Positions 1-64,000 of a stretch of DNA of 64,000 nucleotides are shown here, piece by piece. Below the pieces are notes generated by a model that made no database searches, was not told the DNA's origin, and saw nothing but the letters and a program-made list of their open reading frames with translations. Every line of letters starts with the position of its first letter. The first letter of the stretch is position 1. The translations under genes and the position numbers were made by a program. The DNA comes from Phaeosaccion multiseriatum. Lineage: Eukaryota; Protista; Ochrophyta, other classes. The stretch is taken from assembly GCA_965112735.1 (NCBI GenBank), contig OZ218955.1, positions 1,674,001 through 1,738,000 on the forward strand, given 5' to 3'.

Positions 1-3000
1 CTCCTCCTCCTCCTCCTCCCACTCCGCCTCCACCCTCCCCTTTCCCCCCTCCCCCTCCTCCTCCGCCCCCCCCCCCTCTGCCCTGCCAGGACGAAGACGG
101 ACCTCCTTCCGCATAGAGTCCGATCTTGGCCTTGAATGACCACGAGCGCTGCACGTCAGGCCGAGGCGTGGTGAGGTAATGGTCGCCGCCGTCGGCAGGA
201 GGGCCCAGACCGCACGCCAACACATCCGCGGCAGAGAAGTCATCGGCCAACAGGCAGATTTGCTGAAGCTCGCGTACCTTCTCCTCCTCCTGCTGGCGAC
301 GCTGGCCCTGCTGAATCCCCAACTGCTGCTGGTGCTGGCCGGGCCATGGCTGCGAAAGGTAGAGCGCTGGGGCGTGCGTGATGGTGGGCCTGCAGGACCG
401 AGAGGGCCCCTCCTCTTTCTCCTTCTTCTTCTCCTCCTCCTCCTCCTCCTCCTCCTCCTCCTCCTTCTCTCGTTTCTCCTTCCCCTCCTCCTCCTCCTCC
501 TTCTCCTCCTTCTGCTCCTGCTGCGGAGAATCCTCGCCCCTTCTGCTTGGCGGTGCCTGGGAGGAGTCATCCTTGCGCGGCGACCCCCCTGTGCACTCCT
601 CAGCAGGCAGGTGGCCCACTGTTGCTGCGCCTTCGAGACCCCCACCCTCCTCTGGTGGTTGCTTCTCTCCTCCGTCGGCTGTTGTAGGTGGTGCTAGATG
701 TGCATCCGTTGCGATTCGCTCCTGTCTGAGCGGAGTCACCTCATCAGCATCCAAACTTCCGCCGCTCTTTTCTACGCCCAAGCTGGCCAAGCTGGGAGGG
801 CCTGCTACGGTATCACCAACTCCTCCTCCTCCCTCTGCGGTTCCGGTGCCGCCAGAGGCTGGTTCGGGGGTCTCCCCATCCACACTCTCCACGCGACGTC
901 GCTTGGCAGGGCTTTGGCCGTCTCCGCTCTCTTCTTCATCCTCCTCACCACTGAGTGCTAAAGAGGCCCCAGCAGGAGAACAAGAGACACCAGCGGGTAC
1001 TGTGGCGACGTCATCTGGTGCCTTGTCATCCACCCCAGCTGCAGACTCGCCCACCTCCATCTCCTCCTCGTCTCCTCTTCCATCAACTGCCATCCCCTCC
1101 TCCCTTGTCTTCTTCTCGTCATCTCCGAACAGTGCATCCATATCGTCGTCGTCGTCATCGTCCTCGGCCCCCTTTGCCTCTTCCGAAACGTCAACCGCCT
1201 TGCGCAAACGCAAACATCGCTTCCGTTTGCCAGCCCCAGCCTTCCCCTTGGCGCCCCCCTCGGCCTTCTCTCCTCGTCCCTCCCCCATGCCCCCCTCCTC
1301 GCCTTCTCCTCTTGATCCCCCTCCCCCTCCCCCTGCCCCTGCCCTGCCCTTCCCATGGATCACAAGCTCTGGAAACGCAACCTCGCCTCCCAACATGCTC
1401 TCCTCCACCTCCTCCTCCTCCTCATCCTGCTCCTCGTCCCCAGAAGAATCGCTCGCCGCAAACACCCTGGGCGCTGCCGAGACAGAGACCGCAAAGGCTG
1501 GGACCGGACGGCTGCTCCTCCCTCGTAGCCTTGGCCGTCCTCGGCGTCGAGCCAGACCCAGCCCCTGGCCCCCCACGGGACGAAAGGGTGGGCTTTTAAG
1601 AGTCACGAGGGGCATGTAGTTGAAAAAGACGGCGCTCTGACGGCTGGCGAGCGTGGCATCGCTGTACAGCACAGGCAGTGGGCAAGATCCGCGAGGAGGA
1701 GCTGCTGCTGCTGCTGCTGCCGCCGCTGCTGCTGTAGCACCAACTGCTGCTGCTGCCGCGGGGCAGCGTTCTCCAACAGCCACCGTCACTGCCAGCATGC
1801 CCCTCAGACATGTGCTGCTTCCACGCACCTCGCACTTGCCCCCCTTCTCCGCCGCCGCTGCTGTAGGGGAGAAAGAAGAGAAGGGGGGAAGCATGACCTC
1901 TAGCTCGGTGTCTGAGAGAATCCGAACGTCGTCGCCAGTCAGCCACAAGCCCTGTCCCACGCCCACGCCATGCCCCAGTTGCACAGAGATGGGAGCAGCA
2001 GGAACAGGGGCCAAGGGGCCGCTGGGAGGGGCGCGAACAAAGCAGCGACCGAGTTTCTCTCCTTCGTCTCCATCTCCAGTCGCTGCTGTAGCTGAATCAC
2101 CACTTGCTGCTGCTGCTTCTTCTGCTTCTTCTGCTGCTGCTGTAGGCGGTGGAGGTGGTTGAGAAAGATGCCCAGCTCGGAGAAAGTTCCTCCCTCGAAT
2201 GATGACAGGAAACGTCGCTAAGGAATCTCCCTCCAGTCTGAGGGCGGGCGAGTGAAATAAGTTGGACAACATGAGATATCGATCGGACTGTATCGGTGAG
2301 CATCGTTCACGCTTTAACACAAGGCACCGCACACACTGCACTTTGTCTGCCCTCCCTCCGTTTCTCTTTTCTCACTCCCTCCTCATCTTCAAGTTTCAGT
2401 TTCAGTTCCAGTTTTTAAAGGCCTCATCATACATACATCATACGTAACATGCACACCTCCGCGTACCTTCGGTTGGGCGTGATGCTCTCCACCACCGGTC
2501 TGAGGCAGTCCAATGGGTCGCCACACTGGCCTCTCTCTTCTCCTCGCACGCCTCTTCGTATGCCTCCTCCAGCCGCCCCCCCCATCATGCCCTTGCCGGC
2601 ATGGCTGCGAACGCCGTTGCTCAGCTCCTCCTCCTGATTGATACTGCTGCTGCTGCACCTGCCCCTCCTCTGGACGACCTTCGGTAGCACCGCATCGAAT
2701 GCCACGCACGCCTCGGCCCCCAGCTCGTAGCCCCCCTCCTTGGTAGGGGCTGGCTCGAAGGAGAAGGGTGTGGAAGAGGGCACGCCCGCCTCCTGCCCCT
2801 GCCCTTGCTCCTCTTCCGCCCGTCGCCGTGAAGAAGAAGAAGGCGTGCTAGGGCCTTCTCTACCCTGGCCTTTGCCTTGGGTAGCTTGGTGGGCAGGAGC
2901 GAGGGCTTGCAGAGCCATGATGCACTTCCGTGTGTCCGCGAGGTGTACCTGTAAAGTAACAACCCGGATGGCAATGGATGGGGGGACAGCACAGTGACAG

Positions 3001-6000
3001 AGGGAGTACGTATATGGGTGGGAGTGCGCACAGACAGGCCAAGAGGAAAAGCAAGAGACAAGAGAGAGCACAGAGGAGGGTGAGAACAATCCATCCATCC
3101 ATCCATCCATCCATCCATCCATCCATCCATCCATCCATCCATCCATATCAATTCATGCATCCATTCATCCACCCACCCATCCATCCATCCACCCATCCAT
3201 CCACCCATCCATCCACCTATCCATCCTTCCTTCCATCCATCCATCCATCCATCCATCCATATCAATTCATGCATCCATTCATCCACCCACCCATCCATCC
3301 ATCCACCCATCCATCCACCCATCCATCCACCTATCCATCCTTCCTTCCATCCATCCATCCATCCATCCATCCATCCATCCATCCATCCATCCATCCATCC
3401 ATCCATCCACCTATCCATCCATCCATCCATCCATCCATCCATGTGTCTCTACCTGCACGAGATTGGCCAAGCTTGCCACGGTGAAGCTCAAGCCCTCGCC
3501 CTCGGCGATGAGCGCCAGAGTGAGCGTGAGCTCCAGCAATCGAGGCTTGCAGAAGTGGAAAGTTACCACCTTTGCCGCCCCATTGCCACCTCCTCCTCCC
3601 CCACCGCCTCCACCTGAGGCACTGATGCTACCGCTAATGCTGCTACTGCTGCTGCCACCGCCGCTCCCACCGCCTGTAAGCTTGGCGACGTCGAGTGAAT
3701 TCGAAGTGAGTACGATGGGACATTTGGACCGCTGCCGAAGGGAGCGCAGTGCGCTAAAGAAGCCCGAGTCCCCATCGAAGGTCACGTCAATCTCTTCAAA
3801 CAGGATGAGGGAGAGCCGCTTGTGCTTCTTGAGGGTCTTCTGCGGGCCCTGCAGCAGTGCCATCTGCTGCTGCTGTTGGTTGTCTTCCTGCTTGATGATG
3901 ACAACATCATCTTCAGCGTCGTTGGTCGCAAGCTGCTGCTGCTGCTCTTCTTCCTCCTCATCTTCTTGGTCACTTTCCTCCTCCTCACCCTTTCCTCCGG
4001 CCCTCCTCAGCCTCTTTCTCTTCTTCGCCTTGGGCTTCTTGGCCTTTGCCGACACTGCCAGTTGTGTCACCTTCGCGGCTGAAGCACCAACAGGTGCGAA
4101 GGCGTGATGGGTCTTGGTCTTTGTCGCTGCTGAGAGTGCGAGCGCTTTCTTTCCTTTCGATCCTTTTGGTCTACCCCGCTTCTTTCCCGTCCCCTTCCCT
4201 CCTCCTCCTGCTGGAGCAGCTGGCCCTCCTCCTGCTGCTGTTGCTGCTGCTGCCACTCCCCCACTGGCGCCATTGTTGCTCATTCCCATCCTCTTCGACT
4301 GCGATGCTTCGCCTGTGGATAGCACAGCAAGCCCGGGTTCGGTTGGCGCGGAGGACAAGAGGGAGGGAGGGCCGTTGGACTATTGCTGGGCTCACTCAGA
4401 GATCTGCATCCAGAGCCGGCCACACATACAAACATACACATATATACAAATAAAACACACACACAACTTCCCCTCACGTAGAGAGACAGCCCGAGCTCTG
4501 CTTAGGGAGCCGAAGCCCACAAAGTGAAGACTTGAAACTAAATTACGCACTCACTCACTCACTCACGCACTCACTCACTCACTCCATCAATCACTCACTC
4601 ATCTACTTCCTCACTCATCCACTTCCTCACTCACCCACTCCCTCCCTCTAATCTTCTGCCTACCCTACCCCACACTTGGGGGCATGCATCTTCGCCGCTT
4701 CGCCTCTTCGCATCTCTGAATCTCACATGTCACACGTCCCTCCCTCCCTCCCTCCCTCCGTCCCTCCGTCCCTCCCTCCCTCCCTCACCTACGGCCTTCA
4801 TAATCTCCATCCCCGAGCGGTGCTGTGCGGCGTTGATCTCAATGACTTGAAAGCCCAGGGCCTCTGCACAGGCAAACACAGCAGAGCTTTTGCCCGCCCC
4901 CACCGCCCCGCCCAGCAGGGCCATGTTCGTCATTGACACGCCCTCCTCCGGGAGGTACTATGGATTAGTAGAGTCGACCGAAGCAGAGGAGTGGATAGAG
5001 AAGGGGATAGAGCGGAGCAGAGCGAAGAGAGCAGAGCAGAGTTAGCGGAGAGCAGCAGAGCAGATAACATTCACTGCTCTAACCTCCTCTCTCTGATCCA
5101 TCCCAACCGCATAACCGCATAACCCCACCCATACACTGACATCGTATCCGTCGTCGCCATCGCTCCCGTTCCAGCCGTAACCGCTCTCAAAGTCGTCGCT
5201 GTCGTCGCTGTCCTCACCGCCACCCCACCCCCTTTTCTTCTTCTTGCTCTTCTTGTTCTTGGTCTTGCCCTTTCCTCCTCCTCCGTCGCTTCCCTGCTCC
5301 GCAGCGCTATCACCATCGCCGCCCCTCTCTCCCTTGAGCCGCTGCTTCTTCCAGTCCGAAAGCCATGTGTGGAACGCAGACACCGCAGCGACGTTACCGC
5401 ATACTTCGGCCGCTGCACGGGGTCGATATACTTCCACCCACATCTCGCTGGCCGGGCACTCCCGGCGCCTTCGGGGTTCGGTTAGACAAGGTTGGGAGAC
5501 AGATTAGGGTAAGGAAGGGAGGGTAGGGTGGGGTGGGGTAGGGTAGGGTAGGATAAGGTAGGGCAGGATAGGGTGGGAGACAGGGTAGGACAGGGTGGGG
5601 TAGGGTAGGGTAGGGTAGGGTAGGGTAGGGTAGGGTAGGGTAGGGTAGGGTAGGAGGAGTATAGGGTAGGGTAGGGTAGGGTTGGGAGACAGCGTAGGGT
5701 AGGGTAGGTAGACTAACTAGGGTCCGCAGAGGGATACAGAAACATGGGAAGAGCATAACGAATGTGCTTGAGATTAGGCTATCACCCACACACGCACACA
5801 CGCACACACGCACACAGGCACACACTGGACTGGCACGTCAGCACGCCTCATTCGTTACGTAATGCTACGTACCTCTTCCTGGCCCTCTCCATGAGCTGCT
5901 CGGCCTTCTCCTGCGAGTGCCCCAGCAAAGGGGCCAGCAAGCGCACAGCATCACGGCCGCTAGACTTCATGAGCTGATGTTCCCGTTCCGACGGCGGCGG

Positions 6001-9000
6001 CGGTGGAACGATCATGGGGTTGGGATTGGTGATGGGGGTGGTGGTGATGGGGGCTGCTGCTTTTCCTCCTTCTCCAGCAAGTCGGGCTGAGGAGGAGGGC
6101 GAGGACGTGGACAGGTTCGCCTCCGCTGCTGTACCACCAACTGCTGATGCTATTGAGGCAGACAAGGCGCTGGTGGTGGTTGCAGGAGGAGGTGTCCGGA
6201 ACAGGAGATCAAGGAGCCAGGGCGGAGCAGCCGCAGATGACGACCTTGTCCCTGGTCTTGGCCCAGACGAAGCGATGGCTGTACCGTTACCTCCCTCCTC
6301 GCCCCGCTTCAATTCCACAAGGTGTGGCCCCTCTGAGCATTTGCCACTGCTGCTGCTTCTGCCGCTGCGGAAGGCAGTGGCACCGCTGTCACTCCGCTTC
6401 TCTCTCATCTTGACCGGCAACGGCGGCGGACTCAAGGCAGCAGCAGCAGCAGCAGCAGTTGGTGATACAGCAGCAGCCGTAGGGGCACTGACACCTCTCT
6501 TCCCGCCCTCCTGCTGCCCCCCCCGGCCCTCCTTCTCCTCCTCCTCTTCCTGTCGTTGTTGCTGAAGCTGCAGCACATGAGAGACTGGCGGATAGACCAC
6601 GTCTGTCCACACCTTGTCCTTCCCGAACACCACCGCCCTCGCTGCTGCCGCTGCTGCTCCTGCTGCCGACGCACTGCCCGCTCCTCCGCCTCCTCCTCCT
6701 GATCCTGGACATGCAAAGATGGACGCGACATCCTTCTCGTCCTTGGCGATTGCACCTGTCCAGGAGGGGGTGTGGGGGGGGGATCGGTATGTATGTATGG
6801 GGAAGGATATCAGTAGTTCGTCGTTCGTTCGTCACTGTCCCGTCGCTTTGCTCGAGAGCTTGCTTACTCTCTCTGCCATGCCCACATACGTGCGCATCTC
6901 CTCACTCATTCACTCACTCACTCACTCACTCACTCACTCACTCACTCGCTCACTCACTCACTCACTCACTCACTCGCTCAGCCGGTTCAGTCAGTCAGTC
7001 GCGTCGCTCCATCAGACAGTCGGTCAGTCATTCTGTCGGTCAGTCAATCGCACACTCGTTCACCCCCTCCCTCCCTCTCTCCCCCCTCTCCCTCCCTCCC
7101 TCCCTCCCTCCCTCCCCACTGACTTACCGAGGCTCCTGGCCAGTTCCTTACTTCTCTCTCGCTCCTTCTTCGCCGCCGCTTTGTCCATCCCTTCGTGCTG
7201 CTTCTTCCTCTCCGCCGCAGGCATGAAGAATGAGTGTGCCACTGCAGTTGCTGGTACAGCAGCAGCAGCAGTAGAAGCAGCAGCAGTCTTCCCCCCCGCG
7301 CGTCCACCCTTCTTGGTACCTCGAGTAGGAGCGTCACTTACAGCAGCAGCAGCAGTTGGTGGTACAACAGTGGCGTCGTCGTCGTCCACCATGATCACTT
7401 CAGACTTCTCCTTACTCCCTCGGGAAAAGAAAGGGTGCGCCTTGCTACTGCTACCACTGGTATCTTTCTTCTCACTCCGTTTCTGAGCTTTGGCAGTTTT
7501 TGAGCTCCTGCTCTTCGGTGCGGTTTCGGTCTCCCCCGCCTTGTCTGCTTGCTTTCCCTTGTCTTTCTTCTCCTTCTCCTTCTTGAGATTCTTCTTGTCC
7601 CCTTTCTCTTTCTCTTTCGTACTACTCTTATGCTTGCCCTTGCCCGGTGAAGCTCCATCTCCTTCTACTCCTGCTGCCGCCCCTGTTGCTGCCGTATCAC
7701 CAACTGCTGCTGCTGGGGAGCCCCGTCCAGACGGTCCTCGCAAAAACAAGGCCATCCCCTTCACCTTGTCTTTACGTCCTCCTGTTTGTCCACCGAGGCC
7801 TTCTATCGCTTTCGTCCTCTTCCTTTTCCTGCCATCCTCACCCCGCGAGACACTGTCACTGCCGCCACCATCCACAATACTGACGTCACCATCCTCCTGC
7901 CCTTCTTCGCCGGCCTTCTCCTCCTCCTCCCCCTCCTCCTCCTCCTCCTTCTCCTCGTCGTCGTCGCCGTCGTCGTCATCATCATCATCTTTCTCCTCCT
8001 CCTCCTCCTCCTCCTCCCCCTCCTCCTCCTCCTCCTCCTCCTCCTCCTCCTCCTCCTCATCATCATCATCATCATCCACCTCATCCTCTTCCTCCAGCTG
8101 CTGCTGCCGCTGCTGTTTCCCGCTGCCTCTCGCTCGTCTCTTCCGAAGGTGGTGAATAGGATCCGCTGCAGGCGGGGGGGGTGAAGAAGGGAGCTCGGAT
8201 GAAGAAGGCGTCTCCCCCTTCTTCAGTACCTCCGCCCCCGCTTCCGCCTCCTCCTCCTCCTCCTCCTCCTTGTCCTCCTGTCCCGCCTCCCCTCCTTGCC
8301 TCTTCGGTGCCTCCTTCCCCTCCTTGCCCACCTCCTTCTGCCTCTGCCCCCCTCCCTTACCTGAGAGCATTTTTTTGTCCTCCTGCCTCGAGGTCGACGC
8401 TAGGCGTGTTCCTCCACCTCCACTTCGTTCATCCGACTTGCTTTGCGTCGTCTTCTTCTTCTTCTTCTTCTTCTTCTCCGCCTCTCCTCCCCCTCCTCCT
8501 GCTGCTGCTGTATCACAAAGTGCTGGGGGTGACGGTGACTTCGGGGATTTCTTCCCGAAGAGAGCGGCCCACCCTGCCTTACCACTCTCCTCTGTCCTTC
8601 CCTGCCCGCCCTCTTGGTGTTGCAGAGGCGAATCGACAACTGGCTCCTCTCCTGCGCCTTGTTGCTCTGTTCGGGGCTTCTTCTGCAAGCTCGGGGCTTT
8701 CTCCTTCTTCGCGGCTGCAGTGGTAGTCCCCCTCGAGCTGGTATCGACTGCCATCTTAACGCCTTGCCCTGTCTGCCCAACGCCCCCCTTTCCCTTCTCC
8801 TCCTCCTTCCCGTCTGCACTTCCGTCCTTCTCGTCCGTCCCTCCCAGCCCCTTCTCTGTTCTCTTCCACCCGCCCTCCTTCGGGGCAGCAAGGATGTCTT
8901 TCTGCCTGCAGTCTCCCTTCCCAAGGCCAGCGTCCTCCTGCCGCGTCGGCGGGGCGCCATCAGGTGGGCAGGAGGAGAGCGGCGAACCTTCAGCAACCGG

Positions 9001-9501
9001 TGCTTTTTCAAGACCGCTCTTGCGACTATCATTGACGATGTTCGGGTGGGAGAAGGACAGCGGCGTCTTCTTCTCTCCCTTACTGGTAGTGCTAATGCTG
9101 GTGATGGTGCTCTTCTTCGGATCTTTGCCCAGCCGCTGCGCAGAGTGAGCCAGAGTAAGTTGACCGCTGCCAGCACCTGGGGCAGAAGCCTGCCTTGCTT
9201 TCCCCTTGTCCTTGCGCGGCTTCCGCGGCTTCCCTGCCCCTTTCTCTCCTCCACTGTCACCACTTCTTGTCCCTTCTCCACCCTCCTCTTTCCGCTTCTT
9301 CTTTGGCTGTTGAAAGAGCGCGTGAAAAGCCGAAGCTGAAACAGATCCTGTTTTCCCTCCTTCTGATGCCTTAGCTGTCCCTCTCCCCTCCACTGCTCCT
9401 CCTACTCCTGCGTTTGGGGCGGCTGGGGCGTCTGGTCCATCTTCCATTGCGCTGTGTGGATTGGACAGACTAACGACAGGAGAGGGAAGGGGATCGAGCA
9501 T
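1..9501 (-). CDS. ATAD5: ATAD5/ELG1-like RFC large subunit (AAA+ PCNA unloader), multi-exon, 3' end beyond the left edge of the window
   Basis: RFC box 'MWVEVYRP' (~5443). Walker A plus following motif '[34 protein letters not shown]' (~4800-4920). 'GEASQSKR' (EATQSH-like). ELG1-type Walker B/sensor '[37 protein letters not shown]' (~3700-3815). Collar-like '[11 protein letters not shown]' (~220-250). Long K/E-rich disordered N-terminus. First in-frame ATG at 9501. The last exon (from ~2237) stays open to position 1. Confidence 0.85.
3089..3441. repeat. Intronic (ATCC)n microsatellite with an internal ~114-bp higher-order duplication
   Basis: ATCC arrays. The interruption ATATCAATTCATGCATCCATTC occurs twice (~3145, ~3259). 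Confidence 0.9.
5522..5708. repeat. Intronic (TAGGG)n pentamer array, G-quadruplex-prone
   Basis: Imperfect GGGTA tandem array in an ATAD5 intron. Confidence 0.9.
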
Positions 9502-9798
9502 GGGCGCGGGAGCAACCCTTTGCAGGGACGCCCGAAGAGGAAGCTCTGCACCAATCAAATCTAACTTCCCCTCCACTACCGCTGACAAGTCTTCGGAGCT
9601 GTGCCCATGAGCTGACTACTCTTTCTCCTCTCCTCCCGACGCTGTGTTGTCTAATTTTTTTTGTGAATTCAAACACGTGCAAGTTTCAGTTTCAGGCTCC
9701 TTTCTTACCCTACTTTGGCTTAGCAAGGGACTTACAGTAAAAAAAACAACAACAAAAAGTGAAGGAAACGACGTTCAATCGACCCTTCCTTACCCACA

Positions 9799-12491
9799 TC
9801 AAGCCAAGTCCTCTCTATCGGCATGAGCCTGCTGCGCTCCTCCAACGGCTTCGCTCTCTTCGCTTTCGCCCTTCTCGTCAAAGTCTTTCCTATCAAACAA
9901 GGGGTGGGTGAACCCCTTCCCCAGACGGGCTTGACTGCCGCTCTTCTGCCCCTCCTTGGGTCCTGATGCTGCGGCTGGTGCTGCTGGCGGGGGGCCCACT
10001 GGTTGCACTCGAGGAGACACCTTTGATGCCGAGACATCCTTAGCTCCTGCTGCTGGTTGCATTCGAGGACATCCCTTTGACGGCTCCTTAGCTCCTTCCT
10101 TTGATGCTGTTGCTCCGGCTGCTGCGGCTGCATGCTTTTCCTGTGTTTTTTGACGCTACAAAAGAGTGAAAGAGAGACAGAAGATAAGAGGAATATAAAC
10201 ATAGAGAGAGAGACATCGAGAGGACAAGGTGAGAAGTGAGGAGGGGGTCTTCAGCGCCGGAGGCCCCAATCTGGAGGCAGGGGGGGCGCGAAAGTGAGAT
10301 GCTGTGCTTCCCTACACATCGCCTTGAGACCCCGCCTGCACGCCCCTGGGACCCCTCACATTCTTCGCTTGCCTCACTTACCGCCCTAACTCTATTCTTC
10401 TCAAGATTGTAAATGTGCTGAATGGCCTTCTCGTCGACGCTCAGATCCGGGGGGAAGAGGGCGGCGAGCTGTGTGCGTTTGAGGACAAAGAAAGAAAGAA
10501 GGAAAGGAAGGAAGGAAGGAAGGAAGGAAGGAAGGAAGGACGGAAGGAAGGAAGGAAGGAAGGAAGGGAGGATGGAAGGACGGAAGGAAGAAAGAAAGAA
10601 AGAGTCAGATCGTCTCATAATCGCCTCGGTTGTCCGCCAACATGCACACCATCGGGGAGGGGGAGAGGGAGGGAGGGCAGGGTGGCGAAACTAAAAAAGG
10701 CGCGATGGGCAGGAGGACAAGGAGGACAGAAAGACAAGGAGGAAGAACAGAGCCACACGTGGGTGGGTGCGTGGGTGAGTGAGCGAGTGAGTGAGTGAGT
10801 GAGTGCGTGAGTGAGCTGCATCGTACCTCGGCGAACTTCTTCTTCCTCTCCTTGTTCTCACTGAGTCTCTCGCAGTCCTCGTCGTCCCGCTTCTTGCGGT
10901 CGGGGGCAGACAGCTTCTCGCGGTGGGCGTTGGTGGCGTGCAACCACCTGGTAGGGGGAAGGGAGGAGGGAGGGACGGAGGAAGGAAGGAAGGAAGGGAG
11001 GGAGAGAGGGAGGGACGGAGAAAGAGAGGGAGGGAGGGGGTGGGGTGGGGGTAAGCCCGTGTGAGCAGGTGCGATTGAAGTGCACTGCTCTGCAGTGGTT
11101 TTCGCTCACCAGCTCACTCACTCACTCATCACCCTCTCCCCCTCTCCCCCTCCCCTCTCCCTGTCCCCTCTCCTTCTCTCTCCCCTCTCCCCCTCCCTCG
11201 CCCCTCCCTCTCCCTTCTCCATCTCCCCTCTCCCCCTCTCGTCTCCCTCCCCTCTCTCCCTCTCCTCTCCCTCTCCCTTCTCCCTCTCCCTTCTCCCTAT
11301 CCCCCTCCCCTCCCTCTCCCCTCTCCCCTCTCCCTTTCCCTCTCCCTCTCCCCTCTCCCCTCTCCCTCTCCCCTCCCCCTCCCCTCCCTCTTCCCTCTCC
11401 ATCTCCTTCTCCCTCTCCGTCTCCCTCACCTCTCGGCGGCTCTCAGGTGGTCGTGCATGCTCTTCCTCAGCGGAATGCTCCACAGAGACGCGTCCTGTGG
11501 AAGGGGGGCATCGAGGGGCGGCCAACGTCAGTCATTGTTGGTACACACGCGCACACAAGCACCACGCACACACACGCACACACACACACACACATACACA
11601 AGAAGGGGGAGAGATGGTTGGTAACACGAGAGCACCACGAGCCGTGTAGAGTGAGACCTCCTCCGCCCCCCTCGCCGTCCATCAGTCCGTCCGTCCCACA
11701 CCTCTTTGTCCTTGTCCTTGCTGGCACTCGCACTGTTACTCGCACTGGCCGCTCCGGCCGCCCCCGCCCCTCCTTGCTCGCCCTCCTTCTCCTTCTTGCT
11801 CTTGCTATGCGCCTCAAGCTGAGCGTGCAAGTGCTCTTTGAAGCTCTGGAGCGTGTCATCCCTCTCCTTGCGCGCCTCCTCCTGGAGAGGGGTGGGGAGG
11901 GAGGGACGGAGGGAGGTTAGGGAGGATCACAGGAGAGGGTGGAGGGAGAGAGAGAGGGAGGCAGCAGGAGGGATCACAGAGAGGGGGGAGGCGGGAGGAG
12001 AATTGACAGTCAGCTTCTACCTGTACCCCTAGTTACCTACCACACACACACACCCCCTCCTTTCCCAAAGTGCTTCCTACTAACCTCCAGGGCCTTGCAC
12101 TCAACGCGAAGCAAATTGTCCAAGATGGCCTTGTGCCCCATGCCCATGAAGGCCGACAAGCTCTCCAAGTAGCCCTGACTGCGGCGGGCCTGTGGGTGCT
12201 TGCCCCTCACGCTGGCGTCCATCTGATGCAAGGCCACGTCCAACGAACGCGGAAACACCTTCACCTTCGCCATCTTGATAGCAGCCCCGCCAACCTCGTC
12301 GTTACCCTCAGTACCGCCATCCCCCCCCCCGGCGCTGCCACCACTGCCACCGCTGCCGCCACCGCTGCTCTTGGAGGCCCTGAAGGTAGTGAAGGCCGCT
12401 TCGAATGTGGCAATGCTTCTCTTGGCCTCTTCGCAAGGCTCCCACTTGGTTGTTGTGTCTAACTTGGGTTGAGAATTCTGTCCATTGTGGT

Positions 12492-12523
<32 letters not shown>

Positions 12524-14498
12524 TGTATGTATGTATGTATGTATGTATGTATGTATGTATGTATGTATGTATATGTATGTATGTATGTATGTGTGTGTAT
12601 GAATGCGTGTGTGTTGTGTGTTTGTGTGTGGACACGGAGATACATAGGCAAAGAAGTGTGTGAGTTAGAGAGAGGGGAGTGGGGGGAGTGGGAGAGGCAG
12701 CAAACAAAACAAGAAGGAAGAGGAGAGGGTCCTGCTTGCTCAAGATGAACAGCCAACCCTCCATCACCTCTTTTCCTTGCACCTGTGCCTAGACTCACCT
12801 TCTTCTTCACTGCGGGCTTGGCACCGGCAGCGGCAGGAGAAGCCCCTGTGGAAGAAGGTCCCCCCGCCCCGGGTGGGGCTTTGCCTTTCGTACCCCCTCC
12901 TCCTGCCCCTGCGCCTGCCCCTGCCGCCGCTCCCCCTTGACCCTTTCCTTCGCCGGCCGCCCCTTCCTTATCGCCGCCACCAGCCCCCTTGGTCTTCTTG
13001 CTGGTGGGAGTGAGAGTGGGCGTAATGATGGTCGTAAAGGCAGAAGCACCAGCACCAGCACCAGCACCAGCACCAGCACCAGCACCAGGTCCTCGCTGGG
13101 AAGGATCTGAGGGCACGACAGATGAAGCCTCCGCCTCGAAAGGATCTTCGCTCTCGCTCTCATCTTCATCGTCATCATCATCAACCGCCGCCTCCGCCTC
13201 ATCATCTTTAGCACCGCCCTTGTCATTCGCCCCCCCCCCTCCCCCACCGTCCTCCCCCTCCTCTTCCTCGTCGTCGTCGTCGCCGTCTTCATCACTACTA
13301 CTGTCGCTGCTACCAGAGCTGCTGCTGCTGGTGCTCCCGCTCCTCGAAGAGCCAGGTGCATGCGGTGCCATCTTGCTGCCTGGGGAGAAGGTCTCTGTCT
13401 CCAAGTCTCCTCCGTTCACGAAGAAGCCTTCCTGTTTCGTCTTGGTGCCCCGCAGGGCATCCTTGTTGTGATGACACACGGCGTAATGCACACACATACC
13501 CACACAGAGAGAGAGAGTCGATAGAGCGAGCAGGGGACAAGGGGGATGAATCGCGCGCACGGGGGGGACGGGTTGAGGAGGAGGGGCTGGGTCGTGGCCA
13601 GATAAGAAGAAGGGAGGGAGGGAGGGAGGGAGGGAGAGACAGAGAGGGGGGGGAGGAGAAAGAGAGAGAGAGAGAGACAGGGAGAGGGAGGGAGCGAGTG
13701 AGATGTACATGATTCTCCTACCTTCTCCTCATACTCCTGCAGCAGATCGGAGTCGTCGATGAAGGAGTCATCTGTCAGATACGCATCGTCCGGTTTGGCT
13801 CTCTTGCTGCGTTTCTTCTTTTTCTTCTTGCCCCCGCCCCCTTCCTCACCACCCCCTTCTTCTTCGTTGCCTTCACTACCGTCGTCACTGTCATTGTCGT
13901 CGTCGTCGTCGCCGTCGTCGCTGGAGTCCGGTGCCATGGCTCCAGGTCCGTATTTGAGCTCCAGCCTCTGGGTCACGCTGAGCTTGGCCAGCTCAGCAGC
14001 CGACGGAAGGGTAAGCCCCGCAGACTTCTTTCTTGCCTTCTTCTTCTTTCTCTTCTTCTTCTTTGCCTTCTTCTCCTTCTTTTTTGCCGCCGCTGCTGCT
14101 GCTGCTGCTGCTTCTTCTACTGCTTCTTCTCCCGCCACCTTTGCAAGCCCCCCGCCCCCCTCCGTGCCCCCCCCCCCAGCGGTATCCCCCTCTGCCTCGC
14201 TTCGTCGGACGTCGTTCATCTCGACGTCAGGGTCCTCAGCAGCAGTAACAAGAGCGGCACCAGCGCTGATACCGTTGTCGTTCCTCCTCTGCTCCTGTTG
14301 CTGCTGCACCTTCTTCTTGCGAAGTGCATTGAGCTGCTGCTTCTCGTGCTTGGCCACTGCCCTCACCAGTCCCGCGTAGTCTACTTCAGCGTTTCGACCA
14401 ATGTCCACATTGAAGCAGGTCCACCGCTTCCGCTTCCTCCCTCCGCTGTCGCTGGTTTTTCTCTCCAGGCTTTGAGCTCCCATACTAGCGGCCATCAT
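9799..14498 (-). CDS. UBN1: Ubinuclein/HPC2-like HIRA histone chaperone subunit (HUN domain), multi-exon
   Basis: Spliced HUN motif 'AYLTDDSFIDDSDLLQEYEEK|DALRGTKTKQEGFFVNGGDLETE' across the intron at ~13721-13467. N-terminal 'RWTCFNVDIGRNAEVDYAGLV' resembles the HPC2/UBN N-terminal HIRA-binding motif. 'LELKY' motif upstream of HUN. The 3' exons and stop are less certain. Confidence 0.8.
12495..12590. repeat. Intronic (TATG)n microsatellite
   Basis: Direct reading of the sequence. Confidence 0.9.
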
Positions 14499-14845
14499 CT
14501 TTCCCGCTGTTGGTCCCGCGTTTTGATCTCGTCTGTGAAAAAGCGCGACGACTGTAGCACCAACATGCCCCCCACGAAAAACAAAACCTCGGATCAACCT
14601 CGAGCAACTCCTGTCCTTTTTAATCGCTCAATTGTAAGCTTTCTCTCTCCGTGGACAGTCTGAACACTCCATAGACCCCCATAAAACTCCTTCCTTCCCG
14701 TCTGCCTCGTCTCCACCCCTCTCTTGGAGCCATATCTAAGCATTGGAAGTGGCTTAATGTCCCGCCAGCGGGACGACGCGTTCTTTTAATCACCCTTTCC
14801 GAGTGGGAGACTGCGGAGGGGTTGCGCTGATTGGCGCCTCTTGCC
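14499..14845. promoter_or_regulatory. Probable bidirectional promoter (ubinuclein / Frag1-like)
   Basis: About 350 bp of repeat-free sequence between divergent start codons. Confidence 0.45.
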
Positions 14846-17046
14846 ATGTTGATGATGGGAGACGGCCCGGAAGGCAGTGTGAGCGTCCTGCTGAGCGATG
14901 ACGAGGGCTACGAGGACTACACGGAGCTCCTCAGCAGGAGTGCGCCCTTCGCCGCTCCGAGAACGGTGAGGTCGGAGGGAAAGCCTTTGATCGTTGCGTG
15001 ACGATAGGGAGGTGTATTTGATGTTTCTGTGTCATGTGTGTGTCATGTGTGTGTCATGTATGCGTCATATGTGTGTCTGTCGGCAGGTCGAGGGAGGTGC
15101 AACCCGCACACGTCCCTACAGGTTGTCGAGTTCCTGAGTCACGTTCGGGCCCTCTGCACCGCCTTTTTTTCACCCATTACTGCTACCACTCCGCCCCTCT
15201 CTCCCTCCCTCCCTCCCTCCCTCCCTCCCTTGTGTCCTGTCTTTGGCCTATGCTGCCTTCTCCGTCAACTCACGCTCTTCTCCACTCCATCCCCTCACCC
15301 GCCCCCCCCCCTTGACCTCTTGACCCCTCCCCTCCCTTGCAGTGGAGCGCCAAGCTAGCTCGCCTGCCTCCGGCCACTGCCCTACTCCTCCTCTTCACCA
15401 TAACGGTCACCTCGGTGCTGTTCCTGCTCACCAACGAAATCGACAAACTGCCCTCCGGAAACGGGTTCCTGTTGCCCACCATAAGCCGACTCGGAGCGTA
15501 CTTCCCTGCCGCGGCGGTGTACACAGCAGGTCGGTCGGCCCTCGGCGCGCGAGTTGGTCAAGTCAAAGCCCCCCTTCCTCCCTCTCTCTCCCCCCCAAGG
15601 GATTGAACCCTTTCCGGGGCCTCGCTCGGTTGATGCCCTTTTTCGTTGTCTGCCTCTGTACGATGCTTAGCCCTTACCCCTATACCAAACACGACAAACC
15701 GTTGCTGCTGCTGTGCCTCCAACTGCTACCGCTGTATCCCCAATTGCTGCTGTTGTGTCTCCAATTCCCACCGCTGTATCACCAACTGCTGCTGGATAGG
15801 CTTTCACGTGTCCGCCGTAGTAACGGCGGCGATGCTGTGGTGTGTGCGGCTGTCGCACTTGCAGCAACTGTCCACCCTCAGTGGAGAGCCCAAATACCAG
15901 GACAGTGTGCGGAGGGTAGAGAAGGTGGGTGAGTGGGGAAGGGAGTGGATGAGGGAGTGAGTGAGGGAGTTAGTGAGGGAGTGAGTGAGTGAGGGAGGGA
16001 GTGCGTGAGTGAGCGAGTGAGTGAGTGAGTGAGTGAGTGAGTGAGTGAGTGAGTGAGTGAGGGCATGTGTGTGAGCGAGACTCGTGAAGAAAGAGGGAAG
16101 GAAGGGGATGGGTCTTTGCTCTTCGCTGACGGTACCACTTTTGTGTACTGCCCCTCGCCGTCCCCTCCCCTACCATACCCTCCCTCTCAGGTTGTGGACC
16201 GCTGCTGGGCCGTGGGCGTCTTGTTCTGCATCATGCTATCGGCAGCTGCGGCAGTACCCCCGGACAAGGCGTTTGACGGCAAGCAGAGCTCTCTGGACTG
16301 GGTGCACGGCACCATCGCGTGCGCACTCATTGCGAGTGGTGTGGCCTACGTGACGGTTACTGTGTATGGAGTGCTCGTCCCCGGGCGGTGAGTACATGTG
16401 GGGAGAGGGAGGAGAGGGGGAATGCGTTTGGGGGAGGAAGAGAGGAGAATGAGTACAAGGGAGGGGGGATATGTTTATTGACTTATTGGAGTCGCCGAAG
16501 AAAATGAAAGTGTGCGTGTGTGTAATACAAGTGAGGGGAAGAAGAGAGGATAATGAGTTAGGACGGACGTGATATGGGATGAAAGTCATCCCTCTACCCC
16601 TCCACACTCGCATACCCCCTTGCCACCCCCTTCTTTGGGCGCTTGAATTAGTTTTCACCGCCCACCTTTTCCCTTACCCCCAACTCCCACACATGGCGCA
16701 CACACACACGCGTGACGGACTGACGGACTGGCCGACCGACAGGATGGTGTTTCTCGTAAGTCGCACTGACAACGCCTCCTACCGATGCAAGCGCAACTGC
16801 CTCTGGCTCATGCTCGCCGTTGTAGTGGCAGGGGTGAGCGCCTTCGTCTTCTTTGTGGCCAGCAATCACACGGACGGGGAAGGTGGGAAGGTCAGCTGCC
16901 GCACAGAGTGGTGTGCGAGTAACAGCAACACCCTGGCGGTGTGTGAGTACTTGATGTTCCTACTCGGCCTCGTGTTTCTGGCGTCGTTGAGGTACGACTT
17001 GAAGCATGTTCGCGTGGGGGTGCTACTCGACAGCGTGCTGCTGTAG
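14846..17046 (+). CDS. Frag1/DRAM/Sfk1 (TMEM150/PGAP2-like) multi-pass membrane protein, 5 exons
   Basis: Exons ~14846-14965, 15343-15528, 15800-15924, 16191-16388, 16743-17046 joined at GT-AG sites. About six hydrophobic helices. 'LPTISRLGAYFPAAAVYT' matches the PxIS..G..P motif, 'WVHGTIA' carries the conserved His, and the C-terminal 'AVCEYLMFLLGLVFLASLRYDL' matches the family's E[WY]...F..DF pattern. Confidence 0.75.
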
Positions 17047-18423
17047 GAGTGTCTATGTCAGACGTGCTACTGTAGCAAGTACTGTACCCTGGTGTCAGGC
17101 GTTGGACTGTACTATGTACCTGGTGTCAGCAGCTCGCTGATGCGTATATCGTACATGGTGTCGGCCGTGGGACGCCAGGCCCGAGCAGGGCCGCTATTGG
17201 ATGTATGTGCAAGAGAGGTGGTGTGAAGTGATGTGATGTGATGCATGAGAGCTGTCGAGTGCTGCTGTAGTGTATAGAGTGTAGTGTGCTGGAGTGAGGG
17301 GGCGAATTGAAATTCGGTGGGAGGAGGCACAGGACAAGAACTAACCGCTACAGTGCAGCTACAGTGCAGCTACAGTACCGCTACAGTACAGCTACAGCTT
17401 CTCTTCTCCGTGGGGGACAGACAGACTGAAGGAGAAACAGGGAGACCGATCCATTCACGCCGCGACGTGGAGATAAAGAGTTGAGGAGGATGATTTGTGT
17501 TTTTGTTTTGTTTATCGTAGGTACTGATGGGAAAAGCGGGAGGGCTCCCTCATATTGAACACTAATATACATCAGGGGGGAGAAAAAGAAAAAGCTTCAC
17601 CACCGACGAATGGCCTCCCTCCGCCCCTGCCACTCGGCCCCGGGGGGTCTCCCTCTCCTCCGAAGGCGGGCGACCACCAGAGAGCGAGAGGGAGAGCCGG
17701 AGGGGGCCTGGCATGGAAGCTCTGGAAGCCTTGCTGTAGCTATCTGTGTGGCGGCGGTGATAGGGTTAGCAGTAGCAGCAGCAGCAGCACTACCACCACC
17801 ACCACCACCACCACCACCTGCCTCTGCTCTTTCTCCTTCCCGTCGAGTCACCCCTCCCGCGCTCCCCGCGGCCGCCCTTGTCTTTCTCCTCCATCCTCCT
17901 GCGGTTGTTGTTGTTGGTCTCGGCGGCTTGTTGTTGGGCGGCGGGGTCCAGACCAAGCTCCACAGGGAGGGAAGGGGTCAGAGAGTGAGAGACTCCAGAG
18001 AGAAGTGGGGCCACCGTTGCGTCGAAGAGCACTTTCCCGTGAGGAGGTGGGGTGCTGCGGGGGAAGGCAGCTGACGGACGATGGGCCAAAAGTCGAAGCG
18101 GTGGTGATGGCGATGACGAGACTGCACTTTTGCTGGTGCTGCTGGTGCTGCTGCTGCTGCTGCTCCCGTATCACCAACTGCTGCTGCTGCTGTAGGTGCT
18201 GCTGGTCGTGGTAGTGGGGGCGGTGCTGCTGATAACCGCTGCACTTGCCCTTGCTTGTCCTTTCCCTTGCTCTTGCCCTCCATATAGCACTTGCTGCGGG
18301 TGCCGTTGGTAAGCTAGCAGCAGGCTGTGAATATGATGGCGCTCTGCCTCTTCCGGCTACAGGAGTATGGCGTCTCCTCCTGCCCCCCTCTGCTGCCGAC
18401 TGTGCGTCTGCTGCTGCTGAGAG

Positions 18424-20613
18424 TCAAGGTGTTGACTGCCGGGACCAGGGTTCTTGCTGCTGATCCTGCTGACGCTGCTGACCACCGTTATAGTGGTGGT
18501 ACTGGTGGTACTGGTACTGGTACTGCTGGTGCTTGTATTGCTGCTGGAGCTGGTGCCGCTGGTAGTGCTGCTTCTGCTGCTGGTAAAGCTGGTATTGCTG
18601 CTGCTTCTCCTGCTGCTGCTGTTGCCGGTACTGTTGCTGCTGCTGCTGATGGGGGTGATAGTACGACTCGGAAGCCTCTGCTGATGATGGAGGGGCGATT
18701 CTCTTCTTCCTGGCCGGAGAGGGGGAATGCCGGGACGTCCAGCTGCTTGTGGTTGTTGGGCTGCGCAGATCATGAACAGGAGAGGGCGTGCTGGAACTCA
18801 CGAGTCTCATGCCTCGCGCCCCTCCTTCCTCTCGAGGGCTCATGCCTCCACCCACGAGTGTTTTCTTGTCGCCGCCTCTCTTCCCCCCCTCCCCCTCCTC
18901 CTCCCCGTCGTCCTTCCCATCTCCCTCCCCCTCCTCCTCCCACTCCCGAGGGCGTTTGGTGCGGCACGGCGATCGGAGCATTGGCCATCCTCGTCGAGGT
19001 TGTCTTCCTCCTCCCCCCTCCTCCTCTCCAGCTCTCTGCTCTTGTACTCCTCCACTCTGCTCCTGTACTTGTCCTCCTCCTCCTCCTCCTCCTCCTCCTC
19101 CTCCTCCTCCTCCTCCTCCTCCTCCTCCTCCTCCTCCTCCTCCTCCTCCTCCTCCTCCTCCTCCTCCTCCTCCTCCTCCTCCTCCTCCTCCTCCTCCTCC
19201 TCCTCCTCCTCCTCCTCCTCCTCCTCCTCCTCCTCCTCCTCCTCTGTGCTCCTTTACTACCGGCACCACCGAGGACGTCCCTCCACTGTTGAAGCGCGAG
19301 GACTCCGAGGGGTGGTAGTGGGAATAAGGCGAGAAAGCTTCATCGGCTTTTTGTAGCTGACGTCGTAATGGCGCCTTTTGCACGGGAGACAAGGGTGGTG
19401 ACGACAGCAAAGCTCTTTTCATGTTCGAAGACTGAGGGGCCGGTGGAGGTGTAGTACTCATGGAGGCCGTCGCGATAGAAGATGGAGGAGTGGACGGCAG
19501 AAGTTGCGCCACCTCCGTAAGCGTCGTCGCGTAGGAGAAGAGGCTGTGGCCGGGTATGCTGCTACGTGAAGCAGAAAGGGGGGGCGGAAAGCAGGACGCC
19601 TGGGCCTGCCGCGACGGGGGGTGGTGGCGGGCCGCGGTAGCGGCAGCGACCATCGCCATGACAGCAGTACGCTCATCCGCAGCGGAGGCGAGAGCTCCTC
19701 CTCCTTGACTTGTGTTTCTTCTTCCTCTTCGCCCCTGAGGCCCGCCCGCTGCTGCCCCTGCTGCTGCTGCTTTTGCTGCTGCTCCTGCTGCCCGTTCCGC
19801 TCCTCCTCCTCCTGCTCCTCCTCCTGCTCCTGGAGCTGCTCTTGCTCCTGCTCTTGTTCCTGCGCTTCCTCGGCCTCCTTTGTGCACAAGTCCAGAGGAG
19901 GAGGAGGAGGAGGGAGATGGCCTTGACTCGGCCTCGTCCATGAGCGCCATCGCGGCGTGCTGTGCGCACATGCCCCTGTCCTTGGCGTATCGCTTACAGC
20001 CCGCCTCGGTGCATCGCTTCACAACCGCTCCGTGAGCAACACACACTCCGCCCTTGATAGCTTGCTTCTTGCACGCCTTGGCACTGCATCGCCTGACCAC
20101 TGCGCCGTGAGACACACAAACTCCCCCCTTTTTGGCGTGTTTGGTGCAGCCCTCCGCTCGGCACGGGTAGAAGCTCCCATGGCGCACGCAAACACCGCCT
20201 CGCTGAGCCTGACTGGTGCAACCCTCTGCCCGGCAACCGCGCTTCTTCTTCTTGTGGAGAGCGCAGAAGCCGCATTGGAGGGCGGGTTGGTCGCATGCTT
20301 TCTGACGGCACACCTTCGCGGTGTAGGGGTCTGATGGAGGAACTGCAGGAGGGCCTGCCGCGATCTCGCTCGTGTACCCTTCATCCAGTGGTGCTGCTGC
20401 GAATCTTCTGCGATCTTCTTCTTGACCTTGTTGTTGCTGGTCCCGTCTAGGTAGTAATACCAGTGCCGGTTGTTGCCTGGTGGCACCACCAGAGCCTTGT
20501 CGTTGCTGTTGCTGCTGCTGCTGCTGCTGCTGCTGTTTCTCCTCCTGCTGCTGCTCGGCGACTCTACTCCTTTCCCTCCAAAGCCTTTTTAAAGTCATTC
20601 CCCCCAGTAGCAT
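18424..20613 (-). CDS. WRKY19-like Cys3His zinc-finger repeat protein, apparently intronless, with poly-Gly and a Q/Y/H-rich tail
   Basis: 729-aa ORF with five C-x4-C-x9/10-C-x2-H repeats (e.g. CRAEGCTSQAQRGGVCVRHG, CRAEGCTKHAKKGGVCVSHG, CSAKACKKQAIKGGVCVAHG). The frame after the long (GGA)n tract is uncertain. Confidence 0.75.
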   Translation of the reverse strand: MLLGGMTLKRLWRERSRVAEQQQEEKQQQQQQQQQQQRQGSGGATRQQPALVLLPRRDQQQQGQEEDRRRFAAAPLDEGYTSEIAAGPPAVPPSDPYTAKVCRQKACDQPALQCGFCALHKKKKRGCRAEGCTSQAQRGGVCVRHGSFYPCRAEGCTKHAKKGGVCVSHGAVVRRCSAKACKKQAIKGGVCVAHGAVVKRCTEAGCKRYAKDRGMCAQHAAMALMDEAESRPSPSSSSSSGLVHKGGRGSAGTRAGARAAPGAGGGAGGGGAERAAGAAAKAAAAGAAAGGPQGRRGRRNTSQGGGALASAADERTAVMAMVAAATAARHHPPSRQAQASCFPPPLSASRSSIPGHSLFSYATTLTEVAQLLPSTPPSSIATASMSTTPPPAPQSSNMKRALLSSPPLSPVQKAPLRRQLQKADEAFSPYSHYHPSESSRFNSGGTSSVVPVVKEHRGGGGGGGGGGGGGGGGGGGGGGGGGGGGGGGGGGGGGGGGGGGGGGGGGGGGGGGGGQVQEQSGGVQEQRAGEEEGGGGRQPRRGWPMLRSPCRTKRPREWEEEGEGDGKDDGEEEGEGGKRGGDKKTLVGGGMSPREEGGARGMRLVSSSTPSPVHDLRSPTTTSSWTSRHSPSPARKKRIAPPSSAEASESYYHPHQQQQQQYRQQQQQEKQQQYQLYQQQKQHYQRHQLQQQYKHQQYQYQYHQYHHYNGGQQRQQDQQQEPWSRQSTP
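19072..19243. repeat. Pure (CCT)n tract of about 57 units inside a CDS (poly-Gly)
   Basis: Uninterrupted CCT run. Confidence 0.92.
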
Positions 20614-21059
20614 CAGTCAACTACACCACCCGCGTGTATCATGCTGCCACTGCTGCTGCTACTTATCTTCTACGTCTGCGCCTGAATATACAGCGTGTGT
20701 GGAAAGTCTCTGCGAGATTTCATGGAGATACGGCGAGCAACAAAAAGGAGAGAGGGGGGGCGGGCGGGAGACGGTGGCATTTTTATTTTTGCACAATTGG
20801 CGAGAGCGTACAACGAAATTATTTCGGAGCGTCAATGAGCTGAAACTGAAACTCCCTCTCATCAATCCATCAATCTCTTACTAGAGATGTCCTAGCTTTG
20901 CTTTAGCTTTGCTTTAGCTTTCTCTGCAAAGGTTAAGGAGACCCTCTGTGGAGGAATTCGGGAAGCTCTTTGGTGAGGTTGGGGGAAGAAAGGATAACCC
21001 CCCCCCCCTTAAAGGGAAAAGGTCATCGTGTCACACCTTCAGACAATAAAACCCTCCTC
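20614..21059. promoter_or_regulatory. Probable bidirectional promoter between the two zinc-finger paralogues
   Basis: About 450 bp between divergent ATGs. Contains CTGAAACTGAAACT and a short AGCTTTGCTTT repeat. Confidence 0.45.
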
Positions 21060-21389
21060 ATGCTGTCCGGGGGCGTCCCCTCCGAGGCAGCGGGAGTGAC
21101 GGTAGCATCAGCGGAAGGAACGGCATCAGTTGGAGGAGGGCGGGATGGAGCAGCAGCAGCAGCAGCAGCAGGGACAAGCGCCCGTATGCTCGCACCGCTG
21201 GGAGGAGTAGCGGGACCGGTCCCGGGCCTTGTGCCTTCCGCTGCTGTTGGTGGTATGACAGGAGAGGGGGTCGGCTCGACAGCTGTGGCTGCGGCACAGG
21301 CAGCCGCTGCAGCCGTGGCAGAAGCGGCTCACTCCTCGTACGCTCAGCACCCCTATCAACGGTACCACCAACCGTACCACCAACCACAG

Positions 21390-21426
<37 letters not shown>

Positions 21427-22551
21427 CCACTCCCGCCGCTGCCGGGGGGCTCGCTCCCTCGTCTACTGGTGCCGTCCCCAAGGCCTCTCCTCGCAAGCGT
21501 TACTGCCGCGCGGAGGGTTGCACGAACCAAGCTCAGCGCGGAGGTGTCTGTATCCGCCACGGCAGCTTCTACCCTTGCCGAGTGGAGGGCTGCACCAAGC
21601 ACGCTAAGAAGGGGGGGGTATGTGTCGGTGAGTGAGTGAGTGAGTGAATGAGTGGGTGAGTGACTGCGTGAGTGAGTGGGTGAGTGCGCGTTTGCGTAAG
21701 TGAGTGGGTGAGTGACTAAGTTGGTGAGTGAGTGCACGAGTGAGTAAGTGAGAAAGTGAGTGAGTGAGTGAGTGAGTGACGGTATGAAGTGGTGCGATTT
21801 GCCGAATCAAGTGAATAGAGGATTGTACTCCCACCATGTTGGCTCTGTGTCCACAACACTTGGCCTGCTGCAGCCCCTCCTCCCACCCCACCTCACCGCT
21901 ACCCCTCCCGCTACCGCTACCTGACTCTGCTCTCTTCCCTCTCCTCGCATATCACACGGGCCTCGCGCACGCACGCACACACACACATGCACACACGCAC
22001 GCACACACGCACACGCGCACAGCTCACGGCGCAGTTGTGAAGCGCTGTAGAGTGAAGGCATGCAACAAGCAAGCCATCAAGGGCGGAGTGTGCGTGTACC
22101 ATGGAGCAGTGGTTAAGCGATGCGCCATTCGGGGCTGCGATCGCTACGCCAAGGAAGGGGTGCACTGCCCAGGTCACGCTGACCCCAACTCCCCCGCCGC
22201 GAGGGAGGAGGCGGCCGCTCGAGCTGCAGCTGCCTCGGGTATGACTGTGCCGTTGCCCTCCCCAGTGGTGGTGAAGAACAACAGCAGAAATAGCAGCAGC
22301 AGCAGCAGCAGTAGCAGTAGCAGTAGCAGTATGGGTAGCAGTCACACCAAGGCCACTTGCTTGGCCGCCAATAGTATGAACCCAGCCAGTGCCTCTGCGG
22401 CTGCTGCTGCCGCGACTACCTCCTCGGCCCCCGCCAAAGGCACAGACCCTGGAACTGGCAGCGGTGTGAGCGCTGCAAGCAGCGACTCAACGGGCCCTTT
22501 CGTTACCACCGTCCGAGCGAGCACCCGCAAGGCCACGAGAGGAGTAGAAGC

Positions 22552-22583
<32 letters not shown>

Positions 22584-24064
22584 TGGTGATACAGCAGCAG
22601 CAGCAGCAGAAGGGGGAGGGAGAGCGTACCCGTGTCTTTTCTGCGGCGGCAATTTTGAGCGGACTGGCGGGAAATGAGAAGACGCAGGTGGCAGTAGCAG
22701 GGAATACGCCGACGGAAGGGGGCGGGCAGGCGGAGGGGGGAGAGACTGAGCAGCAGCAGCAGCAGCAGCAGCAGGAGGAGGAGGAGGAGGAGACGGGGGA
22801 GGAGGGAGGGCCCAAGCCACAGAAAGGACCAGGCGGGAGTACGAATGAGAGAGGGGGCGGAGCCGGGGCCGGCAAGAAGGGGCAAGGACAGCCGGCAATG
22901 GCCATTGCTCACGCCGCCCAGGGGGGAGGAAGTGTGACGTCAGGCGGGGGCGATGGCCGGTCGTCTTCCAGGAAGCGGCAGACTTCTCTTTCTTGTTCCT
23001 CTTCGACGTCCTGTTGTCGTCAGGGAGACTCCTCGCAGGCTTCTGCTGCTGTCGGCCGCCTGCCGGGCATCTCGGGGGCAAGGGCTGCTGCTATTGCTGC
23101 CGCCGCTGCTGTCGCTGCCGCTATTACTGCTACTGTTACTGCTGCTGCTGTAGAACGGCCTTCTCCCTCCTCTGGTCCCTCCTCGGCTTCAGGTGGTGGG
23201 GAGAAGAACGGGAAGGAGGAGATCAACGAGGCAGCCCGGGTGGCCTTCAAGGCGAGGAAGGGAGGCATCATAACAAGGTCTAATTCTTCCAGAGGGGGGG
23301 TGAGCCGAAGTCAGTGGGGCACGGTACAGCTGTGGCAGAAGCTGTAGGAAGTTTTGCTGAACACAATGAAGGAGGAGGAGGAGGAGGAGGAGGAGGAGGA
23401 GGAGGAGGAGGAAGAGGAGGAGGGGGGGGGGCAGGGGAAGGAGAAGGAGCAGGAGGAGGAGAAGAAACGGGAAGAGCGGGAGGAGCAGGAGGAGCAGGAG
23501 GAGGAGGAGAGGGGCTGGGGGAGGTGGAGGTCATAGGAGCAGCAGTTGGTGATACAACAGCGCCTAAACGAGCCTCCACGATGGTCGTAGAGGATCCAGA
23601 CACCACTGCACCACCCGCAGCAGCCACGGCCAGCCCAATGGATGGTGACACGGTCAACCAGATCGGACTGCCGGAGGAGAAGGCCGAGCCGAAAAGGAAG
23701 AAGATAAAGTTGCAGGAGCAGCAGTTGGTAGTACAGGAGCAGCAGTCGCAGCCGCGGCAGCAGGAGGATGGGGGAGGGGAGGGAGAGCAGGAGCAACAGG
23801 GCGATGGAAATAGGCACCAACCACGGCCGGAACCTGTGGAAGCACCAACAGCCGGCGAGCAAGAACAGCCTCAGCGGCAGCTGCAGCAACGACAGGTGAG
23901 GACGCTCCATATTGATGCCTTCCTTGCTCACCCTCCCCTTCCCTCCCCTCCCACCCTACCCGTCCCTACTCGTCACCTCCTCTCGTTCTCACCCCTTGTG
24001 CTTCCTCCACCCGACTGCTTGTCCGCAGCTCCCGATGATGGCGACAGGCACGCTGAGCGCATGA
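21060..24064 (+). CDS. WRKY19-like Cys3His zinc-finger repeat protein, paralogue of the divergent neighbour, 3 exons
   Basis: Exon 21060-21627 (GGVCV), intron, exon from 22023 (AHGAVVKRC...). Four zinc-finger repeats. An apparent 1-nt frameshift lies in the G-run at ~23294-23300. Probable last exon 24029-24064. If the frameshift is real the CDS stops at 23347. Confidence 0.7.
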
Positions 24065-24132
24065 GGGATACACGATACACGGAGCTCTGTGTCACACACA
24101 TGGACGGAGGAGGTGTGTGTGTGCGTGCGTGT

Positions 24133-24163
<31 letters not shown>

Positions 24164-26503
24164 CTGGGCAGGGAGCTGAGCCTAGAAGGGCAAACGGTAT
24201 GCTTGCGAGTGGAGGGCGTGCAGGTGCACGGCAGCATTGGAGCTTGTGCACTTCACTCAGGCCGTGTAGGACACGCCACGCGGCCCTCGGAGCCACTCGC
24301 ACACTGCCATAATCACTGATGAAGCAGGTTCACACCGTCGATAGCCAAGGTCTTCCCGACACCACAGTCTCTTGGTCGATCGCGCGCAAGCTCCAGCAGA
24401 AAAGAAGTAAGGAAGGGCACAAAAAATACTTGTGCATATAGAGCATGTAGATAGATTTAAAGAGTTATGTAAATACTGTTCCATCTTGAGCTACTCACTG
24501 CGCAGCAGCACACGTTATCCGTGCTTGCTGGCAGAGGAGGGGTGGTGAACTCGCTTGTCGTGCGGTTTCCGCCATGCTGCTGTCCATTTTGCTGAGTCTG
24601 TTGTTCTCTGCTTAGCTACGGGGAGGAGGGGCAGGCCATGTCGGTCTACACGACTCTGACGCCCTTGACGAAGCAAAGCAGCCCAGCACCCGTAGCCCTG
24701 GCACACAGACGCGTCCTCCGTGGTGGTGCCCCCGAGAGAGCATATCGTGTGGTGGAGGTGGGACAGGCTCAATTACGTATTATTAGGTAGGCAGGACAGT
24801 AAGTCAATGATGTAGGGACGCGGCCTTTTGGGGCCTGGTTGGCCCCTCCGCACTCCTGAACCCGTAAAGACCAATTGGATTGCTTCCTTAAACAAGGGAG
24901 CTGTCCAGGGTCTTAGGGTGGGAAAGCCCTAGTCATTAATACACTTGGTGCCAGCCTTGGACTCTTCTCTCTCCCTCTTGGGCCCGGAACGGAGCGCTCA
25001 GCTTGGGGGTGCCTTCCTCCTCATAATAGAGGGAGGTACCGGCCCCACAATCGTACGACACCCCCATGCAGGCACACAAGGGAAACTCCGCGGCTGGCGA
25101 GTTGGGGGAGGTCTGTGACTGATGTTCTGCTGGTTGGGCACCCTCACAGCTGCAGCAATCTGCAAAGGAATGCAAAGCCCTCGTCACGAAATGCGATTCC
25201 TCCACACCGTTCCCCTCCTCCTCGATATGTCGCGAAGCAGGCTGGAAGCCCCTCTTCCCCCTGAAGATGAAGCAGCGGGATCCACCCCACTGCAGGCAGT
25301 GTCCTCTATGAGGGTCTTCCTGAAGTGGGTGAGGTAATCCTTCGCCCGGAGGAGCAGCTTGAGCAGTGGTCTTGGGCGTAGCCCCCTCTCTCATCCATGC
25401 CGACTCTTCCCAAAGACACACGATCCTCAAACACACAAAGCTCTCAACGGTAGATGCATTCAAAAGCACATGACGCCGCACGGCCAGGCAGCTTTGCCAC
25501 CCGCTGGATCCGCATCCACCCCCAGTCAATTTTTTTTCTCATTTCCTTTCTCTCGCTACCTTCCCCTTTCTTTCTCTCTTCCTTACTTACTCACAGACGG
25601 AGCCAGTCAATAGCGCCTCGCGCGAGAGTCGCTCGCCCTGTACCATTGGCCACAGCAGTTCGGCTGGTGGTGAGGAAGCTAAAGGCAAGCACAAATGAAG
25701 GAGCACAACAACAACAACATCTTGTTGCTGTTCTCGCAACAAGCGACAACGCAAGACAAAGGAGAGGGGGGGAGGGTTAAGAGGAGGAGGTGGACGAGTT
25801 TGGAGGCAGGTGCAGCAGCTTGCAGTGAGTGGCAGTGGATTGATTGTGAGCTCTCTCCCTACCCTCCTCGCATGCATTCAAATCGCGCTTAGCTACACAG
25901 AACACAAAATCTTTGAGTTTTCCTTTCGGAATGAGAAAGAGAGCACGACAGAGAGCTGCCTTGAGCAAAGTTGTGCGTGGAGCATCTTAGGGGTCTCGCC
26001 ACCCTCATCCTTCCCTCCTCCCCCCCCCTTCTCCTCTCCTCCTCCTCGTCTCTCCTCCTTTCGCGCTCCCCCCCCCTCCCGCCCCAGCAGGTACCCGGCG
26101 TTACAAAACGTACCCCGTACCCCCTGGGGAGACGATCCGAAGACGGCTGATTGCTCACGTTTCCTATGTGTGTCCACACCCTGCTTGTAGGCATGCCAGA
26201 GAGAGAGAGAGAGAGAGGTGATGAGATAGGGGAGATTGTAGTGGCATGAGCTGATGGAGGCTGCTGTAGTCGAACTTGATTCTACACACAGTAGCCCTTG
26301 AACAGCCAAAGGTTTTGTCCCCTTTGAAGTCCGAAGAGGCCAGAGCAGTATGGTCGGGAGATAAGGAGGCGAAGCCGTGAGAATTTAATCTAAGGCAAGG
26401 CGAGGCGACAGCGGCAGGCTGCAGCAACAGAGAAGCAGCAGCAGCGAGAGGAACTAATCCGCACGAGAGAAGAGGCAGCAGCGGCAGGAATTTCATCTGC
26501 ACC

Positions 26504-27310
26504 GTGGTCTCTGCGGAGGGCGAGGGGTCGGGGCAACGGGGGCCGGGCAAGAACAAAGGACAAATGGGAAAGAGTACGAAGATGACGGTGGGTCGCCGTG
26601 AAGACTTGAGTGTCCCGGTGAATCTGATATCGTCTACGGGATGGAAAACGACAGAATCAGAGAAGGAAATAGAAGGAGGGCCTGACGGCCTTGGCAGCTG
26701 GAGGATAAACCTCCATGCAGGTTTGGAGCTCCAGCCCAGTGAATTTGACCGCCTGCCCAACAGCGAAACCAAAGGTGTTGATCCCAATGACCCCGATAGG
26801 GTAGCGGCCCTAATCAAAGAGCAAAAGATTCAAAAGAAGAAGGAGGGGGGCTTCCGATTCATTGGTCTTGACGAAGAAATTGGTGCGACGGAGGAGGGAA
26901 GGACGGAGGACAAAGCTGAGACCTTGGGCGGGCTGGGGGACAACAAATGCTCTGACTCTGGTGCTCCGGACGGAGTAGGAGAGGCTGACTCAAAGCAAAA
27001 AAGAAGAATTACTCCTTCTGTCTTGCCGGACCCAGATTCAGTTGACGGCCTTTTCAACTTGCTGGAGTGTGACTCGCGAAAGACCCCGGTGCCTCCAATG
27101 CCTGGCCCAGATTCAGTGGCAGGGTTGCTCCTCCAGCAAAGGATCCACATGGGGGACGAGGGAGGCTTCCTGTTTGTGAGCACCCCCACGGGAACGGGAC
27201 GTGCGAGCACTGACATCAGCGATAGTGCTCTGTCCCCACAAGGAGCGGCATCCTCCACCTCGACGGACATCGAGCCTGACCACTCCTCGACAGGAGGGGA
27301 GCTCTCATGA
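26504..27310 (+). CDS. Hypothetical ORF or gene fragment, no recognisable domain
   Basis: 268-codon ORF in non-repetitive sequence, followed by stops in all frames and further exon-like fragments up to ~28669. May be part of a decayed gene. Confidence 0.25.
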   Translation: MVSAEGEGSGQRGPGKNKGQMGKSTKMTVGRREDLSVPVNLISSTGWKTTESEKEIEGGPDGLGSWRINLHAGLELQPSEFDRLPNSETKGVDPNDPDRVAALIKEQKIQKKKEGGFRFIGLDEEIGATEEGRTEDKAETLGGLGDNKCSDSGAPDGVGEADSKQKRRITPSVLPDPDSVDGLFNLLECDSRKTPVPPMPGPDSVAGLLLQQRIHMGDEGGFLFVSTPTGTGRASTDISDSALSPQGAASSTSTDIEPDHSSTGGELS

Positions 27311-28730
27311 CCTCAATCGTCTCCCACCAAGTCCGATGAGGCTTTGAATGGGGCTTGAAGAGGCGAACCAACAAGCTCTTGCACGCTCAGAACCATATAC
27401 CTCATGCATGGTCGGGTTGCCTGCAGTTGGAGTGAGAAGAGCAGGGGGGAAGAAGAGGGCTCACGCGCCCCCCCTGTGCGTATACATGGGACGGTGTGAC
27501 ACAGTGATTGCGCTCTCTTCCGTCTGGGGCCCATCACGAGCTCCTTGACGTGACGACCCGTCAACCCGCGGCTTCTCGCCCGCTTCATCATTGGCCGCAG
27601 CGGCATCAGCAGCAGTAGCAGTAGCAGCAGCAGTAGCACCAGCCCAGGGGAGAAACACATACATACGAGAGGTGAGTGTGCGAGTGCCATGGCACTATAT
27701 CAGGATAGGTGGGGTGGGTTCACGGGCCCCATCCAGGGGGGCCCAATGTCTGAGGGAGGTGAGGGACGGGTGTCGTCATATGCTTGTCTACTCCCTCCCT
27801 CTCTTTCTCTCTCTCATGTGTATATATACATACCTCCCCTCCTCCCCTCCTGCCCTCTCCCTCTCACCCCCTGCCCCCATCCCCTCTTTCTCTCTCTCCC
27901 TCTCTCCCCTCTTCCCCTCCTCCCGGCATCCCCCCCCCCCCCTCTCTCATGCCCGGTGTGTGCCTCTGCGTGACCACATCACAGCGGCACATCACGTGAC
28001 TCTCCAGTTGCGCTCTTTCTGCAGTTTGGTTGGGTTCGTCGCACCTTGGGCACAGCACTCCTGAGGAGGTTTGGGTTCATTGCACATTGGGTTCCATCCG
28101 CCTGAACTTGAGGCAAGGGGTGGTGCAGCCCCGTCAAAAGACACGACACACCATCACGTGCTGCGCCTTGGAGCAAGCGTGACTTCCGCGCAGCAACGTC
28201 TTGCGAGTCGAGTACGTACACGTACGTACATACTTACGTACTTGCGTACTACAGGAGGTGGGCGACGGCGGACGGGCGACATTCTCGCTGGCCTCGTTCA
28301 GTGGGGGGGGGGGGGTCAGTGGGGACAGAGGACGGGCTGCTTTGGAGTACGCTTCGAACAAGTCGAACAAGAGAGGGACAGGACGAAGAGAAGGACGAGC
28401 AAGACAGACACGCATTCCACCGCCTTTTTATGGGGACTCCGTGGAAGGCCGTTGGCCTCGAATTTCATTCCGTGAAGAAGCAAGACCAAAAGGGACGACA
28501 GCGATGGACGTGTGCCCATCTGAGAGAGGAGATGCGCCCGTGTGTGTGCCTCGTTCGGAATGAAGGGACCGCCCGCTTCCTGGCCCTAAGTTACCCGCAG
28601 GGTGTTCTGTGTGGTGCCGGGCATTTCTTACTGTTGTTGGATACGCCTCCTCCCCCTCTTTTGTACTGATTACTGCTTGTTCGAGGCCTTAACATTTTCG
28701 AGGGGTGTTTGCTGTGGTGGTTCACAGAGC

Positions 28731-28731
<1 letters not shown>

Positions 28732-28788
<57 letters not shown>
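28732..28788. repeat. (GA)n microsatellite upstream of SERF
   Basis: Direct reading of the sequence. Confidence 0.9.
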
Positions 28789-28790
<2 letters not shown>

Positions 28791-29027
28791 CGTGCCTCAA
28801 TTGGCGGAACGTGGGAGGTTTTGATTTACGACCTCGCATCTCGAATGAAATCGTAAGCAACAAAAAATGGGGAAACTGAAACTGTGTCTATCGGCCTCGC
28901 CTTCAGGCCTTCACCCTTCACTTTTTCCCCCTTCACTCACCCACGCCTCTCTCTCTCTATATATATATCCCTCTTAATCTATCCCTCTCTACGTCTCACT
29001 CTCTTTCTCTCTCTCTCTGAAGTAGCT

Positions 29028-29586
29028 ATGGCGCGAGGAGATCAGCGGGACCGGGATCGCCAAAAGCGGCAGGACAAGGACGCGGCCAAATCAGCGGGGA
29101 AGAGAGAGGGCAACCCGCAAGCCAGGAGAGAAGCGTGAGTTGCGCATTGTTGCTGCTTCGGATCTTCTTGATTAGAAAGCATGCTATTGTCTTTGATTTG
29201 AACATCATCTGGCTGTGAGTTAATGGCAAAAAACCCGTCCTCTTCTGGCGTCCCTCCCCACCAGCGACGGCAAGGCCTTGGAGGAAAAGATCAAGAGAAA
29301 GGCAGCAGCAGCGGCGGCGGCAGCGGCGGCGGGCGGAGGTACACTGAGACTGTCTTGCCCCTTTTTTTCTCTTTGAGTTGTTTTTTTATCTGGTCTATGG
29401 GGGGTGGGGGGAGGGTAGTGTACGTGTACAAGGCGCCGTTTACTTTGAAGTGCTGGGTGGGTCCTGGCGCTTCCTTGCTTCGTCCCGACCTACCTACCTT
29501 CCCCTCACCTCCGCTGCATTTTTTTGCTGCATTTGTTGTCTCTCCCTCTCTCGGCAGCATCAGCTGGAGGCGGCAAGAAGAAGTAG
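29028..29586 (+). CDS. SERF: Small EDRK-rich factor (SERF/4F5 family), 3 exons, about 70 aa
   Basis: Exons 29028-29134, 29265-29338, 29558-29586 give MARGDQRDRDRQKRQDKDAAKSAGKREGNPQARREADGKALEEKIKRKAAAA...GGGKKK*. This matches the SERF N-terminal MARGNQR motif and the later 'D...M.EK' motif. Confidence 0.88.
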
Positions 29587-30200
29587 CCTCTCGTCAGCGG
29601 AATCGGATGGACAGCAGAAGTGGAGCACAGCAGCAGACAGTAGAAAGAGGCTGCAACACAGAAGCAGACAGTAGAAAAGAGGGCTGCAACCACATCACAC
29701 GCACCCACGCACTCACACACACGCATACACACACACACACCACAATTTTGCACGATCGAGTATCGTTACTATCAATCTCCCCGAGTGTTCTTTCGCCTTT
29801 GCCTCACAGGGGCATATCCCAATCCCAACTCCATCCTCCGCTTTGAATCAACATGAAGAATGAGATACAGATACCCAACAAGCATGGGACCGATACCCAA
29901 CACGCTTAACAAGCATGGGATCTTTCCCTTTTTCATGTAAGAAGTAAATCGTCCCCTTGTAGTATTCGTATGCCCCCTTTTGCAGCCAAAGGGGGGGGGC
30001 ATCATCGACCCAGGAGGCGGGCTAGATAAGGCTAGATAAGGCTAGATAAGGCTGCCTGTCGCCTATCAAGCTACTGCAGCAGCAAACCCAACAACAGCAG
30101 CACCACTACCACCACCACCACCACCACCACCAGCAGCAGCAGCAGCAGCAGCAGCAAACTCTCTCAGTCGCGTCCTCCTATCCCTGCCCCTCAAAAGCCC

Positions 30201-35458
<5,258 letters not shown>

Positions 35459-35610
35459 TCCTGCTGCTGCTTTCGTCTCTCTGCGGCCTCACTCACCACA
35501 GCAAGAAGGCCGGATTCCAACACGCCACCCGAAGCCAACTGTTAGTCGGGAAGAGGAGGGCAGCGCGCGCCTTCATTAATTAACACACAATCTAGCTACT
35601 GAGGACGGTC
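35459..35610. promoter_or_regulatory. Very compact bidirectional promoter (KRI1 / TPI-SMP30 fusion)
   Basis: 152 bp between divergent ATGs, with an AT-rich ATTAATTAA element at ~35575. Confidence 0.5.
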
Positions 35611-37015
35611 ATGAGTTCATTAATAGATGGAAGTTGCAACAGCAGCAGCGGTAGTCGCAGCACTGCTGGGAAGAGTCCATTACCCCTGCCCTCCCGGACA
35701 ACGTTGCCAAAGCTCATCGTAGGGAATTGGAAGCCCAGTCCTTCCAGTGAGCCACAGGCGAAGGCACTGGCTGCTCTGCTTGCAGCAAGCGATGTAGCCG
35801 ATCGAAGGATCAGGTAATTTCAGCATCATGTGGCGCCCCTACTGTTGGAGCTTAAAGCGCTTCACTTACAAGCTGTCTCTCTCTTTATAGGGGTGAAGGA
35901 GCAGCGGCTGCTGACGTATTGGTCTTCGCTCCTTCCATGCTACTTCCTGCGATGAAGAGGGAATTGGACGGAACTGCAGGTAGGCTACACGATGCTCTCA
36001 ATCGGGACATGCATAAACACGACGACCCAAAAGCTCTCTCCAACATAAAATGACACAGCTCCTAAGGCACTTCCTTACGACCAGTTCCCAAATCTGATCT
36101 GCTTGCCCGCATGTCCGAATACGAATGCCTCACCTTCTCTCCTCCCCTCCCCGAGCAGTCCAACTTGGCGCCCAAGACGGGCCATCTGAAACCGGGGGGG
36201 GGGGGGGCACTGCTGACTACCCGTACGTCATGGTCGGCCACAGCGAGAGCAGGACGGAGCTCGGTAAGGACGGCTTCACCGAACTTTGTCCTTTGTCTTG
36301 TTGTGTTGTTATGCAGGGGTTACGAAGGGCTGATAGCCTGACGTGGGTGTGTGATGTGTGCATGTTTGTGTGCCGTTTGCTTGCAGGGGATGCGGACGCA
36401 CACGTCCACGACAAGCTTCGAGCAGCGCTGGACGCGGGGCTGAAGGTCGTCCTGTGCGTAGGGGAGGGCAAGGAGGTGAGAGGAAGGACACAGGCATACG
36501 GGCAGATAGACAGACAGGGCATTATGGGCAGGTAGATAGACACACAGACATACGGAGGGACGGACGTACTGACTGACAGACAGACAGACAGACAGACAGA
36601 GAGACGCACGAGGGGACACTTTCCCTTCGCTCACTTCACGCACATCCCCGCCTCCTCCTGCCCCCCTTGTCGCCCCCCCCCCCTCTCCTGCTCCTCGATG
36701 AAGGAGTACAAGGACCATCAGACAGAGTCAGTCTGCGCCCTTCAACTCGGTAAGGGAGTAGCAGCAGAATCCGTAGCACTTGACGACAAATCAGTAGCAG
36801 TTGATGATACAGCAGTACCAGTACCGGCAGAAGCAGCCGCAGTAGCAGTTGGTGATAACAGCAGTAGCAGTAGCAGTAGCAGCAGCAGCAGGGTATACAT
36901 AGACCGCATCCCCTCTGTGCCCCCTTACCCCTCCCCCCCTCTACGCCACCAATGCTTTCTCCCCCCCTCCCCACCCCTGCTCTGCTCTTGGCAATCCCTC
37001 TCCCTTCTCTCCTAT

Positions 37016-37059
<44 letters not shown>

Positions 37060-37728
37060 TTCCATTCTCTCCCTCTCTCTCTCTCCCTCTCTCTCTCACT
37101 CTGTCTTTGTTCCATTCCTGCTCTGCTCTCATCAGGGGCGGCGCTGCAAGGCGTGAGCGCCTCTGAGGTTTCTGCGTCCGTGACGATTGCCTATGAGCCG
37201 GTATGGGCCATGGGTGGGCCTGGCCCTGGCGCTACCCCGGCCATTGCTCAGTTCACACACGCCTGTATTCGGCGCTGGCTGAGTAGCGAGTGAGTGGACC
37301 TCGGTCTCACCTCACCTCGCCTCACCTCCCCTCCCCTCTCTTCCTCACTTCACTTTACCTCACCTGTCTCTTCTTCTCCTTCCACGATGTCTCCAATATA
37401 TATACATATGTATATATGTATGCATGTATCCATATCTACCCATGTACACAACAGGTACAGCGAGGAGGTGTCTCAGAGCGTGCGCCTCCTGGTGGCAGAT
37501 CCCTCCATCAGCCCATCCACCGCCGCCTCCCACCTCACTTGCCCAGACATCGACGGCCTTGTCGTCACGGGGGGCTCTCTATCGGCAGCAAGCCTCCTTC
37601 GAATCGCCAGTGCGGCCAAGGAGGGGAGGGATGGCACGCACTGTCACCCTCACTCTGGCACCTGTGGGGCGGGGGAAAGGGCACGGAAGACGAGGCTCAG
37701 GGCCATTCCGCGGTTGTGGCCCAGAAAG
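35611..37728 (+). other. TPI: Triosephosphate isomerase-like TIM-barrel domain (N-terminal half of the fusion)
   Basis: Catalytic Asn/Lys (GNWK), His (GHSE) and Glu (YEPVW) are retained. Loop motifs AIGTG, YGGS and VGGAS appear as [13 protein letters not shown] and VTGGS. Confidence 0.85.
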
Positions 37729-39700
37729 GTACGGCTTGCGCAGGGCTGCTCGATTTGGTTTGATGATTGATGATTGATGATTTGATTTGATTCGATTCGA
37801 TTCGATTTGATTCGAGATTTTGGTTTGGATTGGCATGGGTGGGGGCGGGTATGCGAGTGGTCGGGTGTGGTCGGGTGTGGTCGGGTGGGTCAGCGATGCT
37901 ATGCAGCTTCAAACGGTGTAGCACAAAAGACTACAGACTTTAGTTCGTCTCAAGGTCCCTCCCTCCCTCCCTCTCTCCCTCCCTCCCTCCCTCCCTCCCT
38001 CCCTCCCTCCCTCCCTCCCTCCCTCCCTCCCTCCCTCCCTCCCTCCCTCCCTCCCTCCCTCCCTCCCTCCCTCCCTCCCTCCCTCCCTCCCTCCCTCCCT
38101 CCCTGCCTCCCTCCCTCCCTCCCTCCCTCCCTCGCTCCACCCCTCCCTCCCTCCCTCTCTCCCTCCCTCCCTCCCTCCCTCCCTCCCTCCGTCCCTCCCT
38201 CCCTCCATCCGTCCCTCCCTCCCTCCCTCCGTCCCTCCCTCCCTCCCTCCCTCCCTCCCTCCCTCCGTCCCTCCCTCCCTCCCTCCCTCCCTCCCTCCCT
38301 CCCTCCCTGTCCTCCCTCCCTCCCTCCCTCCCTCCCTCCCTCCCTCCCTCCCTCCCTCCCTTCCCCTCTATCGCCGTGATCAGTTGGTGGCATGTCGAAA
38401 CGAGTTGGGGGAGAGCCCCATTTGGAGCAGCGAAAGGAACCTTCTCGCGTGGGTCGACATCCCGGGCAAGCAGCTTTGGGAGTTCGATGCGGGGAAGGGC
38501 ACGAGTAGGCACTTCTCCTTGCCGGAAGTGGTGGGGTGCTGCGCATTCAGGTAAGTACGTACGTAAGTGGGTAGGTGTGTTTGGGGGATGAGATGGAACT
38601 TCTTTGCTATTTCAGTTTCATTTGAAGAAATATGTACGTAGTACTTCGTATGTATTGCGTAAACATACGAGATGGTCGAGGGTGCTTTGTGTTGGTGTGT
38701 GGGAGGGGCATCCGATGATTTTCTTCGCAGCTCTACATTACTTCGATGGCTCAGTTCAAACAAAGCTTCCGCTACAGATTGTTTTAATTAACTTCTCCCT
38801 CCCTTCTTCCCTCCCTCCCTCCCCTCGCCCCCCTCCCTCCCTCCCTCCCTCCCTCCCTCCCTCCCTCCCTCCCTCCCTCCCTCCCTCCCTCCCTCCCTCC
38901 CTCCCTCCCTCTCCTCCCCTCTTTCCCGCCGCTCCTCTTAGACGAGGTGGCGGTTACATCCTCGGTCTGAAGAACGGACTCACTCGCTTCGACCCTGCCA
39001 CCGGCAACCTCGACCGAATCGGCAAGGGGAAGGGTATGATGGCCTTTGAACCAGGCCTCCCTACCCGCCCCAACGACGGCCGAGTGGCCAGTAGAGACGG
39101 CTCCCTCATCTTCGGCTCGTACAACGAGAAGCACAAGGTGGATGGAGCAAGTGTAGCTGGGCTGTACCGCTTTAAGCCCAACGGAGAGGTGCTGGAGGAG
39201 ATTTTGGAGCATCGATTTCGAGTGTCGAATTGCATCAGCTTCTCCCCGGGGGGTGACGTTATGTACTTTACGGTGAGAGAGCCTTTTTTGAGTCTCACCA
39301 TACAGCACAGGACCGCAGAGCAGAGCAAAGCAGAGGAGAGTGGAGGGGAGAGGAGGGGAGGGGGGAGGAGAGGGGGGGGGCTGGGAGGGGAGGGGTGAGG
39401 AGGGAGGGGGCGAGAGGAGAGGGGTGGCAAGGGGTGAGGAGGGAGGGGGCGGGGAGGGTTGGGGAAGGAATGGGAGGAGTGAGGCGAGAAGAGGGGGGGT
39501 AGGAAACGTCATGATTAGTGTTTATAGAAGCGAGCTGACCTTGTGCACGTGCATCTCTTACGTTCCTCTCTCCCTCTCTCTGTCTTCTTTTCTCTCTCTA
39601 CCTCTCTCTCCCTGTCTCTCTCTCTGCCTCTCTGCCACTCTCTCTCACTCTCTCTCACTCGCTCTCTCTCTCACATACACTCTCTCTGTCCCTCTCTGTC

Positions 39701-39746
<46 letters not shown>

Positions 39747-40411
39747 CTCTGCCCCCAGGACTCGCCCACGAGGCAAATCTCGGCCTTCGATTACTCGGAG
39801 GACTCTCCCGCGCTGAGCAACAGGCGCCTTGTATACGAGGTAGCCTTATCCTCCTCCTCCTCCTGCTGCTGCTGCTGCTGCATCACCAACTGCTTCTGCA
39901 CACTATCTCACCGCTACTCACTACCATGTCGCTCTCTTTCGATCGTCTCGATGCCCCTCTCCCCTCCTCAGATGCCGCCCTCGATGGAGGGTAAGGAAAG
40001 GAATGCGAGGAGCACCAGGACGTTTCAAGGAACAAGTTCACCAATGTCTTTTGATTGCTTCCCCTCTGCGCAAAGCTTCCCCCCTGCCCCCTTGCTTACC
40101 CCCCCCCCCCTCCCCATCCACTGCCATCCTCCTCCCCCCCGGGGACCCATCCATCAGGCTCCCCTGATGGGGCATGTGTGGATGCGTCTGGGCACTTATG
40201 GGTGGCCTTCCCCGGAGCAGGAGTGGTGCTCTGCATTGACCCCGAGGGCGGCGAGGTGAGAGAGTGAGAGAGAGTGAGAGAGAGTGAGAGCGTGGTGGGA
40301 GGGTGAGGGACCACTCCGGAGCACCGCCTCGGGGAGAGGAAGGGGGGGGAAGTGGGACCCCACCGGTACTGTGCTCAAACCCGACTGCACACACACTCTC
40401 TCTCTCTCTCC

Positions 40412-40455
<44 letters not shown>

Positions 40456-40962
40456 GTCTGTCTCTCTCTCTGTGTCTCTCTCTGTCTGTCTCTGTCTCTC
40501 TCTCTCTCTCCGTCTCTCTCTCTCTTTCTCTCTCTCTCTCCCTCTGCCTCTCCCTCTCTCCCTCTCTCTCTCTTGATCTTCCCCTCTCTCTCACACATAC
40601 ACGCACTCTCTCAGGTCTCTCTCTCCTCTTCCGTCTCTATCTCTCCCTCTCCCCCCCACATCGTCCCCCCCCCCCTCCACCCCTCCCTCTCACCCCCCGC
40701 CCTCCCCCCCCCCCCCTCCTCCCTGTCCTGACACCAGCTGCTGATGGAGGTTCCCGTGCCCTGCTCCATGCCCACCTCCTGCACCATCGGCGGCCCTGAG
40801 CTGAACATCCTCTTCATCACCACACGAGCTCCTGACGGGGGAGAGCTCTTCTCTGTACAGCTGCCAGATGGGGTGGTGGGGGTGTCGGAGCCGAGCGTGG
40901 GGGAGGAGGAGCCCGTTGGTGGCCATCCTTTCTCTCACGACTCCTTCCCCATCCCTTCCTAA
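35611..40962 (+). CDS. Fusion protein: divergent triosephosphate isomerase-like domain plus SMP-30/gluconolactonase (regucalcin-like) domain, 13 exons
   Basis: Exons 35611-35813, 35891-35979, 36159-36263, 36387-36475, 36704-36749, 37136-37289, 37455-37728, 38384-38550, 38942-39272, 39759-39839, 39972-39990, 40158-40255, 40738-40962 all join in frame at GT-AG sites. TPI motifs: [35 protein letters not shown]-30 motifs: [44 protein letters not shown]. Confidence 0.75.
37957..38361. repeat. About 400-bp (CCCT)n array forming the 3' part of the intron that joins the TPI and SMP-30 domains
   Basis: CCCT tandem array ending just before the CAG acceptor at 38381-38383. Confidence 0.92.
38384..40962 (+). 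other. SMP-30/gluconolactonase/LRE six-bladed beta-propeller domain (C-terminal half of the fusion)
   Basis: The Glu, Asn, Asn and Asp residues typical of the SMP-30 active site are present in LGESP, RPND, VSNC and PDG. Confidence 0.88.
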
Positions 40963-41029
40963 AAAATTGGATGTGTGAGGCTCTGGAGGGAGGGAGGAGT
41001 GGTACAGAACCTCAAGACGGATTGGGTGG

Positions 41030-41158
41030 TATTCATAACCCTTCAGGATGATATTCATAACCCTTCAGGTCATTAGACCTTAACCAATGTTGATGCCATG
41101 ATCAGTTCATTAGACCTTAACCAATGTTGATACCATGATCAGTTCATTAGACCTTAAC
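41030..41158. repeat. Short tandem duplications (18-bp direct repeat; 37-bp unit x ~2.4)
   Basis: TATTCATAACCCTTCAGG occurs twice. TCATTAGACCTTAAC... recurs at 41070, 41107 and 41144. Confidence 0.85.
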
Positions 41159-41191
41159 GAGATGAAAAACATCGATGTGAAAATGGAAAGG

Positions 41192-41310
41192 TCGACCCCT
41201 GACGCACTATCCGCTATCCGCTATCGCCGGCGCCAGCCGATCCGCTATCTGTTATCGGCCGGCGACCAATAGCGCGCTATCCGGCTGGGCGATAGTGCGT
41301 CAGGGGTCGA
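41192..41310. mobile_element. MITE-like element with perfect 20-bp terminal inverted repeats
   Basis: TCGACCCCTGACGCACTATC (41192-41211) is the exact reverse complement of 41291-41310. GAAAGG flanks both sides (41186-41191, 41311-41316). Several internal GCTATC repeats. Confidence 0.6.
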
Positions 41311-41454
41311 GAAAGGGGGGGAGGGGGGGGAGGGGGGGGGGAATTGAAATTTTGGATATTTTTCTCTTCCCTTTTTTCATGTGGTCTCTAGCACGGCGAC
41401 TCTGAACAGGAGCTGCCAGATGGCACTTAAGGGTGTAATATATTATAGGAGCTG

Positions 41455-41541
41455 CCAGGTAAGGCACCTGGTACAGGAGCTGCCAGGTAAGGCACCTGGT
41501 AAGGCACCTGGTAAGGCACCTGGTAAGGCACCTGGTAAGGC
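41455..41541. repeat. 12-bp tandem repeat (GGTAAGGCACCT)n upstream of ACLY
   Basis: About 5-6 copies, interspersed with AGGAGCTGCCAG. Confidence 0.85.
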
Positions 41542-42024
41542 AAATCACTCCCCACAGTCCAGTCTCCACTTTATCCCATGACCCCCCATCAGATCCTCAG
41601 TGAAGTCCAGGCAGGGAAGTGTCTTTTTGAAGCTCCTCCTCTCTCGGTGGGGTGAAACGGATACGCACGCATTCGACCTTCCTTCCCTTGTTGGTTACTC
41701 AGAATTTTGTCACAATTGGCTTTGTGTGGATCGACCGTCACCCCATTTGGTTCCATCATTTGCGACAGTCTCAGCCCCCCCCCCCTCCCCCATTGGTAAG
41801 ACTTTCAGGATAGAGCTTATCTCTCCCCAACTTAGCGTTGCTGTGCTGCTACCCTTCCTCTGACTGCTGCTGCTGCTGCGGCTTCCTTCATATTATAATT
41901 CGTTGTTTGCCCACTACCTCCCCGTTTTCATGCCCCTTTATTTTATGCCCCTTTGACCGCCTCCGCCCCCGCTTTCCTCGGCCCGCAGCAGAGCAGCCAC
42001 GGATCAGGGCAGCAGTGAACAAAC

Positions 42025-45000
42025 ATGTCAGCCAAAGCCATCCGGGAGTACCACGGCAAGAAGCTTGTGAGCAAGTGGCTCAACGACTATGCAGGCGACC
42101 ATACATGCGACGTTGAGCCTCGCTGCGTGCAGCTCAAGCTTTCGGCCTTCCAAGATGCGCCGAGAGAGGACGTCTACAAGGTTGTGGAGCAGGAAAACCC
42201 CTGGCTGCTCACCACGCCCCTCGTTGTGAAGCCCGACCAGCTCATCAAGCGCAGAGGCAAGGCCGGCCTGCTGGCGGTCAACAAGAAGTGGGGCGAGGTC
42301 ATGGCCTGGGTGGACGAGCGCATGGGCAAGGAGCAGCAGGTGGAGGTGGTCACGGGCATCCTCGACACCTTCATCGTGGAGCCCTTTGTGCCCCACGAGC
42401 AGACCGACGAGTACTATGTGTGCATCAACAGCGACCGCGAAGGGGAGGAGTTCCTGTTTACGCACGAGGGGGGCGTGGACGTGGGGAACGTGGACGAGAA
42501 GGCGCTTCGTCTCGCCGTGCCCATCGGCACGGACCCCACCCTGGAGGCCATCTCCACCTCCCTCTTTGCGCACGTGCCCGAAGAGCGCAAGGACATGCTC
42601 TCCAAGTTCCTTCAGGCCCTCTTCAAGCTCTACCGCGACCTCAACTTTGTCTACATGGAAATCAACCCCATCGTCGTGGTGGGCAACCGCATCACCCCCC
42701 TGGATATGGCGGCAAAGATCGACGAGACGGCCGCCTTCCTGTGCGGGCCCAAGTGGGGCGACATTGACTTCCCCGCCCCCTTCGGCCGCCCGGAGTTCCC
42801 GGAAGAGGCCTACATCAAGAAGCTGGACGCCTCCACAGGGGCAAGCTTGAAGCTCACCATCCTCAACCACAGCGGCCGCGTATGGACCATGGTGGCCGGA
42901 GGAGGCGCCTCCGTGGTGTACGCAGACACCATTTCGGACTACGGTTTCGGAAAGGAGCTGGCCAACTACGGAGAGTACTCGGGGGCCCCTTCCGAGTCTC
43001 AGACCTGTTCCTACGCACGCACCATCCTCGGCCTCATGACGCGCGTCAAGGACCCCAAGGGTAAGGTACTCATCATCGGAGGAGGCATTGCCAACTTTAC
43101 CGATGTGGCCGCCACGTTTACGGGCATCATCACCGCCCTCAAGGGGTATGCCGAGGAGCTGCGCGAGGGAAACATTACTGTTTGGGTCCGCAGGGCGGGG
43201 CCCAACTACCAGGAGGGGCTCACCAAGATGCGCAACGTAAGTAAGGGCGTACCATTCATACACCCACTCTCTGACCTTCTCTCTCTCGCTCTTCTCTGTC
43301 TGTCTCTTTCTCTCTTTTTCGGGAGACCTTTCGGGGCTCTGTCCCTGGCTCTCTCTCTCTCTCTGTACGCGATGCTTGTTTCAGTCTCATTTCACGCAGA
43401 CCGCCTCTCTCTCCTAAACCTCCCCACCCCCCTCCCCGCCACTCTCCCTTCTTTCACCTACCTTCATCCCCAAAGGTCGGGCTCGAGATCGGAGTCCCTA
43501 TCAAAGTGTTCGGGCCCGAGACGCACATCACCGCCGTGGTGCCCATGGCCCTGGGCCTTGTGGAGCAGGGAAGCACTCCCGAGTTCGATCCCGAGATGGA
43601 GACGCAGAGCATGAGCAGGGGCACCTCCAGCAAAGCGCTGTCCCCCTCCGCCACCTCCGCCTCAGACGAGGCAGCCGCAGCAGGAGAGGCCATCGCTGCC
43701 GCCGCTGCCGCCGCCGCTGAGCGTTTGGAGCAGGTAGGCACACACCATACGGTCCAGGACTTTACCCCGACCACCCGTGCCATTGTGTATGGGCTGCAGC
43801 GCCGAGCGGTGCAGGGGATGCTGGACTTTGATTTCATGTGTAAGCGTGAGAAACCTTCCGTGGCCGCCATGGTGTTCCCCTTCAGCGGCAACCACTACCT
43901 CAAGTTCTACTGGGGTACCGCGGAGACGCTCATTCCCGTGTACACGTCCACGGCGGAGGCGTGCCAGAAACACACCGACGCGAGTGTCATGGTGAACTTT
44001 TCATCCTTCCGCTCCGTGTATGAGACGACCATGGACGCTCTCAAGCACGAGCAGCTGAGGACCGTGGCCATCATCGCAGAGGGCGTGCCGGAGAGCCAAA
44101 CAAGAGAGATTATCAAGGAGGCAGACAGCAGGGGGGTGGGACTCATCGGCCCCGCCACGGTGGGCGGCATCAAGCCGGGATGTATGCGCATTGGTAATAC
44201 GGGCGGCATGCTCGACAACATTGTGATGAGCAAGCTGTACCGCGCCGGCTCGGTGGCCTACGTGTCCAAGTCGGGGGGCATGTCCAATGAGCTCAATAAC
44301 ATCATTGCTCGCAACTCCGACGGGGTATACGAGGGTGTGGCCATTGGAGGAGACCGATACCCGGGGACGCGCTTCATTGACCATATTCTTCGCTATCAGG
44401 ACAACCCGGATGTCAAGATGATGGTGTTGCTGGGAGAGGTGAGCGCATGAGGCTTAGGCTTTTTTGGGAGTCTCGAGCTTAATTTCGAGATTGAAATTCA
44501 GTATGTTATTCGATATTCGGGATTCACGGTTCGAGATTCGATAGGGGTTCATTAAGGGTGAGGGTCATGGGCTAGGCACAGGGTTCGGGTTCGGGTCAGG
44601 TTTTGGATCCCTGGAGAGCCCCCTTCTCAAACCCCCCCACCCCCCCTTCCGTGGTTGCTTTTTTTTGTCTTCATTTTTTGAAAGGTAGTGGTGGGGGCCC
44701 CCCTTTTCTAAAACCGTCACACTCTTTACTCCTCTGTGAACATCCCCACCACACGTAACTAACACGTAACTTACACGTAACTAACATGACTCACAATTAG
44801 GTGGGAGGAGTGGACGAGTACGACGTGGTGGATGCCATCAAGTCCGGGCGCGTTACCAAGCCCGTCGTGGCCTGGTGCATCGGCACATGCGCAAGCATCT
44901 TCCCCTTCGAGGTTCAGTTTGGTCATGCGGGCGCGTGCGCGAGAGGCCAGGGGGAAACCGCCGCTGACAAGAACAAGGGCATGAAGGAGGCTGGCATCAT

Positions 45001-46292
45001 CGTGCCGGATAACTTCGACCAGTTCCCGGCCAAGATCAAGGAGACGTTTGACGCCCTGGTCCAGCAAGGGGCCGCGGTGCCGGTGGCCGAGCCTCCTGTA
45101 CCCAAGGTACCCATGGACTACACCTGGGCCAAGCGCCTGGGTCTGGTGCGCAAACCGGCCAACTTCATTAGCTCCATCTCTGACGACCGCGGTGAGGAGC
45201 TGAGCTACGCAGGCATGCCTATCAGCGAGGTGTTTAGCGAGGACTGCGGCGTGGGGGGTGTGCTCAGTTTGCTGTGGTTCCGACGCCGCCTTCCTGCCTA
45301 TGCCACCAAGTTCATCGAAATGATTCTCATGGTGACGGCTGACCACGGACCCGCCGTTTCGGGGGCGCACAACACGATTGTGGCCACCCGTGCGGGCAAG
45401 GACCTGGTGTCGAGTCTGTGCTCGGGCTTGCTTACGATTGGGCCTCGCTTTGGGGGTGCGTTGGACAAGGCGGCGGAGATGTTCACCTCTGGATCGGATG
45501 CGGGGGTGGATGCGGCGCAGTGGGTCAAGGACAAACGCAAGGAGAACCAACTCATCATGGGCATTGGCCATCGCATCAAGTCCCTCTCCAACCCGGACAT
45601 GAGGGTCAACATCATCCGCGACTACGCACAGGTACAGAGGGAGGGAGGGAGGGAGAGAGGGAGGGAGGGAGGGAGGCAAGCAAGTAGTAGCCTCATGCTG
45701 TCTGCAAAACGAACCCACGTTGGTATCAGTAGTTGCTCTCACTTAGAAAAGCCTATTTTACTCTACTCCCACTCACATGCCTCTCCCCTTCCTCCCTTCC
45801 TCCCTCCCTCCCTCCCTCCCCCCCTTCCTCCCTCCCTCCCTCCCTCCCTCCCTCCCTCCCTCCCTCCCTCCCTCCCTCCCTCCGTCCGTCCCTCCCTCCC
45901 TCCCTCCCTCCCTCCCTCCCTCCCTCCCTCCCTCCCTCCCTCCCTCCCTCCCTCCCTCCCTGCCTCTCCTCCCCTTACAGGCGCACTTCAAGAACAACAC
46001 GGTGCTGGACTTTGCTCTCGCTGTGGAGAAGGTGACCACCGCAAAGAAGGAGACGCTCATTCTTAACGTGGACGGGTGCATCGCCGTATGCTTTGTGGAC
46101 CTGCTCCGCAGCTGCGGGGCCTTCACCAAGGAGGAAGCGGACGAACTGATTGCCAACGGGTGTCTGAACGGACTCTTCGTGCTGGGCCGCTCCATGGGCT
46201 TTATCGGACACTTTTTGGACCAAAAGCATCTCAAGCAGCCCCTCTACAGGCACGAGTGGGAGGACATTACCTACATTCAGCAGGAGAAGTGA
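42025..46292 (+). CDS. ACLY: ATP-citrate lyase, single-chain (fused beta+alpha) form, 4 exons
   Basis: Exons 42025-43236, 43476-44438, 44801-45631, 45981-46292. Motifs [85 protein letters not shown], catalytic phospho-His [41 protein letters not shown]. Confidence 0.97.
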
Positions 46293-47241
46293 AGTTCCTG
46301 TTCATGTTCAAGTTTCAAGAAGTTCAAGTACATGGACTGGAAGTGAATGGAGATGGATAGGAAGAGGAGCGCCTAATTCATTATTGGGTTCGGTTTCGTG
46401 GGTTAGTGGGGTGACTTACTTGTGTAGGGAAAGAGGAAAATGGGAGGTATGGAGGGAGAATAGTGTACTGCATGTGTGAGTGTGTGTTGAAGGGTGGTGG
46501 ACCGGAGAAAGAAGCAGCAGCTGATGGGCAGATTGAGCGTCCGTCAGGGGAAGGAGAGTTGGTCTGAAAGAAGGAACAAGAACAAGAAGAAATAAAAGAA
46601 AGAGGGGAAGGGGTCATTTGATGATCGTATTTATTTTGCGCATGGGTATGAAGGATAACGTGAGGATGACGTACGTGTTGAGCAGTGCAGTGTGGTGTTT
46701 GAAATGGAAGGGACGCAAAGCAAAGCAGGCCCGCATGAGGATTTGGGGGGTCTGTAGGAAATGATCGATACCCTGTACAGTACTGCACGCCGGCACAGTA
46801 ACAGAATAGTGGGGGGATAAAATCTACCAAATCTAATTATTATTTCTAATAGCAAGAACTTTCATCATCAGTGGCAGTATTGTGGAGTAGTAGTAATGAA
46901 GCAGAGGGAAAAAAAGGATGATGATGATGATGATGATGATGATAGTGATGAGATGATGGACTTGAAACTGCCACAAGCCGCACGGATCATTTGGGGGTGT
47001 GCCCTACGCCCTCCACACCACTGCCCTTCCGTCTCTTCCTCATATACCTCACCCCTCCTCCCCTACTCAGGCGGGGACAAGTGTGTGGAGCTTTGCGTTC
47101 CCTATCCTCGCTGCTGTATCACCAACTACTGCTGTTGTGCTCTGCTGTATCACCAACTACTGCTGTTGTGCTCTAGGCTCCATCGCTGAAGGGGGTATCA
47201 TTGGGGCTCTTTCCTTCCTCGACCGACCGACCTAACCTAAC

Positions 47242-47306
<65 letters not shown>

Positions 47307-47607
47307 GGAGAGGGAGAGAGAGCTCACGCGCAGTGATCGGGTATCGTAACCGCAGTCTCACTTCCGCCCGGGGATTCGGATGGACATGTACATTTCATTT
47401 GCCATCAAGGTTCTACTAAACTGAGACTGAAATTGAGATGGTACTGCTGCACACACGCACGCACTCACTCACAACACATGGTGCTGACACTATCCCCAAA
47501 GGTGCCGCGTTCAGTCCAGGCTGTCTGCAACCCCTATCCTGACGCTTTCTGAGTCTCCTCTTTTGACGCCCCCTCCCCTCTACGTTGTCATTGTCAGTCA
47601 CTGTCAC

Positions 47608-48467
47608 TCACAAAAGCCATGAATCACCAACATGCATGGCATGCAGGCCCTCCTCCTCCTCCTCCTCCTCCTCCTCCTCCTCCTGCTGCTGCTGCTGCTG
47701 CTTCGCCGTCCAAAGAGGGTCAGAGTGACGCACGCAGCAGGCTTCGATCACGATGAAGACAGCCCCAAACAGGAGGGACCAGCCCCACAGCCCAACCAAG
47801 AACGCGTAGGGAATGGAGGTAGAGAGGTGGAAGTAAGCCTTGTTGGTAGGCCCGGGCCATAGGAAAAGCCTATTGGTTTTAGGCGGGAAACGGGCAGGCA
47901 CACGGTGTATACAGGGGCGGGGGAGAGGGGAGCGCGTGTGGAGAGGGGAGGACGGAAGGAGGGTCAAGGTGCGGCAGTGGAGGGAGAGAGTGGGGGAGAT
48001 GGGGAGGATGGCAGTGGATGGGGGGTCTCTCTCTGTGTGTGTGTATCCTGAAACCCTCTGCCCTGACACATACACCTCTCTGTCCTGACACCCCCTGCCC
48101 CATCCCCTGCCACCCCTTGACCATCCACTGCCATCCCCTGCCCCATCCCCTGCCACCCCTTGCCCATCCACTGCCATCCCCTGGCCATCCACTGCCACCC
48201 CTTGCCCATCCACTGCCATCCCCTGGCCATCCACTGCCACCCCCTCTTACCACGAGTCCAGGCCGAAGAGCAGGGCCAGGCCCACCAGGAGCAGCTTGTT
48301 GGTTTGGAAGGGAGCCTTGAAGGCCATGTAGGCTTGCGTCAGGGCACACGCAGAGCTCAGGTACATGAAGGTGGACGTCAGGAAGAGTACCGTCTGTACA
48401 TGGGAGCGGTCGTGCCGGTTGGCGGCGGGCATGTACCAGTCCTGGAGGAGGAGGAGGAGGAGGGGGA

Positions 48468-48498
<31 letters not shown>

Positions 48499-48593
48499 AG
48501 GAGAAGGAGGTGGAGGAGAGGAGGGGGAGGAGGAGGAGGAGGAGGAGGTGGAGGAGAGGAGGGGGAGGAGGAGGAGGAGGGGGGGGAGGGGGA

Positions 48594-48624
<31 letters not shown>

Positions 48625-51600
48625 GAGGAGGAGGAGGAGGAGGAGGAGGAGGAGGAGGAGGAGGAGGAGGAGGAGGAGGAGGAGGAGAAGGGGGGGGAGA
48701 GTCAGGTCTGCATGAATCGGGAACCCCTCATAGGCAGACATGTACACGCACACGGACACAGACACATGCGCTCACCCATCCACACCCACCCACTCACACA
48801 GACACACACATCTTCATACCTCCCCCCTTCCACACACACACACACACACACACACACATCCACCCGACACACACACCGATCCTCACCCCCGCTCACACCC
48901 ACACCCACACCCACCCACCCACACACCTGCTTGGTGAGTATCAGCACGGGGAGATACTGTCCCAACAATGCGGCTGCAAAGTGCAGAAACACAGCAGCAA
49001 CGAAGGAGCAGGACCTGAGCTTGTGGAACGGTACCCCCTCGGGAGAGAGGCTTGACGCTGAAACCGTCAGATCCAGTAGGATCACCAGGGGGAGTGTGTT
49101 GAAGAGGTCTGGGGAAGGGGTAGGGACAGGAAGGTAGGGAGGGGTGTGAAACACTTTACCATTGCAAAAGATTACGTAAAACTATCGAGAGATACTGTAG
49201 ATAAGGGGGGGGGGTTGTTGGATACTGAGCGAGTGAGGGGGTGGGTGGGGGTCGGGGTGGGGGGGTGGGCGGGTGAGGAGGGTGGGTGGGTAAGTGAGTG
49301 GGTGAGTGAGCGAGTGAGTGGATGAGACAGCGAGTGAGGGATTGAGTGAGTTGACTGATTATCCCGTCATCGTCACGCATCGTTACGCATCGTTACGCAT
49401 CGTTACGTACCGGCCATTACGTATTGACTGTCGGCGAGGTCTAGATTGTTGGCGAAGAGAAGCGAAACGGTCAAGAACTGCGGAGGGGGGAGAAGGGAGG
49501 GGGAGGGGAAGAGGGTGAGAGGCGACACACATAGATGGATGGATCACCATCCAAGGAAAGTGGAAGGCTTTAGTGGAAGGGGAAGGGCAGAAAGGAGGGG
49601 CAGTACATTAGAGAAGGAGAGAGGGCACACACAACACACACATAATACCTGCGTCCCGGCGTACATGAGCATGTATCGAAAGGAAATGAGGCTTGTGGCC
49701 AGCGCCCCTCGGCCCTCCACAAGCAGCGCAACCACCGCCCCGATGTGGGCCAGGCAAGTCGAGAAGGGGGCTGCGATGCTCGGCACGGCAAGGTTCTGAC
49801 CGCTTGCGTTTCTAACAGCATCGAGAGAGGGTACCGCTTGCTCCTCCACCTCCTCTTCCTCTTCTTCTTCTTCTTCTTCTTCTTCTTCTTCTTCTTCTTC
49901 TTCTTCTTCTTCCTCCTCCTCCTCCTCCTCTTCCTCCTCCATCTCCTCCTTCTCATCCTCCCCTCCATCGCCATAGCCGCGATCCAAAGCGCCCTCCAGA
50001 GGGCGCAGTCGTGGGGGAGAGCGAAGAGAGGGAATGGAGCCGTAGCGCTTCTCCCGTGCACTCGAGGGTAGGGATGATTCTCCTCCACCTATTCTTCTTG
50101 GTCTTGTTCCTACTCCTCTCCCTCCTGCTGCTCCTGTTCCATCCTCTCCACCATCTTGCTCACTCCCCTCGGGTAGCCCCCCCTCGGGCATGCCCCCCTC
50201 GGGCACCACCAGTACTTCGTGGCCTGCGATGCTGAGGCCCACATCAGCGGCCTTGAGGGCGAAAGAGTCGTTGGCACCGTCCCCCACCATACACACGCAG
50301 TGGCCCAGTCTCTGAGTGTCAGGACAGGGAGGGAGGGGAGGGAGGACAGCGAAGTGATTTGCATCAGGACAGTGAGGGAGTGTGTCGGGACGGTCAGTGA
50401 GTGTCAGAATCAGCGCTATATGCCTGCCTGTCCATACGCCTGTCTGCCTCTATACCGTACCTGCAGGGTGGAGACGATCCTCTGCTTCTCCTTTGGCTTG
50501 GCCCTGGCAAACACTCTCGCTGCCCGCATCACAACCTCCAGGGGGGACACAGGCACCGCGTCCCCCTCCGGACCTAAGCCCCTCTGCTGCCCCCCCTCCT
50601 CCTCCAAGTCGAAGAAAAGATCATCTCCTCCTCCTCCTCCTCCTCCTCCTCCTCCTCCTCCTCCTCCTCCTCCTCCTCTTGCTGCTGCTGCTGCCGCTGC
50701 TCCTGCTGCTCCTGCTGCTGCTCCTCCTCCTCCTTCTCCTGCTCCTCCTCCACCACCGCTCCCCCCCACCCTACCAGTGAGTGAGTGGCCAGGTCTGTCA
50801 TCCTCCCCAAGCTGGGCGTACGCTCCGCGTCCCCCCCGCCCAAAAGACTTGTGCATCTGCTTCTTCTTCATCCTGCTCCACACACGACCAAAGTACCCTC
50901 CATTGCGGCTACTACTAGTCATGCCGCCGCCGTTTCCTTCGGAGACATGCATCTCCACTGCTGCACCACCACAACCACCACCACTGCCGTCGCTATCCGT
51001 GCTGCTGGTGCCCATGCCACCACCCCACCGACGCCGAGGTCTGAGCTTCCTCCTTCCGGGCCACACCTGTCCGTACTCGCTGAGGTGATGCGAGTAGAGC
51101 ACCGAGAACGCAGCCCCGGTCACTGCGAGGCACGCCCGCTCATGCGATAGCAGCGAAGCACAAGTACCAGCACTATTTGCACTCCTCCCACTGCCGCTCG
51201 CATACAAAATTGCCTCGCTGCTACGATTCCCAGCACCTTGTTCTCTCCCTCCCACGTTGGCAGCTGTCGCGGAACAGCCGTCGTCCTCCCCCTCCTCCTC
51301 CTCCTCCTCCTCCTCCTCCTCCTCCTCTTCCTCTTCCTCTTCGTGGCTGCGGTGGCAAGCGGCGTAGAAAGCGCGACTCTTCGGAGAGTCTCGGAGGGCG
51401 GCGAGGAGTGGGATCGATGCCTGCTCAAGGCTGGCATCGTTGCTGCTACCGCTGCTACGAATTCGGGCGCCATTTGCATCTATTCGGCTGAGAACGACAT
51501 CGCGGATGCCCAGCTCACCTCCTGCGTCAAGGACAAAGCAAAGAGAGGAGAGAGAGAGAAACGACGATTAGCGGTGGCGAAGAAGAGAGAGAGGGCGACA

Positions 51601-52224
51601 ACGCGAGAGAACGAGAGAGTGAGAGAGAGCGAAAGGAAAAAGAGAGGGCGACTAGACAAGGGTGGGAGGTAGCACGGGTCACCCTCTAGCAGTCGCCAAT
51701 TGTGAAGGGTTGCTCCTCACCCTCACCTGTCTCACTTGGCTCCCGGACGTCAACGAGAAATTCCCCCGCAGGGACAGGGCTTGTGTTCCTCTCCAACCCC
51801 CCTCGTGCTGTATCACCACCTGCTACTCCACCCCCTCTTCCCCCCACGATGAAGCTGCCCACCCCTTCGCCATGCCTCCCCATGTCCCCTTCTCCCCTCC
51901 TCCTCTTCCTTCCGTTCTTTCCACTCCTTCGACAGTCACTGCTGTCGTCACCGCTACTGCCACCGCCACATCCGCTTGGCCCCAATCCGCTGGACCTTAA
52001 GCCGCTTGACCACAAGCCGCTTGACGCACACTCCCTGGCCACCGCCACTGCCGTGAGCACATTGTCCCCTGTGATGATGCACTGCCGCAGACCGGCGCCT
52101 GCCACCTCCTCCAGTACAGGTACCTAAAGCCCAGGAGAGAGAGGACAGGAGAGAGAGGACAGGAGAGAGAGGGGAGGACCGGCACAGGAGAGAAGAGACA
52201 GAGTCAGGCCCTTTCAAGACACTG

Positions 52225-52280
<56 letters not shown>

Positions 52281-55200
52281 TCCTTGCCAACAGGGGCTGA
52301 CCTCCACCATGTGTCGGAACAAACACCACCAACTTCGTGCCAAAGAAAGCCTTCGTACTCGTGGCCAACCACACCAATTCGCAATCGGTCTCCTCCTTAC
52401 CGTCTCCGGCTTGAGCTGATTGCCCATGACAAGAAGCCCACCGAGTGTCAGCTCGCGCAGAAGCTCCCCCTGCGGCATGGTGAGGCACTGTGATAAGGAC
52501 AAGCCGCGGGAGGAGAGGCACGAGTACGCCGTCGCCAGCACACGATAGCCCTGGGGGAGGAGGAGGAGGAGGAGAGATCGAGGAGGGAGAGGGAGAGGGG
52601 AAGGGAGAGCGAGCGAAGGAGAAGGGTGGGTGAGAGAGGGAAAGGGAGAGAAGAGAATGATAAGAGAGAGTGGGAGAGTGAGTGAGAGGGAAAGTGAAGT
52701 AGAGCGAGAGAAGAGGGAGCGAGCGGAGGAGCAAGATAAGGGGGGTAGAGACGAGTGAGAGAGACGAGTGACTCCCCATGTATGTGCTCAGAGTGCTTCT
52801 AAATTCAATGAGGTGCCCCATCTGTTGGGCACGCGCGAGAATGCAAGACTCGCTCGCTTCTTCCTCCTCCTCCTGCTGCTCCTGCTCCTCCACCTCCTGC
52901 TCCTGCTCTTGCTCCTCCACCTCCTCCTCCTCCTCCTCCTCCTCCTCCTCCTCCTCCTCCTCCTCCTCCTCCTCCTCCTCCTCCTTCCCTTCAGCTCTTC
53001 GACTGATACTCCTATCCCATCAGCGAATCAAATCCATCCAACTCCTTCGATCCCTCCATCGGTCTATAGACATGTCTTCTTGCCTTGGTGGTGAGGTCGA
53101 GGAGCTCGGTGTCAAGGCCCTCCGGCAGAGACGCGCTGGTGCACAGAAGCCGAACGCTCTCGGGCGCGCCCTTCACTACAAGCAGCAAGCGACCTTGACC
53201 GCCAATCTACTCTCCCCACAGGGGATGGCAGTGGATGGGTAGGGAGGGAGGGAGGGAGAGAAGAAGGGGAGGGAGGGGATGGGGTGTGATGGTGGGGGGC
53301 ATATACATGTATGAGTAGTGGTGGTGGGGGGCATATACATGTATGAGTAGTGGTGGTGGGGGCATATACATGTATGAGTAGTGGTGGTGGGGGGCATATA
53401 CATGTATGAGTAGTGGTGGTGGGGGGCATATACATGTATGAGTAGTGGTGGTGGGGGCATATACATGTATGAGTAGTGGTGGTGGGGGCATATACATGTA
53501 TGAGTAGTGGTGGTGGGGGCATATACATGTATGAGTAGTGGTGGTGGGGGCATATACACGTATGAGTAGTGGTGGTGGGGGCATATACATGTATGAGTAG
53601 TGGTGGTGGGGGGCATATACATGTATGAGCAGTGGTGGTGGGGGCATATACACGTATGAGTAGTGGTGGTGGGGGGCATATACATGTATGAGTAGTGGTG
53701 GTGGGGGGCATATACATGTATGAGTAGTGGTGGTGGGGGCATATACATGTATGAGTAGTGGTGGTGGGGGCATATACATGTATGAGTAGTGGTGGTGGGG
53801 GGCATATACATGTATGAGTAGTGGTGGTGGGGGGCATATACATGTATGAGTAGTGGTGGTGGGGGCATATACACGTATGAGTAGTGGTGGTGGGGGCATA
53901 TACATGTATGAGTAGTGGTGGTGGGGGGCATATACATGTATGAGCAGTGGTGGTGGGGGCATATACATGTATGAGTAGTGGTGGTGGGGGGCATATACAT
54001 GTATGAGTAGTGGTGGTGGGGGGCATATACATGTATGAGTAGTGGTGGTGGGGGCATATACACGTATGAGTAGTGGTGGTGGGGGGCATATACATGTATG
54101 AGTAGTGGTGGTGGGGGCATATACATGTATGAGTAGTATGAGTACGAGGTAGAGACACGGGTGCAAGCAAGCAGAACGAAAAACGACACTCAACACAGAA
54201 AACCAAGAAAATGGGAGAAAAAAAGAAGGAACAGAGGTGAAAAGAGGGCGCAAGGAGGGACCAAAAGGTGACTGAAGAGCACCCCCCCCACACACACACG
54301 CACACACGCACACACGCACACACATCCCTCCCTCCCTCTCCCCTTCTCCTCACCTCCATTGCCAGAACCGCCATGATTCGTGAGTCCGCATCGAAGGGAA
54401 ACACGCGAAGTAGCGCGAGGGGGGAGGCCCCCCAGCCAGGAGAGGCGTGACCTCCATCCACAGCACCAGCCACAGCAGCACGAGGCTCGTCACTTTCACT
54501 ACTCTCCCCGTCCATGACAGAGGAGAGGGACGGCAGCACGAGGGCGTATGCGATTGAGGGCACCGCCACTCGCGCCTGCCCCAGTCCCTGTGAGGAGGGT
54601 AGAGCTGCAAGCCCGCCTCCCTGCTGCTGTTGTATCACCAACTGCCCCACCCCCGCCTGTTGCCCCTCCGTGTGCAAAGCGAGGGCGGACACAAGTCCGT
54701 CCCATGTCTTCTCGCCCCTCACAACGAGGTCCCAGCCCAACCAAGAAAACATTTCCTGCTCCAGAGGGTCGCTGATGTGATGTGATCCATAGACACAAAG
54801 AAAGAAACAGACAGAAAGGTGTCAGTAGTCAGGGACGAGGGGTGGGGGACCGGGGTGGTCAGGGGCCAAAGGGTCAGAGAGGGAGGAGCGGCCAGGGTCA
54901 GAGAGGGAGGAGCGGCCAGGGTCAGAGAGGGAGGAGCGGCCAGGGTCAGAGAGGGAGTAGCGGCCAGGGTCAGAGAGGGAGTAGCGGCCAGGGTCAGAGG
55001 GGGAGGAGCGGCCAGGGTCAGAGAGGGAGGAGCGGCCAGGGTCAGAGGGGGAGGAGCGGCCAGGGTCAGAGGGGGGGAGAAGGGTCAGGGTGAGAGAGGG
55101 GTATCGGGGGGTACGGGGTCAGGGGGAGTGGTGTCAGGGGCGGGGGGTGTGGTGAAACGTAGGGTAACGATACACCACACACCATTACACCTTCCACTCC

Positions 55201-58200
55201 CTCGCTCCCTCGCTCTCTCGCAATGCACACTGCCCACCGATCCCCTGCCCCACGCCCACCCACTGACAACGCCTAACAAACTGAAAGTGAAACTGAAATT
55301 GACATTGAAACTGAAAAGTGAAAGAGAAACTCACCCCACGATGCGGCCCTGTTGAATATGTCCGCCGTGTCTCCCCTCCAATCCATGTCCAGACGCCTCC
55401 TCCTCTCCCTCCCCTAGAACGAGCCGGTCCAGGCTGTGGCAGGCCGCTAGAGAGTAAGTCATGGGAAGACCGCCCCCCCTGGGGTCGAAGAGGTAGGGAG
55501 GGGGTGGGGGTGGGGGTGGCGGGGCTGCCATCACAGGCTGTGGGGACCTACTGCTGCCACTGCCACTGCTCCACCTGCTGCCATCCCCCGAGCCATCCTC
55601 AGAGGCGTGGCTGCAGGTGTGGGTGTGGTGTGCGTCAGGCGGCGCTGCTCGTGGAAGAGCGGCGTGCTCGATCAGCCCTGAGAGTTGTGCGCTGCTTCTT
55701 TCGCGGCCATTGCCCTCCCCCCTTCCCTCTTCTCCGTTGTTCGCCACCACCCCTCCTCCTCCTCCTCCTCCTCCTCCTCCTCCTCCTCCTCCTCCTCCTC
55801 CTCCTCCTCCTCCTCCTCCTCCTCCTCCTCCTCCACCTCCGCCTCCTCCCCGTTCTTGAGCATAGTCCCCTTCTTGCTTGTCTCCCGCTCTCTCGTGCCC
55901 CCCCCCATGCTTCACCACCATCACCCCCGCTACAGTGTCGCTGTCGGTGGTGAGAGTACCCGTCTTGTCATAGCAAACGCAGTCCACATTGCCCGCCGTG
56001 GCAATGTGCTCTGGCGACGTACTGGAAATGCCCTTTCGCTGCAGAGCACCAAACGCCGCAGCAGTGCCAATTGTGAGCGCCAGAGGAAGGGCAGGAGGGA
56101 TAACGATGGTGAACAGGTCCATGGAGCGGTACCAAATAACTGCAGCAGGTCAAGACAGAGAGAGAGAGGGAGAGAGAGAGAAAGGGGGGGGGGAGGGGGA
56201 GTAAGGGAGAGAGAACGGGGGGAGGGGGGGGGGAGGGTGGGAAGGAGGACGGAAGGAGAATGGGTTGACACATGTCAAGCAGCAAGCATATCAACATGTC
56301 AAGCAGCTAGCTTACAAGCAAGAGAGAGATGTACCGCCTACACCACACGAACGACACTCCCCCCCCCCCCTCTCCCCTACCTATTCTCTCCGCATGCAAG
56401 ACGAGGTTGGCGTAAAGTGCGTACCACGCGACGAAGACGACAACGACCACGAGAAGGACCTTAATGTACACCAAGGCAGCGCTCTGGTGCTCCACGTGGG
56501 TCTCAGACTGCTGCGGAAACCTGGGGAGGAGGAGGGGGAGGAGGAGGAGGAGCAGAAGGAATGAATGCCATCCGTGGGGGATGAAACGAAGGAATGAATG
56601 GAATACTACAGCGCTCCTGTGCCTTTGTTGACTTACTTCATAGCTCGCATGAGCTTCCCTTTGGCCGTGTCACATCCCGTGCGTACAGCCACGGCTAGCA
56701 CAGGCATATGGGTCGTCTTCATCTCGCTCAGCCCCCCGCCGCCCCCCTCCCCGTCTGGTGTATCACCAACTGCAGACCCGGGCGACTGCAAGAGCGACCA
56801 CACCGATGAGTTTCGCCTCTCCTGTACCACCAACTGCTGCTGCTTGCCGGAAGAGGGAAGAGCATCCTCTGCCGTATCACCAACTGCTGTATCACCAACT
56901 GCAGCGGATGCGTCCGCCGGATGCAGGGGGACGACGGGCTTGACTTGAAGCACTTGGGTACCGCTGAGCAAGACGTGCTTCTCCATCTTCTTCTGCTCCA
57001 GGGGGTTCCATGTGTCGAACCAGAAACCTTCACCCCCTCCTGACGACAGATCCAGAGGAAGTGCGTATTTTGCGACAGGGGCACTCTCCCCCGTGAGCAT
57101 TGCTTCACTCACGAGCACTTGGCCCGTGAGAAGGACGAGATCGCAGGGAGAGAGCATGCCCGGAGTCACCACCACCACGTCACCAGGGCACACGGCAGAC
57201 GACATTATGTCAACAGGCTCAAAGCGGGGGGGAGGAGGAGGAGGACAGGGAGGTGGAGGCGGCGGCGGCGGAGGGACAGAGGTGGGCACTGCGGAGGAGG
57301 AGGAGGTGGTGGAGGAGGGAGCAGTCACAGTCTCTTCCTCCTCCTTCACCACCTCCTCCTCCTCCTCCACCACCACCTCCTCCTTTTCCTCCTCCGCCCC
57401 GTCTGTTCTCCCTTGCCACCGCTGCTGTATCACCAACTGCTGCTGCTGCTTGTCCTTCTTGGGCATACTGGTAGCAGCAGGAGGAGCGGAGGAGGCGAGC
57501 CCCGCCTTCTTGAGGGGGGCCTCCAGCCCTGCAATGTGCGCGAGCAGCATCTGTGAGTGGCGTACTCCCACCGCCTCCACCACCACAGAGAGCAGCGTGA
57601 GCAGGACAATGACCCAGGCGTACATAACGTAACCGCCTACCATCCACACCACGATGGAGAACACCTGGAAGGCACAGAAGGGAGACATGACTTCGCGCAT
57701 ACAGAGCGTGGCCAGGTGGTCCACCTGAGAAGGGGGGAGGGAGGAGGGAGGAGGGTCACGATAAACACATGACACACATACACACACACACACACACACA
57801 CAGAGAGAGAGAGGCGATGTCGGACATTCAGTAATGGTGCTGCTTGGGGGGGGGGGTCGGCGCAGAGTACGAGACGGGGCTGGAAAAGGGGTCGATCTTT
57901 TCATTAAACCCTCCGAGAAGGAAGGCGCAGGTCCTCGCTCAGGCTCCGCTTCTTTGAACCTCTCGGTCATACGTACGTAACGTACATATGTGCGTACTTA
58001 CCTCCATTGACATGGTGTTTGAGCCGTAGGTGCGTGCGCGTGTGGCTTGGGCTTGCTGCTGCTCCTCTCCTCCCCTCCCCTCGCCGCCCGCCCCGCCCAG
58101 CGACTCTCGCAGACGCTCATACGCGATGCTGTGGAGCTGCGCGTAAGACATGCCTGACGGAGCAGAGAAGAGCAGCGTAGAGGCGTATGGACAAGGCACG

Positions 58201-59928
58201 ACAGGGTAGGGAAGAGCAGAGCAGCCTCAGCTTCAGCCAGAGACCGAACTGCCTCCCCTCCCCTCTCCCTCCCCCCCGCTCCCCTCTCCCCCCCCTCCCC
58301 CTCCTCCCCTCTCCTCCCCTCTCCCCCCCGCTCCCCTCTCCCCCCCCTCCCTCTCCTCCCCTCTCCTCCCCTCTCCCCCCCGCTCCCCTCTCCCCCCCCT
58401 CCCTCTCCTCCCCTCTCCTCCCCTCTCCCCCCCGCTCCCCTCTCCCCCCCCTCCCTCTCCTCCCCTCTCCTCCCCTCTCCCCCCCGCTCCCCTTTCCTCC
58501 CCCTCCCTCTCCTCCCCTCTCCCCCCCGCTCCCCTTTCCTCCCCCTCCCTCTCCTCCCCTCTCCTCCCCTTCCTCCCCTCCCCTCTCTTCTCCTCTCCTC
58601 TCCTCCCCTCCCTCCCCCTCCCCTCTCCTCTCCTCCCTTCCCTGCGTGCGCTCACCTGCAAGGCCCATTTCGAGCCGCACCCACTCCAGCTGCGGAGAGC
58701 CAACGCCTTCATCGGCGTCGTCGCCATATCCCGGCACTGCATGTTGGCTCGTCGCTGGCAAGAGAAAGAACCTATTGAACCGCCACACGACCATCCTAAC
58801 CCGCTCTTCACCATCTCCCTCCTCCCTGTGCTCGCCACGGTCCCCGCCGAGGTGCTGATACTGCCCATACACTCCACTGCTTCCCCCGTCGCTGGAGGAG
58901 GAGGAGGAGGTGGGGGTGGAGGGTATGGTGTGGATGGGTACCACCTCCAGTGAGCCGTCGAGGGCCTCTATAGCAAGGAAGTCGCCATCGTAGCTGTAGC
59001 TCCTGTGAAGAGGGCTCTTTCCTCCTCCTCCTCCTCCTCCTCCTCCTCCTCCTCCTTCTTCTTCTTCTTCTTCTTCTTCTTCTTCTTCTTCTTCTTCTTC
59101 TTCTTCTTCTTCTTCTTCTTCTTCTTCTTCTTCTTCTTCTTCTTCCTGGATGTGCCCGCGGGTGCCAAGAAGCCTGCTCGACTCGTGTTCAGAAGTGCAG
59201 TCACCACGCTCTACTGCGCTGCTGCTGCTGTCACCACGCTCTATGGTGCTGCTGCTGCTCGATGAGTCCAGGTCCAGGCTGCTGCTCCTATTGCTGTTGC
59301 TGCCACTGCTGCTGCTGGGGGAGGTGAGAGATCGAGGCCACTTGGGGCGAGCTGGGGCGAAAGTGGTGGGGTCTTTGACTGTCGCGTAGCGCAGCCATGC
59401 CCGCAGCCTGGGTAAATAGGCCTGCAGGATGTAAAGAAGGCCTCCGGTGGGCACGTTGAGCATACAAAACACTGTGCAGAATGGGCAGAAGAAGAAGAAG
59501 AAGAAGAAGAAGAAGGATAGGGGGGGAGAGTTTGAGGGAAGCAAAGAAGCCCAGCAGGGAAGACGGGAGGGGGGAGCGGTTGGCGGAGTCGGGGAGCGCT
59601 TTAAGACCAGCCATGAGCGGCTCACGTCGCCATGACAACAAATGTCTTGTCTCGTTTTCGTACCTGTCTCCTTGACGGCGCTCTTCTTCAAAGTCACAAC
59701 ACGCCGAGCAGTGAGGATGCGCACATCTTCATCCGTCTCGCCTGCGTCTGCTTCCTCTGCACCCCCTCCTCCCGTTGTCGATGCTCGCTTCTTCCCCCCC
59801 CTGCCGTTCAGCCCTGCCGCAGCTGCCCCGGCTACCAAGAGCTTGCCCTGCCGAACTGCGAGCGGACAAAGGTACCTATTGTTTACAAGAGCACCAGTCC
59901 TCTCCTTGCCCGGCATATCGGCCATCAT
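47608..59928 (-). CDS. ATP13A: P5B-type P-type ATPase (ATP13A2-5/Ypk9-like, putative polyamine transporter), multi-exon
   Basis: N-terminal 'PTGGLLYILQAYLPR', 'EVMSPFCAFQVFSIVVW', 'EAMLTGESAPVAK', 'RTGCDTAKGKLMR', P5B signature 'TIVIPPALP', phosphorylation site 'DKTGTLT', 'FPFDADSRIM', 'KGAPE', 'GYRVLA', 'NQLKPET', 'ITGDN', 'VFARAKPKEKQRIV', 'MVGDGAND', 'AAPFST', 'EGRGALATS', followed by C-terminal TM helices. Confidence 0.92.
48090..48244. repeat. Intronic 21-bp minisatellite (CCATCCACTGCCAYCCCYTGS-like), about 7 copies
   Basis: Gives the periodic MAVDGQG shadow translation. Confidence 0.85.
53290..54139. repeat. Intronic 31/32-bp minisatellite GGTGGTG5-6CATATACATGTATGAGTAGT, about 27 copies
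   Basis: Near-identical head-to-tail units with no spacers, inside the P5B ATPase intron (~54351-53205). Confidence 0.95.
54857..55088. repeat. Intronic 24-bp minisatellite GGCCAGGGTCAGAGAGGGAGGAGC, about 8-9 copies
   Basis: Gives the periodic GQRGRSGQ shadow translation. Confidence 0.9.
58253..58640. repeat. Intronic C/T-rich compound repeat (purine-rich on the sense strand)
   Basis: Recurring CTCCCCTCTCCCCCCCGCTCCCC blocks. Confidence 0.85.
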
Positions 59929-60406
59929 TTCTTTCTTCCACCCCCCCCTTGGCTTAAATAATAGTCTGTACGTATGAGGTGTGTCAAGACACCATTTCAC
60001 CCTATTTTGGTCCTCCCTCCCCACCGCTACTAGCTGATCCCAGATGAGTAAGTACGCTGGTCGCTTGGGGTGGAAGGAGTTTCCATCGCTGCTGGAGATC
60101 ACCGAACGTCACCCCCCAGTGAGGAGTCCGAAGAAGGAGGAGAAAATCTTGGAATGACAGAAAGGGGTCCGGCAAATTAGCCACACTTATCCTTGCGCTC
60201 AGTCCCAGAAAGGCGGGCACCTCCAGCGTGTGTGGGGGTGACAACGTAAGGGCTGACGAGGGGCTTGCAGTGTGTGAGTGGATTGAGTGTGAGGAGGGAG
60301 CGTCGCCAACCACTTTCATGCGTAGAACCAACTGGTCTTTTACCACACTGCTCTGCTTAAATCTCTCTTTTCTCTTTTCTCCTTTTCTCGCCTCTCTTTG
60401 GTCTTC
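59929..60406. promoter_or_regulatory. Probable bidirectional promoter (P5B ATPase / methyltransferase)
   Basis: About 480 bp between the inferred divergent starts. Confidence 0.4.
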
Positions 60407-61532
60407 ATGTCCCCCGTGCATAGCAATGGCAGGAAGGAGGGAGTGGAGGGAGAGCCTGCGGACCTGTTGCATCAGCAGGGCAAAAAGAGGAAGAGGAAGA
60501 GGGCAGATATGAATTGCATGGGCGCTTCTGAAGTTGGGATAAACGGAGAAAAGAAGCAGGAGAAGCATCTAAAGCGCAAGAAGAATATGGAGAAGAAAAA
60601 GAAAAAGAAGAAGAGGGCAGATGCGGATGAGGGGAAAGGGCCAAGCGATGTAAGAGCAATCGAGACGGGGGCGTCTGAAGTACGGGTATGTGAACAAGAG
60701 AAGAAGCCTCAGGAGGGGGGGATTTCTAAGCGTAAGAAGAAAGAGAAGAAGACTAATGGCCCACCAGCAGCAGGAAAAGGAGGAGGAGGAGGAGGAGGAG
60801 GAGGAGGAGGAGGAGGAGGAGGAGGTGGAGAGGTGTCAGCCACTGCTGCCGAGGGAGCTAAGCGTGGTAAAAACAGTGGCACACGGACGAAGGATCGCCG
60901 CCACCCCTTCGAAGTCGACTACTGCGATCACTTTGAGACGCCTCTCCAAGCCTACCAGGACATAGAGCCCATCCTGAGCTTACTCGCCAAGCGGCTGGGC
61001 AAGACCAAGGCGAACCTCCGCATATGGGACCCCTTCTACTGCGAGGGACGGGTGGTCACTCTGCTGAAGCAGTGCGGCTTCCACACTGTACGCCACACCA
61101 ACGAAGACTTCTACGCTCTGGTGAAGGACGGCGCCGAACCCCCCCACGACGTCATCGTGACGAACCCACCCTACAGCGCCGATCACAAGCAGCGCTGTCT
61201 CAGCTACCTGGTGTCTTCAGGTGATTAGGGCCATCTTCGCTTGCCTGCAGCATGCTGTGTTTGTTCCTGGACGGCTTCTTCTTTCTCTTGACTCGATTTC
61301 CTTCCACCATGTGCCGGCTCAACCCCGATGCGCCATGCTATCGCAGCAGTCACCCACCTTTCTTGCGACACTTCGGTACATACTGACAGACCATCTTGTC
61401 CCTCTCCTCTCCTCTCGCTGGTGTGACCCCCACCGCCCCATCCATCCCAGGCAAGCCCTGGCTGCTGCTGATACCGAACTACGTGGCCACGAAGGACTAC
61501 TACAAGGAGACTGTCCTGCAGAAGTTGGTGAT

Positions 61533-61577
<45 letters not shown>

Positions 61578-61771
61578 GGAGGGGAAGGAGGTGAAGGGCG
61601 GCGGAAAGGGGCGGGGGGTCGCTTACCAAGAGCCCTTCTACGTGGTGCCCGAGGTTAAGTACGAGTTTGACCATCCGGAGGGTACCGGGCACACGACTTC
61701 GCCCTTTTTCGGCATCTGGTACTGCCACGCCGGGCCTTGGACAGACAACATCTTCGACAGCACGCCTCGGA

Positions 61772-61809
<38 letters not shown>

Positions 61810-62110
61810 TTTGTGTCGGAATCTAGTGGTGGAGTGGGCAAACACGTCATATTTGTGAAGCCACGTTGCGTGCTTCTGAACAACGCCACTCTCACCCCAC
61901 ACGCATTGTCATTGTCCATCTCGCTTTACGCTTCCCCTCCCCTCCCCCTCACCCCGCACACACCTACACGAGCAGAGCGGATCCACTGCCCCCCGCCTAG
62001 TCAGATCTGTAGCGGCTCTGGCAGCCCAGGCGTTGGTGCCCACAGCCAAGAGGGCTAATCCCCGGCAGAGGAAAGCCGCCAGAAAGAGAGCCATGAGGGG
62101 CCGGGCGTGA
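60407..62110 (+). CDS. SAM-dependent amino-methyltransferase (NPPY motif; resembles phage/large-virus N6-adenine MTases) with Lys-rich N-terminus, 3 exons
   Basis: Exons 60407-61220, 61451-61773, 61976-62110. 'DHFETP', motif-I-like 'IWDPFYCEG', 'NEDFY', motif IV 'DVIVTNPPYS', 'KPWLLLIP'. Basic NLS-like tracts at both ends. Confidence 0.75.
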
Positions 62111-62618
62111 GCAAGGGGGGGCTAATGTAATGTACGCTTATTGGCCCCCCTTGGTGTGAGCAAGTGAGCGATGAGGTCGGGGCGGAAGAGAGCGAAGAGA
62201 GGGAGGGAGGGGACGAGGCCTGAAATGATTGCACCTTACTTGCTTGGCCTCCGGAGAAGGAGGGAAAAGTGGGCAACGAAGGGTCCGAGCGGCCGACAGA
62301 GAGAGAGGGAGGATGGGGGGGGGAGGGGGCCCAAGGACGGATGGCTGTGCCTTGGTTTTTCTGTTTTACTCGCCTTCAAGAGAAAAGGCCGAAAGGGAAA
62401 GGCCGAAAGGGAAAAAAAATTGTTAATAACCAGCAAAAGAAGGAGAAGCGAAAAGCAAAAAGCTGCTTCTTCACCACAAAACCTGTTCTGCGTATCTGAT
62501 GTGTTGCATCTCTCTCTCTGTATGTGTCTTGTCTATATCTGCGTGTGTGTGTAACTGAAGCTTGCTTATCGTAAGGCAGCTCCCGTACGCTTCCAAAGTG
62601 TCATTGCGCTCGAGCACG

Positions 62619-62649
<31 letters not shown>

Positions 62650-62659
62650 CCCGACCCTC

Positions 62660-64000
62660 CTCTCACTCAGACGAAGGCCACTGCGAACGCCGCTCTTGAC
62701 TACACTCCGAACAACTTGAAACCGATTCTTGACCAGCTCGCTGCACGACGGGGACAACCAATTAACGGAAAGACTTACGTATCGTACTTACGTAAGGTTT
62801 CTCTTAATCGGAGCTCCAAGCTGTTGGACAAAAAGGGGTTCGCAAAGCACCTGACGTCATCCATCTCGGATTCCGAGACACGGGGCTCGTCAACCGCATA
62901 CGTGGCCTGGCAGTAAGGCTGATAGGCTGGTAGGCTGGTTGGTAGGCAGGCTGGTCGGCAGGCTGGCAGGCCGGCATCGTCACCACCGCCTGTACGGTAG
63001 AGTAGAAAAGACAAATTCCCACACAAGTGCTTGATCGCCAAGGCCAATGAGCCCCACACACCCGACCGGTGGACACGGTATACACTGTATACACGAGGCG
63101 GAGACTCTCGTCCCCTCCCCAAAGGAGCCTTGACAGGCTTACCAGTTACCAGCATCGTGGAGAGATGCGAGCACGTGGCCTCAGCAAGGGAGCCGGTAAG
63201 GGCTGACAAGAGGCAACCGAGGGGGTCGTCGCAGCCCCGCTGTGCCTCCTCCTCCTCCTCCTCCTCCTCCTCCTCCTGCTGCTGCTGCTGCTGCTGCTGT
63301 GAAAGTGGGGGCCAGCAAGTCCAGCTGGTAGTCCTGATAGACTGCGGCCCGAGGTTCGTAAGCTGTTTGCCCCCACTACCCCCAACCAAACCAAGTGCGC
63401 CCACGTACCACCCCGAAGATCAATCAGTGGGGGTGAAGGAGGGAGCCCCCCCCCCCCTGTGCCTATCCGTGGCCGGGCAGGACGGCAGATACTTGCAGCT
63501 CTGCCCAGCCTCTCCTCAGCTTCCTCTCCACCTCTTCTCAGTCCGGCGGTGTGGAGGAGAAGAGAGGCCACTCCTTCCATCCCACGCCACACGCTGTGTT
63601 GTTCGCGTTGCCCTAAATTACAAGGTGTGTCGCTGGAGGAGAATCGTCGCTGTCGGTACACACATTCAAAAATCAAAACTAGCGGGCTCCTTTGCAGCGA
63701 CGAAGCATGTGCTTGCTGAAAGTAGAAGCAGCTTCCATGCCCTGGAAGTCGTCCGGCCTACCCCCCCCCCCCCCCCGCTCGCTCGCCCGCTCGGCCAGAC
63801 TGCTTGTGGCACGAAGAGCAAGAGAAGAAGCTTGACGAGCAGCAGCTACACACACGCACTCTCCCTTCGGGGCGGGTGAGGGCATGGTGAAGACTGAAAG
63901 TCCCTCCATATTCCCTCGAGCAGCAACAAAGGCCAAACCATCGCCCTCTTTCCTTGTGCCTTACACCCCCATTATGTAGCTGCCCGCTGTTGCTCGAGGC
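62660..64000 (-). CDS. 3' part of a hypothetical multi-exon gene entering from the right edge
   Basis: Exon-like open frames (63404-63025; 62910-62795 'ATYAVDEPRVSESEMDDVRCFANPFLSNSLELRLRETL') with poly-Q/E tracts typical of coding exons here. C-homopolymers at ~63446 and ~63761 make the frame uncertain. No domain recognised. Confidence 0.35.

Follow-up and report, generated by a model that had tools for sequence, protein, structure and literature searches.

Overview of the locus

The region studied (35611-40962) lies in a stretch of 64,000 nucleotides of the Phaeosaccion multiseriatum genome; this whole stretch is called the window here. It holds two sets of exons (Table 1). The first starts at the ATG at 35611 and comprises seven exons up to 37728; all introns are of the GT-AG type, and joining the exons yields a stop-free open reading frame of 960 nt for a 320-aa protein that resembles triosephosphate isomerase (TPI). 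The second comprises six GT-AG exons (38384-40962) and encodes a complete SMP-30/gluconolactonase of 306 aa, closed by the TAA stop at 40960-40962. The window also carries an ACL gene, whose similarity marks the window as stramenopile. A second copy of the TPI-like or the lactonase half is found nowhere else in the window, and scans of the window with Rfam and for tRNAs came out empty.

Table 1. Exons, candidate intron and rival first exons at the locus (positions in the window).
Feature	Coordinates	Strand	Content and evidence
TPI-like exon E1	35611..35813	+	ATG, Ser/Pro-rich N-terminal extension of 33 aa, beta-1 with GNWK
TPI-like exon E2	35891..35979	+	beta-2, VLVFAPS; motif recognized by eye only
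TPI-like exon E3	36159..36263	+	LGAQD, Gly5, catalytic His
TPI-like exon E4	36387..36475	+	helix 4 and beta-5, LKVVLCVGE; Pfam TIM 8.2e-09, PDB alignment
TPI-like exon E5	36704..36749	+	in frame, AG/GT borders
TPI-like exon E6	37136..37289	+	AYEPVWA, catalytic Glu; Pfam TIM 2.7e-06
TPI-like exon E7	37455..37728	+	loops 7-8, barrel end, linker; Pfam TIM 4.5e-06, PDB alignments
Candidate fusion intron	37729..38383	+	655 nt; read-through stop, microsatellites, (CCCT)101, acceptor gatcag/
Rival short first exons, stand-alone lactonase	37835..37888	+	ATG 37835 or 37851, in-phase donors
Lactonase exon L1	38384..38550	+	blade 1, GESPIW with Glu18 equivalent; Pfam SGL 2.9e-10
Lactonase exon L2	38942..39272	+	RPNDGR and SNC; Pfam SGL 3.6e-13; aligned to XylC (PDB 7plb)
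Lactonase exon L3	39759..39839	+	SGL sub-threshold but collinear
Lactonase micro-exon L4	39972..39990	+	19 nt; needed for frame, AG/GT borders; least certain exon
Lactonase exon L5	40158..40255	+	SPDGACVD with Asp204 equivalent; Pfam SGL 1.2e-08
Lactonase exon L6	40738..40962	+	includes TAA stop; SGL sub-threshold but collinear

The TPI-like half

Pfam TIM (PF00121, gathering score 20.1 bits) matches three separate pieces of this half at 35.8, 27.5 and 26.8 bits (profile positions 95-244). To judge from the profile matches, the TIM identity, like the SGL identity of the downstream half, is far beyond chance. Scores for the NCBIfam TPI equivalog remain sub-threshold (best 33 bits, from exon pieces, against a cut-off of 293). 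When searched alone, E1 gives no TPI match in Pfam or in a phmmer search of PDB, and E2 alone is not detected as TPI either.

The catalytic residues of TPI, Asn11, Lys13, His95 and Glu165 (chicken/yeast numbering), are all four kept. Asn and Lys can be read directly from the GNWK in E1, His stands in GHSE (the E3 segment that carries it aligns to IPWVILGHSERR in PDB) and Glu in AYEPVWA. The remodelling that a first-pass annotation had proposed for this TPI is borne out: next to the TIM profile matches and the retained catalytic set, loops 3, 6 and 7 are changed. The canonical phosphate-gripper loops (loop 6 IGTGK, loop 7 YGGS, loop 8 GGASL) are not matched. According to the PDB alignments loop 6 reads MGGPGPG and loop 7 VADPS, each with one inserted residue, and TGGSL stands at loop 8; at the loop 6 tip the change in E6 is Gly/Pro-rich, with matches to PDB TPI structures reaching 4e-08. 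The dimer-interface loop 3 (GAFTGE...) and helix 3 of canonical TPI are not present. In their place stands Gly5, encoded by a run of 14 G (36194-36207), and 22 residues separate the Gln of AQD from the catalytic His where canonical TPI has 31, a loss of about 9 residues. Within E7 the barrel ends near residue 57 and is followed by a linker of 34 aa up to the candidate donor.

The lactonase half

Pfam SGL (PF08450, gathering score 26.3 bits) matches L1, L2 and L5 at 40.6, 50.1 and 35.4 bits, and the pieces together span profile positions 1-244. The metal and catalytic positions of the family are Glu18, Asn103, Asn154 and Asp204 (human SMP30 numbering), and all four are kept in the alignments with regucalcin and XylC: GESPIW aligns to regucalcin, RPNDG and SNC align to XylC, and SPDG aligns to regucalcin chain positions 200-231, which puts an Asp at position 204. 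This half is thus a complete lactonase that seems to be functional.

What it does not have is a start codon of its own, as the first-pass annotation had pointed out. L1 contains no Met, the frame is open back to 37922 with no ATG in it, and no in-frame ATG occurs before the second blade. An unspliced start is therefore rejected, and so is the ATG at 37631, whose phase does not fit the donor at 37728. The missing part is small: position 1 of the SGL profile corresponds to residue 8 of L1, which aligns to regucalcin chain position 14, so only about six residues plus Met are absent in comparison with regucalcin.

The junction

E7 ends on a codon boundary (AAG/GTACGG, between 37728 and 37729, phase 0), and the acceptor gatcag/ ends at 38383, after which 38384 opens the lactonase frame, again in phase 0. 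This donor, the (CCCT)n intron and this acceptor had all been described in the earlier annotation, and each holds on re-reading; the same is true of the TPI stop placed near 37770, because translation that continues unspliced past 37728 gains 13 residues and stops at the TGA at 37768-37770. Besides this stop, the spacer holds a microsatellite of the GATT type and a (GGTCGGGTGT)3 repeat as well as the (CCCT)n array, for which TRF reports 101 copies of TCCC/CCCT (37956-38361, 406 bp). E7 has no in-frame ATG. Consequently, a lactonase-containing protein made through this junction must begin in or before the barrel exons.

The strength of the donor was scored with a matrix built from 13 confident local introns. 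At 3.4 bits it falls below 12 of the 13 confident donors, its C at +4 is absent from all 13, and a score at least as high is reached by 21% of all GT dinucleotides. Likewise, 32% of the open 55-codon tails in the window have an in-phase GT that scores as high or higher. The phase-compatible junction itself is not beyond chance.

A stand-alone lactonase could make use of short first exons inside the spacer. From the ATG at 37835 the exon would end at 37864 or 37888 (...VVGW/), and from the ATG at 37851 at 37874 (MRVVGCGR/); these three combinations of ATG and in-phase donor score 3.6 to 4.6. Chance alone yields a pair of this quality in 25% of random 192-nt windows. Under the null models neither the fusion donor nor the mini-exons rise above chance, and neither these models nor the donor matrix discriminate between the two gene models. 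The polyadenylation motif AATAAA is uninformative, being absent from the spacer and also from the region after the lactonase stop.

Searches for relatives

With E7 as the query, HMMER found three junk matches (E approximately 6e-4) and nothing else among 1.84 billion representative proteins, neither the protein itself nor a close relative. Word-indexed searches with L2 and with the E7 barrel found no match among proteins shorter than 469 and 276 aa, respectively; fused relatives would be longer. A metagenome scan with L2 returned a single locus, a bacterial repeat-propeller protein, which was rejected as a relative. With regard to synteny, neither TPI-like nor SGL exons occur on two other contigs that bear ACL, one from Choristocarpus tenellus and one from a Logan assembly. 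Among the papers searched, none describes a TPI-SMP-30 fusion.

One gene or two

The sequence permits in-frame splicing of both halves but cannot alone show that they are joined. Thus, from the fusion claimed in the first-pass annotation the in-frame joinability stands, whereas the fusion itself is not established in view of the weak donor and the rival ATG mini-exons. We nevertheless put forward, at a probability of about 0.45, a single gene of 13 exons in which the TPI-like half is fused to the lactonase. In favor of it, AAG/GTACGG is the only in-phase GT past the barrel end (42 nt before the read-through stop), this stop sits in a microsatellite, and the lactonase misses an in-frame ATG in L1 and upstream to 37922. 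Moreover, the 655-nt interval has a pyrimidine-rich 3' half, as have 12 of the 13 confident introns and the other long introns of the gene, and the acceptors at 38941 and around 45980 likewise follow (CCCT)n arrays. Against the fusion count the weak donor, the chance rates, the rival mini-exons and the above searches, which returned no matching protein and no orthologue. It is also quite conceivable that two adjacent genes are present, the TPI-like gene ending at the TGA and the lactonase starting at ATG 37835 or 37851 and splicing to the acceptor at 38384. All three mini-exon combinations equal or outscore the fusion donor, and they would supply an N-terminus of 15 to 25 residues ahead of the GESP motif (about 15 in regucalcin). 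Two genes would, however, leave just 65 to 80 nt between the TPI-like stop and the lactonase ATG for one 3' end, the next promoter and a 5'UTR (against 1062 nt between the lactonase stop and the ACL ATG), although a divergent pair of ATGs only 152 nt apart indicates that this genome tolerates very short spacers and promoter regions. In addition, the ATGs at 37763, 37770 and 37777 would form upstream ORFs unless transcription starts less than about 55 nt from the start codon, the mini-exon donors fall within a 10-bp tandem repeat, and the frequency of chance ATG/donor pairs given above speaks against this reading too. Codon usage is equivocal: E3-E7 are lactonase-like and E1-E2 are not. In synonymous usage the difference between E3-E7 and the lactonase is not significant (p = 0.07), as would suit a fusion, but the TPI-like half as a whole does differ (p = 0.0002), as would suit separate genes, and E1-E2 score -0.73, worse than introns (-0.25), which likewise counts against the fusion.

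The same codon-usage scores bear on whether the barrel still is an enzyme. It might be a decaying or non-catalytic relic that is co-transcribed as a degenerate N-terminal extension or partly as a 5' leader, leaving the lactonase as the sole enzyme. The lack of coding-type usage in E1-E2 would fit this, as would the Gly5 from a mutable G14 run in place of loop 3 and helix 3, the altered loops 6 and 7 and the absence of anything like E7 among the representative proteins. We nonetheless consider a relic unlikely: the seven exons keep one frame across six canonical GT-AG introns without meeting a stop, the catalytic residues are all retained, the coding signal of E3-E7 is frame-specific (-0.01, compared with -0.36 and -0.30 off-frame), and E7, which has no in-frame ATG, obliges a lactonase protein through the junction to begin in or upstream of the barrel exons. 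Highly improbable is an assembly artefact, with two unrelated loci brought together by the collapse or mis-joining of microsatellite-rich sequence. The interval does consist mostly of the (CCCT)n array and other microsatellites and is hard to assemble, but within the window repeats of the same type also lie in two other introns, whose genes are modelled with confidence, and both flanks have composition and intron style in common.

Proposed product and meaning

In the single-gene reading, splicing from 37728 to 38384 would remove the TPI-like stop codon together with the (CCCT)n array. The predicted product would be a protein of 626 aa that begins with a divergent TPI-type barrel and, after the 34-aa linker, ends in a six-bladed SMP-30/gluconolactonase propeller. 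The propeller would open or close a sugar lactone. The barrel is probably a monomer that has lost its tuning to triose phosphates, and may either carry out an enediol-type isomerization of a related substrate or act as a non-catalytic partner domain. The idea in the first-pass annotation that a bifunctional enzyme channels an intermediate or serves in metabolite repair is a speculative one. Such a fusion would have originated from read-through splicing that skipped the original ATG exon of the lactonase. A more far-reaching reading, to which we attach only a small chance, is that both halves work: a naturally monomerized TPI paralogue with loop 3 and helix 3 lost, its catalytic tetrad kept and its gripper loops rebuilt would then be fused to an active SMP-30-type lactonase, forming a lineage-specific, bifunctional isomerase-lactonase of a stramenopile alga that acts on sugar acids or lactones other than triose phosphates.

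Should the fusion be true, it would be a second, independent case in stramenopiles of a TPI-type barrel attached to a sugar-metabolizing enzyme. Its barrel, with catalytic residues kept and the phosphate grip rebuilt, would also be nature's equivalent of the engineered monomeric TIMs and a useful test case for the retargeting of the TIM active site, and would point to an uncharacterized step of algal metabolism that involves a lactone or sugar acid. If the genes are separate, what is left is an unusual TPI paralogue beside an ordinary lactonase whose first exon is tiny, a finding of modest interest.

Comparison with known systems

In monoTIM, the engineered monomeric TIM, loop 3 is shortened by 7 residues. 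Such proteins (PDB 1tri, 1tti, 1mss and 1ml1) are among the PDB matches of E6 and resemble the TPI-like half in their shortened loop 3; the deletion described here is natural and larger, however, probably includes helix 3 as well, and goes along with the altered loops 6 and 7. The lactonase half is comparable to SMP-30/regucalcin (PDB 3g4e, 4gnb) and Caulobacter XylC (7plb; PMC8529709), with which it shares the Pfam family, a length of about 300 aa and the motifs GESP(I/V)W, R-x-N-D-G, S/T-N-x and P-D-G. It differs from them in its low identity (PDB E-values of 1e-3 to 5e-3 per exon) and in having no start codon of its own.

TPI is joined to another enzyme also in the PGK-TPI fusion of the Thermotoga type (NCBIfam NF010569). 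E4, E6 and E7 give weak matches to its TPI part, far below the cut-off of 883, but there the TPI is C-terminal and canonical and the organism bacterial, unlike the situation here. A parallel in arrangement is the stramenopile fusion of an N-terminal TPI to GAPDH (PMC3527533), which likewise combines an N-terminal TPI-family barrel with a second metabolic enzyme and occurs in the same supergroup. That protein has a canonical glycolytic TPI and a mitochondrial presequence, and is supported by transcripts and present in many taxa, whereas at this locus TPI would be joined to an SGL propeller, its barrel shows strong remodelling and the searches returned no relative. A point in favor of the fusion reading is that stramenopiles already join an N-terminal TPI to another enzyme (PMC3527533), the window being stramenopile by ACL similarity.

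Gene model

Rebuilding the gene model base by base from the sequence yields seven exons resembling triosephosphate isomerase (TPI) and six SMP-30/gluconolactonase exons (L1 to L6). Joined, the TPI-like exons form a stop-free open reading frame (ORF) of 960 nt (320 aa), and the lactonase exons a 306-aa product with a TAA stop. The end of exon 7 coincides with a codon boundary (AAG/GTACGG); left unspliced, the frame continues for 13 more codons to a TGA at 37768-37770, within a GATT-type microsatellite. A (CCCT)n array of 101 copies lies at 37956-38361, and the acceptor (gatcag) ends at 38383, so the lactonase reading opens in phase 0 from 38384. There is no ATG in the lactonase frame upstream of L1, though the frame is open back to 37922. 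L1 itself has no Met, and the earliest one in frame lies in L2, in the second blade. The sequence-level statements of the first-pass annotation were thus all correct: a phase-0 donor closing the TPI-like exons, a (CCCT)n intron with a phase-0 acceptor into the lactonase, and a lactonase that has no start codon of its own there.

Positions of the modelled exons, candidate first exons and other genes and ORFs in the window
Feature	Position	Strand	Remarks
TPI-like exons 1-7	35611-35813, 35891-35979, 36159-36263, 36387-36475, 36704-36749, 37136-37289, 37455-37728	+	GT-AG boundaries
Lactonase exons L1-L6	38384-38550, 38942-39272, 39759-39839, 39972-39990, 40158-40255, 40738-40962	+	GT-AG boundaries
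Candidate lactonase first exon	ATG 37835 to exon end 37864, or 37888 (...VVGW)		In phase with acceptor 38384
Candidate lactonase first exon	ATG 37851 to exon end 37874		MRVVGCGR; in phase with acceptor 38384
Divergent gene, acidic Ser/Asp/Glu-rich protein	35024-35458, probably on into 33929-34720	-	No Pfam match
ATP-citrate lyase (ACL) gene	42025-46290	+	Adjoins the locus
Long ORFs with WRKY19-type zinc-finger motifs (PF24906)	18427-20613; 21836-23344	-; +	Head to head
Two long ORFs	56636-57970; 58120-60102	-; -	147 nt between; downstream one with E1-E2 ATPase domain

TPI-like and lactonase halves

Pfam TIM (PF00121) scores above its gathering threshold in three separate pieces of the TPI-like half. 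Alignment to solved TPIs places the catalytic His in exon 3 (GHSE) and the catalytic Glu in exon 6 (AYEPVWA). In the same alignment the tip of loop 6 reads MGGPGPG instead of IGTGK, with one residue inserted, and in exon 7 loops 7 and 8 read VADPS and TGGSL against YGGS and GGASL. About 57 residues of exon 7 belong to the barrel, and the remaining 34 aa form a linker. Read directly from the sequence, exons 1-3 contain GNWK (catalytic Asn and Lys), VFAPS and LGAQD at canonical spacing; neither exon 1 nor exon 2 was detected as TPI when searched singly. The Gln of AQD is separated from the catalytic His by 22 residues against the canonical 31. The absent segment comprises loop 3, the dimer-interface loop, along with the greater part of helix 3, and its replacement includes Gly5, for which 14 consecutive G at 36194-36207 code. 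On the exact length of this homopolymer, mutable and error-prone, hinges the whole TPI-like reading frame. The label "remodelled TPI" used in the first-pass annotation is apt, because the protein keeps the catalytic tetrad but departs from canonical TPI in its phosphate grip and dimer interface. We infer that the barrel might perform an enediol-type isomerisation of a substrate other than a triose phosphate, or might be a structural part.

Pfam SGL (PF08450) is above gathering score in L1, L2 and L5. Alignments of the lactonase half to regucalcin and the Caulobacter xylonolactonase XylC (PDB 7plb; PMC8529709) show the equivalents of Glu18, Asn103, Asn154 and Asp204 all retained. Since residue 8 of L1 aligns to position 14 of the regucalcin chain, this half lacks only about 6 residues plus the initiator Met. 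Judging from family membership, the enzyme probably hydrolyses or forms a sugar lactone in a metal-dependent manner.

Splice signals and codon usage

The interval 37729-38383 has a pyrimidine-rich 3' half, as do 12 of the 13 confident introns; several long introns also show a purine-rich 5' half. Its (CCCT)n array and two more, at 38795-38918 and 45786-45973 (the latter (CCCT)47, in an ACL intron), lie directly 5' of three plus-strand acceptors, the further two being those at 38941 and about 45980. These arrays look as if they were oversized polypyrimidine tracts. Such features indicate only that 38384 starts an internal exon, which is needed whether there is one gene or two.

A donor matrix was trained on the 13 confident introns, taken from the TPI-like/lactonase locus and the ACL gene. 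The donor at 37728 scores 3.4 bits, and 12 of the 13 known donors beat it under leave-one-out scoring. Across the window, 21% of GT dinucleotides reach its score. Between the TPI-like stop and L1, the candidate mini-exons listed in the table, alternatives absent from the first-pass annotation, have donors of 3.6 to 4.6 bits on the same matrix. In null models, an in-phase GT matching the donor at 37728 occurs in 32% of the window's open 55-codon tails, and an ATG/donor pair matching the mini-exons in 25% of random 192-nt windows. Both signals are therefore uninformative.

Codon usage does not differ significantly between exons 3-7 and the lactonase (p = 0.07). The entire TPI-like half does differ (p = 0.0002) because of exons 1-2 (35611-35979). 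On a scale trained on ACL, their synonymous codon usage scores -0.73, below introns (-0.25) and below their own off-frames, and their GC3 is 0.41-0.51, even though GNWK and VFAPS can be read in them. Confidence in the TPI-like model is lowest at its 5' end.

Neighbouring genes and repeats

The window is eukaryotic sequence of about 58% GC, intron-rich and with many microsatellites. Database protein comparison identified the ACL gene, which has long exons and few introns and holds the ATP-grasp, citrate-binding and citrate-synthase-like parts within one gene. Its best matches come from the brown alga Choristocarpus tenellus, at 73-76% identity, and from an oomycete, at 65-68%, so the source is a stramenopile; no identical protein was found in the databases compared. 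On the other side, only 152 nt lie between the start of the divergent gene and the TPI-like ATG, so the bidirectional promoter implied here is very compact.

The lactonase and ACL genes are separated by a repeat cluster at 41024-41540 with a 22-bp repeat (two copies), a 37-bp repeat (three copies), 28/12-bp tandem repeats of GGTAAGGCACCT, and an imperfect inverted repeat of 29 nt (41192-41220 and 41282-41310, arms 61 nt apart). A small hairpin or an element of MITE type is one possible reading. Elsewhere, a 31-bp minisatellite (27 copies, 96% identity, 53286-54137) lies within a 546-aa minus-strand ORF without Pfam match. The two ORFs 147 nt apart may belong to a single P-type ATPase gene as two of its exons, or may be a second pair of very closely spaced genes; they are relevant to the minimum same-strand stop-to-ATG spacer in this genome.

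One gene or two

The first-pass annotation proposed an in-frame fusion. Its observation stands, and the junction is phase-compatible; its interpretation gains partial support, with a weak donor and rival mini-exons that are both at chance level. We put the probability of a single 13-exon gene, predicted to encode a 626-aa TPI-like/SMP-30 fusion, at roughly 45%. In its favour count the TGA after exon 7 being supplied by a microsatellite and the absence of a significant codon-usage difference between exons 3-7 and the lactonase. Against it count the weak donor, the tolerance of this genome for very short spacers (such as that to the divergent gene) and the atypical exons 1-2.

The same short spacers would suit two tightly packed genes, the lactonase having a tiny first exon of its own, and we regard this arrangement as a plausible, if tentative, alternative. 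However, it would leave just 65-80 nt from stop to ATG against 1062 nt in the next such gap, the microsatellite ATGs would serve as upstream ORFs, and the mini-exon donors are located in a 10-bp tandem repeat. It seems unlikely that the TPI-like part is co-transcribed but catalytically dead or decaying, and very improbable that the junction between the two halves is an assembly artefact.

Relatives and known fusions

A search of 1.84 billion representative proteins found no relative of exon 7. In a word-indexed library, neither L2 nor the barrel portion of exon 7 gave a match, in a length-limited comparison that fused relatives would escape. One metagenome locus was returned; it is a bacterial propeller and was rejected as a relative. 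Synteny with ACL-bearing contigs of a brown alga and a Logan assembly was not found. A literature search returned no TPI-SMP-30 fusion, and did return the stramenopile TPI-GAPDH fusion (PMC3527533). If real, the TPI-like/SMP-30 fusion would be a new domain combination of two families that are both already well known.
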